In this document: piece by piece, positions 1 through 64,000 of the stretch
How positions within the stretch are numbered: the stretch's first letter is position 1
How the letters are laid out: every line of letters starts with the position of its first letter
From: Actinomycetota bacterium
GTDB lineage: Bacteria > Actinomycetota > Acidimicrobiia > Actinomarinales > Actinomarinaceae
NCBI GenBank assembly: GCA_014239265.1
Contig: JAAZZH010000001.1
Coordinates: forward strand, 107,419-171,418
DNA length: 64,000 bases
Reading direction: 5' to 3'
The notes under the pieces: generated by a model
Databases searched by the model: none
Seen by the model: the letters and a program-made list of their open reading frames with translations, nothing else
What the model was told of the DNA's origin: nothing
Position numbers and translations under genes: made by a program

Positions 1-767
1 CAGGTATCGCTCCTGTCCATTTAGAAAGAATGAACAACTTGGAAAATATCCTTGATGCTAAGTCTGAAATTGTTGAACTTGCTGGTTCAGTAGTTATTAA
101 TGGTGATGATGAATTACTACTTAACCAGGCTCGTTTATGGACAAATCAAAAAATTGTTTACGATTGTTCAATCACAAGTAAGCAAGCAATTGTATATGTT
201 GATTTTGTTGAGGGGGAGCACCATATATATGTGAAAGGTAAATTTATTACTAAAGTTACTGCTCCTGAATTATTACAACTATCTATTGCTCTTTCTATTG
301 GAGTTATGCTTTCCCTTGATTTAGATGTATCAGATTATTTTACTGATATTAAATCTCTAGATAAAACTACTCACCGACAAACGTTAATCAATAGTGACCT
401 CGGTCATAAGATAATTGACAACTCTTTCAATTCAAACCCAATGGGAATAGAGCACTCTTTAAAGCTCTTAGCAGAAGAAGGAAATGAAAATTCAATTAGG
501 TATTTAGTCACACCTGGGATGATTGAGCTAGGTAGTGACCAGTTCTCACTAAATTATGCGTTTGGAACAGAAGCTAGCAAAGTTATCAACTCAGCACTGG
601 TTATTGGTCATACAAATAAGAACTCTCTTTTATTAGCTTTTCAAGAGAATGAGGTACCTGCTTTTTGGTTTCCGACAAGAGATGAAGCTGTAAAATATTT
701 GAATACTATTATAAAACCTGAAGATGTTGTATTATTTGAAAATGACTTACCTGACCACTATCCCTAA
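1..767 (+). CDS. murF: UDP-N-acetylmuramoyl-tripeptide--D-alanyl-D-alanine ligase MurF, C-terminal part (the frame stays open back to the window start)
   Basis: The frame is open from position 3. The IIDNSFNSNP...SLKLL motif resembles the MurF C-terminal DDSYNANP region. ddl follows immediately. Confidence 0.7.
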   Translation, partial: GIAPVHLERMNNLENILDAKSEIVELAGSVVINGDDELLLNQARLWTNQKIVYDCSITSKQAIVYVDFVEGEHHIYVKGKFITKVTAPELLQLSIALSIGVMLSLDLDVSDYFTDIKSLDKTTHRQTLINSDLGHKIIDNSFNSNPMGIEHSLKLLAEEGNENSIRYLVTPGMIELGSDQFSLNYAFGTEASKVINSALVIGHTNKNSLLLAFQENEVPAFWFPTRDEAVKYLNTIIKPEDVVLFENDLPDHYP

Positions 768-769
768 TA

Positions 770-1849
770 ATGAATTATAAAATAGGAGTTATCATTGGAG
801 GACCATCTCCAGAACATGATATCTCTGTTTTAACTGGCCTTCAAAGTGCTAGAATTCTTTCTGCTAAACATGATGTATCGATAATTTATTGGACTAAAGA
901 TAATAAATGGTTTTTACTTGATCACAATTTAGAATCAAGCGATTTTGTTCAAAATTCAAAATTATTAACTAAAGAATTACATATAAACCTCGGAAAAGAT
1001 AATTGTTTTACTTTTAAAAGAAAAAAACTAGATATAGATGTTTATGTAAACTCTTGTCACGGGGGACCTGGTGAGGATGGTTCTTTACAGGGTCTTTTAG
1101 AGGTTATGGAAGCTAAATTTACAGGTCCAAATTTAAATATTGCACAACTATGTATGGATAAATATGCATTTTATTCACTGATGAAATCTAACAATCTTCC
1201 AGTTTTAGACAAATTTAAGATAAGAAGTGGTAAATCTCCCGATTTTGCAGGGCCATATGTGTTAAAACCACAATTTGGAGGGTCTTCAATAGGTGTAGAA
1301 GTAGTCAAAAACTATGAAACAGCCCTTAAAATACTAGAAACTTCAGATTTGTATACCAAAGGTGCTTTATTAGAAAAATATCTTGAAAATGCAGATGATT
1401 TATTAATTGGAGTCCGGAACTATCCAGAATTTAACTATTCTGAAATAGAAAAACCGATCAGAAACTCCAACCTTTTCTCATATAAAGATAAGTATCTAAA
1501 CAATGGTGGCTTAGAAGGTTCAAAAAGAGAACTACCAGCAAAATTAAATGAGGACCTTAGTAAACAAATAATATTTTTAGTTGAGGAAATTAATAACGTA
1601 ATTCCTTCGCGGGGTATAGTCCGATACGATTTTTTAAAAATTGAAGATAACATTTACATAAATGAAATAAATACTATTCCAGGAAGCCATGCTCTTTATC
1701 TATGGAAAAATTTAAATATTTCAAAGTATGAGTTATTAAGTGACTTATTAGATGAAGCATTAAGAGATACCTCAAATAAATGGAGCACTGAAGGATCAGA
1801 CGGCTTAGCTTTGAAGAGCGCTAAAGACATACAGTCAAAGTTGGGTTAA
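770..1849 (+). CDS. ddl: D-alanine--D-alanine ligase
   Basis: The N-terminus KIGVIIGGPSPEHDISVLTG and the ATP-grasp motifs are present (EINTIPG, GGSSIGVEVV). Length is 359 aa. Confidence 0.85.
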   Translation: MNYKIGVIIGGPSPEHDISVLTGLQSARILSAKHDVSIIYWTKDNKWFLLDHNLESSDFVQNSKLLTKELHINLGKDNCFTFKRKKLDIDVYVNSCHGGPGEDGSLQGLLEVMEAKFTGPNLNIAQLCMDKYAFYSLMKSNNLPVLDKFKIRSGKSPDFAGPYVLKPQFGGSSIGVEVVKNYETALKILETSDLYTKGALLEKYLENADDLLIGVRNYPEFNYSEIEKPIRNSNLFSYKDKYLNNGGLEGSKRELPAKLNEDLSKQIIFLVEEINNVIPSRGIVRYDFLKIEDNIYINEINTIPGSHALYLWKNLNISKYELLSDLLDEALRDTSNKWSTEGSDGLALKSAKDIQSKLG

Positions 1850-1852
1850 TTT

Positions 1853-2491
1853 ATGGTAGGAATTTATTGGGACTGTGATGGAACACTCATGGACACTGAA
1901 CGTGCATACGCATATGCATGGCAAGAAGTATTAAGAAAACGCAATTTAAGTCTACCAATTGAAACATTTGATGACTATGTAGGTATTGATGATAAATTAG
2001 TTCACAAAAAATATGCTGATGAAGTGAACCTTCCATCATTTAGTGAAACCATGGATGAAATCGCAGCTTTAATCATTAATAATTTTTCTGACCACACTAT
2101 TTATCAAGATGCATTAAGTTGTTTAAATTATTTTCATGATCTTGAATGGAGCCAGGCATGTGTTTCCGCATCACCACAAAAAGCTTTAGAGGATAAACTA
2201 AATAAAGCAAAAATTTCTAAATACTTCTCTTTTGTTATTGGTGGTGATGTCGTACGTCCTAGAAATAAACCATTTCCTGATATTTATAATTTAGCTGTTG
2301 AAAAACTAAACACTACTAAAAATATAATTGTTGAAGATAGCCCTCCAGGTATTCAATCTGGTAAAGCGTCGAATAATTTTGTTGTTGCGATTGACAGGGG
2401 TATATTTAGCAAAAGAGAACTCTCAAATGCTGATATCGTAGTTAAGGAACTTTCTCCAAATCTTTTTATTGATATTAGTAAAACCCTTTAA
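1853..2491 (+). CDS. HAD-superfamily hydrolase (phosphatase/beta-phosphoglucomutase-like)
   Basis: HAD motif I is present as DCDGTLMDTE, and motif IV is present as EDSPPGIQSGKAS. Confidence 0.7.
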   Translation: MVGIYWDCDGTLMDTERAYAYAWQEVLRKRNLSLPIETFDDYVGIDDKLVHKKYADEVNLPSFSETMDEIAALIINNFSDHTIYQDALSCLNYFHDLEWSQACVSASPQKALEDKLNKAKISKYFSFVIGGDVVRPRNKPFPDIYNLAVEKLNTTKNIIVEDSPPGIQSGKASNNFVVAIDRGIFSKRELSNADIVVKELSPNLFIDISKTL

Positions 2492-2525
2492 TTATTGCTT
2501 TATATCTAAATAAACTACAAAACCG

Positions 2526-2550
2526 ACTTAGGCGCAATTTGCGACTAAGT
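2526..2550. terminator. Weak hairpin (ACTTAG / 13-nt loop / CTAAGT) between the convergent HAD and Ddn genes
   Basis: A 6-7 bp stem is visible in the sequence and it overlaps the Ddn stop codon. There is no strong T-run. Confidence 0.2.
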
Positions 2551-2967
2551 TATTGTTAGTACCATCACTGGTATTAGTCTTGAAGTCCTTTGTTGGTATC
2601 TTTCATATCCACCATTATTTAGATAATCCATTTTTCCCCACCATTCAGATCTTTCTTCATTAAAAACTTCTCTCGCATTAACTTCAAACTTCTGAGTTCC
2701 GATAGATATTACTGACGATTCATTTTTTTTTAAATTGTAATACCATCCTGGATTTCGTTCACTTCCACCTCTTGATGCAATTAAACATATTTCATTTCCT
2801 TCTTTTAAGTAAACCAGTACATTCTTTCTAATCAATTGTGTTTTGGCTCCAATTGTTTCTAGAATTAAACACGGTCTTCCATTAAGATTCTTTCCTATCC
2901 GCCCCTTTGTGTAGATGTAAATATAATTATGAAAAAATAAAAATGCAAAGATAAGTTTTCTTTTCAT
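2545..2967 (-). CDS. Ddn/nitroreductase-family deazaflavin (F420H2)-dependent oxidoreductase-like protein with an N-terminal hydrophobic helix
   Basis: GRPCLILETIG...LIASRGGSERNPGWYYNL...RLIPVMVL matches the Ddn/DUF385 pattern. The start is probably M10 at 2967 (ATGA overlap with the upstream photolyase stop); the alternative ATG is at 2994. Confidence 0.7.
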   Translation of the reverse strand: MKRKLIFAFLFFHNYIYIYTKGRIGKNLNGRPCLILETIGAKTQLIRKNVLVYLKEGNEICLIASRGGSERNPGWYYNLKKNESSVISIGTQKFEVNAREVFNEERSEWWGKMDYLNNGGYERYQQRTSRLIPVMVLTIT

Positions 2968-4157
2968 ACAGTCAATGTAATTTTCTTTTTCCATGATGTA
3001 TAACTCCGTGGATAAAAACTTATTGGATCAGCAAGTCTTACTGTCGGATACTCAGCTACAGGTTTATTAATCATGGTTATTTCTTTGTATTTAGGTACAC
3101 ATGCAAATGTTACTGCATAGTTGTAATCATTAAGTATCAATTTAGGGTCTCCTATAAATACTAATACTTTTCTTTTAAGAGCCAATTCTTTAAGTGTTTC
3201 TAATAAGAAAATAATTCTTTTTGTAGATATTTGTATTTTATTAAGTAGTACATTATCGAATATAAAAATGACTGGAAGTTCTGGATGAGCTTTTAGTGCA
3301 GGATCGTCATCACCCATAGATTCACCAGTTAACCATACAACTGATGGTTTTTCATGCGAATTTATTGTTTCTGTTGGGCCGAATTTACTTTTAATGTCAT
3401 AATCTATTTCTTGATCTATTGGTTCATATTTCGATTCATCAGGCCATGTCTGTATAGGACATTTATACTGCAGATTGCATTGTTGACATAGTTTAGGTGC
3501 TCTATTCTTAACTTGAGATTGTGCGAAGCCATACAATTTTCCAGTTTGTCCACCCATAACCCATTGCCAACCTAATCTGTTTGCAAATCTTGAACCATCA
3601 ACTAAATGCTTAAACATAAAATCTTCATATTTATTCCAATTTTCTTCAGCCCTAAAACTGTGGTGAGATGAAAACCACATTCTGGTCTGATTAACCATGT
3701 ATCCTGTTTCAACTAATTCATTTTTAATAGTTTGAATACAGTTCATTTCAGATGTGTTTACTGGTTTGTTGGTGTTTTCTACTGAATAGTTCCACATTTT
3801 TTTATTATTTTGGCCCATAATTGCATAAAGATGTCTTGAAAATTCTTGCCAGAGCAACTCATCTCTAAATTTAGTTCGATCTTCAAATTGAAAACTATCC
3901 ACCGCTTTCCAAACTTCACAAAGATTGAGTAAACCATGACGTATATATGGAGAGAGGAAAGAAGAACCCCTTGTAGTTGCAGGGTAAACATTATTTCTTC
4001 TTTTAGAGTATCCCTTGATGTCAATATTTGCTAGTCGTTCGTCTGCCTGTGACTGACCACCTTTAAATACTGATTCTGTATATTCGTCACAAGTAAGGTT
4101 GTTAAAATATTTATCGATGATTAATTTATTGGAGTCGTGAATGTTAATTTCAGACAT
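2964..4157 (-). CDS. Photolyase/cryptochrome-family protein with permuted domain order (FAD-binding domain N-terminal, alpha/beta antenna domain C-terminal)
   Basis: FAD-domain motifs LLWQEF, TGYMVNQTRMWFSSHH and GSRFANRLGWQWVMG occur in the first two thirds. The photolyase N-domain-like motifs VVWLTGESMGDDDPALK, VIFIFDNVLL and RIIFLLETLKELAL...VFIGDP occur in the last ~110 aa. A Cys cluster CQQCNLQYKC lies between them. Confidence 0.7.
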   Translation of the reverse strand: MSEINIHDSNKLIIDKYFNNLTCDEYTESVFKGGQSQADERLANIDIKGYSKRRNNVYPATTRGSSFLSPYIRHGLLNLCEVWKAVDSFQFEDRTKFRDELLWQEFSRHLYAIMGQNNKKMWNYSVENTNKPVNTSEMNCIQTIKNELVETGYMVNQTRMWFSSHHSFRAEENWNKYEDFMFKHLVDGSRFANRLGWQWVMGGQTGKLYGFAQSQVKNRAPKLCQQCNLQYKCPIQTWPDESKYEPIDQEIDYDIKSKFGPTETINSHEKPSVVWLTGESMGDDDPALKAHPELPVIFIFDNVLLNKIQISTKRIIFLLETLKELALKRKVLVFIGDPKLILNDYNYAVTFACVPKYKEITMINKPVAEYPTVRLADPISFYPRSYTSWKKKITLTV

Positions 4158-4166
4158 TAATAAAAG

Positions 4167-4382
4167 TTAATATCCACCTTGTCCAATTTTCACATTGGAA
4201 ATAGTTAAAACTCCCTCAATGTCAGTTACCTCAAAATTAATTCTTTGACCCTGCCTTAGCGTCCTGAAAATTGAACCTTTGAGCGAACCTGGTTGTAGAT
4301 AAACTTCCGATTTGTCTGTATCTAAAACTACGATTCCATTACCTGAATTAGGATCATATGATTTAACAACACCTTGAGCCAT
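4167..4382 (-). CDS. Cold-shock-domain-like small protein (divergent CSD)
   Basis: GVVKSYDPNSGNGIVVLD...VYLQP...LRQGQRINFEV follows the CspA pattern but lacks the FGFI and VFVHF aromatic motifs. Confidence 0.5.
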   Translation of the reverse strand: MAQGVVKSYDPNSGNGIVVLDTDKSEVYLQPGSLKGSIFRTLRQGQRINFEVTDIEGVLTISNVKIGQGGY

Positions 4383-4571
4383 TTAAACTTTTGTTACTTT
4401 TCCAGCTTTCAAGCAAGATGTACAAACCTTAACTTTTTTCGTATTCGTGCTATCAGCCACTTTTACTTTTTGGATATTTGCAGACCATTTTTTGCTAGAC
4501 CTTTTGTGAGAAAAAGATACTTGTTTTCCGAACCAAGGTCCTTTTCCACATATTTCACATTTCTTTGCCAT
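4383..4571 (-). CDS. rpmB: 50S ribosomal protein L28
   Basis: MAKKCEICGKGP...SHKRS...VCTSCLKAGKV is the typical L28 sequence. Confidence 0.9.
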   Translation of the reverse strand: MAKKCEICGKGPWFGKQVSFSHKRSSKKWSANIQKVKVADSTNTKKVKVCTSCLKAGKVTKV

Positions 4572-4659
4572 TATTCCCTCTGAATTTACATTATAACTAT
4601 AACTAATCTATTGATTATTAGGTACTTTGAATTAAAAAGTTTTTAGCTATTGTTTTACT

Positions 4660-6756
4660 GTGGTTAAAAGAGATATTAATTATTTATCTAATATAGATAT
4701 ATCCGAAATCAAAGGTTTCGGAGAGAAACGAATAAAATCCTTAAATAAATCAGGTATAAAAAGCATTGTAGATCTTATCAGATTCTATCCCAGGAAACAC
4801 ATAGATCGTTCTGATATATTAACAATCGAGGATGTCAGAAGCTTATTTGAATTTAAAGAAATAACAGTTTTAGTAAAGATTGTAAAAGTTTCTGTTTTCA
4901 CAACCAGAAGTAGATTACGGATAGCAACTCTTTTAGTTTCAGATGAGACAGGAGATGCTAAAGCTAAATGGTTTGGTCCTCAATACATTGAAACTCGATT
5001 TAAAGAAGGTGATACAGTTGCTATTTCTGGTGTGCCCGATGTCAAGAAAACAGGATCTGTCGAATTTAAAAATGCAACTATAGAGAAATATTTGGAATTT
5101 GATGAATTAAACGAAACAGGTGCTCTAATACCTATTTATAAAAAAATAGAAGGACTTTCAAGTACTCTTATTAGAAAAGGTATAAAGCATGCCTTAAAAC
5201 GTACTCCTGAAATCGAAGATTATATTAATGATGAACAATTAACTGATTATGAACTATTAGATAGAACCACAAGTTTAAATGATATCCATTTTCCAGAGGG
5301 GTTATCAAATTATTACAAAGCTAAAAAAAGACTCGCTTTTGATGAGTTTATTTATTTGCAAACTATTTTTAAAAGAAAGAAAAAATCAAATAAACTCATT
5401 ACTGGAAGCGAAAAAATTCAATCAAATAATGAGTTAATGGAGGCTTTCACAGAAAATCTTGATTTTGAATTAACTAGTGCTCAAAAAAGGACAATTAATG
5501 AAATATTGATAGATATGAATAAAAATTCTCCAATGAAAAGGCTTCTTCAGGGGGATGTTGGTTCAGGAAAAACTATTGTTGCTGCATGTGCTGTTTATTC
5601 AGCTAGTAATGCAGGTTTCAAGTCAGCTTTAATGGCACCTACAGAAGTTCTTGCTGAGCAGCACTATAATTCACTAAATCCAATATTAGATAAACATAAT
5701 ATCAAAACATATCTTTTAACTTCTTCAGTTAAGGATAGGTCAGAGATTATAAATCAAATGTCCTCAGCAGAACCAGTATTTTTTATTGGAACTCATGCCT
5801 TGATTCAAGAAAACGTAGTTTTTAATAATTTAGGACTCGCAATAATTGACGAACAACAGAGATTTGGAGTTGATCAAAGAAAGAAGCTTATTGAATCAAG
5901 CAATATTATTCCTCACCAGATTGTAATGACCGCAACCCCTATTCCTAGAACTACTGCACTTGCAGTATATGGAGATTTAGATATTTCTATCATTGATGAG
6001 CTACCTCCGGGTAGGGAAGAGATTGAAAACATACTTCTATCTGGTCTTGAATCAGATAACAATCAAGTTGTAGATTACTGCAAACAACATTTACTAGACA
6101 ATTCGCAAATCTTTGTGGTGTGTCCCTATATAGATGAGAGTGAAAACAAAGATATAAAAGCAGCTGAAAATGTATATGAGCAATATATCAATCTTTTTCC
6201 TGACAGCAATGTAAAAATTTTGCATGGCCGAATGAAATCTGAAGAAAAAGAGTTAATAATGTCACAAATGAATAATGGACAGATTGACATTCTGGTATCT
6301 ACAGTAGTTATTGAAGTAGGGATAGATATCGCTAATGCAACGCTTATGATTATCGAAAGCGCAGAAAGATTTGGATTAAACCAACTCCATCAGCTGAGGG
6401 GAAGAGTTGGGAGAGGAAGTAAAAAGTCACAATGCATCTTTCATATTAGTAATAAGTTAACAATTGATACAATAACAGATGTAGGCAAACAAAGACTCAG
6501 TGCTATAGTCTCAACGAATGATGGTTTTAAACTTTCTGAAATGGACCTACAGATAAGAGGAGAAGGAAAGGTAACTGGCACAGACCAATCTGGATTATCC
6601 GATTTAAAAATTGCTGATCTGAGATATGATTTTGAAATTTTGAATCTTTCTAAACTATTCTTTAATAAGGAAATAACACCAGAGCTCGAGGAGAGGTTAT
6701 ATCTTGAAGCAACACTCCTTTTCCCTAATTTTATGAAAGTTGAGGATACCACTTGA
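4660..6756 (+). CDS. recG: ATP-dependent DNA helicase RecG
   Basis: Walker A is GDVGSGKT and the DEQQRFG motif (DEAH-type DExH box) is present. There is an N-terminal wedge domain. Length is 698 aa. Confidence 0.9.
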   Translation: MVKRDINYLSNIDISEIKGFGEKRIKSLNKSGIKSIVDLIRFYPRKHIDRSDILTIEDVRSLFEFKEITVLVKIVKVSVFTTRSRLRIATLLVSDETGDAKAKWFGPQYIETRFKEGDTVAISGVPDVKKTGSVEFKNATIEKYLEFDELNETGALIPIYKKIEGLSSTLIRKGIKHALKRTPEIEDYINDEQLTDYELLDRTTSLNDIHFPEGLSNYYKAKKRLAFDEFIYLQTIFKRKKKSNKLITGSEKIQSNNELMEAFTENLDFELTSAQKRTINEILIDMNKNSPMKRLLQGDVGSGKTIVAACAVYSASNAGFKSALMAPTEVLAEQHYNSLNPILDKHNIKTYLLTSSVKDRSEIINQMSSAEPVFFIGTHALIQENVVFNNLGLAIIDEQQRFGVDQRKKLIESSNIIPHQIVMTATPIPRTTALAVYGDLDISIIDELPPGREEIENILLSGLESDNNQVVDYCKQHLLDNSQIFVVCPYIDESENKDIKAAENVYEQYINLFPDSNVKILHGRMKSEEKELIMSQMNNGQIDILVSTVVIEVGIDIANATLMIIESAERFGLNQLHQLRGRVGRGSKKSQCIFHISNKLTIDTITDVGKQRLSAIVSTNDGFKLSEMDLQIRGEGKVTGTDQSGLSDLKIADLRYDFEILNLSKLFFNKEITPELEERLYLEATLLFPNFMKVEDTT

Positions 6757-7289
6757 AAATTATCTCAGGAACTCATAAAGGCCAAAATATTTTAACTATT
6801 AATGATTCTAAAACAAGACCGATGATGGGAGTAGCAAGAGAAGGCATCTTTAGCTCACTTCAATTTCAGATTGAGGACTCCATGATTCTTGATTTGTATG
6901 CTGGGTCTGGAAGTATGGGTATAGAAGCTTTGAGTAGAGGAGCTTTGTATGTGACTTTTGTAGATTCCTCTGATAAATGTGTAAATATAATTGAAAAAAA
7001 TCTTACGAAATTTGGCAACAACTACAACATTCAAAAAATGTCAGCTGATAAGTATATTTCAAATGCATACGATAAATACAGGATAATCTTTTATGATCCG
7101 CCCTTTATTTTTGATGATTCTAAGATCTCAGAAGAGATTTCCAATCTAGAAAATTTAATTGAAGAAGATGGGATTATTGTATGCCATAGACATATAAAGG
7201 CAGTTACGTCAATTACCTCTAAAAAGTTGAAAATATATAAAGAAAAACTCTATGGACAAAGTAGAATTTTACTTATAAAGAAATTATGA
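6753..7289 (+). CDS. rsmD: 16S rRNA (guanine966-N2)-methyltransferase RsmD
   Basis: GTHKG...RPMMGVAREGIFSSL...LDLYAGSGSMGIEALSRGA is present. The gene sits between recG and coaD as in Actinobacteria. Confidence 0.85.
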   Translation: MKIISGTHKGQNILTINDSKTRPMMGVAREGIFSSLQFQIEDSMILDLYAGSGSMGIEALSRGALYVTFVDSSDKCVNIIEKNLTKFGNNYNIQKMSADKYISNAYDKYRIIFYDPPFIFDDSKISEEISNLENLIEEDGIIVCHRHIKAVTSITSKKLKIYKEKLYGQSRILLIKKL

Positions 7290-7750
7290 AAGTACTTATA
7301 CCAGGCTCATTTGATCCGCCAACTAATGGACATATTGATGTTATTAAAAGGTGTTCAAAGGTTTTCGACGAAGTTTTAATTGGTGTTGTTGTTAATCCTT
7401 CAAAAAAATCACTATTCACTACCAAAATAAGAGAATTAATGCTCAATGAAATAATATCCGAAACTCCAAATATCTCAACGAAAACCTTTGAAGGTTTGCT
7501 TGTCGATTTTGCAAAAGTTAATAACGTACAAGCGATAGTCAAAGGACTCAGGGCAATGACAGATTTTGACTATGAATTTCAAATGGCTCAAATGAATTCG
7601 AATTTAGCTGATTTTGAAACAATTTTCATTCCAGCATCACCGGAGTATGGATATGTCTCCAGCTCAATGGTTAAAGAAATAAATTCTTACGGTGGGGATA
7701 TATCCAAACTTGTACCACCCAATGTACTAAAAAGGATGGATGATGCCTGA
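7286..7750 (+). CDS. coaD: Phosphopantetheine adenylyltransferase
   Basis: The N-terminus is MKVLIPGSFDPPTNGHIDVI (HxGH nucleotidyltransferase). Confidence 0.9.
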   Translation: MKVLIPGSFDPPTNGHIDVIKRCSKVFDEVLIGVVVNPSKKSLFTTKIRELMLNEIISETPNISTKTFEGLLVDFAKVNNVQAIVKGLRAMTDFDYEFQMAQMNSNLADFETIFIPASPEYGYVSSSMVKEINSYGGDISKLVPPNVLKRMDDA

Positions 7751-8249
7751 AATAGAAGATAATAATTTTAAGGAAATAATAAATGGAGAAGTCAGGGTTG
7801 AATACGTTGATCAACTTGAATTATTGAGAGAAAAGCTTAGCTCGAGTAACTTTCTTAAAAGCCGAACAAGTAACAAAGAGTTGATTTCAATAGTAGAAAA
7901 TCTAATTGATATCTTACCGGTCGAAATGAGAACTGCAAGATGGCTTGTTAGAGAACAAGACACCTTCCTCAACGAAGCAAAAGAAGAATCTCAAAATATA
8001 ATCAATAATGCAAAAAGAGAATCAGAATCATTAATTTCTAATTCCTACGTTCTTCAAGAGGCAGTTGTTGAAGCAAATACATTAATAAAACAAGCTGAAA
8101 AGGAAGCACAGTCCTACAGAATGAAAGTTGAAGATGAAATGGATTCTTTATTTACTCAACTTCAATCAAAAATTGAGCAAGTTAATTCTTATATTGCAAA
8201 TGAAAAGAATTCATTGAGACAACCACGAGAAATCAATAAACCTGAATAG
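7740..8249 (+). CDS. Hypothetical coiled-coil protein
   Basis: A long ORF sits in the conserved slot after coaD. It is rich in E, K and Q and has no recognisable motif. Confidence 0.4.
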   Translation: MMPEIEDNNFKEIINGEVRVEYVDQLELLREKLSSSNFLKSRTSNKELISIVENLIDILPVEMRTARWLVREQDTFLNEAKEESQNIINNAKRESESLISNSYVLQEAVVEANTLIKQAEKEAQSYRMKVEDEMDSLFTQLQSKIEQVNSYIANEKNSLRQPREINKPE

Positions 8250-8251
8250 AT

Positions 8252-8752
8252 ATGTCACAATTAAATACTATTTTCAATTTAGATAAAGTGCTCAATACAA
8301 ATTCAGATTTAAATATTGATGAAAAGGGATTACTAAATATAAAATATTCTGGTACAGCTTCTTCAAATAATTCCAATGCGCTCATGACCGGATTTATAAC
8401 TCGAGATGGAGATTATGTATTGATAGAATTGAGTATATATTTCACCGTTGATAGTGAATGTTCAAGATGCTTAAAAATATCGACTAAAGACAAAAATACA
8501 GTCATAAAAGAGAAAATCTATTTAAAAAGTGAGAATGATTACGACATTGACTTTAAAGAGGAAAGTATAGATGTTCAACCAATAATTTCCGAGAAAATTA
8601 TTGATAGTATGTCCCTTATTAACCTTTGTAAGATTGACTGCAATGGTTTATGTGTAGTTTGTGGAGTCGAGCAAAATTCTACAGTTTGCAAACATGAAGA
8701 AAAAAACTTAAAAGAAAGTCCATTTTCTTCTCTAAGTGAGCTAGATTTGTAG
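8252..8752 (+). CDS. YceD/DUF177-family protein (large-subunit rRNA accumulation protein)
   Basis: The Cys cluster CSRCLK...CNGLCVVCGVEQNSTVCKH lies immediately upstream of rpmF. Confidence 0.7.
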   Translation: MSQLNTIFNLDKVLNTNSDLNIDEKGLLNIKYSGTASSNNSNALMTGFITRDGDYVLIELSIYFTVDSECSRCLKISTKDKNTVIKEKIYLKSENDYDIDFKEESIDVQPIISEKIIDSMSLINLCKIDCNGLCVVCGVEQNSTVCKHEEKNLKESPFSSLSELDL

Positions 8753-8767
8753 TTTGAAAGGAAATTA

Positions 8768-8950
8768 ATGGCCGTACCTAAGAAAAAGATGTCTAAATCT
8801 AGAACTAGAAGAAGGAAAGCAACTCATAAAGTTAGCAAACCTCATTTTATGATAGATCCTGAAACTGGTGTTGCAAAGCAATCACATAGAGTCAACCCTG
8901 TTGATGGAACCTATAATGGACGTCAAGTTAAAGAACCTGAAAATAGCTAA
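8768..8950 (+). CDS. rpmF: 50S ribosomal protein L32
   Basis: The N-terminus is MAVPKKKMSKSRTRRRKATHK. Confidence 0.9.
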   Translation: MAVPKKKMSKSRTRRRKATHKVSKPHFMIDPETGVAKQSHRVNPVDGTYNGRQVKEPENS

Positions 8951-8960
8951 TATATAAATT

Positions 8961-9932
8961 ATGAATACTATTGCTGTTGATGCAATGGGCGGTGATTCTG
9001 CTCCCGAAGAGATAGTGAAGGGTGCAATAAAAGCTAAAAATCTAGGTATAGATATAATTCTTTGTGGCGATAAAAACCTTATAGAACCTTTTTTAAATGA
9101 TTCTAAAATTCCAGTAGTTCATTATCCAGAAGTAATATCTATGGACGATGATCCAGCTAGGGCAATTAGAACCAAAAAAAATTCTTCTATAGTTGGAGCT
9201 ATGCAATTAGTTAAGGATAATAAAGCATCTGCTGTTTTTTCTGCCGGTTCAACTGGTGCAAGTTTAGTAGCAGCAATTTCTGTTTTAGGGAAAATTAAAG
9301 GTGTAATACGCCCAGCAATTGCATCTGTACTTCCATCAATCGATAGAGAGATTGTCTTATTAGATTCTGGTGCCAGTTTAGAGGTAAAGCCAAAAGTTTT
9401 ACTTCAATTCGCAGCAATGGGATCTAAATTTGCTGAGGTACTTTTTAACATACCAGCACCAAGGGTCGGATTATTAAATAATGGTGAAGAGTCTTCAAAA
9501 GGGCGTGATTTAGAAAAGAATACTTATAAACTTTTGAAAAGTTCAAATCTAAACTTTATTGGGAATATTGAAGGTAGAGATTTTGCAACAGATTCAGCAG
9601 ATGTATTTGTTACCGATGGCTTCACAGGAAATATTGTTTTAAAAACCATGGAGGGTACCGCTAGGCTTCAACAAAAGATGATCAAGAAATCATTTATTGA
9701 TAATCTATTTAAACCACTTTTATTACCAGTTAACAAAGCACTTAAGCCCGTCAAAGATAGACTTGATCCAGATAAAACTAACGGCGCTTATTTGCTAGGT
9801 GTTAATGGAGTTGTAACTATTGCACACGGGTCATCATCTGCAGAAGCTGTTATGAATTCCATAATTTTCTCAAACAAGACAGTGGAAAGTGGATTTATTT
9901 CCAAATTTACTGATACAATTTCTGAGTTATGA
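8961..9932 (+). CDS. plsX: Phosphate acyltransferase PlsX
   Basis: IAVDAMGGDSAP and GFTGNIVLK are present. The gene lies between rpmF and rnc. Confidence 0.9.
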   Translation: MNTIAVDAMGGDSAPEEIVKGAIKAKNLGIDIILCGDKNLIEPFLNDSKIPVVHYPEVISMDDDPARAIRTKKNSSIVGAMQLVKDNKASAVFSAGSTGASLVAAISVLGKIKGVIRPAIASVLPSIDREIVLLDSGASLEVKPKVLLQFAAMGSKFAEVLFNIPAPRVGLLNNGEESSKGRDLEKNTYKLLKSSNLNFIGNIEGRDFATDSADVFVTDGFTGNIVLKTMEGTARLQQKMIKKSFIDNLFKPLLLPVNKALKPVKDRLDPDKTNGAYLLGVNGVVTIAHGSSSAEAVMNSIIFSNKTVESGFISKFTDTISEL

Positions 9933-10609
9933 GTCAATCACCTTTGTCCGAATTTGAGAAAATTATTGGGCATACCTTTCAAAATATTAAATTCTTGAAG
10001 ATTGCATTAACTCATAAATCATATATTGATGAAAACCCAACACTTGAATCGAATCAACGTTACGAATTTCTTGGGGATACAATATTAGATTTTGATTTAA
10101 CAATTTATTTATTTAACAAATATCCAAATCTGGATGAAGGTAATCTTACAAAAATCCGATCTAGTGCTGTTAACCAAACTGCATTAGTAGAACTTGGCCA
10201 AAAAATTTCCATTGGTACATTTTTATACTTAAGCAAAGCAGAGGACTCAACTGGGGGTAGATTCAAGAAGTCAATTATAGAAGATGCCGTAGAGGCATTG
10301 ATCGCAGCACTTTTCTTTGACGGGGGTCTAGATACTGTTAATAATTTTGTATCAAAATTTATTTATCCAAATATAAAAGAACTTTCAGAAGATCCTGGTT
10401 CTAAAGATTACAAAACTCGATTACAAGAATATTATGCAAAAAAAGGACAAAAAGTTAATTACGAAGATAAATCTGCTGGTCCTGATCACAATAAAGAATT
10501 TTTATCCGAAGTTATTTTAAACGACAAAGTCATTGGTGTTGGAAAAGGAAAGTCAAAAAAAAGTGCACAACAGCATGCTGCAAAACAAGCTTTGAGTACT
10601 GTTAGCTAA
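9929..10609 (+). CDS. rnc: Ribonuclease III
   Basis: The YEFLGDTILDF signature and a C-terminal dsRBD (KEFLSEVIL...GKSKKSAQQHAAKQAL) are present. Confidence 0.9.
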   Translation: MSQSPLSEFEKIIGHTFQNIKFLKIALTHKSYIDENPTLESNQRYEFLGDTILDFDLTIYLFNKYPNLDEGNLTKIRSSAVNQTALVELGQKISIGTFLYLSKAEDSTGGRFKKSIIEDAVEALIAALFFDGGLDTVNNFVSKFIYPNIKELSEDPGSKDYKTRLQEYYAKKGQKVNYEDKSAGPDHNKEFLSEVILNDKVIGVGKGKSKKSAQQHAAKQALSTVS

Positions 10610-10639
10610 CCTAAAAAATAATTGTTATAATTTCCATTT

Positions 10640-11575
10640 ATGGATGGTTTCACAGTCGTATTAACAAGAAATAACATCGATGAATCTTTTCATGATATTG
10701 ATATTGTTAACAATAATTCTTTAGAAAGTTTTGATTACTTTCCAAGATCAGCAATAAAGCCATTTCAACTTATACCGTTAGTTTTTGAAATGCTAAAAAG
10801 GGGATTAGAAATAGATCTAAGAGAGATAGCACTTTTCTGCGCATCCCACTCAGGAGAAGCCTTACATACCACTAGGGTCAAAGATACTGCAGAAAAATAC
10901 TCTTTAAATTATGAAGACATATTTTGTGAAAAACAAATCCCATTTCATGATGAAACGTATAAGAAACTCCTTATTGAAGATGAACCAATTACAAAACTCC
11001 ATAATAATTGCTCCGGAAAGCACGTAGGTATGCTTCTTTTGTGCAATCTTCTTGATTTGGATATATTAAATTATCAAGAGTTGGACCACCCACTTCAACA
11101 AAAGATCGATTCATTTTATAAAGACTTATTTTCCTTAGATAATATTATTTATGGAGTTGATGGATGTGGTCTTCCCGCACCATATATAAATACAAAAATA
11201 TTCTTATCCAGTGTTAATAAACTTAATGATTCAGATATTTATAGAAAATCGTGGATGACTATTTTTAATTCATTTATTGCTCACCCTGATCATACAGCTG
11301 GAACTAACCGAGTTGATACGATTCTTATGCAGAAGAGTTCAAAAGATGTTCTTATTAAAGCAGGTGCTGAAGGATCTATGTTCTTTACAGATTTAAATAC
11401 CAGCACAGTTTTAGTATGTAAAGACGGATCTAAGAGGGGAGTTGAAATTGCATCTATGTATTTTGGAAAAAAACAAGGATACATTGATGAAAACTATTAC
11501 TCAAACTTTCTTAAATCGTTCACTCATAACAATCAAAATACAAAAGTTGCCGATATAAAAATTATAGAAAAATAG
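10640..11575 (+). CDS. Asparaginase II-family protein (PF06089-like)
   Basis: The conserved CSGKHVGMLLLC motif and DGCGLPAPY are present. The gene occupies the slot where fpg sits in Mycobacterium. Confidence 0.55.
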   Translation: MDGFTVVLTRNNIDESFHDIDIVNNNSLESFDYFPRSAIKPFQLIPLVFEMLKRGLEIDLREIALFCASHSGEALHTTRVKDTAEKYSLNYEDIFCEKQIPFHDETYKKLLIEDEPITKLHNNCSGKHVGMLLLCNLLDLDILNYQELDHPLQQKIDSFYKDLFSLDNIIYGVDGCGLPAPYINTKIFLSSVNKLNDSDIYRKSWMTIFNSFIAHPDHTAGTNRVDTILMQKSSKDVLIKAGAEGSMFFTDLNTSTVLVCKDGSKRGVEIASMYFGKKQGYIDENYYSNFLKSFTHNNQNTKVADIKIIEK

Positions 11576-11633
11576 GTTAAATACCAAAATTTTGGTGATT
11601 CTTTAGTATAATTATTACAACAACAGGGTAACA

Positions 11634-14294
11634 ATGTATTTAAAATCGATAGTCGTGAATGGCTTTAAGTCATTCGCTGAAAAAGTTAATATTGAACTTT
11701 CCAATAAGGTTAATGTTGTCGTAGGTCCAAACGGTTCAGGCAAATCGAACGTAGTAGACGCAATTTCTTGGGTATTAGGAACTCAAAGTCCAGGAACTTT
11801 ACGTACAAATAAAATGGAAGACGTTATATTTGCAGGAACTGAAAAACTTGCAGAAAAGGGATTTGCAGAAGTATACCTAAACTTTGTTGTTGACCCTGAA
11901 AAATTTAACGGATCAGAAGAAATCTCAATTGGTAGAAAACTTTTTAGAGATGGTGCTTCTGAGTATTTTATGAATGGTTTAAATTGCAGACTTCTTGATA
12001 TACAAGAATTCTTAAGTGATTTAGGTATAGGTAAACAGCAGCATACAATTATTTCACAAGGTCAAATTGCAGAAATATTAAATTCTAAACCTGAAGATCA
12101 TAGGGTTACAATTGAGGAAGCAGCAGGTATATTACCGTTTAAATTAAAAAAAGACAAAGCTTTAAGACGAATCGAATCTGGTGATAAGGAAATTAAAAGA
12201 GCTAAAGACGTCCTTAGAGAAATTAATAAACAACTTAAGCCATTAAAAATTCAAGCAGAACAAGCACAGGCACATGAAACACTCAGTAAATCTTTGCTTG
12301 AAAACAAAACAAATATCAATATTCTTAAATATAAAATATTCAAGGAGAAGGAAACTGGGATAAGCAGTGAGTTACAAACAACAATTAAAGATTTAGAAGA
12401 AGTTAATAAATCTACGGATGAAGCAAAGTCTCTAAAAACAAACCTCACTTCAGAATTGGGTCAAGGAGTATCAGTAAGCTCACTTTTTAAAGATTATTCA
12501 AACAAACTGTCTACAAAATCTGAACAAGTAAAATCAGTTGCACAAATAGCTACTGAAAGATTAGACAATCTTGAGAGGGAATCTATTCGTCAGGAAAAAC
12601 GATTAAGTGATTTACAAAATAAAGTTTTAACCAACACTCTAACGATAAACGATCTTTCAAATAAATTAATTTCAAAGAAAGACAATTTAACTAATTTAAA
12701 TCAAAACCTTGAATATCTTAATGTCCAACTTAATGAGAATAATAAAAACCAGTCTGCGTCGCTTGAGGTGAACGAAGCAATACTTGAGAAAGACTTAGAT
12801 TACCTAAAAAGAATTATTTCTAAACTTGAAGTAAACATAACTGATCGTGAAAACGAATACCAAAAATGGGATAAAGATAAAATTGTTAGTAGTGAGTTAT
12901 TAGATAGCCACTCATCTCTAATTTCAAAAAAAATCATACTCAAAAGTTCATTCTCAAAAGTCCGTAAAAATATTTCTTCTATTTTTGATAGAGAGCTAGA
13001 AGTAACGAGGAATAATCTTGATAAAATCAAATTAGAATACAAAAATAACGTTGATATTTTAAATTCAAAAGTCGAACAACAAGAAAGTATTTCTAACAAT
13101 TCCTCCTATAAAGATGAGTTAAAGAATCAGGAGGTAAGTTTACGTCAAAACTTAAAGCAACTTGAAGATGAAATTACATCTATATCTAATCAGTTAGTGT
13201 CAGCGGCTGAGCAAATAAAATTCCTAACTAATGAAAACTCTGATTTACAACTTACTATTGACGAAATACATTACGCTCCTGATCATAATTATAAAACTGA
13301 GCTTGAAAATATTATTGATAAATCCACTACTCTTATCAGTATTCTAAATAAATCTTCAGAATCTATGTTGCTACAAGCTAATGTCTACGAACAAAAGCAC
13401 GGTAATAAAAACATAAAAATTACTGAATTAGACAACCAGATAGAAAATCTTAACAAAAACTATTTATCACTTAATGAACAAAAAGGAAATCTTTCTATCA
13501 AAAAAGCAGAATACTCTTCTGAAAAAGCCCATTATTATTCAACACTTATAAACATGTATGGTGTTGAAACAGAAGTTATTGACTCTTTTATTTCCTCACA
13601 GTACAGTCAAAATGAAATAGAAAATGAAATAAGGACTATAGAGCAAAAATTAGAAAATATTGGTGTTGTTAATTACCTTGCAAAAACAGATTATGAACAA
13701 TTAGATACCCGTCACCAAGAGATTTCTAATTCCATAGAAGATCTAACTTCCTCAAAAAAAGAATTACTCGTTCATATTAAAGAAATTGAGGATGAAATAG
13801 AATTTAGAATAGATTCTTCATTCAACTCTATTTCACTACACTTTACAGAAATATTTGAACAGCTATTCCCAGGAGGGAAGGGCTCTCTTGAATTAACCAA
13901 TAAAGAGAACTTGCTAGAAACTGGTATTGAAATAAATGTACAACCTAAAGGTAAAAAGGTTAAAAAATTAAGTCTTCTTTCTGGTGGCGAAAGGTCTCTA
14001 GCGGCTATTGCTTTTCTTTTTGCTATTTTTAAATCTTTTCCAAGTCCATTTTACATTCTTGATGAGGTCGAAGCAGCCTTAGATGATGCCAACTTACATA
14101 GAATGATTAATTTATTAAATTATGTAAAAGATGATGCACAGTTCATTATTGTTACCCATCAACAGCAGACAATGCATGCTGGTGATATTCTATATGGTGT
14201 AACAATGGAACCAGGCTCAGGTTCTCGTATATTTATTAAAACAAAATCAGAATTTGAAAGCCTAATTGCTAACGAGGTAAATAAGGATGAATGA
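11634..14294 (+). CDS. smc: Chromosome segregation protein SMC, short form (886 aa, no recognisable hinge)
   Basis: The N-terminus is KSIVVNGFKSFAEK...VVGPNGSGKSNVVDAISWVLG. The C-terminus carries LSGGERSLAAIAFLFAIFK...FYILDEVEAALD. The middle is coiled-coil only. Confidence 0.8.
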   Translation: MYLKSIVVNGFKSFAEKVNIELSNKVNVVVGPNGSGKSNVVDAISWVLGTQSPGTLRTNKMEDVIFAGTEKLAEKGFAEVYLNFVVDPEKFNGSEEISIGRKLFRDGASEYFMNGLNCRLLDIQEFLSDLGIGKQQHTIISQGQIAEILNSKPEDHRVTIEEAAGILPFKLKKDKALRRIESGDKEIKRAKDVLREINKQLKPLKIQAEQAQAHETLSKSLLENKTNINILKYKIFKEKETGISSELQTTIKDLEEVNKSTDEAKSLKTNLTSELGQGVSVSSLFKDYSNKLSTKSEQVKSVAQIATERLDNLERESIRQEKRLSDLQNKVLTNTLTINDLSNKLISKKDNLTNLNQNLEYLNVQLNENNKNQSASLEVNEAILEKDLDYLKRIISKLEVNITDRENEYQKWDKDKIVSSELLDSHSSLISKKIILKSSFSKVRKNISSIFDRELEVTRNNLDKIKLEYKNNVDILNSKVEQQESISNNSSYKDELKNQEVSLRQNLKQLEDEITSISNQLVSAAEQIKFLTNENSDLQLTIDEIHYAPDHNYKTELENIIDKSTTLISILNKSSESMLLQANVYEQKHGNKNIKITELDNQIENLNKNYLSLNEQKGNLSIKKAEYSSEKAHYYSTLINMYGVETEVIDSFISSQYSQNEIENEIRTIEQKLENIGVVNYLAKTDYEQLDTRHQEISNSIEDLTSSKKELLVHIKEIEDEIEFRIDSSFNSISLHFTEIFEQLFPGGKGSLELTNKENLLETGIEINVQPKGKKVKKLSLLSGGERSLAAIAFLFAIFKSFPSPFYILDEVEAALDDANLHRMINLLNYVKDDAQFIIVTHQQQTMHAGDILYGVTMEPGSGSRIFIKTKSEFESLIANEVNKDE

Positions 14295-14685
14295 GAGTGA
14301 TACAAAACTAGCAAAACTTGCAGAAGAAATTGCTAAAACAGCGTATGCTCCATACTCAAAATTCCGTGTAGGTGCAGCTTTGATTACAAGCAGTGGCAAT
14401 ATTTACACAGGTTGTAATATTGAAAATGCATCATATCCAGCCACGGTCTGTGCAGAAGATGTTGCTGTGTTTAAGGCAATATCAGAAGGTGAGACAAAAA
14501 TTGAAACTTTAGCTGTTGCCTGCATTGATGCTGAAGAGCAACCAATTTTCCCCTGTGGCGTTTCAAGGCAGAGAATGTCTGAATTCGGAACTGAAGATGT
14601 TATTGTGGTCCATAAAGGTGAGGCGAAGAAGTACAAATTTGAAGATGTGCTTCCATTCGATAATAAGATAAAATTTAAAGACTAA
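14287..14685 (+). CDS. cdd: Cytidine deaminase
   Basis: The zinc-binding motifs CAEDVAV and PCGVSRQ are present. Confidence 0.85.
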   Translation: MNESDTKLAKLAEEIAKTAYAPYSKFRVGAALITSSGNIYTGCNIENASYPATVCAEDVAVFKAISEGETKIETLAVACIDAEEQPIFPCGVSRQRMSEFGTEDVIVVHKGEAKKYKFEDVLPFDNKIKFKD

Positions 14686-15605
14686 AGAGATTCGATAAGC
14701 TTTGGAATGATACTTAATGTATCTCCAACAACACCAAAATCTGCAATCTGAAATATTGGAGCTTCTTCATCTTTATTAATAGCAATAATAAATTTTGAGT
14801 CTTTCATGCCTACTTGATGTTGGGTTGCACCAGATATACCGCAAGCAATGTACACATCAGGTTTTACAGTTTTACCTGTTTGCCCAACTTGTTGTGAATA
14901 AGGCATCCAACCTGCGTCGACTATGGCCCGAGTGCCACCTATTGCGGCGTTTAATTTATTAGCTAATTCTTCTATAAATTTTAGATTTTCCACATCGACC
15001 ATACCTCTACCTGCCGATATAACAATTTTGGAATCTTCAAGTTGTGGACCTGTTTTCTCCTCTATAAAAATATCTTGAACTGCTACTGAAAGATTATTTT
15101 TTTCAATTGAAACTGTTTCGTAGTTATCATTTAACTCAATTTCTGAAGGTTCAAATGACTTTGGCCTAATGATCAAAACTTTAACTTCAGAAGTAACATT
15201 CGTCAGGTAATCACTCTCACCACCGTCTATTGAGTTGGTTGTGGATAAGTTATCACCATCAATTTTAAAATTCACTACATTAGAAATTGGACTAGCGTTT
15301 AAATCCACAGATAAAAATCCAGCTATATCTCGCCCTACATATGTAGAAGAAGCTAAAACAAGATTAATTGACTCAGATTTAATTATGTTACTTATTTCGT
15401 CAGCAATTGATGCGAGAGATAATTCATTCTGATTAAGCTTCATGTAAGTATTTTTAAAGGTATCAGAGCCAATTTTAGGATTTTCATCAGAGCCAATAGT
15501 AATTAGTTTAAAGTCTAGACCTTCTTGTGTTATTTTAGATATTAATTCAAGTGTTCCAGAGGAAATTGTTCCATTGCTAGTTTCACCTATTATTAAAGAT
15601 TTCAT
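14682..15605 (-). CDS. etfA: Electron transfer flavoprotein alpha subunit
   Basis: The C-terminal FAD-binding motif is IAINKDEEAPIFQIADFGVVGD, with PDVYIACGISGATQH. Confidence 0.85.
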   Translation of the reverse strand: MKSLIIGETSNGTISSGTLELISKITQEGLDFKLITIGSDENPKIGSDTFKNTYMKLNQNELSLASIADEISNIIKSESINLVLASSTYVGRDIAGFLSVDLNASPISNVVNFKIDGDNLSTTNSIDGGESDYLTNVTSEVKVLIIRPKSFEPSEIELNDNYETVSIEKNNLSVAVQDIFIEEKTGPQLEDSKIVISAGRGMVDVENLKFIEELANKLNAAIGGTRAIVDAGWMPYSQQVGQTGKTVKPDVYIACGISGATQHQVGMKDSKFIIAINKDEEAPIFQIADFGVVGDTLSIIPKLIESL

Positions 15606-16351
15606 ATTGCTTTGATTTCCTTCAATTTTTCAATAATTAGGTTGAAAGCTTCACCCTCATCAATATGCTTCTCTCCACTTTTATCATTTGATATAGATTT
15701 GATTTCAATAAATTCTTGATTCTGTTCAGCTGTCAAGTTAATTGATGATATGTCAACTTGCTCTACAACCTTAGATTTTGCAGCCATTATGTCCTTAAAG
15801 TTTGGGTATCTTGGTTCAACGCCACTTGCTGTTACTGATATCACACACTTAGAAGGCATCACAACCTTTTCAGAACCAGTAATAGTCTGTCGGGTAAGGA
15901 GAGTTTCATCATTGATTTCAATCCCTTTTACATAAGAGATGCAAGGTAAATCTAGATATCTAGAGACTTGTTGAGGAACCACTCCAGAATATCCATCAGA
16001 AGATTCTGTTCCAAAAATTACGATATCAGCTTGAGCTAATTTTGCAATCTCACTGAGTACATTTGAAGTCATTAGAGAATTTGAATTTTTAAGTGATTCA
16101 TCTTCTATTACTAATGCTTTGTCAGCACCCATTTGCAATGCTTGTTGAATACCTTTTTGAGTACCGAGTTTACCCATGCTTATGACGGTAACTTCAGCAT
16201 CAAACTTTTCTTTTAGCTGAAGAGCGACCTCAATACCGTATCTGTCTGTATCATCTAGAACTTGTTCATCAGGTCTAATAATTGTTCCATTTTCATACTT
16301 TACAGCTATTGCCGGATCTGGAATTTGTTTGGCACATACTGCAATTTTCAT
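15602..16351 (-). CDS. etfB: Electron transfer flavoprotein beta subunit
   Basis: The N-terminus is MKIAVCAKQIPDP. It shares a 4-bp overlap with etfA. Confidence 0.85.
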   Translation of the reverse strand: MKIAVCAKQIPDPAIAVKYENGTIIRPDEQVLDDTDRYGIEVALQLKEKFDAEVTVISMGKLGTQKGIQQALQMGADKALVIEDESLKNSNSLMTSNVLSEIAKLAQADIVIFGTESSDGYSGVVPQQVSRYLDLPCISYVKGIEINDETLLTRQTITGSEKVVMPSKCVISVTASGVEPRYPNFKDIMAAKSKVVEQVDISSINLTAEQNQEFIEIKSISNDKSGEKHIDEGEAFNLIIEKLKEIKAI

Positions 16352-16399
16352 ATTGGTATATTCTAATAAATCTTTTTAAATTAGATAAATATATTCACT

Positions 16400-17569
16400 T
16401 TATTTATTAACAATATATTCATAAAATGAATTTCCATCATCGAAGATATCCGGGATATCAAAGTAATTGCATATTGTTGAGGCAATATCTGCAAATGATA
16501 ACCTATCTCCTATATACATATTCTTGATATTATTTTGGTATGCTACAAGAGGAACAAATTCTCTTGAATGATCTGTTTTACCATCTGTAGGATCAGTTCC
16601 ATGGTCACCGGTTATTATTAACAAATCATTGTCATTCAATTCTTTAAGAATATTATTTAATCCCGAGTCAATGACTTTTAAGCCTTCGTAGTAGCCTTTA
16701 GGATCCTCTCTATGCCCATAGACCATATCTAGATCAACAAGGTTGATGAAATAAAAGTCGTAATCTGATTTCTTTATTAACTCTAACAATGTTGTTATTC
16801 CGTCATAATCGCCTTCTGTGTGAATTGTTTGATGAAGGTATTCTTCTCCAAATAGATCACTAATTTTTCCGACACCAAAATTTTTAAATCCATTATTACT
16901 AAGATGACTTAATATAGTTTCCCCTGGAGGGGTTATACCAAAGTCTTTTCTATCATATGTTCTAACAAAGTTATTATCACTACCTTTAAATGGTCTAGCT
17001 ATGACTCTTCCGATATTAAATTTATTACACACTTCTCTAGCTATTTCTGAAACTTTGTATAAATCTTTAATGCTTAATACATCCTCATGAGCAGCTATTT
17101 GAAATACTGAATCACCAGATGTATAAAGAATCAATGCCTTTGTATCTAGGTGTTCTTTTCCAAGTTCATTAATTATTTCAGTACCCGATGCATGACAATT
17201 ACCAATAAAGATATGTCCCGACTTAGCCTCAATTTCAGATATCAATTCTTTTGGGAAACCATTCGGAAAAACTTCAAAGGCTTTGTTGGTAACAAGACCT
17301 GCGATTTCCCAGTGTCCAGTTGTTGAATCATTACCTAATGACTTTTCAGCAAGTCTCCCAACAACACCTTTGTATTCTTTTGATGGAAGTCCATTAATTG
17401 GTGTCATTTTCCCAAAACCAAGTTTATTAAATGTAGGTAACTTCAGTGGACCGACAGTATTTGCAACATTTCCAAAGGTATTGGCATTCTCGTCACCATA
17501 TTCTTTAGCATCAGGAGCAGCTCCAACTCCAAGAGAATCAATAACTAGTAGAACACACTTTTTTGGCAT
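16400..17569 (-). CDS. deoB: Phosphopentomutase
   Basis: LLVIDSLGVGAAPDA, GHREDP and ITGDHGTDPT are metalloenzyme motifs. Confidence 0.85.
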   Translation of the reverse strand: MPKKCVLLVIDSLGVGAAPDAKEYGDENANTFGNVANTVGPLKLPTFNKLGFGKMTPINGLPSKEYKGVVGRLAEKSLGNDSTTGHWEIAGLVTNKAFEVFPNGFPKELISEIEAKSGHIFIGNCHASGTEIINELGKEHLDTKALILYTSGDSVFQIAAHEDVLSIKDLYKVSEIAREVCNKFNIGRVIARPFKGSDNNFVRTYDRKDFGITPPGETILSHLSNNGFKNFGVGKISDLFGEEYLHQTIHTEGDYDGITTLLELIKKSDYDFYFINLVDLDMVYGHREDPKGYYEGLKVIDSGLNNILKELNDNDLLIITGDHGTDPTDGKTDHSREFVPLVAYQNNIKNMYIGDRLSFADIASTICNYFDIPDIFDDGNSFYEYIVNK

Positions 17570-17574
17570 ATTTT

Positions 17575-18195
17575 CTAAACTGTTCCAAACAGTCGATCTC
17601 CCATGTCGCCTAGCCCTGGCACAATGTAATAGTTTTCATTAAGTTTTTCATCAACTGATGTTGTTAACAATGTAATATCTGGATGTTTAGTTGAAATAAA
17701 TTCTATTCCTTCAGGTGAAGAGATGACAGTTAAAGCATATATTTTCCTGGGTTCAAATTTTTTAACTGTGTCTATAGCGAAAGACAATGAGCCTCCTGTT
17801 GCAAGCATTGGTTCAAGAATGAAAACATCTTTGTCCTTAATTTCAGGAAGATTTTCATAGTAATTTTCAGGTTCTGCAGTTTCTTCATTTCTCTGAACGC
17901 CTATATATCCAAAAGTCATATTAGGTATTAAATCTTTAGGTCCATCGATTAATCCAAGACCTGCTCGTAAAACTGAAACAGCAACAGTGTTAGATGCTAG
18001 TTCTTTACCATCTGTTTCAATTAGAGGTGTTTCAATTTTTACATTTTCAAGAGGCAGTTGTTTTGTTGCTTCTATTATTAGTAGATACGACAATTTTGAA
18101 GCTGCATGTCTGAATGTTTCAAAAGTTGTTGTTTTGTCTCTCAGAACAGTTAGATAATGTTTTGAGAGTGGATGTGATAATTCTATAATTTCCAT
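17575..18195 (-). CDS. upp: Uracil phosphoribosyltransferase
   Basis: The C-terminal motif is YIVPGLGDMGDRLFGT, and a PRPP-binding loop is present. Confidence 0.9.
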   Translation of the reverse strand: MEIIELSHPLSKHYLTVLRDKTTTFETFRHAASKLSYLLIIEATKQLPLENVKIETPLIETDGKELASNTVAVSVLRAGLGLIDGPKDLIPNMTFGYIGVQRNEETAEPENYYENLPEIKDKDVFILEPMLATGGSLSFAIDTVKKFEPRKIYALTVISSPEGIEFISTKHPDITLLTTSVDEKLNENYYIVPGLGDMGDRLFGTV

Positions 18196-18321
18196 TAAAG
18201 ATAGAGTAGTTAATTTTTAAAATGATTTCTACCTTTATTATTTTAAAGATATATTATTAAATCTGACTGTTTAAGATGCAGTTAAAGTAATATAGAATTT
18301 CGTAATTAATAAGGACAAACA

Positions 18322-18729
18322 ATGGCAGTAAAAATTAGACTTGCACAGAGAGGTAAGAAAAAAACTCGTACTTACAGAGTTGTTGTTGCTGATGCACGAT
18401 CACCTCGAGATGGTAAGTTTATTGAAGATCTTGGTTTTTACAATCCACATGATAATCCTTCAACAGTTGATATTGATGTTGAAAAAGCAGTATCTTGGTT
18501 AGATAAAGGTGCACAACCATCCGATAGAGTACAAAAATTACTAGAGATATCTGGAGCCTGGGCACAATGGCGATCTACAAAAGGTGAAGTAGTTTCTATT
18601 CCAAAAGCACCAGAACCAAAGATTAAAAGTAGTTCAAAAGCAAATATTAAAAAGACTGAAGCAGCAGCGGAAGCAGAAGTAGAAGTAGAAGTAGTGTCAG
18701 ATACCTCAGAGGGAAGTGAAGAAGAATAA
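18322..18729 (+). CDS. rpsP: 30S ribosomal protein S16 (with an acidic C-terminal extension)
   Basis: The N-terminus is [42 protein letters not shown]. Confidence 0.9.
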
Positions 18730-18983
18730 TGTCTGAATCAGGAAATATAGTAAAAAATGTAGTTGAGTATATTGTTACTCAAATTGTAGAGAATGAAGAC
18801 GAAGTCAAGGTAGAAGTTGCCTCATCAACTGATGATAAGGTAGCTATCGAAGTTAGAACTTCATCAAACGATATGGGTAGAGTCATAGGTAAAAGAGGCC
18901 GTGTAGCGAGAGCTATTAGGACAGTCGCACAAGCTGCAGCTGATGAAGAAGGTCTCGATTCATCTGTTGAATTTATTGACTAA
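18729..18983 (+). CDS. KH-domain RNA-binding protein (Mycobacterium Rv2908c-like)
   Basis: The GxxG loop is VIGKRGRVARAIRTV. It sits in the conserved rpsP-KH-rimM position. Confidence 0.8.
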   Translation: MSESGNIVKNVVEYIVTQIVENEDEVKVEVASSTDDKVAIEVRTSSNDMGRVIGKRGRVARAIRTVAQAAADEEGLDSSVEFID

Positions 18984-19446
18984 TAATCTTTTTACGTTAG
19001 GAATACTCGGAAAACCACATGCACTTCATGGTTATTTATATTTAAACCACGATATCTATTTCAGACAGTTTGATTTAACTGGCTTACACGTTTTCATCAA
19101 TGGCAATTCATATGAAATTGAGGATTTTAAAAAACACCTGAAAGAGCGTTTTTTAATTAAATTAAAAGGTCTAAACTCAATTTCTGATATTGAGATATTT
19201 AGAAATAAAAATATATATATAACTTCTGACCAAGTTACTTTATATGTCGCAGAAAATCTTCCCTGGCCTGGTTTTTTTGTTGATTCAAAATTAAATAGCC
19301 AGTACTTTGTTAAAGACTATTTCTATGCTGATAAATTAATCTTTCTAACTCTAAAAGATACAGAGGATATAGTAGTTCCATACAATACAAACTTTTTTAG
19401 TTATGAGAATGAAGAACTACAGTTAATTAATTTTGATTTAGCTTAA
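18976..19446 (+). CDS. rimM: 16S rRNA processing protein RimM
   Basis: GILGKPHALHGYLYL is present. The start is uncertain: TTG 18976 or 18967, or ATG 18943 (overlapping the KH gene). Confidence 0.7.
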   Translation: MTNNLFTLGILGKPHALHGYLYLNHDIYFRQFDLTGLHVFINGNSYEIEDFKKHLKERFLIKLKGLNSISDIEIFRNKNIYITSDQVTLYVAENLPWPGFFVDSKLNSQYFVKDYFYADKLIFLTLKDTEDIVVPYNTNFFSYENEELQLINFDLA

Positions 19447-20142
19447 TAGCCATTTCATAAGATCGTTGGTTATATCATCTTCCAGTAGATTTTCAGGATG
19501 CCATTGTATTCCTATAGCTTCCCAGTCAGATGTAGATTCAATTCCTTCTATTAAGTTATCCTCCGACATAGCATTTACTTTTAGATCCTGACCAAGGTCA
19601 TTGATTACTTGATGGTGGATGCTGTTAACACCTACATTGTTACCAGCAGTAACTTCACTTAAAACCGTTTGCTCTAAAATATTTATATTGTGTATGTGTT
19701 GTGAAGTAGCTTCGTTTATTTGTAAGTGTTCAATTTCTGTGTCAAAATTATCAGCTATGTGTTGATGTAAAGTTCCGCCTTTGTAAACATTTAGCAATTG
19801 GTGACCTCTACATATTGCAAGTGTTTTAATGAAATTTGTTTCTGCTATTTGTAATAAATTTAGTTCAGTTTTGTCTCTTTCATCTGAAATTCTTGTGGTT
19901 TTGGTGTCTACTTCTGCACCATATATAGAGGGATTGATATCACCTCCTCCTGTAAGTATTAACCTGTCAAAATTGGACTTACTAAATTCTATCGATAAGT
20001 TCTGAGGGGGAATAATTATAACTTCAGCACCAAATTTGTTACATAAATTAACAAATGAGATATTTAATACAGAACATGGAATAGTTCCAGGTGATAGGGT
20101 GGAATCTTCTATTCCCGAAGAAATAGCTATTAATTTACTCAT
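19438..20142 (-). CDS. Class I glutamine amidotransferase / peptidase C26 (gamma-glutamyl-GABA hydrolase-like)
   Basis: The catalytic Cys motif is LAICRGHQLLNV. A His-containing C-terminus (IQWHPE) is present. Confidence 0.7.
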   Translation of the reverse strand: MSKLIAISSGIEDSTLSPGTIPCSVLNISFVNLCNKFGAEVIIIPPQNLSIEFSKSNFDRLILTGGGDINPSIYGAEVDTKTTRISDERDKTELNLLQIAETNFIKTLAICRGHQLLNVYKGGTLHQHIADNFDTEIEHLQINEATSQHIHNINILEQTVLSEVTAGNNVGVNSIHHQVINDLGQDLKVNAMSEDNLIEGIESTSDWEAIGIQWHPENLLEDDITNDLMKWLLS

Positions 20143-20548
20143 TTATCATAAATATTGTTTGAACTTCAACACTCACATTTAGAGGTAAGCTTATAACACC
20201 AACAGCTGATCTTGTCGCTTTTTCCGAAAAGAACTCAGCTAACTTATCAGTAAAACCATTTAGAACATTTGCATGTTCAGTAAAAGAAGGCTCTGAGTTA
20301 ATAAATCCCACAACATTAATTGGAGATAATATTTTGAGATCATATTCTGTTTGTAATGTAGCTAATGTTAACTCTGCGCATAATTCGGCTGCAGTGTAAG
20401 CATCATCTACGCTTACTTCGCTAGGTACTTTACCAGTAAATTTTGTCTCATTATTAATTGGGATGTGACCAGAAGTATATATTAAACTTCCAGCACGTTT
20501 GAGGGTAATATAGTTTCCAACTGCTTTAGGTGCTTCAGGTAAATTCAT
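20135..20548 (-). CDS. RidA/YjgF-family reactive-intermediate deaminase
   Basis: It has the YjgF/L-PSP length and motifs (PKAVGNYI...SGHIP...VEVQTIF). Confidence 0.7.
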   Translation of the reverse strand: MNLPEAPKAVGNYITLKRAGSLIYTSGHIPINNETKFTGKVPSEVSVDDAYTAAELCAELTLATLQTEYDLKILSPINVVGFINSEPSFTEHANVLNGFTDKLAEFFSEKATRSAVGVISLPLNVSVEVQTIFMINE

Positions 20549-20549
20549 G

Positions 20550-21554
20550 TTAATTACTGTTGACCAGTATATTTACTAAATCAACAATACGGTTTGAGTA
20601 TCCCCACTCATTGTCATACCAGCAAACAACTTTTATATGATTTCCACTTAATAGCTGAGTGGATGAAGCATCGTAAATACTTGAATGAGGATTTTGTAAA
20701 ATATCAGTAGATACTAAGGGGATAGAGGAGTATTCAAGGATACCTTTCAATTCATTATCAGCAGCTTTCTTAACAGCATCATTTACCTCTTGTACAGTTA
20801 CTTCTTCATTAAGCTCTACTACCAAATCAACAACGCTGCCATCTGGGACAGGTACCCTCATTGCCATACCATCAAGTTTTCCATTTAACTCTGGCAACAC
20901 CATGCCAACGGCTTTTGCGGCACCAGTAGAGGTAGGAATTATATTTTGTGTAGCACTTCTCCCTCTTCTAAAATCTTTATGTGTAGTTTCAGCGAGAGCT
21001 TGGTCATTGGTATAGGCATGAATAGTAGTCATTAAGCCTGACTTAATCCCAAAATTATCATTTAAGACTTTGGCAATAGGTGCTAAGCAGTTTGTTGTAC
21101 ATGAGGCATTAGATATTAATTTTGAATCCTCATTAAGATCTCCATCGTTTACACCTAATACAACTGTTGCATCAATTTCATCTTTTGGCGGTACTGTTAA
21201 AACTACCTTTTTAGCTCCTGCCTCAATATGTTTTTCAAGAGATTTTCTATCTGCAAAGATACCGGTTGATTCTATAACAATATCTATGTCTAGTTCTTTC
21301 CAGGGTAATTCTGCAGGATTTGCAACAGAGACTAATTTTATTTCTCTGTCATCAATTTTTAATATATCTTCATTAAGAGTTACATCGTGATTCAATACTC
21401 CCATTACAGAGTCATGTTTTAATAAATAGGAAAGATTTTCATAATTCCCCAGATCATTTATTGCAACTACATTTAAATCAGAGTCACTTTCAATAATTAT
21501 TCTAAGAATCGATCTACCAATTCTGCCAAAACCGTTAATTGCAATATTACTCAT
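20550..21554 (-). CDS. gap: Glyceraldehyde-3-phosphate dehydrogenase, type I (canonical active site)
   Basis: The sequence includes INGFGRIGR, the active-site NASCTTNCLAP, TTIHAYT and WYDNEWGYS. Confidence 0.9.
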   Translation of the reverse strand: MSNIAINGFGRIGRSILRIIIESDSDLNVVAINDLGNYENLSYLLKHDSVMGVLNHDVTLNEDILKIDDREIKLVSVANPAELPWKELDIDIVIESTGIFADRKSLEKHIEAGAKKVVLTVPPKDEIDATVVLGVNDGDLNEDSKLISNASCTTNCLAPIAKVLNDNFGIKSGLMTTIHAYTNDQALAETTHKDFRRGRSATQNIIPTSTGAAKAVGMVLPELNGKLDGMAMRVPVPDGSVVDLVVELNEEVTVQEVNDAVKKAADNELKGILEYSSIPLVSTDILQNPHSSIYDASSTQLLSGNHIKVVCWYDNEWGYSNRIVDLVNILVNSN

Positions 21555-22560
21555 TGACTCTACTTTCTGAAAGTTTGGTTATTGTGTCGATTATTCTTGC
21601 ACTATATCCCCATCCATTATCAAACCAGACAAGGATTTTAATTTTATTGTTATTTATATCCATGGTTGCTAAACCATCAATAATTCCAGAATGTGAATTA
21701 CCAACAACATCTGAGGAGACAATTGGATCAAAAGTTATATCAAGAACTTTATTGTATGGAAGATGCTTAATAGCCTCTTTAATCGTCTGATTGATTTCTT
21801 CAGATGTAGCTTGTGTTTTAATATCAATTGTAAGGTCGACAGTACTTCCATCTGGTACAGGTACTGTCATAGAGGATGATGCAACCTTATCTTTCATAAA
21901 AGGTAAAACAGTTTCAATAACTTCTGAAGATTTAGTGATAGCAGGAATGATATTTTCTCCTGCAGCTCTGTTTAATCTGAAACCTTCACCGGCAACGTCA
22001 GCCAATCTATTTGAATTTGAATAACCGTGAACAGTAGTAAGAAATGCTCTCTCTACACCATATTTTTCATGAATAATTTTGAGCAGGGGAGCTACAGCAT
22101 TAGCTGTGTTTGATCCAAGAGATATGATGTCATTGTTAAAATCAACCTTTGTATCATTAGCACCAGGAACATAAATTTGTATATCACTCCCAGATTTAGG
22201 TGTCGATGCAATCAATACTCTTTTACAACCTTTTGCAATATGTTCATTGACCTCCTCAAGGTCTTGTTTTCTTCCAGTGGATACTATTAATATGTCGGTC
22301 TCAAGATCCTGCCAGGATGCTTCTGAAGCATCTTTCCAGTCATTAAAGACTATATTTTTACCATTTATTTTAAAACCAGTATCTGTTGATTCTATATCCG
22401 CATCGAGTTTTCCATATATTGTGTCGTATTTAAGCAAATAAAGAAGATTCTCTTTATCGGCTATATCGGAAATAGAGACAATATTTATTAAATCATTATT
22501 AAGAGTTTGTCTTAATAGGTCTCTTCCTATTCTTCCAAACCCTAAAATTGAAATGTTCAT
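21547..22560 (-). CDS. GAPDH-like paralog lacking both active-site cysteines (SNTANA in place of SCTTNC)
   Basis: It has ILGFGRIGR...SLGSNTANAVAPLL...TTVHGYS...WFDNGWGYS. The Cys-less motif was verified by reverse-translating nucleotides 22105-22125. Confidence 0.75.
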   Translation of the reverse strand: MNISILGFGRIGRDLLRQTLNNDLINIVSISDIADKENLLYLLKYDTIYGKLDADIESTDTGFKINGKNIVFNDWKDASEASWQDLETDILIVSTGRKQDLEEVNEHIAKGCKRVLIASTPKSGSDIQIYVPGANDTKVDFNNDIISLGSNTANAVAPLLKIIHEKYGVERAFLTTVHGYSNSNRLADVAGEGFRLNRAAGENIIPAITKSSEVIETVLPFMKDKVASSSMTVPVPDGSTVDLTIDIKTQATSEEINQTIKEAIKHLPYNKVLDITFDPIVSSDVVGNSHSGIIDGLATMDINNNKIKILVWFDNGWGYSARIIDTITKLSESRVNE

Positions 22561-22633
22561 AAATGCCTCGTATAGTTAAGTCTTAATCATAAAGGATTGG
22601 TTGTATAAATTATGTCGATTTTATTAAATATTT

Positions 22634-23761
22634 GTGAACTCTAGAGTATTGGTAATGATGTTATACGAACAAATAGATACCCTTCTCTTTGGAGAAAAGC
22701 CAACCTCGGAACTGTCTGCCGAGGCTTTTGATGTTAAATTATCAAGTTTCGGAAAAAATATTACATACAGTCCTAAGGTTTTTATACCCCTAACTACTTT
22801 ATGTCAAGATTCATGTGCGTATTGTACATTTGTTAAAACCCCAAAAGATGGAGGTACTTTCCTTAACTATGAAGAAGTAGATGCAATTGCATCTGTTGGT
22901 GTATCTGCAGGGTGTTACGAAGCATTATTTACACTTGGAGATAAACCAGAGGTTAAATGGGATTTTGCACTTGAACAATTAAAAAGTTTTGGTTTTTCTT
23001 CAACTCATGAGTATCTAACTGACAATATGAAAAAAATTCATCAGAAATATAAAATATTTCCTCATGCAAATCCAGGATTAATGACTAAAGATGAAATTAT
23101 TAACTACAAACAATATTCTCCCTCTGGAGGTCTTATGCTAGAGAGTTTTTCTCCTAAATTACTGGAAAAAGGTCGAGCACACTATGGTGCTAAAACAAAA
23201 AATATAAAATATCGAATTGAAACATTAAATAATGCTGAAAAAATTAAATACCCAATGACAACAGGTCTTCTTATTGGGATAACTGAGAGTAAAGATGAAT
23301 TAATAAATGATATTGTAGAACTTATTCAATTATGTAAAAAAAATACTGCAATACAGGAAATAATTTTACAAAACTTTAGAGCTAAAAAAAATACGCTTAT
23401 GAGAAATAATGCCGAAATAATAAATGATCTCTTCTTAAGGATTATCGCAATCACAAGATTATTGTTACCATCCCAGATTTCATTACAGGTCCCACCTAAC
23501 CTATTACCTGATGTTGAAATGTACTTAACTAGTGGTATTAATGACTTAGGAGGAATATCACCTAAGACTATTGATTGGGTTAATCCTGATCACTTGTGGC
23601 CAGATCTAAATAATTTAGAAAAAATAACAAGTTCAAGTGGACAATCTCTTAAAAAAAGACTTCCTGTTTATCCAAGTTTTATAAATAATGAATGGTTAAG
23701 CCCACCAGTTTTTGAAAAAGTCAGTAATGTTATTGATAACAATGGTTATCCGAAACAATGA
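22634..23761 (+). CDS. cofG: FO synthase subunit 1 (7,8-didemethyl-8-hydroxy-5-deazariboflavin synthase) CofG
   Basis: The radical SAM motif sits in the CofG context ITYSPKVFIPLTTLCQDSCAYCTFV. The start is GTG 22634 or ATG 22655. Confidence 0.75.
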   Translation: MNSRVLVMMLYEQIDTLLFGEKPTSELSAEAFDVKLSSFGKNITYSPKVFIPLTTLCQDSCAYCTFVKTPKDGGTFLNYEEVDAIASVGVSAGCYEALFTLGDKPEVKWDFALEQLKSFGFSSTHEYLTDNMKKIHQKYKIFPHANPGLMTKDEIINYKQYSPSGGLMLESFSPKLLEKGRAHYGAKTKNIKYRIETLNNAEKIKYPMTTGLLIGITESKDELINDIVELIQLCKKNTAIQEIILQNFRAKKNTLMRNNAEIINDLFLRIIAITRLLLPSQISLQVPPNLLPDVEMYLTSGINDLGGISPKTIDWVNPDHLWPDLNNLEKITSSSGQSLKKRLPVYPSFINNEWLSPPVFEKVSNVIDNNGYPKQ

Positions 23762-25611
23762 TAGAAAATAAAAATATATCCTATTTAAGAGTCCGTCCTT
23801 GCGATAGTGATAATGAGATATATTTGAATTCAAGAGCTAAAGAAGGTACTTCTGCCTTTACTTTGAAACCAGGACTTGATATCAATTATCAAAATCTATT
23901 AATAAATGGCTTTCAAACTATTTCATCAGATATTGTTTCTAATTCTTCAGCATGGTTCGTTGATGATGAACTGATAAACACAAAGATAGAACAAAATTCA
24001 AAAAGATTAATTTATCGATACAAGGGAATTAAAGAAAATGCTTTAGAAGTGATTTCAAGATACAAACCAGCGATAGTACTTATAGATAACCTCGAAGATA
24101 TGGAATTTTTCATGTCTCTTAATGGAACAACTAATTTTATTATCTCTAAGTATGTTAACTCTATAGATGAGGCTATAGAGGCTGTAAAAAGGGGAGTCGA
24201 TGACTTATTTCTGCGTGATTGGAGCAAAAATCAAATTCTAGAACTTCAAAGTAATTTATCAATTCCTTTGTACGAGAGAACAATACTTTCACCACTGCTA
24301 GAAGTTAATGAAGCCAGGAACTTATTAGAAAAAACTGAATTTACAAATTTCCTTCAAACGAGAAATGTTCGAGGTTACAAAAGAGAAACTACTTCATGGT
24401 ATCCAGGCAGCGGAGAGTCTATACCTAATCTTTTCAATTTCACTTCAGAAACATTATCTGATTATAAAACCTCGAATTTAGATAATATTTTAAAAAATTT
24501 TCAAAAAACAGAACATCTTAATGAAAAAGATCTCCTTGATTTATTTAAAACATCTGGAAAGTACATCAATCAAATTGCTGAACTTGCGAATGAGTTAACA
24601 AAGAATGTTCACGGTAACAAAGTTACATTTGTTAAAAACCGAAACATCAATTACACAAATCAGTGTTATTACAAGTGTGGTTTCTGTGGCTTTTCAAAAG
24701 GTCCCCAAAGTTTAGATCTTAAAGAAAAACCATATACATTAACACCTGATGAAGTCCTTAATAGAACAATAGAAGCACATAAAAATGGCGCCTCAGAAGT
24801 TTGCTTACAAGGGGGGATTCATCCAAGTTATACAGGAGATTTCTATATTGATTTAGTTAAAAAAATAAAGAGTGAATTACCTGACATGCACATACATGGG
24901 TTTACACCACTGGAAATATGGCAAGGTGCAAATACTGTAAATAAGTCAATAGAAAACTATTTACAAGAACTTAAAGAAGCAGGGTTGGGAACTCTACCTG
25001 GCACTGCAGCTGAAATACTGGATGACAGAATAAGGAAGTACTTGTGCGATGATAAAATTACTTCATCTCAATGGGGTTACGTTATGGAAGTTGCTCATTC
25101 ATTAGGTATTAAATCTACTGCAACAATTATGTTCGGCCACATAGATGATCTAGAGTCTTGGGTAAATCACTTTCAATTAATTAAAAATATTCAATTAAAA
25201 ACAAATGGATTTACAGAAATTGTCCCTCTTCCTTTTGTTCACATGGGTTCTCCAATATTTTTACAAGGTAAGAGTATGCCAGGTCCTGCTTGGGATGAAA
25301 TAGTGCTGATGCATTCATTAGCGAGAATATACTTTTACAACACAATAGATAATATTCAAGCAAGCTGGGTAAAACTTGGTCATGATGGTGCAAAAGTGCT
25401 TCTTGAGTCTGGTGTTAATGATCTCGGAGGAACGTTAATCAATGAAAACATCAGTAGGGCATCAGGAGCAAATCACGGTCAGGAGACTACTGACATGGAA
25501 TTTATCAGTCTAATTAATGATGCAGGAAAAATTCCATATTTAAGAAACACGTTATATACATCTTTTAAGAATCTTGAAAGTGTAAGTTTTGAAAATGTTA
25601 TCAAAATATAA
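23758..25611 (+). CDS. cofH: FO synthase subunit 2 CofH with a ~250-aa N-terminal extension of unknown function
   Basis: The CofH radical SAM motif is VTFVKNRNINYTNQCYYKCGFCGFSKG, at residue ~300. There is an ATGA overlap with cofG. The frame is open through the extension. Confidence 0.7.
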   Translation: MIENKNISYLRVRPCDSDNEIYLNSRAKEGTSAFTLKPGLDINYQNLLINGFQTISSDIVSNSSAWFVDDELINTKIEQNSKRLIYRYKGIKENALEVISRYKPAIVLIDNLEDMEFFMSLNGTTNFIISKYVNSIDEAIEAVKRGVDDLFLRDWSKNQILELQSNLSIPLYERTILSPLLEVNEARNLLEKTEFTNFLQTRNVRGYKRETTSWYPGSGESIPNLFNFTSETLSDYKTSNLDNILKNFQKTEHLNEKDLLDLFKTSGKYINQIAELANELTKNVHGNKVTFVKNRNINYTNQCYYKCGFCGFSKGPQSLDLKEKPYTLTPDEVLNRTIEAHKNGASEVCLQGGIHPSYTGDFYIDLVKKIKSELPDMHIHGFTPLEIWQGANTVNKSIENYLQELKEAGLGTLPGTAAEILDDRIRKYLCDDKITSSQWGYVMEVAHSLGIKSTATIMFGHIDDLESWVNHFQLIKNIQLKTNGFTEIVPLPFVHMGSPIFLQGKSMPGPAWDEIVLMHSLARIYFYNTIDNIQASWVKLGHDGAKVLLESGVNDLGGTLINENISRASGANHGQETTDMEFISLINDAGKIPYLRNTLYTSFKNLESVSFENVIKI

Positions 25612-26233
25612 TATAGTCACATTATTTCCAAAACTCATAGACGAGTGGTCAGAAACTGGAATAATCTCTAAAGCACATGAAAGTTCCCTTTTTGAACTAT
25701 CTACAACAAATCTAAGAGACTACGGTCTAGGTGATTACCACCAGGTTGATGACGCACCATATGGTGGTGGACCAGGTATGGTACTTATGCCGGAACCTCT
25801 GGATAACGCAATATCAGCTAATAAATTGGATATAAATATATTTTTAACTCCATCGGGGGACCAGTTGAATGAAAATCTTATAACCGAATTGCATACATTT
25901 CAATCAGCAAACATCATTTGCGGCAGATATGAAGGATTTGATCAAAGGATTATTGATATGCATGCTGATTATCAAATATCAATTGGTCAAACTGTTGTTT
26001 CAGGTGGGGAAGTCCCTGCACTGTTCTTACTTGAAGCTCTGATAAGAAAAATACCTGGTGCACTAGGTAACGCCGAATCTCTACTTACTGAATCATTTAC
26101 AGATGGAAAACTCGACCATCCCGTGTACACGAGACCTGAAGTCTATAAAGATAAAGAGGTTCCATCCGTATTACTATCGGGAAATCACAAAAAAATTGAA
26201 GAATGGAAAAAGAATAATTTAACGGACATATAA
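25589..26233 (+). CDS. trmD: tRNA (guanine37-N1)-methyltransferase
   Basis: It has IVTLFP...YHQVDDAPYGGGPGMVL...ICGRYEGFDQR. Confidence 0.9.
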   Translation: MKMLSKYNIVTLFPKLIDEWSETGIISKAHESSLFELSTTNLRDYGLGDYHQVDDAPYGGGPGMVLMPEPLDNAISANKLDINIFLTPSGDQLNENLITELHTFQSANIICGRYEGFDQRIIDMHADYQISIGQTVVSGGEVPALFLLEALIRKIPGALGNAESLLTESFTDGKLDHPVYTRPEVYKDKEVPSVLLSGNHKKIEEWKKNNLTDI

Positions 26234-26270
26234 AGCTAAATAACTTATATAATCCTCTACTGGAGAAGAT

Positions 26271-26615
26271 ATGAATTTAATTGAAGAAATAGAACAATCA
26301 AAGTTAAAAGAAGAATTACCTTCTTATAAAGCTGGTGATTCTGTAAAAGTTAATGTAAAAGTTTCCGAAGGTAATCGTGAAAGAATCCAAACTTTTGAAG
26401 GCGTAATAATTGCAACTAATGGTGTTGCTCTCAATAAAACTATTACAGTACGCAAACTTTCATTTGGTGTAGGCGTGGAAAGAATATTCCCCGTACATGC
26501 TCCAATAGTTGACTCTATAGAGGTTATTAGAAAAGGTAAAGTTCGTAGGTCTAAACTTTACTATCTAAGAGATCGAGTAGGAAAAGCTGCCAAAATCAAA
26601 GAAGATCGTTCATAA
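26271..26615 (+). CDS. rplS: 50S ribosomal protein L19
   Basis: It has [12 protein letters not shown]...[10 protein letters not shown]...[13 protein letters not shown]. Confidence 0.9.
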
Positions 26616-26677
26616 CTTATTAATATTAAATTATTATAAGAATCTTTACTAAGCTATTAACTATCCTTCTAGCAATA

Positions 26678-27214
26678 TTGCTAGCTTCAATAATCAGAAT
26701 ATTCTTGGTCCAATTATATATAATTCCATCTGAGTCGATGACTCCCACGCTTAATGTATCCGATAGGGTACTAGTTCTTAAAGATGATATCTCCAACATC
26801 AATTATGGTATTGGAGAAATCGTTGTTTTCTACCATCCAGATACCTATGTAGACGTATCTCCAGCTTCCAAATTAGTTGAATCATTAAAAGTATGGAATT
26901 ATTTAGACACTACTTCACAAACGGTCTATATAAAAAGAATAATCGGGTTACCTGGAGACGTAATAGAAATTGACACTCTTGGAAATATTTATAGAAATAA
27001 TGAGTTATTAATATTTAAAGGTATATTAAATGAAACATTTACCAATCAAGAAAAATATAACGTACCAAATGATTCATATTTTTTATTAGGTGACAACAGA
27101 AGTAACAGCCAAGATTCCAGAATTTTTGGATACGTCCCCGTCCAAAATCTAATTGGAAAAGCTATCTATGTGGTCTACCCATATGAAAATATCCAAAAAT
27201 TAGATAATGATTGA
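26678..27214 (+). CDS. lepB: Signal peptidase I
   Basis: The catalytic Ser region is IIPSESMTPTL and the box E is GDNRSNSQDSR. The start is uncertain (TTG; a hydrophobic in-frame extension lies upstream). Confidence 0.8.
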   Translation: MLASIIRIFLVQLYIIPSESMTPTLNVSDRVLVLKDDISNINYGIGEIVVFYHPDTYVDVSPASKLVESLKVWNYLDTTSQTVYIKRIIGLPGDVIEIDTLGNIYRNNELLIFKGILNETFTNQEKYNVPNDSYFLLGDNRSNSQDSRIFGYVPVQNLIGKAIYVVYPYENIQKLDND

Positions 27215-27794
27215 ATTTAATATTTGGAAGGAAAACCCTCAACAATTTATTATTGGAGCTGATGAAGTAGGTAGAGGTTGTTTTGCTGGACCAATTGTTG
27301 GATGTGCTGTCAAAATAAGTTCAAAAGATAAAAAGTACCTTTCAGAAGTAAAAGATTCAAAGAAACTCAGCTCAAAAAAGAGAAATAGTATATTTAACGA
27401 CATTCATAAAGCTGATATTGTTTATGCGCTTTCAATATGTGACAATACACAAATTGATAAATACGGCATTCAAAAAGCAAATCAGGTTGTTCTTTCAGAT
27501 TCAATAAATAAGATAAAAAAAGGAACTGAAAAAATATATGTAGATCATTTCAAAATAAATATTTCGCATGCAATATCTTTAACTAGAGGAGAAGATAAAA
27601 GTTTGGCTATAGCTTTAGCAAGCATTATTGCCAAAGTTAGTAGAGACAATTACATGATAAAAATCTCGAATACATATCCTGAGTATGACTTTGCAAGTAA
27701 TAAGGGGTACGGAACCTTGAAACATAGAAATGCTATTGCTAAATATGGACTTACAGATTTACACAGGGCATCTTTTAACTTAATGCCCAAATAA
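27207..27794 (+). CDS. rnhB: Ribonuclease HII
   Basis: The GADEVGRGCFAGP motif is present. Confidence 0.9.
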   Translation: MIEFNIWKENPQQFIIGADEVGRGCFAGPIVGCAVKISSKDKKYLSEVKDSKKLSSKKRNSIFNDIHKADIVYALSICDNTQIDKYGIQKANQVVLSDSINKIKKGTEKIYVDHFKINISHAISLTRGEDKSLAIALASIIAKVSRDNYMIKISNTYPEYDFASNKGYGTLKHRNAIAKYGLTDLHRASFNLMPK

Positions 27795-27919
27795 TTGCAA
27801 CAACAGCGAGAACTATACTAAAAATTATATTGAAATAATCAGTTTTGTTTGCCCTATAAGGTCTATTTGGATCAAATCCCATATCTGCATTCTAAGTTAA
27901 TTTATATTAAACTTGAAGT

Positions 27920-28675
27920 ATGGTTTTAGAATCTAAAAATGAAGGTAACGTACTTACTCTAAGTTTTAATGACGCGAAAACAAAAAACTCTATATCAGCA
28001 AATGATTGGGTTGAGTTTCGCAAACAAGTAAAAGAATTTGATGAAAGTGATTTAAAGTATTTGATTTTATCCCAGGTAAATGGTAATTTTTCTTCTGGCG
28101 CTCAACTAGGTGAGAACCTCAATGCACTCATGGATGATGTCACCGATGCAGCACAAGCTTTATGGGACTGCAGAAAACCTGTAATCTCACTTGTTGACGG
28201 AATCTGTGCAGGAGCGGGTGCTAATATGATTCTTTTATCAGATTTTATAATTGCTACACCAACTGCGCGATTCATAGAAGTATTTGCTAGGAGAGGGCTC
28301 GTTGTTGATTTTGCAGGTTCATGGACTCTTCCCAGAATAATAGGAGTACAAAAAGCTAAAGAATTAATGATGACTAGCGAAGAAATCACTGGTGAGGAAA
28401 TGAATAGACTTAATATGCTCTATAAAATGGTTGAACAAAGCAATCTACAAAATGAAGCATCATCTTTAATCGACAAATTAGATAAGTTAAGTTTTATATC
28501 TATATGCATGAATAAAGAACAAATTAAAAATGGTCTAAACAAAACTTTTTCAGATTCTTTAGAACTTGAGGGCATAAATCAAAAGAGTAGATTTATTCAT
28601 TCAGATGCTGCTGAGGGGATGATGGCCTTTATGGACAAGAGACAACCTGATTATAAAAATACATTAGATGCATAA
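27920..28675 (+). CDS. Enoyl-CoA hydratase/isomerase (crotonase) family protein
   Basis: The oxyanion-hole region is DGICAGAGANMILLSDFIIATPTARF. Confidence 0.7.
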   Translation: MVLESKNEGNVLTLSFNDAKTKNSISANDWVEFRKQVKEFDESDLKYLILSQVNGNFSSGAQLGENLNALMDDVTDAAQALWDCRKPVISLVDGICAGAGANMILLSDFIIATPTARFIEVFARRGLVVDFAGSWTLPRIIGVQKAKELMMTSEEITGEEMNRLNMLYKMVEQSNLQNEASSLIDKLDKLSFISICMNKEQIKNGLNKTFSDSLELEGINQKSRFIHSDAAEGMMAFMDKRQPDYKNTLDA

Positions 28676-28751
28676 AATTTCTGCATAAATATTCATCTTT
28701 ATGTATATTTATGCAATAATTACAACTTAACATAAACGGAGGTTTAGAAAA

Positions 28752-29636
28752 TTGAGAAATAAGAAAACACTTATTTTAATATTTGCTCTTGCATTAGTAG
28801 CTACCGCTTGTTCTGGTACAGCTACTCCATGTGATGAAGTAGATATTACTACTGGTGACAACGGGTTACCAGATCTTGGTGGATGTGAATTTACATTCGC
28901 TGTCGAGAACGCATACTTACCATTTAATTACATTGACGCTGAAACAGGCGAAGCTATGGGTTGGGATTATGACGTTTTCAATCACATGGGAGAGTTAATG
29001 AACTTTACACCTGTATATGTTCCTACAGCATGGGATGGAATGATTCAAGCAACAGCTGATGGTCAATTCATGATTGCTGGTGATGGAATAACAATTACAG
29101 CTGAAAGAGATGAAATTGTTGACTTTTCTAATGGTTACATAAACTTAGCTCAAAAAGTACTTGTTGCTGCTGATAATGCAATGGTTATGAGTATAGATGA
29201 TCTTAAATCAGGAGACTACACAGTTGCTGTACAAAAAGGTACAACTAACTATGAGTTTGCTGTTGCACAATTAGGTGAAGATAAAGTGAAAGCTTTTGAT
29301 ACATTCGATTTTGCAATCGCTGCTGTTATTTCAGGTGATGCAGATGCTTCAATTATTGATGAAACTGCTGGCCTTGGATACATGGGTGCAAACAAAGATA
29401 AGGTAAAACTAGTTGGTGGAGATTTAACTTCAGAACAACTTGGATTTGCATTTCCTAATGGAAGCCCTCTTGTAGATGTAGTTAATCAAGGATTAGCTGC
29501 TATGACAGATAGTGGAAAACTAGGAGAGATTAATGCTAAATTCTTCTCACCTGACTTTGTTGTTACTTATGATGATATCGCAGAATGTGATGAAAACATT
29601 CCTGCAGAGTATCTACCTGAGGACTGTGAAGTATAA
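28752..29636 (+). CDS. Amino-acid ABC transporter substrate-binding lipoprotein (family 3 SBP)
   Basis: A TTG start, the signal peptide LILIFALALVATAC with lipobox Cys, and an SBP_bac_3-like body are present. Confidence 0.7.
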   Translation: MRNKKTLILIFALALVATACSGTATPCDEVDITTGDNGLPDLGGCEFTFAVENAYLPFNYIDAETGEAMGWDYDVFNHMGELMNFTPVYVPTAWDGMIQATADGQFMIAGDGITITAERDEIVDFSNGYINLAQKVLVAADNAMVMSIDDLKSGDYTVAVQKGTTNYEFAVAQLGEDKVKAFDTFDFAIAAVISGDADASIIDETAGLGYMGANKDKVKLVGGDLTSEQLGFAFPNGSPLVDVVNQGLAAMTDSGKLGEINAKFFSPDFVVTYDDIAECDENIPAEYLPEDCEV

Positions 29637-29666
29637 CTTTTAAATTTATAAAAATTTAAATTTGTA

Positions 29667-29695
29667 ATAGGCACGGAATTCCGTGCCTATTGCTT
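29667..29695 (+). terminator. Rho-independent terminator/attenuator (perfect 10-bp GC-rich stem ATAGGCACGG-AATT-CCGTGCCTAT followed by a T-rich tract)
   Basis: The palindrome is visible between the SBP and permease genes. Confidence 0.6.
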
Positions 29696-29709
29696 TAATA
29701 TGGTAAACA

Positions 29710-30465
29710 ATGAAACTTAAAAACATCTTAAAGCCCGAAAACTGGTGGATGATAATTTTAACCGTAATCATCACTTGGATGTTTTACATTATTATTGTTG
29801 ACCCTGAATATAACAAAGCTTTCTTTTTTATTCTTCCTGGTTTAAAACTTACTTTTCTTTCTACGATTGCATCGTTCGTAATTGCACTTTTCCTTGGTCT
29901 TATATCTGGAATTGGTAGAATTTCTAATAATAAAATTGCTAGTACTTTATCTAGAACTTACATTGAGTTTATTCGTGGTGTTCCAGTCTTAATACTTATA
30001 TTTACTATTGCTTTTGTCCTTGTAGCTAATGCAGCAGAATTTCTAAATATTAATAATGGAAATGTACCTATGTTAATGCGTGCAATAATCGCCCTTTCAG
30101 TTTTCTATGGTGCATATATAGCAGAAGTTTTTCGTGCAGGTATTGAATCTGTTTCTCAAGGTCAGAGAGAGGGTGGAGCATCACTCGGATTAAATGATAG
30201 ACAAGTTATGAGATTCATAGTTCTTCCACAAGCTTTTAGAAATATGCTTCCGGCTCTGGGTAATGACTTTATCTCCATGATGAAAGATTCATCTTTACTC
30301 TCTGTTTTAGCAGTAGAAGATTTAACATATAGAGGTCGTCTTTATTCCGGTAGTACTTTTAGGTTTGCTGAGACATATCTTGTCTTAACAGTCTTATATT
30401 TGTGTATTACTTTAATACTTTCAGCGATTCAAAGACAAATAGAGAAAAGACTTGAAACTAAATAA
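29710..30465 (+). CDS. Amino-acid ABC transporter permease (His/Gln/Glu/Arg/opine family)
   Basis: The EAA-like loop is GASLGLNDRQVMRFIVLPQAFRNMLPALGN. There are multiple TM segments. Confidence 0.8.
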   Translation: MKLKNILKPENWWMIILTVIITWMFYIIIVDPEYNKAFFFILPGLKLTFLSTIASFVIALFLGLISGIGRISNNKIASTLSRTYIEFIRGVPVLILIFTIAFVLVANAAEFLNINNGNVPMLMRAIIALSVFYGAYIAEVFRAGIESVSQGQREGGASLGLNDRQVMRFIVLPQAFRNMLPALGNDFISMMKDSSLLSVLAVEDLTYRGRLYSGSTFRFAETYLVLTVLYLCITLILSAIQRQIEKRLETK

Positions 30466-31312
30466 TACATCTATTCAGACCGTTCTTCTTAAGGAATATT
30501 TAGATGTTATCAAAAATCTTAAAAATTACTCAGATCACACTGTAGTTGCTTATAAAACCGATATTTCTCAGTATTTCAAATACATCAATAATAATAATTC
30601 TATTAATCCAGAAAAATTCCTACAAAGCTTAGCAAAAATGGATTATTCTAAAACAACATTAAACCGAAAAATCGCCTCCATTACAGCTTTTCTCAACTGG
30701 TGTAGTAAAACTAAGGGAGTTGATATTCCTGATATATCTAATATTAAAGCACTAAAAACTGAAAAAAAGCTTCCTAATGTCATGACTAGTGGCTACATAA
30801 ATACTTTACTCAATGGGATACCAACTACAACATCAAAAGAAATAAGAGATAGGTCTATTATTGAAATTCTTTACTCCTCCGGATTACGAGTTTCAGAGCT
30901 TACTAATCTAAAAATTAATGATGTTAAGAGTGATCAATCTATAAGAGTTTTAGGAAAAGGAAATAAAACAAGAATATTGCCAATGACTAAACAAGCCTAT
31001 AAATACTATCAATTGTGGTTAGATAGTAGAGCTAATATAATCACCAAGGATTCCGCTGAATTTGTGTTTCTCGGAGTTCAGGGTCGAAAGATTAGTGATA
31101 GGGAAGTAAGAAGAATTGTCAAACTGCGGCTAGGTACTTTTCCTCATAGCATCAGACATACATTTGCTACACATCTTCTAGATGGTGGAGCTGATTTAAG
31201 GGTTGTTCAGGAACTATTGGGTCATACTGATCCCAGCACAACACAGATTTATACTCATGTTTCAAAAAAACAACTAAAAGAAAAATACAAAAGAACTCAT
31301 CCAAGAGGTTGA
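30452..31312 (+). CDS. xerC: Tyrosine recombinase XerC/XerD
   Basis: The C-terminal catalytic region is RHTFATHLLDGGADLRVVQELLGHTDPSTTQIYTHV. It lies upstream of rpsB as in Mycobacterium. Confidence 0.85.
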   Translation: MKLNNTSIQTVLLKEYLDVIKNLKNYSDHTVVAYKTDISQYFKYINNNNSINPEKFLQSLAKMDYSKTTLNRKIASITAFLNWCSKTKGVDIPDISNIKALKTEKKLPNVMTSGYINTLLNGIPTTTSKEIRDRSIIEILYSSGLRVSELTNLKINDVKSDQSIRVLGKGNKTRILPMTKQAYKYYQLWLDSRANIITKDSAEFVFLGVQGRKISDREVRRIVKLRLGTFPHSIRHTFATHLLDGGADLRVVQELLGHTDPSTTQIYTHVSKKQLKEKYKRTHPRG

Positions 31313-31438
31313 TTAAAACCTATTCATGAGTATTATTTAAAAAGAAATAGACACCATGTTCTTAAAGCTTCCTTGGTGAACGTAAGTTTGGAAGCCGCGT
31401 AAGTAATAAACATGGGATGAAATAACCAAAGGAGAATA

Positions 31439-32149
31439 ATGAGTACAAACATGAAGGAACTCTTAGAAGCAGGAGTTCATTTTGGTCATCAGACCCAACG
31501 ATGGAACCCAAAAATGGATAATTACATCTATGGGGACAAAAGCGGTATCCACATCTTAGATTTAAGAATAACTTATGACGCTATCGCAGAAGCTGAAGAT
31601 TTTGTCCAAAAGATTGTAGCAAATGGAGGAAAAGTATTGTTTGTAGGTACTAAACCACAAGCTCAGAATGTTATCCAAGTACAAGCCGAGTCTGCTGGAA
31701 TGCCTTTTGTAAACCATAGATGGTTGGGTGGTATGTTGACAAACTTTAAAACTATTATTAAAAGAGTCATTTATCTTAAAGAATTAATTTCGTTAGAAGA
31801 TTCTGGAGAGATAAATGCATACCCAAAACCAGAAAGGCTAAGAATTAGACGAGAAGTTACAAAATTAACTCGTTCTATTGGTGGAATTGTAAATTTAAGT
31901 AAAATTCCTGATGCAATATTTATTGTGGACTTAATGAATGAATCTACTGCACTCACAGAAGCTAACAAGTTAGGTATACCTGTTATAGGTTTAGCTGACT
32001 CAAATGTTGACCCTACCGGAGTTGATATTGTAATACCTGGTAATGATGATGCTATAAGATCAATTGAAGTAGTTACATCTGCAATAGCTGAAGCCTGCGC
32101 AAAAGGTGCTGGACTAGAAGCGATTAAAGCAGAAAAGGAAGGCGAATAA
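31439..32149 (+). CDS. rpsB: 30S ribosomal protein S2
   Basis: The N-terminus is MKELLEAGVHFGHQTQRWNPKM. Confidence 0.9.
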   Translation: MSTNMKELLEAGVHFGHQTQRWNPKMDNYIYGDKSGIHILDLRITYDAIAEAEDFVQKIVANGGKVLFVGTKPQAQNVIQVQAESAGMPFVNHRWLGGMLTNFKTIIKRVIYLKELISLEDSGEINAYPKPERLRIRREVTKLTRSIGGIVNLSKIPDAIFIVDLMNESTALTEANKLGIPVIGLADSNVDPTGVDIVIPGNDDAIRSIEVVTSAIAEACAKGAGLEAIKAEKEGE

Positions 32150-32757
32150 TGAGTATTTCAGCTACTGATGTAAAAAAACTCAGGGATATGACTGGTGCTG
32201 GAATGATGGATGCAAAAAAAGCATTAACGGAAACTAATTCAGATTTTGAAGCAGCCGTGAAATACTTGAGAGAGAAAGGTTTAGCTGACTCTAAAAAACG
32301 CGAAGACAAAGAAGCTAACCAGGGAACTATTGGTGACTATATACATTACCAACAAGATAGAGCTGTGTCTGGTGTTCTAGTTGAACTAGCTTGTGAAACT
32401 GATTTTGTTGCTAAGTCTGAAGAATTTAAAGAATCTGCAAAACAAATTGCAATGCATATTGCTGCGATGAAACCCAATTATCTAAATATAGAAGATATTC
32501 CAGAAACTAAATTAGCTGAAGAAAAAGATATTATTGTTAAACAATCAGAAAATGAGGGTAAACCAACTGAAGTAATTGAAAAGATTGTTGAAGGTCGTAT
32601 CATTTCGTTCTATAAAGATACAGTCTTGAATGAGCAAATATTTTGTAATCCTGAGATATATGACGGAAAAGTTAGCACTATGATAGAAGAGATGTCTGGA
32701 AAACTTGGAGAAAAAATCTTTATAAAGCAATTTTCTAGGGTAGAAGTAGGTTCCTAA
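32149..32757 (+). CDS. tsf: Elongation factor Ts (short form)
   Basis: LRDMTGAGMMDAKKAL is present. Confidence 0.9.
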   Translation: MSISATDVKKLRDMTGAGMMDAKKALTETNSDFEAAVKYLREKGLADSKKREDKEANQGTIGDYIHYQQDRAVSGVLVELACETDFVAKSEEFKESAKQIAMHIAAMKPNYLNIEDIPETKLAEEKDIIVKQSENEGKPTEVIEKIVEGRIISFYKDTVLNEQIFCNPEIYDGKVSTMIEEMSGKLGEKIFIKQFSRVEVGS

Positions 32758-33462
32758 ATGTCAAAGAGAGTCCTTTTAAAACTCTCTGGTGAGTCATTCG
32801 CTGATTCTGAAACAAACTTTGGTATTTCACCAAACATATTAACCAATATCGCTAATCAGATTTCTAAAGCTAACGAAGAGGGCATACAGATTGCAGTCGT
32901 CGTTGGTGGTGGAAATTTTTTTAGAGGTGTTCAGGAATCTGCAAAAGGTATGGCTCAAGCTAACGCAGACTATATGGGTATGTTAGCTACTGTTATTAAC
33001 GCTGTAGCTTTAAAAGATGCTCTAGATAAAAATGGAACACAAACACGAGTTCAATCTGCAATAACAATGACAGCCGTTGCTGAACCTTATATCCGGTTAA
33101 AAGCAATTAGGCACCTTGAAAAAGGAAGAATTGTTATATTTGCAGCTGGTACAGGAAATCCTTACTTCACTACAGATACTGCAGCATCACTTCGTGCCGC
33201 AGAAATAGATGCAGACATTGTTCTGAAGTCAACGAGGGTTGAAGGGGTTTATTCATCTGACCCAGAAATAAATGAAAATGCAGAACTTTACAGTCAAATT
33301 TCTTATAAAGATGTAATCAGTAAAAAACTAGGAGTTATGGATTTAACAGCAATTACCTTGTGCGAAGAAAATAAAATGCCAATCCGCGTTTTTGATGGAA
33401 CTCAAAACAATAATATTTACAATGTTTTGACTGGCAATGAATTAGGGACATTAATTAATTAG
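32758..33462 (+). CDS. pyrH: UMP kinase
   Basis: [10 protein letters not shown] and [10 protein letters not shown] are present. Confidence 0.9.
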
Positions 33463-33464
33463 TT

Positions 33465-34016
33465 ATGACACAAGCAATAATCACTGATGTTGAAAGTAAC
33501 ATGAAAAATTCTGTAAATCATCTTATTGAAGAATTTACAAAAATTAGAACAGGACGAGCTAATCCAGCTTTAGTTACAAATATTCAAGTTGATTACTATG
33601 GCACCAAAACACCATTGCAACAGCTTGCTTCAATAAGTGTTCCCGATCCTAAGTTATTACTTATACAACCTTTTGATAAAGGGTCCTTTGATGAAATTGA
33701 AAAAGCTATACAAAACTCTGATATTGGCTTAAATCCTGCAACTGATGGGGACGTTATCCGTATTCCAATACCTTCACTTTCAGAAGAGAGGCGTAAAGAA
33801 TTGACTAAAGTCGCTTCAAAATTTACAGAAGACTCAAAGATTTCTATACGTTCTCATAGAAGAACAGGGATTGATGAACTTAATAAAGTAAAAGATGATA
33901 TGTCCGCAGATGATGTAAAAAGATTTGAGACTCAAATTCAAGAGCTAACTGATAAGTATGTCAAAAAAGTTGATGAACTACTTTCAGTTAAACAAAATGA
34001 ACTTCTCGAAGTATAG
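33465..34016 (+). CDS. frr: Ribosome recycling factor
   Basis: It has the typical 183-aa RRF sequence (FTKIRTGRANPALV). Confidence 0.9.
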   Translation: MTQAIITDVESNMKNSVNHLIEEFTKIRTGRANPALVTNIQVDYYGTKTPLQQLASISVPDPKLLLIQPFDKGSFDEIEKAIQNSDIGLNPATDGDVIRIPIPSLSEERRKELTKVASKFTEDSKISIRSHRRTGIDELNKVKDDMSADDVKRFETQIQELTDKYVKKVDELLSVKQNELLEV

Positions 34017-34905
34017 AACAAATTTTTCATCTGAGGATGACGGTACTTTTTGGCCAGGTGTTGTTGAACTTCCTATTGAAGATAATAATAACCAACAAGA
34101 TGAATCAAATTCATCATTAAGTTCTAACCCAAGATTATTTACAGCAGTTGCCTTATTAATCGTACTCACTATATTTTTTACAAATAAAAATGCAGCATTT
34201 TTGCTTTTAATATTTGCAGTTTTCATTGCAGCAAAAGAATGGTTTGATATGTTTGATTACGGTATTATTATTCCTTATCCATTTTTACTCTATTCCTCAA
34301 TAGCACCAATGTTGATAGTATATTTTTTTAATATATCTCTTATTTATGTATCTTTTTTTATATTCCCTATTGGTTTAATTGTTTATACAGGTTCATTTAT
34401 ATCATATGGAATTTATGAAAAGTTTGGAAGTGTATTTATTTATCACATATGGTTTAGTCTGGGTATCACTTCCATAGTTTACGTACTCAAAAGCAGTACG
34501 CTTTTATTCACTTATTTCGCAATTATTTCTATATCTTTATCCGACACTTTAGCCTATGAAGTTGGTCGCAGGTTTGGTAAAAAGAAACTGATTGAACATA
34601 TTTCTCCAAATAAAACTGTAGAAGGCCTAATAGCAGGACTTGTTTCAGGAACTTTAGCTATGTTTCTAAATCTGATTTTCAATACAGAAACAACTTCTTT
34701 ACGTGCTTTAGTCATAAGTTTGATTTTTATTGGTTTTGGAGTATTGGGTGATTTATTTGTTTCTAAAATTAAAAGGACATTGAGCGTTAAAGATTCAAGT
34801 TCTTTATTACCTGGTCATGGGGGATTATTAGATCGAGTTGATTCATATTTATTATCTTTTCCTGTCTTACTATTGTTTTCTCAGTTTTCTTATTTAATTC
34901 CGTAA
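33958..34905 (+). CDS. cdsA: Phosphatidate cytidylyltransferase (start uncertain; overlaps the frr 3' end)
   Basis: The C-terminal motif is GHGGLLDRVDSYL. It is polytopic. Confidence 0.75.
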   Translation: MSKKLMNYFQLNKMNFSKYRTNFSSEDDGTFWPGVVELPIEDNNNQQDESNSSLSSNPRLFTAVALLIVLTIFFTNKNAAFLLLIFAVFIAAKEWFDMFDYGIIIPYPFLLYSSIAPMLIVYFFNISLIYVSFFIFPIGLIVYTGSFISYGIYEKFGSVFIYHIWFSLGITSIVYVLKSSTLLFTYFAIISISLSDTLAYEVGRRFGKKKLIEHISPNKTVEGLIAGLVSGTLAMFLNLIFNTETTSLRALVISLIFIGFGVLGDLFVSKIKRTLSVKDSSSLLPGHGGLLDRVDSYLLSFPVLLLFSQFSYLIP

Positions 34906-34921
34906 GTGGGATAATAAGTAT

Positions 34922-36022
34922 ATGAATGGAATTCTTACTATATTATTTCTAACATTTTTTGTTGTATTACATGAATTTGGACATTACATAGCAGCACGTA
35001 GATCACAAATAGCAGTATCTGAATTTTTTGTTGGTTTTGGTCCAAAGGTATTTTCATTCAAAAAGGGAAATACTGAATATGGACTTAAAGCGATTCCCCT
35101 TGGTGGATACGTAAAAATTCCTGGAATGGACGAATCAGAGGATACAACGGGTTATGCTTCTTCTGAATTGTTTCATAATGCTAAATGGACAACCAAATTT
35201 TATATTGCTATTTCTGGAATTGTTGTCAATTTTATTACAGCATGGCTAATTTTATTCACAATTCTTTCAACAAACGGTGTAAATGTACCAACCTTAGAAA
35301 TAGCCAATACTGGAGACTCTGTTCAAGGAAATGTCAATTCCCCATCTGTTGCAGCAGGACTTATACCAGGAGACACAATTGTGATGTTTTCCAATACAAA
35401 TGTACAAACCTGGGATGAACTCGTCGCACTGATAGAAGAAAATCCTGGTAAAGAAGTTTCAATTAGTTTTCTAAGAAATGGAAATATGATCGAATCTGAT
35501 ACAACCTTAGAATCTCGAACTATAAACACTCAACAGGTTGGTTATCTTGGTGTTACTCCAACTATAGAAAATGAAAAAATTGGTCTTATAACTGCTTTCA
35601 AAAGTACAACTATTCTCGAACTTCAAATGACAATTGCTGCAGTTGATGGAATTATTACTTTATTTAGTCCTGAAAATATTAAAACCTTACTTGGCACCTA
35701 TAGTGGTCAAACTATTCCTGATGAAGTCAGGCCTTTAAGTCCAATAGGACTCGCACAAGCAGGTAACCAAATTGCTGAAGATAGTTATGTAAATCTTTTT
35801 AGTCTTCTAGCTTTTGTAAATATATTTCTTGCAGTGTTTAATGCACTTCCCTTTATCCCTCTAGATGGAGGAAGGGTAGTATTGGCTATTGTTGAAGGTG
35901 TCACTGGAAAAAAGGTATCAGATAAGAAACTGTATCCTATAGCTGCATTAGTTGTAGGAGTATTTATTTTTCTTGGTATTACGGCATTTTATTTAGATAT
36001 AACTCAGCCAATTAGATTATGA
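34922..36022 (+). CDS. rseP: RIP metalloprotease RseP (M50 site-2 protease) with a PDZ domain
   Basis: HEFGHYIAAR (HExxH) is present, with a PDZ domain in the middle. It occupies the conserved position before ispG. Confidence 0.8.
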   Translation: MNGILTILFLTFFVVLHEFGHYIAARRSQIAVSEFFVGFGPKVFSFKKGNTEYGLKAIPLGGYVKIPGMDESEDTTGYASSELFHNAKWTTKFYIAISGIVVNFITAWLILFTILSTNGVNVPTLEIANTGDSVQGNVNSPSVAAGLIPGDTIVMFSNTNVQTWDELVALIEENPGKEVSISFLRNGNMIESDTTLESRTINTQQVGYLGVTPTIENEKIGLITAFKSTTILELQMTIAAVDGIITLFSPENIKTLLGTYSGQTIPDEVRPLSPIGLAQAGNQIAEDSYVNLFSLLAFVNIFLAVFNALPFIPLDGGRVVLAIVEGVTGKKVSDKKLYPIAALVVGVFIFLGITAFYLDITQPIRL

Positions 36023-37242
36023 CATATTCACGTAGAAAAACCAGACAATTAGTTCTAGGCAATGTAGGTATTGGTTCTAACTCAGAAGTATCCGTTCAGT
36101 CTATGACAACAACTAAGACTAGAAACACAGATAAAACTCTTGAACAAATATATGCACTTGCAGCAAATGGTGCAGATATAGTAAGGGTCACGTGTAATGA
36201 AATTGAAGCAGCTGAGTCACTGGTTAAGATCTGCACTCGTAGCCCAGTGCCAATAGTCGCTGATATACATTTTCAGTACAAATTGGCTTTAGCCGCAATC
36301 GAGGCTGGGGTGCAGGGACTAAGGCTCAACCCAGGTAATATTCGTAACGAAGATCAGATAAAACAAATTGCTAAAGAATGTTTAAGTGCAGATATACCAA
36401 TAAGAATTGGTGTGAATGCAGGATCTTTAGATAAAGATTTATTAGAAAAGTTTGGCGATGCTACTCCGGAGGCATTAGTTGAGTCAGCTTTAAATGAAGT
36501 AAAATATTTAGAAGAAGTAAACTTTTTTAACATTAAAATATCAGTAAAACATTCAAATGTTCCACTTATGATTGATTCGTATAGACTTTTAGCAGAAAAA
36601 GTTGATTATCCCCTTCACCTAGGTGTAACAGAAGCAGGACCACTGCCTGGGGGTTTGATAAAATCTACAGCTGGAATCGCCACACTTCTATCCGAAGGTA
36701 TTGGTGATACTATTAGGATGTCTTTAACTACTGATCCAATTGAAGAAGCTAAACATGGCCGTCAACTATTAGAGTATCTTGGATTACGAGAACGTAAATC
36801 ACTTGATCTCATTGCTTGTCCAAGTTGCGGGAGAGCCGAAGTAGACGTTATTAAAGTCGCATCAGAAGCACAAGCAGCTTTAGAAAATGAAGGTTTGTCT
36901 ATACAAGTAGCAGTTATGGGTTGTGTCGTAAATGGACCTGGCGAAGCTAGGTCTGCGGATATAGGTATAGCTGCTGGTAAAAAAAGAGGTCATTTATTTA
37001 TTAAAGGTGAGGTTGTAAAAGTGGTTGATGAAAAAGATATGGTATCAGCTCTTCTCGAAGAAGGCAGATTGCTCGCAGAAGAGGGCATAGAAGCTCGGTT
37101 GGCCGCTGCAGATAAAGACGCAGCATTATTAGCTCAACAAGATGCTGAAGAACTAATGGGAATACAAGGTGATATCAATAACTTCGAGGAAAGAACTAAA
37201 TCTGTCATTGAGATTACTTCAAATCAAGATAAACCTAAATAA
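36019..37242 (+). CDS. ispG: 4-hydroxy-3-methylbut-2-enyl diphosphate synthase
   Basis: CPSCGR and the GcpE motifs are present. Confidence 0.9.
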   Translation: MTYSRRKTRQLVLGNVGIGSNSEVSVQSMTTTKTRNTDKTLEQIYALAANGADIVRVTCNEIEAAESLVKICTRSPVPIVADIHFQYKLALAAIEAGVQGLRLNPGNIRNEDQIKQIAKECLSADIPIRIGVNAGSLDKDLLEKFGDATPEALVESALNEVKYLEEVNFFNIKISVKHSNVPLMIDSYRLLAEKVDYPLHLGVTEAGPLPGGLIKSTAGIATLLSEGIGDTIRMSLTTDPIEEAKHGRQLLEYLGLRERKSLDLIACPSCGRAEVDVIKVASEAQAALENEGLSIQVAVMGCVVNGPGEARSADIGIAAGKKRGHLFIKGEVVKVVDEKDMVSALLEEGRLLAEEGIEARLAAADKDAALLAQQDAEELMGIQGDINNFEERTKSVIEITSNQDKPK

Positions 37243-37260
37243 AACATTTAAGATATAAAC

Positions 37261-38688
37261 ATGGTAAAAAAGCTAACTCCAATGTCAGAAGATTTTAATC
37301 AATGGTACACAGATATAATTCAAGAAGCTCAGTTAGCTGATTATTCTCCTGTGAAAGGAACAATGGTTATAAGACCGTATGGATATGCACTCTGGGAAAA
37401 CATCCAATCTTATCTCGATAAAAGGTTCAAAGATACTGGGCATCAGAATGCTTATTTTCCATTATTTATACCGAAATCATTTATTGAGAAAGAAGCTGAA
37501 CATGTAGAAGGTTTCTCTCCAGAACTAGCAACAGTAACACATGCAGGTGGAAAAAAACTAGAAGAACCGTTAATCGTGAGACCAACCTCTGAAACTATAG
37601 TTAATCATATGTTTTCAAAGTGGATTAAAAGCCACAGAGACCTTCCGATGCTCATAAACCAGTGGGCAAATGTTGTTAGATGGGAGATGAGAACAAGGTT
37701 GTTTTTACGTACATCTGAATTTTTATGGCAAGAAGGTCACACTGCCCATCAGACTAAAGATGAAGCAACAAAAGAAGCTCTACAAATGCTAGACATATAT
37801 GAAGAATTCACAGAAAAAATTGCTGCTGTAAAAGTTATAAAAGGTACAAAATCAGAAATTGAAAAGTTTGCTGGCGCAAAAGTTACATATTCGATTGAGG
37901 CAATGATGCTGGATAAAAAAGCCTTACAAGCTGGTACCTCTCATGAATTGGGACAAAATTTTTCTAAAGCATTCGAAATACAATATTCTGACGAAAATAA
38001 TAATTTGGCACATCCTTTTCAAACAAGCTGGGGAGTTAGCACTCGATTAATTGGTATGATTATCATGGCCCATGGGGACGATCAAGGCCTTAAACTCCCA
38101 CCAGCTATTGCCCCTACTCAAGTTGTGATTATTCCGATTATTCCTAAAAATGCTGATTCTGAAAAGATACTTAAACTTGCTAATCAAATTAAAGAGAGGT
38201 TATCTGATCTTAGAGTACATCTTGACGATAGAGAGGAAGTGTCTCCTGGGTTCAAATTTAACGAATGGGAACTAAAAGGTGTACCTATAAGGTTAGAACT
38301 GGGGCCAAAAGATATTGAAAATAATTCTGTTGTAGTTGCTAGAAGAGACATTGAAAATTCAAAAACATCAATACCTATAAATACATTAGATACTGAAATT
38401 ACTAGTTTGTTAGATACCATACAAAATGAAATGTTGAAGGTCAGTGAACAATTTCTTACTGACAATACTTCACACGCTGAAAGCATGGACGAACTATTGA
38501 AACAACTTCAAGATAGTGATGGATTTGTATCATGTTACTGGTCTGAGAGTAAGGAAGATGAACTACATGTTAAAGAACAGACTAAAGCTACGATTCGCTG
38601 TTATCCGTTGGAACATACCGGTGAAATGTTTTCTGTAAATAAACCAGAAATTCAAGGCAAATTCGCTATCTTCTCTAAATCATATTAA
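37261..38688 (+). CDS. proS: Proline--tRNA ligase (archaeal/eukaryotic-like type, 475 aa with a C-terminal Zn domain)
   Basis: The N-terminus FNQWYTDIIQEAQLADYSPVKG and the overall length match the non-bacterial-type ProRS. Confidence 0.8.
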   Translation: MVKKLTPMSEDFNQWYTDIIQEAQLADYSPVKGTMVIRPYGYALWENIQSYLDKRFKDTGHQNAYFPLFIPKSFIEKEAEHVEGFSPELATVTHAGGKKLEEPLIVRPTSETIVNHMFSKWIKSHRDLPMLINQWANVVRWEMRTRLFLRTSEFLWQEGHTAHQTKDEATKEALQMLDIYEEFTEKIAAVKVIKGTKSEIEKFAGAKVTYSIEAMMLDKKALQAGTSHELGQNFSKAFEIQYSDENNNLAHPFQTSWGVSTRLIGMIIMAHGDDQGLKLPPAIAPTQVVIIPIIPKNADSEKILKLANQIKERLSDLRVHLDDREEVSPGFKFNEWELKGVPIRLELGPKDIENNSVVVARRDIENSKTSIPINTLDTEITSLLDTIQNEMLKVSEQFLTDNTSHAESMDELLKQLQDSDGFVSCYWSESKEDELHVKEQTKATIRCYPLEHTGEMFSVNKPEIQGKFAIFSKSY

Positions 38689-38748
38689 AAACTCCTTTCT
38701 CTTTATTTCACAATTTGTTAAAATAGAGTAGACAATTTAGCTGCATTT

Positions 38749-38774
38749 AGTGGGTGTCATAACCCACTTTTTTT
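38749..38774 (+). terminator. Rho-independent terminator (AGTGGGT / GTCATA loop / ACCCACT followed by T7)
   Basis: The stem and T-run are visible after proS. The T-run abuts the first ATG of the rimP ORF. Confidence 0.6.
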
Positions 38775-38789
38775 ATGAACGGAGGAAAG

Positions 38790-39266
38790 ATGGAGTACAC
38801 TGAATTCGACATCGAAAATTCCGTTATTGAATTTTTAAGTCAAGAAAATCTCGAATTATATGATATAAACATTGTTAATTACCCAACTATTGACAAAATT
38901 GAAATATATGTATTTTCTGAAGAATTAATTGATTACAACACAATTTCAAGACTGAATTATCAATTACAAAGACATCTAGAAGATTTTAATTTATTTAAAG
39001 GCGATTACGAATTAGTTGTATCTACACCAGGTATTGAACGTTCTTTAAAAACTGAAAGACACTATGAGCTAGCTATTGGTGAGGTTATTAAACTCAAACT
39101 TTTTACTCCAATAAATGATGTATACACATTCGAGGGCGAATTAACTAATTTCAAATCAAATACCGCAGAACTCCTTCAAAATAATGATTTAATAATAAAT
39201 ATAGATTTAAACAATGTTAAGAAAGCAAAAGTACAATATGACAAATTTAAACAGAAAGTTAAATAG
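38790..39266 (+). CDS. rimP: Ribosome maturation factor RimP
   Basis: It lies in the conserved position before nusA. The probable start is ATG 38790, preceded by GGAGG; the ORF-track start 38775 lies inside the terminator T-run. Confidence 0.75.
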   Translation: MEYTEFDIENSVIEFLSQENLELYDINIVNYPTIDKIEIYVFSEELIDYNTISRLNYQLQRHLEDFNLFKGDYELVVSTPGIERSLKTERHYELAIGEVIKLKLFTPINDVYTFEGELTNFKSNTAELLQNNDLIINIDLNNVKKAKVQYDKFKQKVK

Positions 39267-39278
39267 TAGAGGTAAATT

Positions 39279-40307
39279 ATGAAATTAGGCGGAGATATTA
39301 AACAGGCAATTGAGTCTTTGGCTCTAGATAAAGGTGTAACTGTTGACAGTATGTACGAGGCTCTTGTCTCAGCTTTTAGATCTGCATATATGAGAATTGA
39401 AGGAGCAGCAGAAGAAGCTAGGGTAACCCTAGATCCAGATAGTGGAGAAGTCACTGTTTACGCCCAAGAATTAGATAATGAAGGAAACGTTCTTAAAGAA
39501 TGGGAAGCTGATATTAGTGATAATGACTTCGGCCGTATTGCAGCACAATCATTCAAACAAATGATGACAACTAAAGTCAGAGATGCAAAAAGAGCAACTG
39601 TACTTGAAGCTTACATTGGTAGAGAAGGTGAGTTAATAACCGGTATCGTTACACAGTTTGATTCAAGATTCAATCAAACAATAATTGATTTACAAGATGC
39701 TGAAGCTGTAATTCCATCAAGCGAAAGGATACCTTTTGAAAGACTCGAAAGAGGTAACAGAATCAAAGCACTAATAACTGAAGTACGTGAAGATGCTAAG
39801 GGTATACCGATTATTATCAGCAGAAATAGACCAGAATTTATTCAAAAAATGTTAGAACTAGAAGTTCCTGAACTGAATGATGGAACCATAGAGCTTCGTG
39901 CAATTGCTCGTGAAGCTGGTAGTAGAACAAAAATTGCTGTATTTTCAAATGATCCGAATGTAGATCCTAAAGGTGCATGTGTAGGTTCAAGAGGATCTAG
40001 AGTTAGACAAATAGTTAACGAACTCAAGGGAGAAAAACTTGACGTTGTTGAGTGGAGAGAGGACAAAGTCCGTTTCATTATTGAGGCTCTAGGACCCGCT
40101 GATATTGAACTAGTTGATATTGATGAACATACAAAAAGTGCCAAAGTCACTGTAAAGGATAATCAATTATCACTAGCAATTGGCAAAGAGGGTCAAAATG
40201 CACGTCTCGCAGCTAAATTAACAGGCTATAAGATAGATATTGAAGGATTAGGAGATTCACCAGTAGTTGAAGAGGTACAGGAAGAATCTAAGCAAGAGGA
40301 AGAATAA
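39279..40307 (+). CDS. nusA: Transcription termination/antitermination factor NusA
   Basis: S1 and KH domains are present (GEVVTGIV...; KIAVFSNDPNVDPKGACVG). Confidence 0.9.
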   Translation: MKLGGDIKQAIESLALDKGVTVDSMYEALVSAFRSAYMRIEGAAEEARVTLDPDSGEVTVYAQELDNEGNVLKEWEADISDNDFGRIAAQSFKQMMTTKVRDAKRATVLEAYIGREGELITGIVTQFDSRFNQTIIDLQDAEAVIPSSERIPFERLERGNRIKALITEVREDAKGIPIIISRNRPEFIQKMLELEVPELNDGTIELRAIAREAGSRTKIAVFSNDPNVDPKGACVGSRGSRVRQIVNELKGEKLDVVEWREDKVRFIIEALGPADIELVDIDEHTKSAKVTVKDNQLSLAIGKEGQNARLAAKLTGYKIDIEGLGDSPVVEEVQEESKQEEE

Positions 40308-42352
40308 TGGCTAAAAAACGTATTCATCAAATTGCAAAAGAATTAGATGTAGCATCTGCAGATATACTTTTTCTATCAAAAGAACTAGGTATTGAAGTAA
40401 AAACAGCATCTTCTGGTTTAACACCCGAAGAGGAAGAACTAGTTGTTTTAGCTTTCAATGAAAAAAATTCTGTAACTAAAAGTACTAACAATGACGAGGT
40501 AGAGATATCAAATACTGTAGATGAATCAATAGAAGTAGACTCAGAAACTGAAACTCTTGATGATGCTGAGTTAATGCCTGTAGAAGAAGTAGATATTCAA
40601 ATTATTGAAGTATCTTCTGGTGCAACACCGGAGGAGCTTTCTCCACTTGTAAATATTGAGGCAACTCAAATTGTTGGTGATTTAATGTCACTTGGAATAA
40701 TGCAGTCTATGAATTCACCACTTCAAGATTCTGAAATTGAAAAGCTGTTAGAAAAATATGATTTAATCCCTGAGATCGTTGAAAGAGTTGAAGTAAAAAG
40801 ATCTGAAATTTTAGATCTACAAGAATTTGATGATGAAGATGTAAATCTTGCCGTGCGTTCTCCGATTATTACTGTGATGGGTCATGTTGACCATGGTAAA
40901 ACAAGTTTGCTCGACTATATTAGAAATGAAAAAGTCGCCGATGGTGAAGCAGGTGGTATTACTCAACATGTCGGAGCATATAAAGTTGACACTGGTGATT
41001 TAGGTATCACATTTATTGATACTCCTGGTCATGAAGCATTTACACAAATGAGGGCTAGGGGAGCAAACGTTACTGATATTGTTGTATTAGTAGTAGCAGC
41101 AGACGATGGAATTATGCCACAAACAATTGAAGCAATAAATCATTCAAAAGCAGCCGGTGTCCCAATAGTCGTAGCTGTAAATAAATGCGACTTACCTGAT
41201 GCCAATCCAGCTTTAGTTAAAGCAGACTTAACAAAGTATGAGATAATTGCTGAAGATCTTGGTGGAGATACACCCGTTGTAGAGGTTTCAGCACTTAAAG
41301 GGGATGGAGTTGACGATTTATTAGAGACGCTTTCACTAGTTGCTGAAATTGAAGAATTGAAAGCAAATCCCAATACAAATGCTTCTGGCTACATTATTGA
41401 ATCCAGGATGGAAGTTGGTAAAGGTAATGTTGCAACTGTCGTTGTCACTAGAGGTACCCTTAATCAGGGTGATTTTCTTTACGCTGGCGGTGCATTTTGT
41501 AGGGTTAAATCCATGTTTGATCACACTAATAAAACATTAAAAAATGTTATACCTGGGTCACCTGTTGATATTATTGGATGGGATGAATCACCTAATTCTG
41601 GCGATCAGTTTGTAGCAGTGAAAAATCAAAAAGAGGCCAAAGCTAAAGCTGAAGAAAATAAAACTCTACTCAAAGATTTCGATAGTTCTGCTTATACAGT
41701 TCAGTCCAGAGTATCTGAAATGATGCAACTGTTACAAGAAGGAGAACTGAATACAATTAATATCATTCTTAAAGCTGACACAAATGGCTCAGTAGAAGCA
41801 ATAAAAGATGGATTGTTGAAGCTTTCCAGTGATGAAGTAAAAATAGAAATTGTACATTCTGCTGTAGGAGGAATTGTTCTTTCTGATGTAGATTTAGCGG
41901 GTGCGACAAGTTCTTTAATTGTAGGCTTTAATGTTAGACCTGATAGTCAAGCTAGGAATATGGCACAAAGTAAGGGAATCGATGTAAGAACTTATCAAAT
42001 TATCTATGAATTATTAGATGATATTACCGAAGCTCTACAGGGAGAAATGACAATTAAGACTGAAGAAGCTGTGATAGGTATGGTTGATGTTAGAACAACC
42101 TTCAGAGCTCCAAAAGTTGGTGTGGTTGCCGGTTCAATTGTTACTGAAGGACGAGTAGAGATAGACAGTAAAGCAAGATTACTAAGAGATGGTGTTGTAA
42201 TATATGAAGGAACTGTTACTTCCTTAAGAAGGTTTAAAGACAATGTAGAGAGAGTTCTTGAAGGACTCGAGTGTGGTATTGGTTTAACTGATTACAAAGA
42301 CATTAAAGAGGGCGATGTAATCGAAATTCTTGGTGAAGTTGAAATAAAATAA
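40307..42352 (+). CDS. infB: Translation initiation factor IF-2
   Basis: The G-domain motifs are VMGHVDHGKTSLLD, DTPGH and NKCD. Confidence 0.9.
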   Translation: MAKKRIHQIAKELDVASADILFLSKELGIEVKTASSGLTPEEEELVVLAFNEKNSVTKSTNNDEVEISNTVDESIEVDSETETLDDAELMPVEEVDIQIIEVSSGATPEELSPLVNIEATQIVGDLMSLGIMQSMNSPLQDSEIEKLLEKYDLIPEIVERVEVKRSEILDLQEFDDEDVNLAVRSPIITVMGHVDHGKTSLLDYIRNEKVADGEAGGITQHVGAYKVDTGDLGITFIDTPGHEAFTQMRARGANVTDIVVLVVAADDGIMPQTIEAINHSKAAGVPIVVAVNKCDLPDANPALVKADLTKYEIIAEDLGGDTPVVEVSALKGDGVDDLLETLSLVAEIEELKANPNTNASGYIIESRMEVGKGNVATVVVTRGTLNQGDFLYAGGAFCRVKSMFDHTNKTLKNVIPGSPVDIIGWDESPNSGDQFVAVKNQKEAKAKAEENKTLLKDFDSSAYTVQSRVSEMMQLLQEGELNTINIILKADTNGSVEAIKDGLLKLSSDEVKIEIVHSAVGGIVLSDVDLAGATSSLIVGFNVRPDSQARNMAQSKGIDVRTYQIIYELLDDITEALQGEMTIKTEEAVIGMVDVRTTFRAPKVGVVAGSIVTEGRVEIDSKARLLRDGVVIYEGTVTSLRRFKDNVERVLEGLECGIGLTDYKDIKEGDVIEILGEVEIK

Positions 42353-42354
42353 TT

Positions 42355-42705
42355 ATGATGAAAAAACAAACTAGAGGTGGAAGAATAAATAGGATTAATC
42401 CACAAATTCATCAAATAATTGCTCAAGAATTTCTTAGAAGTTCGAATCCGAATTTAAACAAAGCTACGGTGACTCATGTTTCAACTTCACCTGATTTAAA
42501 GAGGTGTACAATATATGTTTCTTCTTTAGAGAATGCAAAAGGTACTTTATCAAAAGCTTTGGATAAAAATAGAGTTAAAATTCAAAAAGAACTCGGAAGA
42601 CAACTAACTACAAAATTTATACCTAGAATACAATTTGAAATTGACTTTAGTTTTGACAATGCCGATAAAATCAATGAATTAATATATAAAATTAATGAAA
42701 AGTAA
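42355..42705 (+). CDS. rbfA: Ribosome-binding factor A
   Basis: The size and position after infB fit rbfA. It has a KH-like fold sequence. Confidence 0.8.
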   Translation: MMKKQTRGGRINRINPQIHQIIAQEFLRSSNPNLNKATVTHVSTSPDLKRCTIYVSSLENAKGTLSKALDKNRVKIQKELGRQLTTKFIPRIQFEIDFSFDNADKINELIYKINEK

Positions 42706-43639
42706 ATTCAAAGACAACTTTATCAATTTACCTATATTAATAACAGGGCATGTAAATCCTGATGGAGACGCTATTGGTTCTGCCCTTGCTCTGAAATTGT
42801 TACTCGACTCGATGCAGATAGATTCTACCGTATCATTCGATATCACAGGTGATCTTCCAAGTAACCTAAACCATCTTCCTTATGATCTTATTACCACTCC
42901 TCAAGTGGATTCTTTTGATACAGTATTTGTGTTTGATTGTGGTAATTCATCACGGCTTGGAGATTTAGAGGAAATAGTATTAAATTCAAGTAAAGTTGTT
43001 GTTGTGGATCATCATATAGATCCTACATTTGGAGATATACAGATTATTGATCCAAAAGCTGCAAGTACTACTCAAGTTTTATACAGGATATTCAAAGAAG
43101 AAGAATTGCCTATATCTAAAGAAATTGCAGACTGTTTAATGACTGGTTTGATTACAGATACCGGAAGATTCCAATACTCTAATACAAATGCTGAAGTCTT
43201 TGCTATCGCTTCTGACCTTATGGATAGAGGGTCACAGTTGAGTCTGATTAGTGAAAATATATATGGTTCTATTGAGCTAAATGCACTCAAGTTACAAAGC
43301 GAAATAATCAATCGTTTAATTTTAGACACTGATTTAAAGTTTATTTACTCTGTCGTTTACCAGGAAGATTATGAAAAGTTCAATACTACACCAGCAGAAA
43401 CAGATTCACTTATTGATGTAGTGAGGCTTGCTAAGGAATCAGAAATAGCATTACTCCTTAAAGAGCAAATTGATGGTTCATTTAAGGGAAGTTTACGTTC
43501 AAGAACAGAATTTAACGTACAGCAATTAGCGTCATTTTTTAATGGAGGCGGTCACAAGGCAGCAAGTGGATTTTCTTCAGATTCAACTGTAGATGATATT
43601 ATCTTAAATATTAAAAATGAAATCCGAAAACAGATCTAA
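42695..43639 (+). CDS. nrnA: DHH-family phosphoesterase NrnA (oligoribonuclease / pAp phosphatase)
   Basis: The DHH motif is VVVVDHHIDP, with GGGHKAASG (DHHA1). Confidence 0.8.
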   Translation: MKSKFKDNFINLPILITGHVNPDGDAIGSALALKLLLDSMQIDSTVSFDITGDLPSNLNHLPYDLITTPQVDSFDTVFVFDCGNSSRLGDLEEIVLNSSKVVVVDHHIDPTFGDIQIIDPKAASTTQVLYRIFKEEELPISKEIADCLMTGLITDTGRFQYSNTNAEVFAIASDLMDRGSQLSLISENIYGSIELNALKLQSEIINRLILDTDLKFIYSVVYQEDYEKFNTTPAETDSLIDVVRLAKESEIALLLKEQIDGSFKGSLRSRTEFNVQQLASFFNGGGHKAASGFSSDSTVDDIILNIKNEIRKQI

Positions 43640-44498
43640 TTTTTATCTAATTAATAAACCCAAAACTTGGACTTCCCAAGATCTATGTTCTAAATTTAAA
43701 TATCTATATAGATTTAACAAAGTTGGTCACGCAGGAACATTGGACCCAAATGCAGAAGGGCTAATGCTCTTGGCTACTGATAAATACACTAAGTTGTTTA
43801 ACTACACAAAAGAAACCGATAAAACATATCAAGTATCTGCACTATTTGGGCATTCTTCCGATTCTATTGATACTGACACTGAAGTTATTAAAAATGAAGA
43901 TATTGATCTTAGTAATCCTTCATTTGAAATTGAATCCCTTATGAATACTTTTCTGGGAACTACTATGCAGAAACCTCCTATGTACTCAGCAGTTAAAGTA
44001 AAAGGTAAGCGACTTTACAATTATGCAAGACAAGGAAAAGACGTTGTACTACCTGACCGAGAAATTAATATTTCAAAATTTATATTGTTGAATCTAGATG
44101 GACCAAGAGCTGAATTTCTTATTACCGTAAGTAAGGGAACTTATATAAGGTCCTTAATTCTAGATCTAGCTACCAAAATCAACACTACAGCAGTTGTTAC
44201 AGAAATTCTAAGAACCAACATTGGGAAACTAAGTCTGGATTATCCTGAATACATAGATGACATAGAAAAATTAGATAAAGCTGAAGAACCATCTTGTATC
44301 CACTGGAGTAAGGTATTAGATTTGCCTATAGTGGAAATAGACGATTTAACTTGTGAAAAAATTGTTCATGGAGAACTTCTTGACGCAAATTTATTTGAGA
44401 ATAAGGATATAACAATTATGCAACACGGAGACAATATTGCTGCTTTGTATACACCGTTTAATGACAAGTTCTATAAACCTGAGAAAGTTCTTTTATGA
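43617..44498 (+). CDS. truB: tRNA pseudouridine(55) synthase
   Basis: The catalytic motif is GHAGTLDP. Confidence 0.9.
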   Translation: MKSENRSNFYLINKPKTWTSQDLCSKFKYLYRFNKVGHAGTLDPNAEGLMLLATDKYTKLFNYTKETDKTYQVSALFGHSSDSIDTDTEVIKNEDIDLSNPSFEIESLMNTFLGTTMQKPPMYSAVKVKGKRLYNYARQGKDVVLPDREINISKFILLNLDGPRAEFLITVSKGTYIRSLILDLATKINTTAVVTEILRTNIGKLSLDYPEYIDDIEKLDKAEEPSCIHWSKVLDLPIVEIDDLTCEKIVHGELLDANLFENKDITIMQHGDNIAALYTPFNDKFYKPEKVLL

Positions 44499-45394
44499 AG
44501 GTTTACAATAATTTTAAAAGTACGGATAGTGTTCAATCTGAGCCCTTAGTAACTTCAATTGGTGGATTTGATGGAATACATTTAGGTCATCAAGCTTTGT
44601 TCAAAAAAGCATTTGATGTTTCTAATGCTATGTTTCAAATTGTAACTTTTAATGAAATTCCCAAGATATATTTCAATAATGATTTAAAACCCTTAATAGA
44701 CCAAGATCAAAGATCATCAATTTTTGAGAAATTACTACCTAAGAATATAATTTTTCTTGATTTCAAATCTGTAAATAAAATGAATGCACAAGAATTTTGT
44801 CAATTTCTACAACATAACCTCCAAACTGAAAAATTAGTAATTGGTAAAGATTTTAGATTTGGAAACCAAAGAGTGGGGGATGTAAATACCTTAATTAACT
44901 ATTTCGGAGAAGAAAATGTAACATTACTCGATGACTTTTTGATATCCTCTGAAAAAGTATCAACTACAAAAATTAGGTTATTTTATGCTCAGGGAAAAAT
45001 AAAAGAAGCTGAAAAATATTTAGGACGACCGATTTCTTATACGGGCACCGTAGTGTTAGGTAAACAATTGGGTAGTTCAATTGGTTTTCCAACAGCAAAT
45101 GTTCAATTACATAATTTAACCCAATTACCAAGGTTTGGAGTATACGCAGTTAGAGTCCACATAGATAAAAAAACTTACTTAGGGTGTCTAAATATCGGCA
45201 TCAACCCAACTGTAGAAGCTAATTTAGAAACAAAGATTGAAATTCACATTTTAGAATTTGATAAAAATATTTATGATAAGGATATTTCCTTTGAATTGAT
45301 TGAATTCATACGCGATGAGAAAAAATTTGGATCTATAGACGATCTCACAGCACAAATACAACTAGATGTGGACAAAATAAAGAATAACTTTTAA
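44495..45394 (+). CDS. ribF: Bifunctional riboflavin kinase / FAD synthetase
   Basis: An FAD-synthetase N-domain (GGFDGIHLGHQAL) and a riboflavin-kinase C-domain (GFPTANV) are present. Confidence 0.85.
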   Translation: MKVYNNFKSTDSVQSEPLVTSIGGFDGIHLGHQALFKKAFDVSNAMFQIVTFNEIPKIYFNNDLKPLIDQDQRSSIFEKLLPKNIIFLDFKSVNKMNAQEFCQFLQHNLQTEKLVIGKDFRFGNQRVGDVNTLINYFGEENVTLLDDFLISSEKVSTTKIRLFYAQGKIKEAEKYLGRPISYTGTVVLGKQLGSSIGFPTANVQLHNLTQLPRFGVYAVRVHIDKKTYLGCLNIGINPTVEANLETKIEIHILEFDKNIYDKDISFELIEFIRDEKKFGSIDDLTAQIQLDVDKIKNNF

Positions 45395-45412
45395 CTCCAA
45401 CATTAGATTTAG

Positions 45413-45691
45413 GTGATACTATCATTATCTCGAATGAATACTAAAGAAAAAATAATTAAGGAATACGGTAAATCTGATACTGATACTGGATCAACTGAAG
45501 TTCAGATTGCTCTATTAAGTGAAAGAATTAGTCATTTAACTGATCACTTAAAAGAACATAGAAAAGACCATCACACAAGAAGAGGTCTGCTTATGTTAGT
45601 AGGAAAAAGAAAAAGACTACTTCAATATCTTCAAAATCAAGATGTAACTAGATACCGTTCTTTAATTGAAAAATTAGGTATTCGAAGATAA
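45413..45691 (+). CDS. rpsO: 30S ribosomal protein S15 (the start may be ATG 45434)
   Basis: It has [44 protein letters not shown]. Confidence 0.85.
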
Positions 45692-45779
45692 ACAAATAAA
45701 ACTAAAGACAAAGAGTTGTTAATTGGGAGCTTTTAAAGAAGGCTGACAATTAATAACCTCTGTCTAGAAAAGAGGATAT

Positions 45780-48101
45780 ATGTCCGTAACTAATGTCACC
45801 TGTGAAATAGGTGGTAAAGAAATTAAATTCGAAACTGGGAAATTAGCATTACAAGCTTCTGGAGCAGTAGTCGTTACTTCAGGTGAGACTAATGTACTTG
45901 TTACAACTGTAGCTAATAAAACAGTACGTGAGGGGATTGACTTTTTCCCTTTAACAGTTGATGTTGAAGAAAGAATGTACGCTGCAGGGAAAATTCCTGG
46001 TGGTTTTTTCAGAAGAGAAGGTAGGGCAACTGAAAACGCTATCTTAGCTTGTAGGTTGATTGATAGACCTTTAAGGCCATCATTCGCTGATACTTTTAGA
46101 TGTGAAACACAAATCATAGCTACTGTTTTAAGCGTGGATAATGAACATGAATATGATATATTAGCACTAAACGCTGCATCTTTAGGATTGCAATTAGCCG
46201 GAGTTCCTTTAGAAGCTCCTGTAGGTGCTGTGAGAATGTCTCTAATTCATGATGAATGGGTTGTTCAAGCAACAAATTCCGAACAAGAAGATTCTGTATT
46301 TGATATGGTTGTCGCTGGTAAATTAAATGATGATAATGAAGTTGATATCGTAATGGTTGAAGCAGGAGCTACAAGTAATTCTTTTGAAAAGATAGAAGCT
46401 GGCAGCATTGCACCTTCAGAAAATATTGTTGCTGATGGTATAGATAAATCCAAAGAATATATCTCAGTTTTAATAAGCGCTCAAAAAGAACTTGTTAGCA
46501 AAAATGAGGTTCCAGTTGTAGATTGGCCTGTAGTTGAAGACTATACAAAAGAATTAAAAGATAGCCTTGATGCAGCTTTTAAAACCAAAGTCGAAGATGT
46601 TATGAAGATTACTGATAGAACTGAAAGAAGTGAAAAGCAAGCAGAGCTTCAAGATCAAGCTCTAGAAGAATTCACAAATGAGGAAGCCAATAATGTTAAA
46701 CCAATCAAACTAGCATTTAAATCATTAGTAAAATCAGTCGTTAGAGATAGAGTTATTGCTGGTGGGCCAAGACTTGATGGTCGAACACCTACAGATATAA
46801 GAAATATATCAGCAGAAATTAATCTTTTGCCAATGGTTCATGGATCATCTTTATTCCTAAGGGGTGAAACCCAAGTTCTTAACGTAACAACATTAGGTAT
46901 GTCTCGACTTGAGCAAATGCTTGATACGGTTGATACAGTAACTTCAAAAAGATATATGCATCATTATAATTTCCCACCTTATTCAACAGGTGAGGCTTAT
47001 ATGAAGTTTGGACCAAAAAGGAGAGAAATCGGACATGGAGCATTGGCAGAAAAAGCAATGATCCCTGTTATTCCTGAAAAGGTTGATTTTCCATACACAA
47101 TAAGAGTTGTTAGTGAAGCAATTTCTTCAAATGGATCTACTTCTCAAGCATCTGTTTGTGCATCAAGTCTTTCTTTAATGGCTGCTGGTGTTCCAATTAG
47201 AGAGCATGTTGCAGGTATAGCAATGGGTCTGATTTCAAAAGATAGTAATTATGTTACATTGACAGACATCTTAGGAGCAGAGGATGCGCTTGGTGATATG
47301 GATTTCAAGGTAGCTGGTACTAGAGGTGTAATTACAGCTTTACAACTAGACATGAAGATTGAAGGTTTACCATCTGATGTACTCAGAAAAGCCCTTAATC
47401 AAGCAATGGATGCTCGTCATCATATCTTAGATATTATGGAAGAAGCAATCTCTGCACCTGCTGAGAAATTATCTGGTAATGCTCCAAGATTAGAAACTGT
47501 TGAATTACCAAAAGATAAAATTGGTGAAGTTATTGGACCGAAAGGTAAAAACATCAGAAAAATCGAAGAAGAAACTGGAGTCAGTGTAGAGATTGATGAT
47601 GATGGAATCTTAACTTTAGGATCTACTGAAGAGGAAGGTCTTGCTGCAGCCAAAGAAATGGTCATGCTGATAATTGATCCTCCTGCAGTCGAAGTAGACA
47701 CGGATTATGATGGTGAAGTTGTAAGTATTGCTACTTATGGTGCATTTATAAACATTTTACCTGGTAGAGACGGACTTTTACATATTTCAAAATTCCACTC
47801 AGAGAAGAGAGTTTCAAATCCTGAAAACATTCTCTCTGCTGGAGATAAGATTAAAGTTCATGTCGATTCTATCGAAAATGGCAAAATCAGTTTATCTCTA
47901 TTAGAAGATCTTGAGATTCCTGAAGAATCTGTTGATAAAGGTGGATCTAGAAAAGATACTAAAAGGCCTGACAACAGACGTCGTAATGACCGTCCTAACA
48001 ATAGGAATCGTAATGATAAACCTAGGGATGAAAAGCCAAGTAATGATTCCACAAAGAGAAAAAGAGTCTCTTTTGAAGATGACTTCGAAAAAGGAATTTA
48101 A
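45780..48101 (+). CDS. pnp: Polyribonucleotide nucleotidyltransferase (PNPase) with a basic low-complexity C-terminal tail
   Basis: Two RNase PH domains, KH and S1 domains are present. A tail rich in R, N and D/K is visible. Confidence 0.9.
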   Translation: MSVTNVTCEIGGKEIKFETGKLALQASGAVVVTSGETNVLVTTVANKTVREGIDFFPLTVDVEERMYAAGKIPGGFFRREGRATENAILACRLIDRPLRPSFADTFRCETQIIATVLSVDNEHEYDILALNAASLGLQLAGVPLEAPVGAVRMSLIHDEWVVQATNSEQEDSVFDMVVAGKLNDDNEVDIVMVEAGATSNSFEKIEAGSIAPSENIVADGIDKSKEYISVLISAQKELVSKNEVPVVDWPVVEDYTKELKDSLDAAFKTKVEDVMKITDRTERSEKQAELQDQALEEFTNEEANNVKPIKLAFKSLVKSVVRDRVIAGGPRLDGRTPTDIRNISAEINLLPMVHGSSLFLRGETQVLNVTTLGMSRLEQMLDTVDTVTSKRYMHHYNFPPYSTGEAYMKFGPKRREIGHGALAEKAMIPVIPEKVDFPYTIRVVSEAISSNGSTSQASVCASSLSLMAAGVPIREHVAGIAMGLISKDSNYVTLTDILGAEDALGDMDFKVAGTRGVITALQLDMKIEGLPSDVLRKALNQAMDARHHILDIMEEAISAPAEKLSGNAPRLETVELPKDKIGEVIGPKGKNIRKIEEETGVSVEIDDDGILTLGSTEEEGLAAAKEMVMLIIDPPAVEVDTDYDGEVVSIATYGAFINILPGRDGLLHISKFHSEKRVSNPENILSAGDKIKVHVDSIENGKISLSLLEDLEIPEESVDKGGSRKDTKRPDNRRRNDRPNNRNRNDKPRDEKPSNDSTKRKRVSFEDDFEKGI

Positions 48102-48620
48102 CTACTTACGATTTGAAGTAAGGTTAATAGGACTTGTTGACTCTGTAGTTATATAAGCATCTGGATTAATAGAAGAAACAATATTAAGGACTTGTTTTGC
48201 TTTTTTTCTAGGTGCTACACACCATGCAATACTAACTTCACCATCACGTCCTTCACCACTAATAACTGTAACTCCAAAACCTTGTGAACGAAGTTCATCT
48301 GCTACTAATTTACTATCTTCATCTTCAGGAGAGAAGATTCTTATAACAACATCTCCTATCGCAATTGAAGATTCAATGTATGAACCTACAATAGTTCCTG
48401 ATGCAAAACCTAATGCATACCCGACTACTAGAAAGGGACTATCTAAATCTTTTATAACCTGGGAAATTGCAACAACCCAAATTGCTGATTCTATGAATCC
48501 AAGTGCTGCACCAAAGGTAGGTCTACCTTTATTTACATATAGCATTCTTAAAGTTCCTAAGGTTTGATCAAGAAGCCTAAGAAGAAAAATTGAGGCAACT
48601 GCTAAAAATATGTCCATCAA
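48102..48620 (-). CDS. Membrane protein with a C-terminal DUF2179-like domain (YitT-related)
   Basis: The N-terminus is hydrophobic. The C-terminus GFGVTVISGEGRDGEVSIAWCVAPRK is typical of DUF2179. Confidence 0.5.
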   Translation of the reverse strand: MMDIFLAVASIFLLRLLDQTLGTLRMLYVNKGRPTFGAALGFIESAIWVVAISQVIKDLDSPFLVVGYALGFASGTIVGSYIESSIAIGDVVIRIFSPEDEDSKLVADELRSQGFGVTVISGEGRDGEVSIAWCVAPRKKAKQVLNIVSSINPDAYITTESTSPINLTSNRK

Positions 48621-48621
48621 G

Positions 48622-49353
48622 CTATTGTATTGCTTTTACCATTTCATCGTAAACTTTTTTCATCTTATTATGAGTTTCGGTAACAAGTTGTTCAATATTG
48701 TCTTTGTTGTACTTACTAATATCTATTGGTTCCAATGTTTTAATCATGGCCTTACCGCTTGTCATGAATTTTCTTCCTCTTGGCCAAATATCTCCTGTAC
48801 CTGCAATTACTACTGGTAAGATAGGCACACCATTATCCAGAGCAATATGAAATGCTCCACTTTTGAACTTTCTAAAATCATCTTTTGGGACTCTTGTTCC
48901 TTGTGGGTATACCATAAGAGACCAACCCTTTTCGAAAATTATTTTTGCTTGTTTATTAATAGACACTCTGTCGTTTGGGTTTGTTCTATCAACTTTTATA
49001 AAATTAAATGCTTTTGCTGCTGTTCTGAAAAATGGTAATTTATAAACTTCTTTCTTTGCCATAAAAACCCATTTAATTTTAAGATATTTAAATTGCATCA
49101 TTGGATCTAAATTGGATAAATGGTTGGAAATAACTACATATGGCTGATTAGTTTTATATTCAGTAGTTTTAATAAGATCAAGTTTTGCTCTAGCAGCCCA
49201 CATCCACGGATTGCACCAACTGCGTGCTATGTAATATTTAACTTTGGCATATTTAGCAAAGAGACCTATGAACCAGATACTATAAGCTACTGGAATAGTG
49301 TATATAGCCATGACAAAAAGGTTTATCCAGGTAAGGAGTTTATTTTTGAACAT
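48622..49353 (-). CDS. plsC: 1-acyl-sn-glycerol-3-phosphate acyltransferase (LPLAT family)
   Basis: The HxxxxD motif is NHLSNLDP, with FPEGTR-like PQGTRVP. Confidence 0.75.
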   Translation of the reverse strand: MFKNKLLTWINLFVMAIYTIPVAYSIWFIGLFAKYAKVKYYIARSWCNPWMWAARAKLDLIKTTEYKTNQPYVVISNHLSNLDPMMQFKYLKIKWVFMAKKEVYKLPFFRTAAKAFNFIKVDRTNPNDRVSINKQAKIIFEKGWSLMVYPQGTRVPKDDFRKFKSGAFHIALDNGVPILPVVIAGTGDIWPRGRKFMTSGKAMIKTLEPIDISKYNKDNIEQLVTETHNKMKKVYDEMVKAIQ

Positions 49354-49392
49354 CTAACTTATACTATATTGATTATTAGCAGAAAAGAAATT

Positions 49393-49905
49393 ATGATACA
49401 GAAAAATATATTAAGAAGTAACCTTTCAAACCATAATCTTTACAAGATTGAACTTTCTAAAAAAATAGAATCTTTTTTTAATGAACTAATAAAGGGTTAT
49501 GTTGTATGCACATATGTTCCAATAGAATCTGAAGTAAATATTCTTCCTTTATTAAAGGATATAGATATTTTAAATACTACTTTTATGAATCATGGAAATT
49601 TACAAATATGTAGCTATAAAGAACCTCTGATTAAAAAAAAGAATGGAATTCTTGAGCCTCAAAACCCAGACATTAAAAATGATACAGAAGTTTTCATAGT
49701 TCCAGGTTTAGGGTTCACAAAATCAGGTTCACGATTAGGCAGGGGTAGTGGTCATTATGACAAATTATTATATAAAAACCCATCAGTATTAAAAATTGGA
49801 GTCTGTCATGATTTTCAAATAGTTGACTATATTCCCGAAGAAGATCATGATATATCTATGGATTATGTTTTCACAGATAAAAATTATTACAAATCAGCAA
49901 TATAG
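49393..49905 (+). CDS. 5-formyltetrahydrofolate cyclo-ligase (MTHFS)
   Basis: VPGLGFTKSGSRLGRGSGHYDKLL is present. The start is placed at ATG 49393 to avoid an antisense overlap with plsC. Confidence 0.75.
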   Translation: MIQKNILRSNLSNHNLYKIELSKKIESFFNELIKGYVVCTYVPIESEVNILPLLKDIDILNTTFMNHGNLQICSYKEPLIKKKNGILEPQNPDIKNDTEVFIVPGLGFTKSGSRLGRGSGHYDKLLYKNPSVLKIGVCHDFQIVDYIPEEDHDISMDYVFTDKNYYKSAI

Positions 49906-49917
49906 TATTCTAATTAT

Positions 49918-50958
49918 ATGGATTTAAGCATAAACGTAGGATATTTCGGACCTCATATTTCAGATGATGATCAACTCATTAAAAAATTAGATGAAATGGG
50001 GTTTGCATGTATATGGACTGCTGAGGCGTATGGTTATGATGCTGTCACTCCGCTAGCTTATTTTTCTGCAATTACTAATAATATAAATATAGGCTCAGGA
50101 ATTATGCAGATACCAGGTAGAACTCCTGCAATGACTGCCATGACTGCAATAACCCTCGATAAGCTTTCATCTGGAAGATTTAGACTTGGACTTGGAGTAT
50201 CTGGTCCACAAGTTGTAGAAGGGTGGCATGGACAACCCTATACAAAACCACTATCTAGAACAAGAGAGTATATACAGATAATTAGAGAAATATTTCAGAG
50301 AGAAAACAAGGTAAGTTTTGATGGTGAATTTTATAACCTTCCGTACAATGGTCCTGATTCCTTAAATCTTGGCAAGCCACTAAAACTCATTGAGCCACCA
50401 TTAAGAAACAATATACCTATTTACTTAGCGGCTATAGGACCAAAAAATATTGAATTATCTGCTGAAGTAGCTGATGGTTGGTTGCCATTCATGTATTCAC
50501 CAACTAAAGGTGATACAGTATTTGAAGAGTATCTTAAAAAAGGATTTAAGAAATCGGGAAATTCCAACAAAGAAAAAGGATTTAACATTGTTGCTACAGT
50601 TTTTGCTAGATTATGTGAAGAACATGAGGTTGAGGAGTATTTAAGACCAGCAAGAACAACCTACACTTTATATGTTGGAGGTATGGGTGCTAAAGATAAA
50701 AATTTCTATTTCAATCTTATGTGCGAGTATGGATATGAAGAAATGGCTACTGAAATCCAAAATTTATATTTATCTGGTAAGAAACAAGAAGCTGAGGAGT
50801 TATTTCCTGAAGACCTACTTAGAGATTTAACCCTTGTTGGTACCAAAAAGGACATTGAAGAAAAATTAAATCATTGGAAAGATTCTAAAGTCACGGAGTT
50901 GTCTCTATCACTTCCAATTGATATTCCAACATTAGAATTTATCAAAGAAATAAATTGA
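49918..50958 (+). CDS. Luciferase-like monooxygenase (LLM) family oxidoreductase, likely F420-dependent class
   Basis: It has a TIM-barrel LLM pattern (FACIWTAEAYGYDAV..., GRFRLGLGVSGPQVVEGWHG). Its length of 346 aa is typical of LLM-class F420 enzymes. Confidence 0.7.
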   Translation: MDLSINVGYFGPHISDDDQLIKKLDEMGFACIWTAEAYGYDAVTPLAYFSAITNNINIGSGIMQIPGRTPAMTAMTAITLDKLSSGRFRLGLGVSGPQVVEGWHGQPYTKPLSRTREYIQIIREIFQRENKVSFDGEFYNLPYNGPDSLNLGKPLKLIEPPLRNNIPIYLAAIGPKNIELSAEVADGWLPFMYSPTKGDTVFEEYLKKGFKKSGNSNKEKGFNIVATVFARLCEEHEVEEYLRPARTTYTLYVGGMGAKDKNFYFNLMCEYGYEEMATEIQNLYLSGKKQEAEELFPEDLLRDLTLVGTKKDIEEKLNHWKDSKVTELSLSLPIDIPTLEFIKEIN

Positions 50959-52298
50959 AAATCCTTCTCCTGTCTTTTTATGACCTTGGAAAACAGCCAA
51001 AGATAATTTCAGAGCTGTATCAAAAACTTAATAATGGTACAAACGAAATTGATATTGTGGATTATTCTGTTGAAGAAAAATCTATAAAGTTAAATGATTA
51101 TGATGCTCTGGGTATTTATGCTTCAATGCATACAGCTTCTGTTCTTGCAGAAGAATACTTACGTCATAAAGAGTTACCAAGTAAGTTATTTGTTTTTGGT
51201 CTCTATGCAAAAGTGTTCACAGAAATATTTCATAACTTTGAAATAATTCAAAATTTAGACAATGAAGATTTGGAATCCTTATTAAATGTTCAACTTAATG
51301 GGGAATACTCTTTCAAGCATTCAGTGCCAGATAGAACAGTTCTCCCTTCGATTACTGATTATTCTCACATTGTTGATGGTTCAAATAATCTAATAGCAGG
51401 CTCAGTAGAGACTACTTATGGATGTAAACATGAATGCACCCACTGCCCAGTACCTATTGAATTTAATGGAACATTCAAAACATTTGGTACAGATAAAATC
51501 TTAAAAGACGTATCTAACCAGGTAGAAGCAGGTGCAAAGCATATTTCTTTTAATGATCCGGATTTCTTTAATGGACCTAAACATGCCTTGAAAATATTAC
51601 AAGCTCTAAATAGTGAACATCCAGAAATAACATATGATTCAACTATTAAAGTAGAGCATATTCTAAAATATCCTGATTATTTTAAAGAACTTAAAAACCT
51701 TAAAATGCTTTTCGTCATTTCTGCATTCGAAACAACTAATGATAAGGTCCTTAATATTTTAAAGAAAAATCATACATCATCTGATTTAAATAATGCTGTT
51801 GAATTGTCTCTTTCAAATAGTATCGACATAAGACCTACTTGGATGCCATTTTCCCCATGGACAAAAAAACAAGATTTACCAAATATTATCAGACTGATTG
51901 AAGAATATAAACTTAGGGAAACAGTAGATCCAATTCAACTTACTATTAAATTACTGGTCCCTAAGAACTCTTTAATACTTAAAAATCCTGAAATTGATAA
52001 CTACTTACAGGAATACGATCCAGCATCCTTTTCATATTCATGGAAGTATAAGTCTCCCGATATGGATAAACTGCAAATTGATTTATTCACTTATGTCCTC
52101 CACAATGAGTCATTGGATGAGTATGCACAATATCTTGGGATAGTAAAAATCATAGAACAACATACCGAACAGAATCTTCTTGAATCTGGAGACTACAATC
52201 AAAGAATAGTTCCTAAACTTTCAGAAACATGGTTCTGCTGTTCTGAACCTAATAAAATTCAATTAGAAAGAATAAAATCAAACAAGGCCTTAATATGA
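50955..52298 (+). CDS. B12-binding-domain radical SAM protein with a C-terminal CCSEP tail (resembles the CUAEP/CCAEP-tail radical SAM family)
   Basis: The N-terminus MKILLLSFYDLGKQP has a B12-binding rSAM fold. The CxxxCxxC motif is YGCKHECTHC. The C-terminus is ...ETWFCCSEPNKIQLERIKSNKALI. Confidence 0.7.
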   Translation: MKILLLSFYDLGKQPKIISELYQKLNNGTNEIDIVDYSVEEKSIKLNDYDALGIYASMHTASVLAEEYLRHKELPSKLFVFGLYAKVFTEIFHNFEIIQNLDNEDLESLLNVQLNGEYSFKHSVPDRTVLPSITDYSHIVDGSNNLIAGSVETTYGCKHECTHCPVPIEFNGTFKTFGTDKILKDVSNQVEAGAKHISFNDPDFFNGPKHALKILQALNSEHPEITYDSTIKVEHILKYPDYFKELKNLKMLFVISAFETTNDKVLNILKKNHTSSDLNNAVELSLSNSIDIRPTWMPFSPWTKKQDLPNIIRLIEEYKLRETVDPIQLTIKLLVPKNSLILKNPEIDNYLQEYDPASFSYSWKYKSPDMDKLQIDLFTYVLHNESLDEYAQYLGIVKIIEQHTEQNLLESGDYNQRIVPKLSETWFCCSEPNKIQLERIKSNKALI

Positions 52299-52801
52299 GC
52301 AAAGTCACTGATGAAGAATTAAATGTCGCTACTTGGAAAATACCGAGTCCTTTAGCAATAATAGGCTCTAGCAGTCAGGGTGAGTATAACGGTATGACTG
52401 CAAGTTGGATTACCCAAATAAATATGGATCCTTTACTTATTGTTGTCGGAATTGATAATAAAAGTTTTACTCATAAACTCATGACAAAAAACGATTTCTT
52501 TTCTATTAATCTTTTTTCTTCAAATTACACAAAAGTTTTTGTTAAATTTTCAAAACCAGCTGTTTATTCTCAAGGTTATTTAAATAAAGAACCAATAACC
52601 TTAACCCAAAACAAGATTCCTATTTTTGATAATGCTATAGTTTGGTTTGAACTTCAAAAGGTGAACGTAGAAGATCTTGGAACTCATTCATTGTACACAG
52701 GAAAAGTCATAGATTGTAAAACAATTGAAACTGAAGAAAGAGTTGCTTATATGGGTGACACTAGGATGAAGTATGGTGGAGTACCAAGAGGTGGTCACTA
52801 G
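52295..52801 (+). CDS. Flavin reductase-family protein (FMN-binding split barrel)
   Basis: It has a typical flavin_reduct N-terminus (PSPLAIIGSSSQGEYNGMTASWITQINMDPLLIVVGI). Confidence 0.7.
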   Translation: MSKVTDEELNVATWKIPSPLAIIGSSSQGEYNGMTASWITQINMDPLLIVVGIDNKSFTHKLMTKNDFFSINLFSSNYTKVFVKFSKPAVYSQGYLNKEPITLTQNKIPIFDNAIVWFELQKVNVEDLGTHSLYTGKVIDCKTIETEERVAYMGDTRMKYGGVPRGGH

Positions 52802-52878
52802 TTAACAATAATTTAATATACAAAAATTTGCGTATATCTTAATAATGATATCCTTTATACAAACAGATTGGATAAAAT

Positions 52879-53415
52879 ATGAAAATTAAAGTTGGAGATA
52901 AAATATCAGAACTATCGCTACCAAATATAGATGGAACTGAGTTTGATTTAGTAAAAATACAAGGTAAAAAGGCTTTAATTTCCTTTTACAGGTACTCTTC
53001 TTGTCCATTTTGTCATCTACGTATCAATGAAACAATAAATAATAAAAATAATTTTGGTGAAGGATTTGAAACTATCGCTATATTTAATTGCACACTTGAA
53101 AGTCTTCAAAAGTCATCTTCAAAACATGAAACATCAATTTATATCCTCGCTGATGAGAATAGAGAATATTTTGACAAGTACAGTGTTCAAAAAAGTGGAA
53201 TTGGAGTATTTGTTGGTTCAATAATTGGAATTTTCAGATTCATGAAGGCTATTTTTATAAAAGGATTCAATCCTTTAAAGAGTTTGAGTGGAGCATTTAC
53301 TGGTATGCCAGTTGATATTTTAGTTAATAAAGAGGGAATTGTAGAGCAAGTTAAGTATGGTAAAACTACAATCGATCATATTCCAATGCGGGAAATAATT
53401 GAATTTTCAAAATAA
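52879..53415 (+). CDS. Peroxiredoxin-like / AhpC-TSA thioredoxin-fold protein with a CPFC motif
   Basis: ALISFYRYSSCPFCHLRI is present. Confidence 0.55.
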   Translation: MKIKVGDKISELSLPNIDGTEFDLVKIQGKKALISFYRYSSCPFCHLRINETINNKNNFGEGFETIAIFNCTLESLQKSSSKHETSIYILADENREYFDKYSVQKSGIGVFVGSIIGIFRFMKAIFIKGFNPLKSLSGAFTGMPVDILVNKEGIVEQVKYGKTTIDHIPMREIIEFSK

Positions 53416-53472
53416 TATAATTATTTTTAACACATGAGTGTATATTTTTATATAAAATTTTATTAAATATTT

Positions 53473-54165
53473 ATGAAAAAATTTAGATACCTTTTAATAT
53501 CATATATCTCTATCTTCATATTGTTTCCTTTAATTCGTTTAATTAATAAAAATTTTTATGATAAGAACATTCTTCCACAGGTTATTAATTCATCATGTAA
53601 CTCAAAGCCAATTGATTATCAACGAAAAAAAATTATACCTCAAGCAAAAGGTGTCGTGCTTGAAATTGGCATAGGGCCAGGCTCTAATCTAAAACATTAT
53701 GAACAAAACAAGGTAAAAAAAATTATCGGCGTTGACCCATCTACAGAACTCAATAAGATTGCAATAAAAAGGGCTGAAAAACATAATTTAACTATAGAAT
53801 TTTTGATAGAGTCTGCCGATAATTTATCAGTGCCTGATAATTCCATAGATACCGTTGTTAGTACATACGCATTATGCTCTATTCCCAATCCGTCTATGAC
53901 ATTAAAAGAAATCCATAGGGTATTAAAACCAACAGGAAGATTCATTTTTAGCGAACATGGTTTAGCTCCAGATACTTCAGTTTCTTTTATACAAAATGGT
54001 ATAGACTTTTTTTACCCAAAAATTGCTGGAGGATGTCATGTAAACAGAGACATAGAGAGCTTACTTACACAAAATTCATTTAAAATAGAAAAACTAGAAA
54101 ATATTTATCTTCCTGGAACCCAGAAATTCCTTGGTTACAATTCTTGGGGGAGTGTTTCGATTTAA
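53473..54165 (+). CDS. Class I SAM-dependent methyltransferase with an N-terminal TM helix
   Basis: Motif I is VLEIGIGPGSN. Motif post-II/III is VLKPTGRFIFSEH. Confidence 0.7.
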   Translation: MKKFRYLLISYISIFILFPLIRLINKNFYDKNILPQVINSSCNSKPIDYQRKKIIPQAKGVVLEIGIGPGSNLKHYEQNKVKKIIGVDPSTELNKIAIKRAEKHNLTIEFLIESADNLSVPDNSIDTVVSTYALCSIPNPSMTLKEIHRVLKPTGRFIFSEHGLAPDTSVSFIQNGIDFFYPKIAGGCHVNRDIESLLTQNSFKIEKLENIYLPGTQKFLGYNSWGSVSI

Positions 54166-55055
54166 AATAGAGTCAGAATAGCATTAACACATTCATCAGG
54201 CTTGTCTTCTTGTAAAAAATGCCCAGCATCTTTTATTTCAATGTGCTTTAGATTCTTTGCACCAGGCACATATTTTATAAAAGAGTTTTCAACTCCTTTA
54301 AAAATATGATCTTTATCACTAAATGCACATAAGAATGGTTTATCCCACTGTTTAAGAACTTCCCATGCTTTTACATTATGCTCATAGCTTGGATTATCAA
54401 CAGAATCTGGAACTAGTAATGGAAATTGTCTCGCAGCTTCTTTGTAAGAATCATCTGGAAAAGGAGAATTATAAGCATCTATTGTCTCCTGAGACATTTC
54501 ACTCACACTTCCTCCTTTAACTACACCGCCAATATGAAAATTTTCAACTGTTTGTGAATAATTTTTCCATGATTCAAAAGCTTCACCTAGTGGCGTTTTT
54601 CCTGTTGGTAATCCTGTATTTGACATCACAATATTATCAAATCTATTCAAATTATTTACCACAAGTCTTAAACCGATCAGGCCACCCCAGTCTTGTCCAA
54701 AAATTGTAATATTGTTCAAATCTAGTTTATTTAGCCATGTATCCATCCAACTGACATATTTTTCATACGTGTAACCTTCTCTTTGAGACAGTTTATCTGA
54801 TTTTCCAAAACCAGGTAAATCAGGAACTACTACTCTCAGTCCATTATTTACAAGTGGGTCTATAAAATTTCTATATAAATATCCCCATGTTGGCTCTCCA
54901 TGTAGAAGTAATACAGTATTTTTATTTTTAGATCCTTCATCTACATAGTGAATATTTATATCACCATATTCTGTATTTACTGGGACAAAGTTTGGTTTGT
55001 AGTCCCAATGTTTTAAGTTTTCAAAGTCTTGAGGATCATTTTTTATTATTTCCAT
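54162..55055 (-). CDS. Alpha/beta hydrolase, haloalkane dehalogenase-like
   Basis: It has HGEPTWGYLYRNFIDPL...VVVPDLPGFGKSDK, the nucleophile elbow GQDWGG and a C-terminal His. Confidence 0.65.
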   Translation of the reverse strand: MEIIKNDPQDFENLKHWDYKPNFVPVNTEYGDINIHYVDEGSKNKNTVLLLHGEPTWGYLYRNFIDPLVNNGLRVVVPDLPGFGKSDKLSQREGYTYEKYVSWMDTWLNKLDLNNITIFGQDWGGLIGLRLVVNNLNRFDNIVMSNTGLPTGKTPLGEAFESWKNYSQTVENFHIGGVVKGGSVSEMSQETIDAYNSPFPDDSYKEAARQFPLLVPDSVDNPSYEHNVKAWEVLKQWDKPFLCAFSDKDHIFKGVENSFIKYVPGAKNLKHIEIKDAGHFLQEDKPDECVNAILTLF

Positions 55056-55064
55056 ATTTTTATT

Positions 55065-55580
55065 TTACAGATTATGAATAACATTTGTAACGACACCCCA
55101 AACAAATGCTTCACTTTCACCAGATACAACTATGGGATCATAAGAATCATTTTCTGGTTCAAGGTGAATGGCCTTTCCTTTTTGCCTATATCTTTTGACC
55201 GTAAGCTCGTTGTCTACAACAGCGATAACAACTTTTCCATTTTCTGCTTTGAGGCTTCTATCTACCACTAAGATATCATCTGGAAATATTCCTGCATTAA
55301 TCATGGATTCCCCTGAAGCTCTTACTAAAAATGTAGATGCCGGATGTTTAACCAAATATTGATTCAAATCTATTTTGTCTTCTAAGTAGTCATCTGCAGG
55401 TGAGGGGAAGCCGGCTGCAACCTTGTTACTGTACATTGGGACCTCATGTAAACCTCTGCTCACTACTTCTGAAATATATTTAACTTTGCTAACAGGTATG
55501 CGCACGGCCTTTGTCTTTTCTCCATACCTGCCTTGACCTTTTGGTCTTCCAGCACCTTTTCTTGCTCCACCTCTTGGCAT
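55065..55580 (-). CDS. umuD: UmuD-like S24 autopeptidase (Pol V subunit) with a 45-aa basic N-terminal extension
   Basis: AAGFPSPADDYLEDKIDLNQYLVKHPASTFLVRASGESMINAGI...VIAVVDNELTVKRY aligns with E. coli UmuD, including the A-G cleavage site and the Ser/Lys dyad. The N-terminus is MPRGGARKGAGRPKGQGRYG. Confidence 0.8.
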   Translation of the reverse strand: MPRGGARKGAGRPKGQGRYGEKTKAVRIPVSKVKYISEVVSRGLHEVPMYSNKVAAGFPSPADDYLEDKIDLNQYLVKHPASTFLVRASGESMINAGIFPDDILVVDRSLKAENGKVVIAVVDNELTVKRYRQKGKAIHLEPENDSYDPIVVSGESEAFVWGVVTNVIHNL

Positions 55581-55603
55581 AAAAATGTCTTTCTTTTTTC
55601 TTA

Positions 55604-55621
55604 GAATAGTGTACAGTATTC
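55604..55621. promoter_or_regulatory. 18-bp inverted repeat GAATAGTGTACAGTATTC in the divergent umuD/umuC intergenic region (candidate SOS-type operator)
   Basis: The repeat is a palindrome with one mismatched pair. It overlaps a putative -10 (TAGAAT) and lies just upstream of the umuC RBS AAAGGAG. Confidence 0.4.
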
Positions 55622-55635
55622 AAAGGAGTAAGTGA

Positions 55636-56898
55636 ATGAATAATAAAATTTTTGCCTTAGTTGATTGTAATAATTTTTATGCCTCATGTGAGCGTGTTTT
55701 TAATCCGAAGCTAGAAGGTAAACCGATCGTAGTGCTTTCTAATAATGATGGATGTATTATCGCTAGGTCAAATGAGGCAAAAGCTTTGGGTATTCCTATG
55801 GGTGCTCCATTTTTTAAATACAAACAGTTGATTAATAGAAATAATGTTCACGTATTTTCCTCTAACTACACTTTTTATGGAGATATGTCTGCAAGGGTAA
55901 TGACTTCTCTGAAATCTCTTGTCAATGAAATAGAAATCTACTCTATTGATGAAGCATTTTTAGATATAAGTAGTTTTGCTTACTGTGACCTAGAGGAGAC
56001 AGCTAGAGAGATAAAAACTCTCATAAAGCAGTGGACGGGAATACCTGTTTCTATTGGAATAGGTTCTTCCAAAACATTAGCCAAAATTGCAAACAGGCAG
56101 GCAAAAAAAGATGCAGTAGATGTATTTGATATAAGAAATTTAGGCGTGAAAAAAGATATATTGGAACAACTTCCCATAGAAGAAATATGGGGAATCTCAA
56201 CAAGATGGGGTAGAAGATTAAGAAAAATCGGGGTAGAGACTGCGCAGGATTTAGCTGAAGCAAATCCAAGACATGTGAGAAAGACAATAAGCATCGTAGG
56301 GGAGAGGATTCATTATGAATTGAATGGCATATCTTGCATAGGAATAGAAGAAGTTAAAAATAAAAAAAATATTATCTCATCAAAGTCGTTTGGGAAAAAG
56401 GTCTCTCGTGTTCAAGAGCTAGAGGAAGCAGTATCAAACTACACGGCAAGGGCATGTGAAAAATTAAGACAGCAGAATTCAAGGGCGCAAGGATTGTATG
56501 TATTTCTAAGAACAAGTCCACATATAGAAAGGGACAAACAGTACAGCAACGGCATGAGCACTCATTTCTCTATCCCAACAAGCAATACCTCAAAAATAAT
56601 AAAAGAAGCAAAAAGGCTTACAAACAAATTATTTCTTCCAGGATATGAGTACCAGAAAATAGGAGTGATGCTTTTGAATATTTCAGATGCAAAAAATGAA
56701 CAAGGTAGTTTTCTCGATAATGAAAACTATAGCAAATCAGACACAGTCATGAAATCTTTAGACACAGTGAACAAACAGTTCGGATCAGGTGCATTGATGC
56801 TTGGTGCACAGGGGATACAGAAGAATTGGAGAATGAGAGCAGATAGAAAGTCTGGGGCCTACACAACAAATCTTAAAGATTTACCGATTGTTAAGTAA
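55636..56898 (+). CDS. umuC: Y-family DNA polymerase UmuC (Pol V catalytic subunit)
   Basis: The N-terminus FALVDCNNFYASCERVFNP...PIVVLSNNDGCIIARS is the typical UmuC/DinB start. Confidence 0.85.
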   Translation: MNNKIFALVDCNNFYASCERVFNPKLEGKPIVVLSNNDGCIIARSNEAKALGIPMGAPFFKYKQLINRNNVHVFSSNYTFYGDMSARVMTSLKSLVNEIEIYSIDEAFLDISSFAYCDLEETAREIKTLIKQWTGIPVSIGIGSSKTLAKIANRQAKKDAVDVFDIRNLGVKKDILEQLPIEEIWGISTRWGRRLRKIGVETAQDLAEANPRHVRKTISIVGERIHYELNGISCIGIEEVKNKKNIISSKSFGKKVSRVQELEEAVSNYTARACEKLRQQNSRAQGLYVFLRTSPHIERDKQYSNGMSTHFSIPTSNTSKIIKEAKRLTNKLFLPGYEYQKIGVMLLNISDAKNEQGSFLDNENYSKSDTVMKSLDTVNKQFGSGALMLGAQGIQKNWRMRADRKSGAYTTNLKDLPIVK

Positions 56899-56906
56899 AT
56901 AAAAAA

Positions 56907-56934
56907 AGAGGGGTGACTTGACTACCCCTCTTTT
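56907..56934. terminator. Bidirectional rho-independent terminator (AGAGGGGT / 9-nt loop / ACCCCTCT, flanked by an A-run and a T-run)
   Basis: A perfect 8-bp GC-rich stem lies between the convergent umuC and MFS genes. Confidence 0.7.
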
Positions 56935-57020
56935 ACAAGCTTGAAAATTCTGTCCGGAATTCAAAAGCTATAAAACTAGTTTAGATGATATGAGTGTGTT
57001 GCATACAAAAAAAAGAGATT

Positions 57021-58250
57021 TTAGGATTCTAATTTTCTCCAGATATTTCTTGTAGATAAATACCATACAAAACCAAATATAAATCCTAAAACAGGGAAGA
57101 GTTTAAATACGAACAATACACCATAGATAGTTGCTAGATACCCGATCATGAGTGTTGAAATTGTATTCATAAAAAAATAAAGTGAATAGTCTATTCCAGC
57201 AATTCTTCCACGTAGATTATCTGGAGTTAAAACTTGTAATCCATAAGTTGAAAATGCCCACTGTGAACCACCACCTGAGTGTCCCAATATCAATAGAAAC
57301 ACAGTCAAGTAGACAGAAGCTGAGAAAGAGATGAAGAAATAAAATAGACCCCACGCCATGATTGTTACCCCAATTGTGTTGAGCAACTTTCCATCAGTAC
57401 TTCCAAAAAAATATCGAATAATAATTGGGCCTATTAATGCGCCTATCCCTCTTGCTCCAAACATAAGTCCTGTTCCGTAGTCACCAGTTTTGTAGATTTC
57501 GTATGATAGAACTGTAAAAAGAGACAATAGACCGCTTGCTGAAATACTGAAAGTAGCTTTAGTGATAACTAAAGAGAGAATCTCCTTCCTCGAAAACACA
57601 TACTTTACTCCGTCAACAAAGTTTATATTCTCTTCATTTGAATTCGAGTGTTGCTGCTCACTTAAGTCTTTTTTGATTGAAAACACAATAAATGCAGAGA
57701 TAACAAATGATAGGAAATCTATTGTAAATAATGTATCTCTACTAACTACAGTAGTTAAATATCCGCCTATGCCAGCGCCTAGTCCAGCCATTATTCCCCA
57801 GCTCGAGAAGAATATTACATTCGCCTCGGCTAGGAATTCTTTTTCTACAACATTAGGTAATGCCGCATCTGATGTCGGCATGTAAGCAGCACTTACAACC
57901 GAAAGCATGCCAAATGAAAACAAAATGAATATTACATTCTCCGTATTCACTGCATAAAGAATTAATAGGACTACTACACCAGATAGAAACTCAGAAATTG
58001 CAATGATTCTTTTTCTATCATATTTATCAGCTAAATACCCTCCAAAGCTTCCTAAAAAAAATAAAGGAGCACTCTGCACCACAAGTACAAGTGATGTAAT
58101 TAGTGGATTTTGAGTCAGTTCATAAATAATACCAAGTAAGGGAACGGTAAGTAACCAGTCACCACCGAGTGTTATTAATCTAGCTGCAAATAGCTTTTGA
58201 AAATCTCTGTTTTTTGTAATTAGCTGTATATATTTTTCAAGATTTTTCAT
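57021..58250 (-). CDS. MFS transporter
   Basis: It has 12-TM-like hydropathy and an MFS signature (GYLADKYDRKR between TM2 and TM3). Confidence 0.75.
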   Translation of the reverse strand: MKNLEKYIQLITKNRDFQKLFAARLITLGGDWLLTVPLLGIIYELTQNPLITSLVLVVQSAPLFFLGSFGGYLADKYDRKRIIAISEFLSGVVVLLILYAVNTENVIFILFSFGMLSVVSAAYMPTSDAALPNVVEKEFLAEANVIFFSSWGIMAGLGAGIGGYLTTVVSRDTLFTIDFLSFVISAFIVFSIKKDLSEQQHSNSNEENINFVDGVKYVFSRKEILSLVITKATFSISASGLLSLFTVLSYEIYKTGDYGTGLMFGARGIGALIGPIIIRYFFGSTDGKLLNTIGVTIMAWGLFYFFISFSASVYLTVFLLILGHSGGGSQWAFSTYGLQVLTPDNLRGRIAGIDYSLYFFMNTISTLMIGYLATIYGVLFVFKLFPVLGFIFGFVWYLSTRNIWRKLES

Positions 58251-58299
58251 AAGTCATACAACTGTAACTGGATTAGAAAATAACTACTATAATTGAACA

Positions 58300-59010
58300 A
58301 TGATAAAGACAGTATTAATAACCGGTGGAACAAGGGGAATAGGGCTTGCAACAGCGCTGAGATTCTCTGAAAATAATTGGAACGTTTATATTACATCAAG
58401 AAAAGAAGAAAACTTGGCAGCAGTGCTTAGTGAGCACAGTAAGTTAAAAGGTTTTGTTGCAAACGCAGACAGTGAAGATGCTGCAAATGAAACATGTGAA
58501 GCTATTGTTAAGGAAACCGATTCACTAGATGTCTTAATTAATAATGCAGGTACAAACCCTTCGGGTGGCTATTTAATGGATGTGGACATATCAAGAGTTC
58601 AGAAAACATGGGATGTAAATCTTCTTGGACCACTACTTTGGGCTAGAGCAGCTGTAAAGGTTGGCTTAAAGGAATCAATTTTAAATGTTGCTTCTGTTGG
58701 AGGTATCAAACCAGCATCTTATATGGGTGCATACAATATTTCAAAAGCGGGACTTATCTACATGACAAAACAATTAGCTAAAGAGTTAGCTCCAAGCATA
58801 CGAGTAAATGGAATTGCTCCTGCTGTTGTAAAAACTAAACTTTCTGAAATGCTCTGGGAAAATGATGAACAAGCTACTGCAGATCTACATGCGTTGAAAA
58901 AATTAGGAACACCTGAAGATATTTCTAATTTGATGTATTTCTTATCTAGCGAGGAAGCTTCTTGGATTACTGGTGAAGTAGTTACTATTGATGGCGGTTA
59001 TTTACTCTAA
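58300..59010 (+). CDS. SDR-family oxidoreductase
   Basis: The Rossmann motif is VLITGGTRGIGLATA. The catalytic YxxxK is YNISK. Confidence 0.8.
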   Translation: MIKTVLITGGTRGIGLATALRFSENNWNVYITSRKEENLAAVLSEHSKLKGFVANADSEDAANETCEAIVKETDSLDVLINNAGTNPSGGYLMDVDISRVQKTWDVNLLGPLLWARAAVKVGLKESILNVASVGGIKPASYMGAYNISKAGLIYMTKQLAKELAPSIRVNGIAPAVVKTKLSEMLWENDEQATADLHALKKLGTPEDISNLMYFLSSEEASWITGEVVTIDGGYLL

Positions 59011-59012
59011 AC

Positions 59013-59960
59013 TTAACTTAAAAAATATATAGCTAGTTGGTTATATAAAGGTATTCCAAAAATAACATTGAATGGAAAAGTTACGCCCAGGCTCAATCCA
59101 AGATAAATTGCAGGATTAGCATTTGGGATTGCATCTTTAACAACTGCAGGCACAGCAATATAACTTGCACTAGCTGTTAAGACCATAAGTAAAGTTGTAT
59201 TACCAACTGTTAATCCAAAGTAAGAAGAGACAGCGAGAGCTAGAAGAGAACCAGTTATTGGTGTCAGTAATGCAAAAGCTATCAGTTTACTTCCTTTGCC
59301 AGATAGTTCAGACATTCTTTTTGATACTCGTAACCCCATAACGAAAAGGAAAATTATCAGAATCCAATCAAATATATCTTTAGTTATAAAGCTGAGCAGT
59401 ACCTCGTTTTCGAATTTTACTAAGTAACCGAAAACTAACGATGTAAGAAGAATTACATTTGGAATTTCAAAAAAAGCATTTTTAAGTGTCTCGATTTTTC
59501 CACTAGTTTCAGCGTCACTGTTATGTGTGACTAAATATAAAGCCATAAAAATAGCTGGAAACTCCATTACTACTAATACTGCGGACATGTAGTTATCATA
59601 AACTTGATTACTAGCGAGCAAATAAGTGTTTGCAGTAACGAAAGTAACAGCACTTACTGAACCGTAAGTTCCTGCAAGTGCAGCAGCATCATCTGTGTTT
59701 AGTATATTTTTTAAAAATAAATAAGAAAGTATCGGTATTAATAGCGCAAAGAAAACACCTAACGATAAAACATTAGTTACTTCACTAATGAATCCAGTTT
59801 CTTTAAGACTTGTTCCACCTTTTAGGCCCAACCCCAATAAAAGATAGTATCCAAGATATTTTGAAATAATAGGAGATGGAGACTTGTCTTTAAAGATACT
59901 TCCAATAATTATTCCAGAAATGAATATCATCAAAGCGGGGTTTAACAAAGCATTCATCAT
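59013..59960 (-). CDS. Polytopic membrane permease, possibly SbtA/DUF897-like sodium-dependent transporter family
   Basis: It has 8-10 TM segments and LGLGLKGG loop motifs. The family assignment is tentative. Confidence 0.35.
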   Translation of the reverse strand: MMNALLNPALMIFISGIIIGSIFKDKSPSPIISKYLGYYLLLGLGLKGGTSLKETGFISEVTNVLSLGVFFALLIPILSYLFLKNILNTDDAAALAGTYGSVSAVTFVTANTYLLASNQVYDNYMSAVLVVMEFPAIFMALYLVTHNSDAETSGKIETLKNAFFEIPNVILLTSLVFGYLVKFENEVLLSFITKDIFDWILIIFLFVMGLRVSKRMSELSGKGSKLIAFALLTPITGSLLALAVSSYFGLTVGNTTLLMVLTASASYIAVPAVVKDAIPNANPAIYLGLSLGVTFPFNVIFGIPLYNQLAIYFLS

Positions 59961-60014
59961 TAATAAGAAATGATAGTGTTCAATTCCCTTTTTTATTGAA
60001 TATTTTAAAATATG

Positions 60015-60776
60015 TTAGGTAGTTTTACCTATTATATCTTTAACTCTATCGGTATCAACAGGGTTGTTGAGAACCCCATCTACTTTAAAATCAGTCCCAA
60101 TAATTCCAATATCGGCTATTTTAGAAAAATCTTGTATATTTTCACCATTTAATCCTGAACCTATTGCTAGTTTGCCTTTTGGTACAATATTCCTAATCCT
60201 ATTTAGATCTTCAATATTTGTAACTTCACCTGTTCCGTCACCACTAACTATAATTACGTCAGCCCCTGCTCTTTCTAGTAATTCCTTTGTGTGGTTTTCT
60301 ATTTTCGCCCCTTGAGGTGGGGTAGCATGCTTAACAAAGACATCCGCAAAAACTTGTATATCTTTCGAAAGAGTATTTCTGAACTGTGAAACGTCATATG
60401 ATTTACCTTCAATTATTCCTTGATCTGTATACATAATGTTATTTAGTACGTTTATGCGTACAAAATTAGCATTAATAGCCTCAGCAATTGCTAAAGCACT
60501 TATTCCATCATTTCTTAAAACATTTATACCGATATCAAGATTTTTATTTAGCTCTAAATTTGAAGCTACAGTCGTGAAGCTTACCAAGGATCTTTTTGAT
60601 AAATTATCTTTAACAAATGGAGCATCGCCAAAATTTTCAATAATAATGCCATCTACACCACCTTCGGTAAGTCCATTTATGTCATTTTGAGCAAGTGTAG
60701 TAATTTCAGGAATGGATAATACGTTAGAAGTTGATCCAGGAAGACCTTTTAAGTGTATAACACCATAAATTTTCAT
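60015..60776 (-). CDS. BtpA/SgcQ-family TIM-barrel protein
   Basis: The N-terminus KIYGVIHLKGLPGSTS and the overall pattern resemble BtpA. Confidence 0.55.
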   Translation of the reverse strand: MKIYGVIHLKGLPGSTSNVLSIPEITTLAQNDINGLTEGGVDGIIIENFGDAPFVKDNLSKRSLVSFTTVASNLELNKNLDIGINVLRNDGISALAIAEAINANFVRINVLNNIMYTDQGIIEGKSYDVSQFRNTLSKDIQVFADVFVKHATPPQGAKIENHTKELLERAGADVIIVSGDGTGEVTNIEDLNRIRNIVPKGKLAIGSGLNGENIQDFSKIADIGIIGTDFKVDGVLNNPVDTDRVKDIIGKTT

Positions 60777-60778
60777 TA

Positions 60779-61516
60779 TTAAATTTTAACGTGATTAGTT
60801 TTTAATAATTCTTTTGCAAATTCACCCTCAGCAGTCAAAGTCGGTTTGAATCCTTTTCCAGTTCTACCCGTCACCACTCGACACCAATCGCCAGCGTTAC
60901 CATTAATTGTATTTTCCGATTTTTCATCACCAAACTGCCAAGCTCTATACTCTGGTCCGATTAACTCTATCCTGACATTTTCATATTTCAGTTTATTGAG
61001 TTTGGATATTTTTTCAATATTAAGGAACCCATAAAGCGCAACATGTTCAATCCTGACTGAATCTTCATAATCTTTTTTCATGCATTCGTATATATCTAAA
61101 CCATGTGACCAAGTTTCCGAAAGTTTTGTTGCTGCAAATGTTAGGTAGTCAATCTCATTATTCCACCATTTAATCTTCCTTCCAGGAGTAGCATCTGCAA
61201 GTATTTCAACAACCTTAGCCCTCGATAGCCTCCACCACTCAATGACGTCTTGGGGCCGCATATCCTTACCTTTGGCAATAGATTTTTTTTCGAATTTACC
61301 TAATCCGGTTGGACCTCTAAATTTATTAAAATCAGTACCCTTTTTTTTAAGTGCATTAAAAGCCAGATCTTCTAAGCCTGCTAGATAGCTCACGTGTTCG
61401 GTAATTGTCCAATTTTTAAAGGTTGTTTTAGTATTCCAGTTCCTTACAGGAATACTTTGTAAGTATTGGTCTAGCAATTGTTGTTCAGCAACGAGGCTAC
61501 TTAGGATTTCTTTCAC
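60779..61516 (-). CDS. DinB_2 / mycothiol-maleylpyruvate-isomerase N-terminal-domain protein
   Basis: The N-terminal pattern is L..E...L..YL......W...T...NWTI.EHV.YLA. Confidence 0.45.
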   Translation of the reverse strand: MKEILSSLVAEQQLLDQYLQSIPVRNWNTKTTFKNWTITEHVSYLAGLEDLAFNALKKKGTDFNKFRGPTGLGKFEKKSIAKGKDMRPQDVIEWWRLSRAKVVEILADATPGRKIKWWNNEIDYLTFAATKLSETWSHGLDIYECMKKDYEDSVRIEHVALYGFLNIEKISKLNKLKYENVRIELIGPEYRAWQFGDEKSENTINGNAGDWCRVVTGRTGKGFKPTLTAEGEFAKELLKTNHVKI

Positions 61517-61607
61517 ATACTAATTCTAATTGTGATTCCAAAAAAGCCAAAGGCGTTGCTAAATAAAAGTTCTTTATTTATAACTTAATCTGACGTAGAA
61601 TCTAGAC

Positions 61608-61805
61608 ATGAAAAAGATTATAAAATTAGCAACGTTTGTAATTGTAGTTAAAGCGCTCCTTGACTTGTTCAATGAAAATACAACAGTTAAAAATCAAATT
61701 GATAGGTTAAAAGAAGAAATTACAAAACTAGAGACTGATGATTTAGAAAGTAAAATAAAAGACTTTTTTAAAAAATATGATCCAAAATTCAAAGATGACA
61801 TCTAA
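61608..61805 (+). CDS. Small hypothetical protein with an N-terminal hydrophobic helix
   Basis: This is a 65-aa ORF with no homology recognised. Confidence 0.3.
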   Translation: MKKIIKLATFVIVVKALLDLFNENTTVKNQIDRLKEEITKLETDDLESKIKDFFKKYDPKFKDDI

Positions 61806-61892
61806 GTCATAAGGATTCTAATATCTGGCGTATATTTGGTAAAAGTTTTTATTATTGGCCTAAATGGTTAGTAAAGAGCATAACTTTTCTAC

Positions 61893-62272
61893 ATGTTAAA
61901 AGCATTAAATTCAATCATTCAAAGATAGGTAGTTTTGTTATAGGTAGTAACATTCTTCTTCTTGAAACTAGGGGAGTTGTTACCGGTAAGATTCGCAAAA
62001 CTCCACTGACCTATGCTAGAACAAATAAAGGATACGTAGTAGCAGCATCTTATGGAGGTAGAGATGAGATCCCACAATGGTTTCATAACCTTCAAGACAA
62101 TGAAAACTACATTACTGTCGATAATATACGAATAAAAGTTGTGCACAACATTATTCCTGTAGCCAACCAGGAATCTTATTGGTTTGAGCTAGTTAAGGTT
62201 TATAAAACTTTCGAACAATATAAAGTAAGGACAGAAAGAGATATTCCAATTGTCGAGTTTATTAAAGCTTAG
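61893..62272 (+). pseudogene. Ddn-family deazaflavin-dependent nitroreductase paralog, frameshifted at its 5' end (no in-frame start; ATG 61893 is one base out of frame)
   Basis: Frame-2 translation from 61922 gives KIGSFVIGSNILLLETRGVVTGKIRKTPLTYARTNKGYVVAASYGGRDEIPQWFHNL...IPIVEFIKA. This is highly similar to the 2545..2967 protein. Adding one A to the A4 run at 61898-61901 joins ATG 61893 in frame (MLKSIKFNHSKIGSF...). Confidence 0.6.
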
Positions 62273-63248
62273 GTTTTATATTCGGACCACTTCTCACCAC
62301 TGTATTCCATAATGTATTGTAATGATCAATATCTTCAGTGTTTACGTGTGGAATTACCATATTTTTCCAGGTCTCCATCAAAGGGTCCGAAGAATTTTTA
62401 TACAGGTCTAGTCCAACTGGAATTCTTTCTACAATCGTTCTGAGACTCATAGGTGTTTCAATATTCACACTGATATCATCGGAAACAAAAGAGTTGTTAA
62501 TTTCAATTGATAACTTAATAATTAATTGAACAAATTCACTCTGGAGGTTTGGATATCTTTTTTTGAAAATGGCCTCTAACTGTTCTTTGCTTGGGAAAGG
62601 TTTATCCCATATTACCCAACGGTCTGCAAAAGCTTTATTCAATGTCTGTGTTCCTGCATAATCTCTCAAACTAGTTGGGTTCATTGTTCCAAAAATAAAT
62701 GTGTCATTACGTAATTCAATAACTTCACCATTCGGTAATTCAAGTTTTTTGTGTCTGTCTAAGAGAGAGTGGAGGGCAAACAAAACTTCTGGACCTGCAG
62801 CATTTAATTCTGACAGGTTTACAAATGATGGCCCTCTTAACGCCCGTGTCAATTCTCCATCTTGCCACTTACTGTCGGTACCACCAATACCATCACCATA
62901 AAGCTGAACAGAACCTAATAAGGTAACATCTCTTACTTCTCCAGATAAGGGGATCCTGTAATAAGGAAATTTTAATTTTGCAGCTAATTGTTCTATGTCA
63001 TGATCCTTACCAGTTCCCATGTGTCCTTTTAGCGCAATATGAATTGGTATTTCGTTATCAAAAGTTTCCTTCTTGCTTTTAATTATTTTCGCCAGTTTAT
63101 ATTGCGTACCTAGATCTACATAGTTTTCATCTACACTTGGAATTCTTTCTGATCTGGATTTAAAATCTTCAATTTTTTTATCAAGGACACATTCCTCAAT
63201 TGAAACATTGTCTTTTCCATTCGGATCTTTAAAAAGTTGTTTAGCCAT
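62262..63248 (-). CDS. AAA+ ATPase of the CbbQ/NorQ/MoxR (AAA_5) type with altered Walker A (GHMGTGKD) and Walker B (SELNAA) motifs
   Basis: Both motifs were verified by reverse-translating nucleotides 63000-63050 and 62785-62840. A CbbQ_C-like C-terminus is present. Confidence 0.65.
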   Translation of the reverse strand: MAKQLFKDPNGKDNVSIEECVLDKKIEDFKSRSERIPSVDENYVDLGTQYKLAKIIKSKKETFDNEIPIHIALKGHMGTGKDHDIEQLAAKLKFPYYRIPLSGEVRDVTLLGSVQLYGDGIGGTDSKWQDGELTRALRGPSFVNLSELNAAGPEVLFALHSLLDRHKKLELPNGEVIELRNDTFIFGTMNPTSLRDYAGTQTLNKAFADRWVIWDKPFPSKEQLEAIFKKRYPNLQSEFVQLIIKLSIEINNSFVSDDISVNIETPMSLRTIVERIPVGLDLYKNSSDPLMETWKNMVIPHVNTEDIDHYNTLWNTVVRSGPNIKPKL

Positions 63249-64000
63249 TTATGCTGCTCCTGATGATTCTTTAACGTTTCTTATAAGTATATCCTTTGTT
63301 ATGTTTACTATTGAATGGATAAGTTCTTCTGGTCTACTAATTTGTGTTCTATTTTGATATTCTTTCCAGGTACCCCTATCTCCAATACCTATTCCAATAA
63401 CATCTATGCCAAATCTACTTGAGTAATCGATAGAACTTTTTAAATCTGAAAGAGACCCTCTTGTCATGCCATCGGACAATACTGCTAATAATTTAGTATT
63501 TGATCCATGTTCTAACAGTCTTTTTGTTGAGAACATGATATTCCTTTCATCAACATTTGTACCACGCTCAAACATACTTGCAGGTGGATGTTCATCTGTA
63601 GACGTTAATGCATCAAGAGAAGACCTTAAATTCCTTGAAAACTCAATCAACCCAATAAATTTTTCATACTGGTTTTTCCACGAGTCCTCATATCTTTTAA
63701 CGAAGTAATGATTTGTCGTGTTGAAATAAAATTCAGCATTTGATCCATAATTAGTATTCAACATTGAAGAAACTGCCATCTTTCTTTTTAAGTACATTTC
63801 TTCATTTTCATTTTCATTCGCCAAGAATGCTCTGTTAAATATTGCAACTTCAAAATCAACATTAAGTTCATGACAAATTTGCGATAGGTAGTTGGCACCA
63901 ATCAGAGCTGCAGATAGAGACCAAGGGTATACTTCTCCTTTCTTTTTCTCCAACATAGAACCACTTCCATCGATTAATAAAGATACTGCGTAGGACTTAT
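63249..64000 (-). CDS. von Willebrand factor A (VWA) domain protein, 5' end beyond the window
   Basis: The frame is open to the window edge. The MIDAS motif LLIDGSGSM lies just upstream of the first ATG. The C-terminus has a VWA-like DVIGIGIG. Confidence 0.65.
   Translation of the reverse strand, partial: KSYAVSLLIDGSGSMLEKKKGEVYPWSLSAALIGANYLSQICHELNVDFEVAIFNRAFLANENENEEMYLKRKMAVSSMLNTNYGSNAEFYFNTTNHYFVKRYEDSWKNQYEKFIGLIEFSRNLRSSLDALTSTDEHPPASMFERGTNVDERNIMFSTKRLLEHGSNTKLLAVLSDGMTRGSLSDLKSSIDYSSRFGIDVIGIGIGDRGTWKEYQNRTQISRPEELIHSIVNITKDILIRNVKESSGAA

Follow-up and report, generated by a model that had tools for sequence, protein, structure and literature searches.

A photolyase-type gene with reversed domain order in a marine Ca. 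Actinomarinales genome, probably an Fe-S member of the NewPHL/SPL class

The photolyase locus and its neighbourhood

The window analysed here, a stretch of 64,000 nt from a Ca. Actinomarinales genome, carries a complete gene for a photolyase of the NewPHL/SPL type, flanked by a small cold-shock-domain-like gene upstream and an F420H2-dependent reductase gene downstream (Table 1). The 397-aa ORF that an earlier sequence-only reading had described is present on the minus strand, and every motif quoted from it was found. Proteins 99–100% identical to it are encoded in public Ca. Actinomarina assemblies, and the same full-length architecture (397–420 aa) recurs in 2,112 homologous proteins from independent assemblies, single-cell genomes and isolates. 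The family comprises 1,272 cluster representatives at 50% identity and extends across Actinomycetota in at least 594 species genomes.

Each of the 24 Ca. Actinomarinales species genomes sampled keeps the locus in synteny. The reductase gene overlaps the photolyase 3′ end by 31 nt, with adjacency and overlap preserved at 24/24 Actinomarinales loci; because the whole neighbourhood is syntenic there, this adjacency is poor evidence of functional coupling. The reductase was also considered as a family-wide partner of the photolyase and rejected, being a neighbour only within Actinomarinales. A gap of 9 nt separates the cold-shock-like gene from the start codon of the photolyase, and this position is conserved in Actinomarinales loci. 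Between positions 2300 and 4800, promoter-like sites were fewer than in shuffled sequence, and no terminator was found, a result informative only in being compatible with one transcription unit. Among relatives, the SPL gene is adjoined by a FeS-BCP photolyase gene in 5 of 56 loci and by DUF2256 in 12 of 56, and one relative carries a fused UDG domain.

Table 1. Features of the photolyase locus and of the FO synthase genes, with positions in the window
Feature	Positions	Strand	Basis
F420H2-dependent quinone reductase / deazaflavin-dependent nitroreductase family, downstream	2545..2994	-	TIGR00026 E 6.7e-27; PF04075 E 1.2e-35
SPL/NewPHL-type photolyase gene, complete	2964..4157	-	397 aa + stop codon; ORF list and translation
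C-terminal alpha/beta 'Z-domain', aa 271–397	2967..3347	-	AF2, Foldseek, profile searches
VVWLTGESMGDDDPAL, aa 273–288, putative counterpart of canonical beta1 motif LVWFRxDLRxxDNxAL	3294..3341	-	hhalign
Variable interdomain linker, aa 241–270	3348..3437	-	Least conserved stretch, indels in alignment
FAD-binding all-helical catalytic domain, photolyase-type, aa 1–240	3438..4157	-	PF03441, PDB alignments, Foldseek
CQQCNLQYKC, C224-x2-C227-x5-C233, other three predicted [4Fe-4S] ligands (RfSPL Cys239/242/248)	3459..3488	-	Invariance, spacing
Cys140, predicted first [4Fe-4S] ligand (RfSPL Cys155)	3738..3740	-	Invariance, offset 15
Small cold-shock-domain-like gene, upstream	4167..4382	-	Weak PF00313 CSD, E 7.7e-6, just under gathering score
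FO (7,8-didemethyl-8-hydroxy-5-deazariboflavin) synthase	22634..25611	+	CofG 22634–23761, CofH-containing protein 23758–25611

The catalytic domain occupies the N-terminus

The Pfam scan of the ORF gave PF03441 (FAD_binding_7; aa 98–202, E = 1.2e-6) as the sole family match, with nothing before it; a PF00875-like region N-terminal of PF03441, named beforehand as the outcome that would speak against a reversed order, was not seen. Photolyase residues ~205–395 (NCBIfam models and PDB photolyases) map onto aa ~30–203 of the ORF, and residues 224–393 of 1TEZ/1OWL align to aa 47–201; only ~30 residues stand ahead of the photolyase match, and no alpha/beta domain precedes it. The canonical two-domain order (PF00875 at the N-terminus, then the FAD domain) is reversed here, and no NCBIfam photolyase model comes near its cut-off (best 45.7 versus 884.6 bits). 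With the full-length model as query, Foldseek placed ~220–250 columns on solved photolyases.

Residues of the CPD site (E100, W103, N156, M160 and W199; reference residues in E. coli, E274, W277, N341, M345 and W384) and of the FAD site (R159, D187, A192, N193 and G196; E. coli references R344, D372, A377, N378 and G381) are invariant or nearly so in an alignment of 35 homologues, W103 being kept in at least 90%, and both sets fit the published RfSPL numbering. The electron-transfer tryptophans W197 and W174 are invariant in the same alignment. The distal Trp of the triad (W314, 1QNF numbering) falls opposite a Val in the 1TEZ alignment, which is loose at that point; conservation of the proximal and middle members of the triad only is the pattern of the NewPHL/SPL class.

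The Cys cluster CQQCNLQYKC, which the sequence-only reading had noted between the two parts of the protein, was confirmed as C224-x2-C227-x5-C233, with all three cysteines invariant in close and distant relatives and spaced as in RfSPL. A fourth predicted ligand, C140, had been overlooked in that reading; it is invariant in the 35-homologue alignment and in relatives at 22–35% identity. The residue numbers of C140/C224/C227/C233 all lie 15 below those of RfSPL C155/239/242/248, and the four cysteines show the C...C-x2-C-x5-C pattern of the Fe-S SPL subgroups (Ac / C). As judged from these positions, the predicted site corresponds to the [4Fe-4S] site already known from the actinobacterial/cyanobacterial SPL subgroup, whose Fe-S cluster was shown spectroscopically by experiment in RfSPL (PMC8476157).

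The C-terminal Z-domain resembles the photolyase antenna domain

The full-length AF2 model is compact and confident (pLDDT 91.7, pTM 0.92), and the pTM indicates that the two domains are placed with confidence in the modelled unit, the linker between them being mostly coil (pLDDT ~85). Modelled alone, the Z-domain reached a pLDDT of 89.5; it is built of five alternating beta-strands and helices and, in the full-length model, is ordered and makes up a single unit together with the catalytic domain, matching the ~130–150-aa Z-domain that characterises the NewPHL/SPL class.

For the single sequence, the antenna match claimed earlier for this part stayed below significance: the Z-domain searched alone gave no Pfam match at E≤10, and so did not reach the PF00875 threshold, and the phmmer domain score for the C-terminal part was −2.6. 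At the level of the family and of the predicted structure, the match is real. PF00875 was matched weakly by 14 of 28 family members (best E 0.0034) and was the sole Pfam family to match more than one of them. Searching PDB sequences with the Z-domain profile returned photolyase/cryptochrome N-terminal domains, in register, as 16 of the 17 top matches, and hhalign aligned the Z-domain with the canonical antenna domain in register over 56 columns (P = 0.006 from a single pairwise comparison with five sequences only on the canonical side; low probability, 6%). The 16 best PDB matches of the Z-domain model in Foldseek were all photolyases or cryptochromes (E 5e-4 to 2e-2, TM 0.50–0.57, 122–139 columns, probability 0.98–1.00), with USP and PPAT folds ranking just after them; Foldseek lists no aligned target residues, and the matches are placed on the N-terminal domain of the targets by inference.

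The profile searches bring VVWLTGESMGDDDPAL into register with LVWFRQDLRLHDNLAL of the canonical antenna domain, and hhalign aligned it to residues 4–19 of E. coli Phr (sequence checked against 1DNP). It opens the segment VVWLTGESMGDDDPAL...PVIFIFDN...KRIIFLLETLKEL at aa 273–325. Among the 35 homologues, V274 and P286 of the motif never vary and W275 and A287 hardly do, and distant relatives retain the motif too. The beta1 (VW..x..L..D.PAL) and beta2 FxFD motifs and an invariant Arg-x-x-Phe-Leu helix persist down to 22% identity.

By Foldseek and the profile alignments, the Z-domain has the same fold and motif register as solved antenna domains, and it is predicted with high confidence to share both the fold and the signature motifs of the antenna domain with which canonical photolyases begin; it is most simply read as an antenna-domain homologue at the other end of the chain. 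The 'permuted' reading is thus supported, since the Z-domain model matches photolyases and cryptochromes and the profile alignment is in register. The order originally claimed, FAD domain first and antenna-type alpha/beta domain last, finds support in domain scans, family conservation, structure prediction and fold search. What is new here is this evidence on the Z-domain fold, which the NewPHL and SPL papers left open.

A possible deazaflavin antenna

An FO antenna in the photolyase is possible. The FO synthase said to lie nearby is indeed encoded ~18.5 kb from the ORF, as CofG and a CofH-containing protein (TIGR03550, E 5e-108; TIGR03551, E 9e-140). The Actinomarinales lineage is reported to make F420 (PMC7771536), and the link between photolyase and FO synthase is circumstantial because F420 production would itself need FO synthase. 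The canonical 8-HDF contacts I41, R51 and L55 correspond to L304, R314 and L318 of the Z-domain, a comparison that is not discriminating.

No antenna was found in NewPHLs and RfSPL expressed in E. coli (PMC7736829, PMC8476157). E. coli lacks FO synthase and cannot make FO. One tentative proposal, to which we give less than even weight and which we consider somewhat unlikely, is that the C-terminal domain is a true, working antenna domain, that Fe-S SPLs bind 8-HDF/FO in FO-producing hosts (Actinomycetota, cyanobacteria) and that the 'no antenna' results reflect expression in E. coli. If this were true, the NewPHL/SPL class would have come from circular permutation of a two-domain Fe-S photolyase, or the reverse, and the idea that the whole superfamily descends from single-domain SPLs would be undercut.

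Class assignment, proposed function and origin

Taken together, these results make the ORF very probably a member of the NewPHL/SPL class, within the Fe-S subgroup typified by RfSPL, whose antenna-type C-terminal domain points to a permutation of domain order. The architecture itself is already known: the class was described in 2020–2021 as having an 'inverted topology' (PMC7736829, PMC8476157), NewPHL and SPL were stated to be the same class by Xu et al. (PMC8476157), and the ORF is a new marine member rather than a new kind of protein.

Analogy with characterised members suggests that it most likely functions as a CPD photolyase with FAD and a [4Fe-4S] cluster that probably acts specifically on single-stranded DNA. 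Three members of the family, DsNewPHL, MmNewPHL and RfSPL, repair CPDs in vitro (PMC7736829, PMC8476157). DsNewPHL and MmNewPHL, both Fe-S-free alphaproteobacterial members, do so in ssDNA only (PMC7736829); RfSPL carries FAD and Fe-S and, as assayed on oligo(dT)16 only, repairs CPDs but not 6-4 photoproducts (PMC8476157). Extrapolating from these homologues, the enzyme would bind FAD and a [4Fe-4S] cluster, the FAD would be photoreduced through the two-tryptophan chain (W197, then W174), and blue or near-UV light would drive the splitting of cyclobutane pyrimidine dimers, probably in ssDNA only. The C-terminal domain would pack on the catalytic domain and seal the FAD pocket. In ordinary photolyases, sealing the pocket is the job of the N-terminal domain. 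With the C-terminal domain read as an antenna homologue, the class would be the two-domain photolyase plan in permuted order rather than a one-domain enzyme that carries an unrelated tail.

Both founding papers proposed that all photolyases and cryptochromes might descend from a single-domain ancestor represented by this class, and both favoured a scenario in which an ancestral single-domain photolyase acquired an unrelated C-terminal extension (PMC7736829, PMC8476157); the Z-domain would then be a recruited Rossmann/HUP-like domain of convergent likeness. Emmerich et al. predicted for it an order of secondary-structure elements unlike the typical Rossmann fold and reported one member of 313 aa with a tail of 53 residues only (PMC7736829), and Xu et al. 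described the C-terminal part as lacking sequence homology to the N-terminal domain (PMC8476157). The weak sequence statistics of the Z-domain (Pfam, hhalign), the USP and PPAT folds just under the photolyases in the fold search and the recurrence of Rossmann-like folds by convergence would also fit such an extension. However, three independent searches rank photolyase/cryptochrome N-terminal domains at the top in the same register, and the beta1, beta2 FxFD and Arg-x-x-Phe-Leu motifs are all reproduced and kept to 22% identity, and we consider an unrelated extension unlikely. If the Z-domain is antenna-type, the class represents a permutation of the ordinary two-domain plan, and the question of an FO antenna in native hosts is reopened. 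The route suggested in the sequence-only reading, tandem duplication with truncation at both ends, is plausible, but the alpha/beta–helical–alpha/beta intermediate expected from it was absent among ten unusually long relatives, with PF00875 at the N-terminus in 0/10. A literature search on circular permutation in photolyases gave nothing relevant.

An alternative function as a light sensor or regulator (a bacterial cryptochrome), with the C-terminal domain as output module and no repair activity, appears improbable. Xu et al. raised this possibility, pointing to the C-terminal extensions and to the weakness of RfSPL activity (PMC8476157), and the conserved cluster does hold the cold-shock-like gene and the F420H2-dependent reductase, not repair genes; yet the residues of CPD binding and catalysis are invariant or nearly so, three family members repair CPDs in vitro and some relatives are linked or fused to DNA-repair proteins. 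More than 2,100 homologues of full length, together with a presence in at least 594 species genomes, rule out misassembly, the caveat attached to the original claim. An artefact of either kind, whether a wrongly assembled tandem repeat or two adjacent photolyase genes in a decaying fusion, can be dismissed, with no photolyase paralogue or internal repeat found in the window, both domains strongly conserved among the 35 homologues and a compact, confident AF2 model; the reversed order is genuine.

The 'hypothetical protein' of 24/24 sampled Ca. Actinomarinales species genomes can now be annotated as a predicted second, Fe-S-type CPD photolyase, probably acting on ssDNA, in one of the most abundant streamlined actinobacterial groups of the surface ocean.

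Comparison with known photolyases

The FeS-BCP/prokaryotic (6-4) photolyases (PhrB 4DJA, CryB) have a four-cysteine [4Fe-4S] site at the place in the catalytic domain equivalent to the one predicted in the ORF, and against the full-length model PhrB structures reach some of the highest TM-scores (0.44). Unlike the ORF, they have the normal domain order, a PF04244 N-terminal domain, a DMRL or 8-HDF antenna and 6-4 photoproduct repair, whereas the active site of the ORF is CPD-type. PF04244 (DPRP), the mark of FeS-BCPs, gave no match in the ORF at E≤10, and a genuine FeS-BCP from a related locus scored E 5e-48.

Canonical class I/III CPD photolyases (E. coli Phr 1DNP; Synechococcus/Anacystis 1TEZ/1QNF) share with the ORF a homologous catalytic domain (PDB E 8e-12), identical active-site residues and an alpha/beta domain alike in fold and motifs. 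In contrast to them, the ORF has the reversed domain order and lacks the long interdomain linker with its phosphate-binding loop, the last ~85 PF03441 profile positions and the distal Trp of the triad, and a predicted Fe-S site takes the place of the C-terminal helices.

DsNewPHL and MmNewPHL (Dinoroseobacter shibae and Methylobacterium mesophilicum; Emmerich et al. 2020, PMC7736829) resemble the ORF in their conserved CPD active site and two-member Trp chain. As members of alphaproteobacterial subgroup A, they lack the four cysteines and the Fe-S cluster, and ssDNA specificity, demonstrated for them, is extended to the ORF by analogy. The Z-domain 'GFF' motif conserved in the data set of Emmerich et al. 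(PMC7736829) was not identified in the ORF.

RfSPL of Rhodococcus fascians (subgroup 'Ac'; Xu et al. 2021, PMC8476157) is alike in length (406 versus 397 aa), domain order, four cysteines, CPD-site and FAD-site residues and two-Trp chain, and both hosts are Actinomycetota. Of its 20 published functional positions, 18 are identical in the ORF, the four cluster cysteines among them; the numbering differs by 15 at 16 of these and by 12 at E100 and W103. The comparison was made with the published residue numbers (PMC8476157) rather than the RfSPL sequence. Two predicted DNA-backbone contacts are changed (R228 to Q213 and K233 to N218), and the C-terminal part, antenna-type in our reading, was treated in the RfSPL paper as an unmodelled 'extension' not homologous to the antenna domain (PMC8476157). 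High-GC actinobacterial relatives are 42–47% identical to the ORF, whose own host differs from that of RfSPL in having a streamlined, marine Ca. Actinomarinales genome of 33% GC.

Domain order and distribution of the photolyase homologue

The FAD-binding domain of DNA photolyase (PF03441; aa 98–202, profile positions 2–118 of 203) was the sole Pfam domain found in the 397-aa window protein. NCBIfam photolyase/cryptochrome models matched aa ~24–203 with their positions ~200–397, all scoring far below the family cut-offs, and residues 224–393 of the Synechococcus class I photolyase aligned to aa 47–201 (phmmer against PDB sequences; E=8 × 10−12), with ~30 residues preceding the catalytic-domain match in the window protein. 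The match positions from these searches thus place the catalytic-domain signatures first, as the sequence-only reading had claimed; the Cys cluster that it described (CQQCNLQYKC) is present at C224, C227 and C233, and the C-terminal segment that it quoted sits at aa 273–325.

The indexed search revealed 2,112 homologues; among the matches listed, nearly all were full-length (390–425 aa, 91–100% query coverage, down to 42% identity). The exhaustive search gave 1,272 representatives of clusters formed at 50% identity. When a single genome was scanned for each species, the gene was detected in at least 594 species, including members of Actinomarinales, Acidimicrobiia, Nanopelagicales, Mycobacteriaceae, Solirubrobacterales, Nitriliruptoria and others. 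The genomes closest to the window (GC content 33%) were those of Ca. Actinomarinales (99–100% identical proteins), and the same scan recovered a 90% match to the window protein in a Ca. Actinomarinales MAG, on a contig of 1.02 Mb. Both halves were conserved in a 35-sequence alignment, which had 75 invariant columns, and neither a photolyase paralogue nor a repeat was found within the window. Taken together, the full-length homologues, their species range, the conservation of both halves and the repeat-free window rule out that the reversed order is an artefact.

Coordinates of the photolyase gene, its neighbours and other genes in the window
Feature	Position	Strand	Remarks
F420H2-dependent quinone reductase/deazaflavin-dependent nitroreductase-family gene	2545–2994	minus	31-nt overlap with photolyase 3' end
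Photolyase ORF, 397 aa	2964–4157	minus	ORF list and translation
Cold-shock-domain-like ORF, 71 aa	4167–4382	minus	PF00313, slightly below threshold
Small Cys-rich ORF, 62 aa	4383–4571	minus	Putative L28-like
FO synthase (CofG and CofH-containing protein)	22634–25611	plus	
CofH-type FO synthase subunit, 617 aa	23758–25611	plus	Start overlaps cofG stop codon by 4 nt
Three-gene cluster	49918–52801	plus	LLM-class F420-dependent oxidoreductase (TIGR03559, E=5 × 10−124); CUAEP/CCAEP-tail-type radical SAM protein (NF040546, 379 against 500 bits, below family cut-off); small flavin reductase
Haloalkane dehalogenase-family hydrolase	54162–55055	minus	Adjoins UmuC-like gene
171-aa ORF	55065–55580	minus	Between dehalogenase-family and UmuC-like genes
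UmuC-like Y-family translesion polymerase	55636–56898	plus	Score slightly below cut-off

Assignment to the SPL/NewPHL class and proposed mechanism

The domain architecture has been published twice, by Emmerich et al. (PMC7736829) and by Xu et al. 2021 (PMC8476157), the latter stating that NewPHL and SPL ('short photolyase-like') are in fact one class. Two alphaproteobacterial NewPHLs bind FAD, with CPD repair confined to ssDNA (PMC7736829). Four cysteines occur in about one-third of SPLs, in actinobacterial and cyanobacterial subgroups, and RfSPL, the 406-aa Rhodococcus fascians member, binds FAD and an Fe–S cluster and repairs CPDs, not 6-4 photoproducts (PMC8476157). The window protein was compared with RfSPL by means of the published residue numbers; the offset was constant at 15 for 16 of the 20 positions and 12 for E112 and W115, and mismatches were confined to two predicted backbone contacts. 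The mapped functional residues were invariant or nearly so in the 35-sequence alignment (W103, at least 90%), and the four cysteines stay invariant in relatives at 22–35% identity. By every sequence-testable criterion, the window protein is a predicted member of the Fe–S subgroup of SPL/NewPHL. It adds a member to an enzyme class already known since 2020–2021 and is therefore not a new kind.

Functional residues of RfSPL and their counterparts in the window protein
Site	RfSPL	Window protein
Fe–S cysteines	C155, C239, C242, C248	C140, C224, C227, C233
CPD site	N171, M175, W214	N156, M160, W199
CPD site	E112, W115	E100, W103
FAD site	R174, D202, A207, N208, G211	R159, D187, A192, N193, G196
Trp chain	W212, W189	W197, W174

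The window protein displays conserved FAD and CPD pockets, the four-Cys site and the two-Trp chain, and its two-domain AlphaFold2 model is compact. By analogy with characterised relatives, FAD would be photoreduced to FADH− through W197 and W174, and light-excited FADH− would give an electron to the flipped-in cyclobutane dimer; the Fe–S cluster would be placed as in PhrB, while the C-terminal domain would cover the pyrimidine edge of the flavin. The likely substrate would be ssDNA because the protein lacks the interdomain phosphate-binding loop used in duplex kinking, an argument made by Emmerich et al. (PMC7736829).

The C-terminal domain as a probable displaced antenna domain

The full-length AlphaFold2 model, built from the 35-sequence alignment (pLDDT 91.7, pTM 0.92), has alternating strands and helices in the C-terminal Z-domain (aa 271–397), and the Z-domain modelled alone adopted the identical topology (pLDDT 89.5). 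Solved photolyases matched the full-length model over ~220–250 columns, that is, the catalytic domain only; no NewPHL/SPL-type entry was among the PDB structure matches listed, and phmmer against PDB sequences gave canonical photolyases and cryptochromes only. For the isolated Z-domain model, the 16 best matches among 350,542 chains came from the Methanosarcina mazei class II photolyase and from mouse CRY1 (E=5 × 10−4 to 2 × 10−2, TM 0.50–0.57, 122–139 columns), followed by universal-stress-protein and phosphopantetheine-adenylyltransferase folds.

Profile searches led to the same family. Sixteen of the 17 matches of the Z-domain profile to 177,635 PDB sequences (E≤10) were photolyase/cryptochrome N-terminal domains, at chain residues ~26–115, and PF00875 was the sole Pfam family matched by more than one member (14 of 28; best E=0.0034). 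Comparison with five verified canonical N-terminal domains (hhalign; P=0.006, 56 columns) paired VVWLTGESMGDDDPAL with LVWFRQDLRLHDNLAL, and PVIFIFDN...KRIIFLLETLKEL with the beta2–alpha2 region. Each of these sequence statistics is weak by itself, yet all the sequence searches point to one family in one register, and the fold comparison adds evidence independent of them. We conclude that the modelled Z-domain belongs with the antenna-type alpha/beta domains, and that the permuted order proposed from the sequence is the right reading. The likeness probably reflects true homology rather than convergence. None of the 10 long relatives carried an alpha/beta domain at both ends.

Gene neighbourhood

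The photolyase gene belongs to a tight same-strand cluster with the reductase-family gene, the cold-shock-like ORF and the 62-aa Cys-rich ORF, which we take to be ribosomal protein L28. The two ORFs lie upstream of the photolyase, with gaps of 0 nt between them and 9 nt between the cold-shock-like ORF and the photolyase, suggesting that the three form one transcription unit divergent from recG. The cluster, with its reductase overlap (28–31 nt), was kept in all 24 Actinomarinales loci and occurred in none of the 56 SPL loci from other orders (L025–L080); being confined to Actinomarinales, it may reflect no more than how rigidly a streamlined lineage keeps its gene order. In these 56 loci (for example, L069, 4850–5953), the SPL gene of high-GC Actinomycetota often adjoins a DUF2256 zinc-ribbon plus DUF3253 small protein (12 loci) and, more rarely, an FeS-BCP photolyase (PF04244) or a DUF2071 protein (five loci each). 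These data agree with the SPL/FeS-BCP operons recorded by Xu et al. (PMC8476157). The second photolyase reported beside the rhodopsin gene in Ca. Actinomarinales (PMC7771536) fits the rule that a canonical photolyase accompanies SPL/NewPHL (Emmerich et al., Xu et al.). A distant SPL relative of 690 aa from the exhaustive search (P0217) has a C-terminal uracil-DNA-glycosylase-superfamily domain (PF03167, E=9 × 10−17). This photolyase–glycosylase fusion supports the view that the family acts in DNA repair.

FO as a possible antenna

An FO synthase, CofG with a CofH-containing protein, is encoded nearby, as had been noted from the sequence. The CofH match begins at ~aa 231–255, after a ~230-aa N-terminal extension with no NCBIfam match. 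Ca. Actinomarinales are reported F420 makers (PMC7771536), and F420 synthesis would itself require FO synthase, so that its proximity to the photolyase says little. The 'no antenna' verdict on RfSPL and NewPHLs rests on proteins made in E. coli, which lacks FO synthesis, and SePhrB was also antenna-less before co-expression with FbiC. The 8-HDF determinants singled out in the Synechococcus enzyme (I41, R51 and L55) correspond to L304, R314 (invariant) and L318 in the phmmer alignment, a correspondence that is non-discriminating because E. coli Phr shares the Arg and Leu. We regard FO binding by the window protein as rather unlikely.

Comparison with published views of the Z-domain

The published picture of the class is incomplete in one place only, the C-terminal domain. 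Xu et al. described this part as an unmodellable extension without homology to the alpha/beta domain (PMC8476157). Emmerich et al. assigned it 'a yet unknown fold', with a predicted secondary structure differing from the typical Rossmann fold; a figure legend in the same paper states that it resembles the antenna domain, and 'an early domain swapping event' was the less favoured scenario (PMC7736829). What the present analysis adds is structural and profile evidence for the Z-domain as a displaced antenna domain, which bears on the claim that SPL/NewPHL represents the single-domain ancestor of the superfamily.

Follow-up and report, generated by a model that had tools for sequence, protein, structure and literature searches.

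[quoted passage not shown] The evidence leans toward such a partner role rather than toward a new activity. Indeed, the same gene pair was found in at least three phyla, so that GapX probably serves the real enzyme as a partner subunit without catalysis of its own. The names GapX and gapX were coined in the present analysis.

The gapX gene and the active site of its product

The gapX gene lies at 21547..22560 on the minus strand of the window, the whole 64,000-nucleotide stretch of DNA which was analysed and whose source organism is Candidatus Actinomarina (Acidimicrobiia). Its open reading frame starts with ATG and translates into a 337-aa protein of the GAPDH family, a paralog devoid of the catalytic Cys and bearing no extra domain or extension when compared with the 334 aa of the downstream Gap. 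The Pfam domains Gp_dh_N and Gp_dh_C were found in GapX, with 85 and 136 bits respectively, and also in Gap, the two proteins sharing 37% identity over their full length. With TIGR01534, GapX scored 281.4 bits, under the curated equivalog cut-off of 367.2, while Gap scored 441.9, above it; the NCBIfam profile search yielded no model whose cut-off GapX passes. The AF2 monomer model (pLDDT 87, pTM 0.86) was confident throughout save in the S-loop (residues 181-203, pLDDT <50), and Foldseek matched it to solved GAPDHs with TM 0.88-0.90.

Around the position of Cys149, the translation reads ...ISLGSNTANAVAP..., and the codons tca aac aca gct aat gct, already read by the earlier note, were confirmed at 22113..22096. 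Conservation was evaluated in 80 related genome loci and 118 further orthologs, and compared with 106 Cys149-containing canonical GAPDH representatives. The nucleophile Cys149 (protein residue 151) is replaced by Asn (AAC, 22108..22110, minus strand), in 80/80 loci and 118/118 further orthologs; the thiohemiacetal chemistry that the earlier note had declared impossible is indeed impossible with this residue. The loss of "both active-site cysteines" claimed there stands for Cys149 and is overstated for Cys153, since this second residue, Ala in GapX (GCT, 22096..22098, minus strand) and invariant as such in the subfamily, is not catalytic and is Ala, Ser or Gly in 30/106 of the canonical representatives. 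Moreover, the missing Cys, which had been presented as the lesion, is only part of it: R195, R231 and E314 are gone too, and the 209-211 Pi loop (G209-A211) is remodelled. The Ps phosphate site comprises R195, R231 and T179, and the Pi site S148 and T208-A210 (bioRxiv 10.1101/2022.05.03.490436). Within the former, Arg195 is Leu in GapX (TTA, 21973..21975, minus strand), orthologs having L, K, Q, N, S or T there and the partner Gap invariably R. Arg231 is Thr (ACA, 21865..21867, minus strand), and comparison of this site with orthologs and canonical representatives gave T in Actinomarinales, N in other Acidimicrobiia and R in 103/106 representatives; T179 underwent a conservative change to Ser in the GapX of the window. 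Glu314, found in 103/106 representatives, is replaced by Gly (GGA, 21613..21615, minus strand), a family-wide GapX mark present in 80/80 and 118/118 orthologs. The loss of the Cys149 nucleophile and of both C3-phosphate arginines, R195 and R231, predicts, from the sequence, that GapX cannot oxidise or phosphorylate glyceraldehyde-3-phosphate and has no G3P-dependent NAD+ reduction activity.

Other features were preserved. The Rossmann N-terminus (GFGRIGR) and the TTVHGYS and WFDNGWGYS motifs are all present, as had been noted, and His176 is kept (CAC, 22027..22029, minus strand; invariant in the 80 + 118 orthologs). Residues N149, A153, S148, T150, H176, GxGxxG, D32, N313, Y317, R194 and R197 vary hardly or not at all in these orthologs; those of the NAD-binding site (GxGxxG, D32, N313 and Y317) are all present and invariant, so that the NAD(H) pocket is predicted to be intact and to bind its ligand. 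At the NAD site, along the S-loop and in the strands, the conservation profile of GapX tracked that of the partner Gap; it was relaxed in the Pi-site helix 211-230 (entropy 1.4-1.5 vs 0.3-0.5). The gene was shown to be under strong purifying selection, with dN/dS of 0.04-0.07 in 9/10 pairs computed (0.02-0.06 for the partner gap). A sequencing error, which the earlier note had named as a possible refutation, is excluded because AAC differs at two positions from both Cys codons (TGT, TGC), Asn occurs in all orthologs, and two representative sequences cover 260 and 442 independent contigs.

The gapX-gap pair and the wider family

The downstream gene (20550..21554, minus strand, 334 aa) is the canonical type I gap it had been taken for: its active-site stretch reads SNASCTTNCLAP, its TIGR01534 score lies above the cut-off (see above), and Cys149, His176, R195, R231 and E314 are all present. 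From its start codon to the gapX stop codon, it overlaps gapX by 8 nt (ATGAGTAA, 21547..21554, minus strand), which indicates translational coupling. In other lineages, the junction is a 4-nt ATGA overlap or a spacing of 0-5 nt, an 8-nt or ATGA overlap being found in most. In genome loci with enough downstream DNA, a canonical gap directly followed gapX (72 full-length partners), and none of these loci had gapX without gap. A metagenome scan found the X gene followed by a GAPDH-family gene in 63/63 cases and placed before a canonical gene in 54/54; for two partner-clade proteins picked blind, an X gene was found upstream of both. The partner is a canonical gap of the CHRGRE type, on the same strand and overlapping or a few nt away. 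Only this pair is conserved across the class and beyond, other neighbours being variable, and its tandem order could partly reflect inertia after tandem duplication.

The two proteins have diverged together, as the distance matrices of X and partner were correlated (r = 0.77), a value reached in 0/999 Mantel permutations. They also share an S-loop signature (A185, V187, R183, E201), with frequencies of 0.82-1.00 in X and partner and of 0.00-0.19 in 97 other GAPDHs. The S-loop forms the inter-subunit core of the GAPDH tetramer. This shared motif can be explained by common ancestry alone, and charge complementarity between X and partner Gap was looked for and not found. Support for an X-Gap complex is indirect, and comes from the pairing and coupling of the genes, from co-divergence and from the S-loop motif in common. 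Natural X-Gap fusions were also sought for interface modelling, and the long matches P0417 and P0125 turned out to be frameshift-merged X+Gap artefacts.

The search for Cys-to-Asn homologs and their neighbourhoods, proposed in the earlier note, indeed returned Asn149 orthologs with a conserved gene pair; rather than a lineage oddity, it revealed a multi-phylum family, most of which has Cys149. This family spans at least three phyla, with members in Acidimicrobiia, Planctomycetota and Acidobacteriota, and is marked by R231->N/T, E314->G and the remodelled G209 loop. N/T231 and G314 occur in 198 GapX orthologs, that of the window having T231 and G314, and wider-family matches have N231 in 105/118 and G314 in 117/118. 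Most wider-family members retain Cys149, His176 and R195, so that the Cys-to-Asn replacement is a secondary event. In different lineages, N, S, V, I, A, P or G stands in place of Cys149 with the pairing kept; this Cys is dispensable in the family. One N149 lineage has His176 replaced by Lys ("NKTNNG"). Neighbour-joining separated an X clade (bootstrap 66%) from a partner clade (60%); with these moderate bootstrap values, and with X on long branches, the placement of the GapX of the window in the former and of its partner in the latter is tentative.

No known Cys-independent subfamily, another refutation envisaged in the earlier note, could be named for GapX: no NCBIfam model was passed, database names are automatic and generic "GAPDH" labels, and nothing on bacterial Cys-less or tandem GAPDHs was found in the literature searched. 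GapDH class I has no Cys-less member listed in PMC12041015. GapX is a member of a broad unnamed family, and the gapX-gap pair is undescribed in the literature searched. As GapX proteins are publicly labelled "type I glyceraldehyde-3-phosphate dehydrogenase", gap copy counts are inflated and metabolic reconstructions misled. The signature R231->N/T plus E314->G, together with a place directly upstream of gap, would permit a dedicated family model.

Beyond the pair, gapX is the first gene of a tight same-strand string. A Rid/YjgF-family gene (20135..20548, minus strand; Pfam Ribonuc_L-PSP 44.6 bits, under the RidA equivalog cut-offs) begins 1 nt after the gap stop and overlaps by 8 nt a Peptidase_C26 / class-I glutamine amidotransferase-like gene (19438..20142, minus strand; Pfam Peptidase_C26 170 bits). 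The operon proposed in the earlier note from gapX, gap, ridA and an amidotransferase is borne out as to this order, and the linkage to the last two genes is specific to Actinomarinales: it was observed in L001-L054 with downstream DNA and not in L055-L080. On the other side, a divergent intergenic region of 73 nt (22561..22633, unstranded) separates gapX from cofG. The sigma-70-like scan gave its best minus-strand match at 22638..22609 (10/12 positions), and the promoter and terminator scan yielded one weak promoter-like site upstream of gapX; such sites were no commoner than in shuffles, so promoter evidence there is weak. The Rfam scan of the window gave no match at gathering thresholds.

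Possible roles of GapX

From a mechanistic point of view, gapX would be transcribed and translated together with the overlapping canonical gap, and GapX and Gap would be made in about equal amounts. The two proteins may then form a mixed tetramer, for example X2G2, to which GapX would contribute its S-loop, inter-subunit surfaces and a non-catalytic NAD(H)-binding site, acting toward the catalytic subunits as a "prozyme-like" partner, either scaffolding or allosteric. As expected of a prozyme, GapX combines the loss of catalytic residues with purifying selection.

Chloroplast GapA/GapB, an A2B2 heterotetramer of two GAPDH paralogs, one of them regulatory, offers a precedent for paralog co-assembly. 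However, each of the plant subunits is catalytically competent, with GapB regulating via a C-terminal extension, whereas GapX has neither extension nor nucleophile and its co-assembly is putative. The PDB entries 2PKQ and 7Q53, cited with GapA/GapB, were among the PDB entries retrieved. The AdoMetDC prozyme of trypanosomatids (PMC6221367) and the PDX1.2 pseudoenzyme of plants (PMC6829848) are catalytically dead paralogs retained by selection because they enter a hetero-oligomer with the active paralog and modulate it, as GapX is proposed to do; they differ in being eukaryotic, from other enzyme families and without a translationally coupled bicistron, and the GapX complex is a presumed one. 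Vertebrate ALDH16, an aldehyde-dehydrogenase homolog without the catalytic Cys and with a proposed role in protein-protein interaction (PMC12041015), resembles GapX in being natural, Cys-less and proposed to work through such interaction, but belongs to another (AlDH) superfamily. Engineered C149A and C149S GAPDHs (PDB 1NPT, 1NQ5), among the top structural matches to GapX, are likewise Cys-less, and they fold, tetramerise and bind NAD+; unlike the natural and conserved GapX with its remodelled phosphate site, these mutants keep R195, R231 and E314. Finally, type I phosphorylating GAPDH (EC 1.2.1.12; TIGR01534; Geobacillus stearothermophilus 1GD1) shares with GapX both Pfam domains, the fold (TM 0.88-0.90), 36% identity, the NAD fingerprint, D32, N313, Y317, His176, S148 and T150. 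In contrast, GapX lacks Cys149, R195, R231 and E314, has a changed G209-A211 loop and scores under the TIGR01534 cut-off; on these residues, it cannot be a type I GAPDH by function.

GAPDH is among the most studied enzymes, and the bacterial form is regarded as a homotetramer whose identical subunits are all active. For homotetrameric GAPDH, half-of-the-sites behaviour and negative cooperativity were recognised long ago. We tentatively propose that in Acidimicrobiia, among them the abundant marine Candidatus Actinomarina, as well as in Acidobacteriota, Planctomycetota and other bacteria, the glycolytic GAPDH could be an obligate heterotetramer of catalytic Gap and a degenerate NAD(H)-binding GapX, a bacterial "prozyme" fixing such half-of-the-sites behaviour and negative cooperativity in hardware. 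If this were true, GapX could dispense with its catalytic Cys, as repeatedly happened. A second subunit-like gene is conserved and coupled to gap in at least three phyla, and its carriers include a marine actinobacterium that ranks among the most abundant. Should GapX be a partner subunit, central glycolysis in these organisms would depend on a heteromeric enzyme, one of whose subunits is dead or altered; the cooperativity, half-site reactivity and redox sensitivity of GAPDH could then be studied in a natural system.

The main rival, which we regard as unlikely, is that GapX was neofunctionalised into an NAD-dependent oxidoreductase, or into another enzyme, that works independently of Cys on its own substrate. 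His176 would serve as general base, a remodelled neutral pocket (N/T231, N/K209, S210, N149) would accommodate a non-phosphorylated ligand, and GapX would sit beside gap only through co-regulation. N149 and H176 are indeed invariant in Acidimicrobiia despite about 43% overall identity, which suggests a ligand-binding or catalytic role at the GapX site itself rather than pure scaffolding; S148, T150 and the NAD-site residues are equally invariant in about 200 Acidimicrobiia orthologs, and the arginines were exchanged for conserved polar residues (N231, N209, S210), not random ones. Retention of Cys149, His176 and R195 in most of the wider family suggests that ancestral GapX may have been an active enzyme of different specificity, and some GapDH-superfamily clades have lost the Cys yet stay active (2025 review, PMC12041015). 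However, other lineages of this family have V, I, A, P or G at position 149 and still keep the pairing, and His176 became Lys in the "NKTNNG" lineage, so that no common catalytic residue set exists; the helix after the Pi loop also evolves fast. A new enzyme would moreover leave unexplained the obligate pairing (63/63, 54/54), the coupled translation amid variable neighbours, and the clade-specific marks of the partner.

It is also improbable that GapX acts outside any complex with Gap, as an NAD(H)- or metabolite-sensing regulator or a moonlighting protein (for example by RNA or DNA binding, or by control of another enzyme). GAPDHs are known moonlighters, and a kept NAD pocket with lost catalysis would suit such a role; yet the lack of any added domain speaks against it, and strict pairing and co-divergence with one gap clade point to Gap as the partner. 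Still less probable is a role shared with the neighbours of the window, either in an imine/glutamyl pathway (Rid, Peptidase_C26 amidotransferase) or in F420 synthesis (divergent cofG/cofH). The four genes are packed, with junctions of 8, 1 and 8 nt, their order holds in Actinomarinales loci with enough DNA, and cofG is divergent upstream in Actinomarinales and several other Acidimicrobiia. This reading is nevertheless largely refuted by the comparative contexts, and the rid/amidotransferase and cofG/cofH associations were rejected as lineage-specific: rid and the amidotransferase are not beside the pair in L055-L080 or in any other phylum, and cofG is absent in L081, L084, L086, L091, L093, L096 and L097. 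A sequencing artefact or decaying duplicate, for which only the unusual residue and an open reading frame split in two in one single-cell assembly (L051) would speak, has a negligible probability and was ruled out by Asn149 conservation in about 200 orthologs, the hundreds of contigs, the two-substitution distance from a Cys codon, intact reading frames, dN/dS and the confident fold prediction. As for the neighbours, in L082, as in the window, the pair is flanked by cofGH and rimM-KH-rpsP, a layout which suggests that rid and the amidotransferase were inserted later.

The gapX gene and its conservation

The GAPDH-family paralog gapX is an intact 337-aa ORF on the minus strand (21547..22560), and the canonical type I GAPDH gene, gap (20550..21554), lies 3' of it on the same strand, with its start codon inside the 3' end of gapX (8-nt overlap, ATGAGTAA). 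Both window proteins contain the Pfam domains Gp_dh_N and Gp_dh_C and they are 37% identical over their full length; against TIGR01534, the curated model for type I GAPDH (cut-off 367 bits), Gap scores 442 bits and passes, while GapX, with 281 bits, remains under the cut-off. The active-site stretch reads ISLGSNTANAVAP in GapX versus ISNASCTTNCLAP in Gap. The codons tca aac aca gct aat gct, as read in the earlier note, were found again at the window nucleotides, with AAC (Asn) at the Cys149 position (22110..22108, minus strand) and GCT (Ala) at the Cys153 position (22098..22096, minus strand), and the observation of a Cys-less GAPDH paralog upstream of gap was confirmed. The loss of "both active-site cysteines" holds as far as the two replacements are concerned, but Cys153 is non-catalytic, and 30 of the 106 representatives of ordinary GAPDH have Ala, Ser or Gly there. 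The G+C content of the window is 32-35%, and the proteins nearest to GapX carry the name Candidatus Actinomarina.

Asn149 was clearly constant. A scan of one genome per species gave 80 loci from Actinomarinales and other Acidimicrobiia, with identities from 98% down to 42%, and Asn occupied the Cys149 position in all 80, as well as in 118 of 118 further Acidimicrobiia-type orthologs; two representative sequences close to GapX account for 260 and 442 contigs. The dN/dS of gapX was 0.04-0.07 in nine of ten pairs, compared with 0.02-0.06 for the adjacent gap, dS being near saturation in most pairs and the unsaturated pair WIN-L002 giving 0.066; the tenth pair, nearly identical (dS 0.03), gave 0.28. 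A sequencing error at the Cys codon, the objection foreseen in the earlier note, is therefore excluded by the ortholog counts and by the distance of AAC from any Cys codon (two substitutions), and a pseudogene by the intact ORF, the low dN/dS and the constancy of Asn149. These data indicate that GapX is under strong constraint. In one single-cell assembly (AG-917-O09, L051 5995-7000), gapX is split into two ORFs of 254 and 89 aa, which reflects a frameshift introduced by the assembly or else a rare case of inactivation.

Active site and structure model

Orthologs were aligned to Geobacillus stearothermophilus GAPDH, which serves for numbering only, its anchors L187/P188 and N313 matching PDB entry titles. 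In Acidimicrobiia GapX (the 80 loci and 118 orthologs), GxGxxG, D32, N313 and Y317 are invariant or nearly so, as are S148, T150, His176, R194 and R197, and T96 and T208 are kept in most orthologs. By contrast, Cys149 is Asn, Cys153 is Ala and E314 is Gly without exception, R195 is L, K, Q, N, S or T, R231 is T in Actinomarinales and N in the remaining Acidimicrobiia, and G209-A210 is K or N followed by Ser. Substrate phosphate is bound at the Ps site by R195, R231 and T179, and inorganic phosphate at the Pi site by S148 and T208-A210 (bioRxiv 10.1101/2022.05.03.490436). In view of these roles, the residue pattern indicates that the nucleophile and the cationic phosphate site are gone, and that the NAD-type dinucleotide pocket is kept intact. 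Covalent GAPDH catalysis and the usual binding of the C3-phosphate would then be impossible, and the earlier claim that thiohemiacetal chemistry is precluded is borne out by the absence of the nucleophile; the Ps arginines are gone as well.

Conservation runs in parallel in GapX and its partner over several segments (NAD fingerprint, active-site strand, S-loop and C-terminal WxDN motif); it is specifically relaxed in GapX in the helix following the Pi loop (alignment positions 211-230; entropy 1.4-1.5 versus 0.3-0.5). An AlphaFold2 monomer model built from a 62-sequence alignment has the GAPDH fold (pLDDT 87, pTM 0.86), and Foldseek retrieved with it only ordinary GAPDHs (TM 0.88-0.90), including engineered C149A and C149S mutants. 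The S-loop, the inter-subunit loop (residues 181-203), is among the most conserved GapX segments and yet is unplaced in this model (pLDDT <50), which would fit a conformation set by the neighbouring subunits.

GapX proteins beyond Acidimicrobiia

Cys-substituted homologs and their neighbourhoods, the search for which had been proposed, were indeed found outside Acidimicrobiia and were again paired with gap. Among the best 150 cluster representatives (50% identity) from 1.84 billion proteins, 20 had no Cys149, which was replaced by S, N, V, A, P, G or T, and many of these 20 combined R231 to N/K, E314 to G and an altered G209 with a retained His176. Of six Cys-less proteins whose contexts were examined, five (P0142, P0133, P0169, P0129 and, from Planctomycetota, P0151) had a second GAPDH-family gene directly downstream, the start and stop codons overlapping by 4 nt in four cases and the genes lying 5 nt apart in the other, and the downstream gene read SNASCTTNCLAP wherever the region was covered; for the sixth, P0161, the contig stops at the gene. 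P0127 groups with the Cys-less proteins yet has Cys149, lacks R195, R231 and E314, and shows the same gene arrangement. Conversely, P0128 and P0149, canonical proteins of the partner clade picked blind to context, were both preceded by an X-type gene that overlaps them at ATGA, and one of the two sits behind pyruvate kinase. A pyk-gapX-gap string with overlapping junctions was seen at L096 (1525-5005), in a lineage with TonB-dependent receptor genes nearby, and represents a glycolytic operon context for GapX.

Among another 118 proteins, retrieved with a profile built from the non-Acidimicrobiia members, N231 was present in 105 and G314 in 117, position 209 was W, N or H, and position 149 was Cys in 96, N in 14, I in 3, S in 3 and V in 2; one of them, from Terriglobia, again had a second gap downstream. 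These residue patterns indicate that members of the family are recognised by their lack of R231 and E314 and by remodelling of the loop at 209-211, that Cys149 was lost secondarily and several times over, and that the Acidimicrobiia branch is the Asn149 version, in which R195 has been lost too. The window gene belongs to one branch of a gapX-gap module that has no name as yet and spans several phyla; MAG labels place the family in Acidimicrobiia, Planctomycetota, Terriglobia and Polarisedimenticolaceae. The earlier interpretation was partly supported, as to a protein dead for GAPDH chemistry, and was too narrow in scope.

Several variants deserve mention. In P0151 (L084 6001-7038), position 149 is Ser and a Cys lies three residues earlier (LLSCGTSTGNC), at position 146, which is Asn in canonical GAPDH, and may be a displaced thiol. 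The representative search also returned two giant proteins in which complete GAPDH units are strung together in a single chain, four in P0124 (2089 aa) and two in P0140 (1455 aa). P0417 (564 aa) and P0125 (509 aa) were rejected as natural fusions, GapX and Gap having been merged by assembly frameshifts, a trap for searches of this kind.

Pairing with gap and possible function

In the Acidimicrobiia genome loci that extend far enough beyond gapX (72 full-length partners), canonical gap lay directly 3' of the Cys-less gene, with an 8-nt or 4-nt overlap or abutting genes, and no locus scanned there had downstream DNA without the partner. In a metagenome scan followed by HMM-based site extraction, all X-type genes with 300 nt or more of sequence after them (63/63) were followed by a GAPDH-family gene, and an X-type gene preceded 54/54 canonical genes with at least 1050 nt upstream; as the search patterns favour the pair, these counts express obligate pairing within the family and not frequency among bacteria. 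The only possible exception seen was a 1909-nt metagenome contig (L117), where no piece of GapX was detected in the roughly 800 nt that precede a canonical partner-like gap. In a neighbour-joining tree (137 sequences, 200 bootstraps), X proteins, including P0127, formed one clade (66% bootstrap) and partners a separate one (60%), these moderate values and the long X branches leaving room for attraction artefacts in a distance-based phylogeny. Independently of the tree, pairwise distances of X and partner were correlated over 78 loci (r = 0.77, reached by 0/999 Mantel permutations), X evolving about 1.25-1.45 times faster. S-loop residues R183, A185, V187 and E201 had frequencies of 0.82-1.00 in both, versus 0.00-0.19 in 97 other GAPDHs, and V120 (1.00 vs 0.04) and Met at position 50 (0.95 vs 0.04) marked the partner only. 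Within the S-loop, L187 and P188 determine coenzyme specificity and extend to the cofactor site of the adjacent subunit; according to its title, PDB 1DBV carries mutations at these two residues.

GapX thus appears to be always co-encoded with one particular gap clade, usually with translational coupling. It falls outside type I GAPDH by its curated score, nucleophile, Ps site and predicted activity, and we rate it as a putative pseudoenzyme or partner paralog within the GAPDH family; source annotations read GAPDH or "NAD-binding domain-containing protein". GapX and Gap may assemble into a mixed tetramer in which GapX would bind NAD(H) but have no catalytic role, serving as a scaffold or an allosteric subunit, a proposal to which we give about even credence. 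The main alternative, a Cys-independent enzyme using His176 and a new polar pocket, seems unlikely: in its favour, N149 and H176 are invariant in Acidimicrobiia, and Cys149, His176 and R195 are kept in most of the wider family, but against it, no catalytic residue set is common to the whole family, whose nucleophile position tolerates V, I, A, P or G, and one N149 lineage carries Lys at position 176. This "NKTNNG" sub-lineage (metagenome loci L133, L151, L153, L154, L156, L161, L163, L172 and L173) also has R195 replaced by Thr and still has canonical gap directly downstream.

NAD+ binding to homotetrameric GAPDH is negatively cooperative, and the enzyme shows half-of-the-sites reactivity; speculatively, a mixed tetramer in which two subunits are permanently non-catalytic would have this behaviour built in. 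The proposed mode of action would resemble that of chloroplast A2B2 GAPDH, although both plant subunits are active, and, by analogy, those of the prozyme-type dead paralogs AdoMetDC prozyme (PMC6221367) and PDX1.2 (PMC6829848); the pseudoenzyme ALDH16 (PMC12041015) is similar in spirit only. No bacterial Cys-less or tandem-partner GAPDH was described in the literature searched, including a 2025 review of the GapDH superfamily (PMC12041015) and a genomic study on the order that is sister to Actinomarinales; most subscription-journal papers lay outside this search, and an earlier description is possible.

Flanking genes in Acidimicrobiia

The operon of gapX, gap, ridA and an amidotransferase gene proposed earlier is conserved as to its first two genes, but the Rid-family and Peptidase_C26 amidotransferase genes follow the pair only in Actinomarinales. 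Flanks vary in other Acidimicrobiia (peptidases, methyltransferase, MFS transporter, response regulator and others). L082 has the pair flanked, as the window does, by cofG/cofH on one side and rimM-KH-rpsP on the other, but rid and the amidotransferase gene are missing there, which suggests that these two were inserted later. Selection acts on the gapX-gap cassette.

An Rfam scan of the whole window (1-64000) returned nothing at gathering score, i.e., no tRNA, rRNA, riboswitch or other known RNA at that threshold. The ribosomal protein S16 gene (18322-18729, plus strand) encodes a long acidic, low-complexity C-terminal tail; a KH-domain gene and rimM come next, the genes overlapping. Two genes that overlap by 4 nt, cofG (22634-23761, plus strand, 375 aa) and cofH (23758-25611, plus strand, 617 aa), encode the F420 FO-synthase in split form. 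In the cofH product, the CofH domain is confined to residues ~231-605, the first ~230 residues having no Pfam or NCBIfam match, and this N-terminal extension appears to be conserved, as the L082 homolog (625 aa) is of the same length class.

Follow-up and report, generated by a model that had tools for sequence, protein, structure and literature searches.

The window analysed here, a stretch of 64,000 nucleotides from a marine Actinomarina genome, carries two radical-SAM genes, cofG and cofH, as adjacent but separate open reading frames on the forward strand. The synthesis of both F420 and the 8-HDF antenna of photolyases begins with FO synthase. Its CofH subunit cleaves tyrosine by means of a SAM-derived radical and joins the p-hydroxybenzyl fragment to 5-amino-6-ribitylamino-uracil, and CofG cyclises the CofH product to FO (8-hydroxy-5-deazaflavin). 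A preliminary description of this DNA had listed separate genes with an ATGA overlap; the two reading frames indeed share four nucleotides, the junction reading caATGAtag, and the two [4Fe-4S]/SAM cluster motifs that it had named, both of the CX3CX2C type, are found intact (Table 1). The 375 residues that it gave for CofG hold for the maximal reading frame from a GTG, whereas comparison with a locus of another Actinomarina species (L007) places the probable start at the ATG at 22655 and reduces the protein to 368 residues. The length of CofH, 617 residues and thus about 240 more than the canonical enzyme, had been overlooked.

Table 1. Features of the window considered in this analysis, with positions counted from its first letter.
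Feature	Position	Strand	Remarks
Promoter-like site TTGAAA-17-TATAGT	22548..22576	+	10/12 consensus positions; in the 73-bp divergent spacer upstream of cofG
cofG	22634..23761	+	Maximal ORF 375 aa from GTG; radical-SAM FO synthase subunit by TIGR03550 and Pfam Radical_SAM
CofG [4Fe-4S]/SAM cluster motif CQDSCAYC	22802..22825	+	aa 57-64; read from sequence
cofG stop/cofH start overlap ATGA	23758..23761	+	4 nt
Long cofH	23758..25611	+	617 aa; N-terminal barrel, CofG-tail-like segment and linker, CofH catalytic domain
CofH barrel	23758..24267	+	aa 1-170; predicted small beta/alpha (TIM-like) barrel, no family assignment
CofH CofG-tail homologue and linker	24268..24522	+	aa 171-255; linker of FbiC inter-domain type (W-x-PG motif)
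CofH catalytic radical-SAM domain	24523..25572	+	aa 256-605; TIGR03551, Pfam Radical_SAM and CofH_C
CofH [4Fe-4S]/SAM cluster motif CYYKCGFC	24664..24687	+	aa 303-310; read from sequence
trmD and rplS	25589..26615	+	Directly downstream; trmD start overlaps the cofH 3' end
LLM-class F420-dependent oxidoreductase (Rv3520c family)	49918..50958	+	TIGR03559 413.7 bits, cutoff 335; Pfam Bac_luciferase
Ddn-family deazaflavin-dependent reductase	2545..2994	-	Intact; TIGR00026 94 bits, cutoff 46; PF04075 123 bits
Second Ddn-like frame	61799..62269	+	No canonical start codon ahead of the domain
Photolyase-like gene	2964..4157	-	Weak, partial photolyase match; domain order looks atypical

The ATGA overlap implies, from the arrangement of the reading frames, that translation of cofG and cofH is coupled. 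An ATGA or GTGA overlap likewise occurs in six of the eight related long-cofH loci listed, the exceptions being L007 (an 11-nt overlap) and L003 (no overlap). A promoter and terminator scan detected no terminator-like site between cofH and trmD, and the pair probably forms one transcription unit with trmD-rplS. Promoter- and terminator-like sites were not enriched over shuffled sequence, and the weak consensus match upstream of cofG is suggestive only as a candidate promoter of that gene. An Rfam scan of the window detected no riboswitch or other RNA.

Curated models assign both proteins to FO synthase. CofG passed TIGR03550 (361 bits against a cutoff of 213.35) and NF004884 (342.6 against 209), with a Pfam Radical_SAM match at residues 51-225. 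CofH passed TIGR03551 (465.3 bits against 374.1) with a match confined to residues 255-602, and matched both PF04055 (Radical_SAM) and PF19288 (the CofH/MqnC C-terminal region) of Pfam. Since reading frames of 375 and 617 codons in DNA of 32% GC each pass an equivalog-level model, the result is far beyond chance. Judged by these scores, both genes are true FO-synthase subunits and not MqnC or MqnE, and by analogy with the biochemistry of the family CofG and CofH would make FO at this locus. The best NCBIfam model for either protein is that of the fused enzyme FbiC (NF006687), whose cutoff of 1018 is not reached by the 370 and 490 bits of the two reading frames, which a stop codon separates. 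According to reviews, fused FbiC is the form found in Actinobacteria and the fusion originated there; the preliminary description was correct that the fused form is usual there (PMC8498797) and that two genes are found here.

The segment of CofH that precedes its catalytic domain retains the end of a CofG domain. Homology to the C-terminal tail of that domain covers residues 171-215 ('LYERTILSP...RNVRGYKRE'), which scored 31.6 against the CofG profile by hhalign (P 4.6e-5), above all 40 shuffles; for the whole extension the score was 35.0, the block-shuffle null being 18.2 +/- 3.3 with a maximum of 27.1. A single collinear BLASTP HSP aligns CofH from residue 171 with FbiC from about residue 385, inside the tail of its CofG domain, and continues through the linker, and tblastn matches of CofH in FbiC genomes begin at residues ~155-200. 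The CofH domain is consequently preceded by a CofG tail and linker of the FbiC type. Free CofG proteins keep a tail of their own, so that the tail is present in both genes, and this is not what a simple fission of FbiC would leave.

Ahead of the tail lies the predicted barrel. AF2 modelled the extension alone with a pLDDT of 86.8 and a pTM of 0.81, in an eight-fold beta/alpha pattern, and full-length CofH with values of 85.4 and 0.89. Every top Foldseek match of the barrel was a TIM barrel (E 1e-5 to 1e-3, TM 0.34-0.53), a generic likeness in that TM stayed below 0.5 to natural proteins and designed TIM barrels scored equally well. When the full-length model was compared with the PDB, known structures were matched by the catalytic domain alone and no two-barrel template was found. 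Residues 1-240 gave no match in Pfam at E up to 10 and, among PDB sequences, a sole match to CheY (E 0.26); a receiver-like domain was dropped in view of the eight-fold pattern and the exclusive Foldseek matches to TIM barrels. With hhalign, an enlarged alignment and both local and global modes, residues 1-160 and 1-172 scored 15-17 against CofG, at the shuffle null, and residues 1-170 were also at null level against CofH. The proposal that the entire extension is recognizable by sequence as a degenerate CofG barrel was rejected on the hhalign result, leaving the argument from position, and a likeness of 'GAxDL' in the barrel to the 'G(I/C)NDxGG' motif of CofG and CofH had no independent significance. 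Fifteen residues, several of them Arg, Asp or Glu, are invariant over 74 extension sequences at ~25% identity. Invariant positions of long CofH include R13, D149, R153, E173/R174 and R209. The barrel holds no conserved cysteine (no Cys column exceeds 18%) and therefore cannot bind a radical-SAM cluster. As modelled, it is a real, constrained domain, and an N-terminal barrel of CofH has been previously undescribed.

The extension is fully covered by more than 100 clusters of proteins 612-634 residues long, source-named Acidimicrobiia or Actinomycetota. Used as a query against 1.84 billion representatives, it gave 49 matches, most of them pieces of long CofH; it was found solely at the N-terminus of CofH, never by itself and never attached to any other confirmed protein family. 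One chimeric-looking match, P0158, is the sole exception to this pattern. Extension-bearing CofH occurs in Acidimicrobiia-type genomes and on one Miltoncostaea plasmid. The comparison set was ascertained by two query motifs and drew on 600 stretches among the matches listed; 92 sequences were classified, namely the window, 80 genome-scan loci from those listed matches and 11 sequences fetched separately, and fused FbiC accounts for 69 of these 92 and the split pair with extension for 10. The order cofG-cofH-trmD-rplS is common to the window and to loci L001, L005, L007 and L013, and a 4.16-Mb high-GC Acidimicrobiia contig carries cofG, long cofH (with a 4-nt overlap) and then trmD-rplS-lepB. 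Because the pair and its site just upstream of trmD-rplS are common to high-GC Acidimicrobiia, inheritance appears to have been vertical and old, and the split is neither peculiar to Actinomarina nor recently acquired.

Neighbor-joining trees on simple distances were built with archaeal CofH and CofG included and no cyanobacterial sequences. The long CofH proteins group without exception in one clade (bootstrap 100), nested among the 69 fused FbiC loci inside an 84-taxon clade (bootstrap 100) that otherwise comprises almost wholly fused bacterial FbiC, the scan loci being those among the matches listed. The CofG tree recovers an Acidimicrobiia-type clade with a bootstrap of 80 on a backbone with supports of 15-49, and the Miltoncostaea CofG falls apart from it. 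From the sequence comparisons, we read the pair as a secondarily split FbiC, and the split is old and common to Acidimicrobiia-type relatives.

Taken as a whole, we read the locus, with a probability of roughly 0.78, as the two-subunit FO synthase of Ca. Actinomarina, vertically inherited and derived from a fused FbiC-type enzyme rather than from cyanobacterial or archaeal split genes, its coupled genes feeding F420 and its barrel probably serving as a scaffold. In the simplest history, fbiC or the 5' part of fbiC would have been duplicated, after which the CofH half would have disappeared from the upstream copy while the downstream copy's CofG half degenerated. Long CofH would then consist of the catalytic domain together with the CofG-domain end and FbiC linker, behind a compact cysteine-free barrel at the position of the CofG barrel. 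Position and fold class suggest that the barrel derives from the CofG barrel, and its role may be that of a scaffold or pseudo-CofG; it would probably be non-catalytic, pack on CofH and perhaps dock CofG. The most specific form of this proposal, in which a degenerated CofG radical-SAM barrel acts as a pseudo-enzyme scaffold that docks free CofG beside CofH and rebuilds FbiC as a heteromer, is offered tentatively and at something short of even odds. A variant ranked as less likely makes the barrel a novel module that would bind the ribityl-uracil precursor or act on it catalytically.

An unlikely account, if one with some substance, is that FbiC underwent simple fission and CofH then captured an unrelated small TIM barrel, which could bind or act on the ribityl-uracil precursor or another anionic ligand. 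The absence of detectable CofG or CofH similarity in residues 1-170 fits such a capture, as do the closest natural folds, which are the phosphate-binding barrels GGGPS/PcrB, IGPS, HisA and ThiE, and the placement of the invariant Arg/Asp/Glu-rich residues on or just after predicted beta-strands, like the active sites of barrels. However, the tail-like segment has exactly the place behind the barrel that the tail has in CofG, and it is present in both genes, unlike the outcome of a clean fission; the extension has been found only in front of CofH; and the Foldseek likeness is of a kind that designed barrels attain as readily as natural ones.

The scaffold-bearing, vertically inherited FO synthase that we prefer would supply F420, by way of FO, to the LLM and Ddn-family enzymes of the window and possibly an antenna to a photolyase as well. 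The preliminary description had inferred a deazaflavin metabolism, possibly with F420, from these neighbours, and the window does encode deazaflavin/F420-dependent enzyme families. The LLM oxidoreductase that it reported clears the F420-specific TIGR03559 cutoff (414 bits against 335), and of its two Ddn paralogs one is intact and the other lacks a canonical start codon. Going by their sequences, the LLM oxidoreductase and the intact Ddn-family reductase are likely consumers of the cofactor. The photolyase that it also listed is a photolyase-like gene whose match is weak and partial. A highly improbable alternative is that FO made here serves only photolyase, as its light-harvesting antenna, and that no F420 is produced. 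The photolyase-like gene lies 18 kb away and its FAD domain best matches 8-HDF-type photolyases, and no cofC, cofD or cofE was found by eye and partial HMM scans among window reading frames of at least 110 residues. Against this stand the LLM and Ddn-family genes, the atypical character of the photolyase-like protein (45.7 against an 8-HDF photolyase cutoff of 884.6), and the report by Lopez-Perez et al. 2020 of the full F420 pathway, F420-dependent oxidoreductases and an Fpo-like complex in Ca. Actinomarinales (PMC7771536), the supplements of which hold no gene-level entries for cofC, cofD or cofE. A deazaflavin metabolism had been called unexpected for a streamlined lineage; F420 use in this order was already published, and the picture of Actinomarina metabolism is unchanged.

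The split had further been likened to that of cyanobacteria and archaea and attributed to possible acquisition. We give very little credence to import of a split cofG/cofH pair from either source into a streamlined actinobacterium. The layout does superficially resemble the archaeal and cyanobacterial state (PMC8498797), and the tree contains archaeal but no cyanobacterial sequences, of which there were also none among the plasmid tblastn matches. Archaeal CofH and CofG, at 30% and 34% identity, are nevertheless the most distant FO-synthase sequences and fall outside the bacterial clade (support 100), in which long CofH is nested. The CofH subunit model NF005609 (PRK07360), which we take to be built largely from cyanobacterial sequences, scored 398.5, below its cutoff of 426, whereas the FbiC model scored highest for both proteins. 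The FbiC-type tail and linker, the pair and its synteny in high-GC Acidimicrobiia and a GC content of cofG and cofH (~32-34%) equal to that of their flanks likewise speak against import, and neither the likeness nor the acquisition is upheld. Finally, that the two genes encode the futalosine-pathway menaquinone enzymes MqnC and MqnE, their nearest paralogues and the source of the only solved homologue (MqnE), can be practically dismissed, as CofH failed the MqnC (TIGR03699, 309.7 against 428.1) and MqnE (TIGR03700, 290.8 against 434.55) models, CofG scored just 59.5 and 36.6 bits on them, both proteins passed the CofG and CofH equivalog-domain models, and the longest branches in the tree part the MqnC/MqnE outgroups from the CofH sequences.

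We regard the locus as a variant, of modest interest, of an enzyme already known and not as a new system. It shows a secondarily split enzyme in use in a large, abundant lineage of the actinobacteria, one that takes in the Acidimicrobiia-type genomes and with them a member of the phylum that ranks among its most abundant at sea, and a CofH with a fusion remnant and a conserved extra barrel refines the evolutionary story of fbiC. The barrel is thereby flagged as an unannotated domain family, and long CofH offers a natural construct for asking whether the two radical-SAM halves need physical association. If the pseudo-CofG scaffold is true, it would provide a clean natural duplication-degeneration-complementation of a fused bifunctional radical-SAM enzyme and would bear on the need for physical coupling of the two active sites of FO synthase. 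A 2021 review stated that no structure existed for CofG, CofH or FbiC (PMC8498797), and neither of our PDB sequence searches found one of CofG or CofH.

Among the closest known systems is FbiC (NF006687/PRK09234), found in Actinomycetota, Proteobacteria, Chloroflexi and Acidobacteria. It is the best model for both proteins and has the same domain order. Its sequences from Rubrobacteraceae, Gaiellaceae, Ktedonobacteria and other groups share 47-62% identity with the CofH core, and long CofH keeps the linker ('WAPG') behind the CofG-domain end. It differs in being one polypeptide rather than two; here a 170-residue cysteine-free barrel takes the place of the CofG barrel within the CofH chain, and catalytic CofG comes from a separate, translationally coupled gene. 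The split enzymes of archaea (Natrinema, Haloterrigena), Thermomicrobium roseum and Leisingera share the two radical-SAM subunits, often adjacent with an ATGA or GTGA overlap, and presumably the same chemistry. In contrast, their CofH is of ~420-450 residues and has neither the N-terminal barrel nor the CofG-tail segment; the archaeal proteins, at 30-34% identity, branch outside, and CofH of Thermomicrobium and Leisingera lies outside the clade holding long CofH. MqnE (PDB 6XI9/6XIG) is the nearest solved structure, on which the model of the CofH catalytic domain superposes with a TMt of 0.84-0.85 (0.85 on 6xig) and with which it has the radical-SAM TIM barrel and the CofH/MqnC C-terminal region in common; MqnE belongs to the menaquinone pathway, its curated model is not passed by CofH, and it has no extra N-terminal barrel. 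The plasmid NZ_CP064358.1 of Miltoncostaea oceani SCSIO 61214, a cultured Thermoleophilia isolate, carries cofG and then a 616-residue cofH with an ATGA overlap, and this CofH nests in the Acidimicrobiia-type clade and has a homologous N-terminal extension. Unlike the pair described here, it is plasmid-borne, lies beside cofE/cofC/cofD rather than trmD-rplS and is accompanied by a CofG that groups apart from the Acidimicrobiia type; the plasmid pair is likely a transferred copy.

Analysis of the two reading frames confirmed the preliminary description of cofG and cofH as separate genes with an ATGA overlap. The cofG stop and the cofH start share four bases (junction sequence caATGAtag), and comparison with another Actinomarina species pointed to ATG 22655 as the probable cofG start, giving a protein of 368 aa. 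Both proteins matched the radical SAM domain (Pfam PF04055), with PF19288 (CofH/MqnC C-terminal region) additionally present in CofH, and the cluster motifs were intact in CofG (CQDSCAYC, aa 57-64) and CofH (CYYKCGFC, aa 303-310). Against the NCBIfam models, CofG scored 361 bits for TIGR03550 CofG (cutoff 213) and CofH 465 bits for TIGR03551 CofH (cutoff 374). The homologous menaquinone-pathway enzymes MqnC and MqnE, the alternative identity named in the preliminary description, reached 310 bits (cutoff 428) and 291 bits (cutoff 435) on CofH and merely 37-60 bits on CofG. Since these scores lie below cutoff, the pair is neither MqnC nor MqnE and the split FO-synthase observation stands. Every testable defining feature of CofG and CofH was found in the two proteins, which therefore belong to those families, and public annotation already labels them as such. 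They are intact, translationally coupled radical-SAM subunits, and family membership predicts an ordinary FO synthase, in which CofH cleaves tyrosine and couples the resulting p-hydroxybenzyl radical with 5-amino-6-ribitylamino-uracil, after which CofG cyclises the CofH product to FO (review PMC8498797).

Positions of the FO synthase genes and of other features in the window
Feature	Position	Strand	Remark
Ddn-family gene, intact	2545-2994	-	
Photolyase-like ORF	2964-4157	-	397 aa
Tandem overlapping GAPDH-like paralogues	20550-22560	-	334 and 337 aa
cofG	22634-23761	+	maximal ORF of 375 aa from GTG
cofH	23758-25611	+	ORF of 617 aa from ATG
LLM oxidoreductase and two following genes	49918-52801	+	
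BtpA/SgcQ-family and TIGR03084-like genes	60015-61516	-	
65-aa ORF	61608-61805	+	hydrophobic N-terminus
TTTTTTAAAAAA run	about 61764-61775		
Second Ddn-family frame	61799-62269	+	

The top NCBIfam model for CofG as well as CofH was the fused FbiC, on whose 849 positions CofG covers 55-409 and CofH 469-839. A scan of GTDB species genomes with the motifs NRNINYTN and TAAEILDD returned at least 80 loci; together with the window and loci from plasmid records these gave 92 classified sequences. Fused FbiC accounted for 69 of them (from Proteobacteria, Rubrobacteraceae, Gaiellaceae, Solirubrobacterales, Chloroflexi, Acidobacteria and Mycobacteriales) and split genes with an N-terminally extended CofH for 10. 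A neighbor-joining tree built from 373 columns of the CofH core, with 100 bootstraps and with MqnC and MqnE as outgroups, placed all long CofH proteins in a single clade (support 100), inside an 84-taxon clade (support 100) composed otherwise almost wholly of fused proteins. The sister of the long-CofH clade was a group of FbiC from other Actinomycetota at a weak support of 46, followed progressively outward by the split CofH of Thermomicrobium and Leisingera, the classical FbiC of Rhodococcus and Nonomuraea, and archaeal CofH. Identity to the archaeal proteins was merely 30-34%. The preliminary description had likened the separate genes to those of cyanobacteria and archaea; in trees that took in archaeal but no cyanobacterial CofG/CofH, CofH was nested among FbiC proteins, and the CofG tree joined Actinomarina and Acidimicrobiia at support 80 with a backbone lacking resolution.

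The TIGR03551 match is confined to CofH aa 255-602, and the protein exceeds the model by about 240 residues. The first part of the extension (aa 1-170) had no match in Pfam or PDB sequence searches, and profile-profile comparison detected no similarity to CofG or CofH. AlphaFold2, run with a 74-sequence alignment, predicted a compact domain of alternating beta/alpha elements (pLDDT 86.8, pTM 0.81) for which Foldseek returned TIM barrels only (GGGPS/PcrB, IGPS, HisA, ThiE and designed barrels), with E-values of 1e-5 to 1e-3 and modest TM-scores. The full-length model (pTM 0.89) suggests that the barrel is packed on the catalytic domain in a fixed manner; the catalytic domain superposed on MqnE with a TMt of 0.85, and no PDB entry matched both domains of the model. 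The extension contains no conserved cysteine, so a radical-SAM cluster cannot be held there. Fifteen residues (R13, G30, S130, G146, D149, L152, R153, W155, E173, R174, R209, W214, G217, S230 and D235) are nevertheless invariant across the 74 sequences, although identity to the query is only about 25% in this region, indicating that the extension is under constraint. Among 1.84 billion representative proteins the search found only 49 relatives of the extension, and nearly all assessable ones were N-terminal pieces of long CofH. The same search returned P0158 (308 aa), in which the linker motif 'FFRYLNTRNVRGFRREKTDWYPGSGKDIP' of long CofH is set between unrelated sequence, including a ligase-like 'VKWDGAPA' segment; this protein probably results from chimeric assembly or an error in gene calling.

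The second part of the extension (aa 171-255) has a counterpart in fused FbiC. Long CofH aligns with fused FbiC as one collinear BLASTP segment, which starts at aa 171 ('LYERTILSP' in the window, 'LVERTA.P' in high-GC relatives). This start pairs with FbiC residue ~385, within the C-terminal tail of the CofG domain (residues 57-422 of that protein), and from there the segment crosses the 'WAPG' linker and enters the CofH domain. In profile-profile comparison the whole extension scored 35.0 against CofG, compared with 18.2 +/- 3.3 (maximum 27.1) for 40 block-shuffled controls; the signal came from residues 171-215, which align to the last ~37 CofG positions with a score of 31.6 (P 4.6e-5). As the free CofG of the same genomes retains its own tail ('L..RLPVYP...W......V....D.DGY'), the segment is present twice, which is not expected from clean fission of FbiC at the linker. 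We infer a fused FbiC ancestor in which the gene or its 5' part was duplicated; the upstream copy would then have lost its CofH half and the CofG half of the downstream copy would have decayed, leaving a free CofG and a barrel-tail-linker-CofH chain. In this history the barrel would have persisted to support CofH structurally and perhaps also to dock CofG. A less probable history, the chief alternative, is that FbiC was split and CofH then acquired an unrelated small barrel that binds a ligand. It accords with the failure to link aa 1-170 to CofG by sequence, but the occurrence of the tail in both CofG and CofH is unlike the product of a clean fission at the linker.

The distribution of the split locus bears on its age. 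A high-GC fragment, itself recovered by way of the N-terminal extension, served as query and gave more than 100 clusters of proteins 612-634 aa long that span the entire extension; the named ones were mostly labelled Acidimicrobiia or Actinomycetota. On a 4.16-Mb high-GC contig, cofG (380 aa) and cofH (624 aa) overlap by 4 nt and are followed by trmD, rplS and lepB, in the gene order of the window. The trmD-rplS pair lies directly downstream of cofH in the window and in four comparison loci (L001, L005, L007 and L013), several of these five have rpsP upstream, and the junction is an ATGA or GTGA overlap in most of them. A promoter/terminator scan found no terminator-like site between cofH and trmD. 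The shared synteny and overlap pattern indicate an old, vertically inherited arrangement rather than a recent acquisition by Actinomarina; the preliminary description had raised the possibility of acquisition. GC content is 30-37% across the whole window, with cofG and cofH the same as their flanks. Between rimM and cofG, two GAPDH-like paralogues (37% mutual identity) are joined by RidA-family and peptidase C26/GATase genes, an insertion that breaks up the usual rpsP-rimM-trmD-rplS cluster; L007, from another Actinomarina species, has the same genes.

Outside Acidimicrobiia-type genomes the extension was found once, on a 46.6-kb plasmid (NZ_CP064358.1, L086) of the cultured Miltoncostaea oceani (Thermoleophilia), where positions 4204-13220 of the record hold a full F420 set (cofG, a 616-aa cofH, cofE, cofC and cofD). 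Its CofH nests in the Acidimicrobiia-type clade and its CofG does not. The nesting suggests that the long cofH was transferred, and the plasmid locus appears to be a mobile, possibly mosaic, F420 cassette. This species offers a cultivable source of long CofH for tests.

More than 100 database relatives of 617 aa share 92-99% identity with the window CofH, some named 'Candidatus Actin...', and the same locus occurs in an 'uncultured Candidatus Actinomarina sp.' genome, where identity is 73% for the CofH core and 64% for CofG. An F420 biosynthesis pathway, several F420-dependent oxidoreductases and an Fpo-like complex have been described in Ca. Actinomarinales (Lopez-Perez et al. 2020, PMC7771536), and F420-dependent enzymes were noted earlier by Ghai et al. 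2013. In view of these reports, deazaflavin metabolism in so streamlined a lineage, which the preliminary description called unexpected, is not new. No cofC, cofD or cofE was found within the 64-kb window, and their presence is taken from the literature. Among the genes cited in favor of such metabolism, the LLM oxidoreductase (414 bits against the F420-specific TIGR03559 cutoff of 335) and one intact Ddn held up, whereas the second Ddn lacks a canonical start and the 'photolyase' is atypical.

The LLM oxidoreductase is followed by two genes with overlapping stop/start: a gene for a radical-SAM protein akin to the CUAEP/CCAEP-tail (seleno)protein and ArsL families, which at 379 bits misses the cutoff of 500, and a small flavin reductase. 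The three may form an operon of unassigned chemistry. The photolyase-like ORF overlaps the intact Ddn gene by 31 nt, and its domain order appears inverted. Only aa ~34-203 match the photolyase FAD-binding helical domain (Pfam FAD_binding_7, 28.6 bits); the best PDB match, with E 8e-12, is the 8-HDF photolyase of Anacystis. Next comes a C-x2-C-x5-C motif (KLCQQCNLQYKCP), and the last ~120 aa resemble the photolyase N-terminal alpha/beta antenna domain in a HMMER alignment that is not significant. The ORF may encode a member of the cryptochrome/photolyase family that is circularly permuted or atypical in some other way, and may be co-transcribed with the deazaflavin-dependent reductase. In the second Ddn frame, which scores 81 bits for PF04075, no ATG, GTG or TTG precedes the domain; the 65-aa ORF, which lies one frame off, stops right where the Ddn frame opens, a short way past the TTTTTTAAAAAA run. 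The cause could be a frameshift introduced in sequencing or assembly; equally, the gene could be a pseudogene, start at a non-canonical codon or rely on a programmed -1 shift. Neighbors of the second Ddn frame are a gene of the BtpA/SgcQ family, scoring 231 bits, and one for a TIGR03084-like metal-binding protein of the DinB/mycothiol type, whose 150 bits fall short of the cutoff of 248. BtpA is usually discussed in connection with photosystem I, which this organism is not known to have.

Two results are new relative to the literature consulted, neither being mentioned in the review PMC8498797 or in the Actinomarinales papers examined. In Acidimicrobiia-type genomes, sampled at 10 loci and through more than 100 protein clusters, the FO synthase derives from FbiC and is secondarily split, and at the N-terminus of their CofH stands a barrel that is conserved and unannotated. 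The Actinomarina locus is not FbiC as defined because it encodes two polypeptides rather than one.
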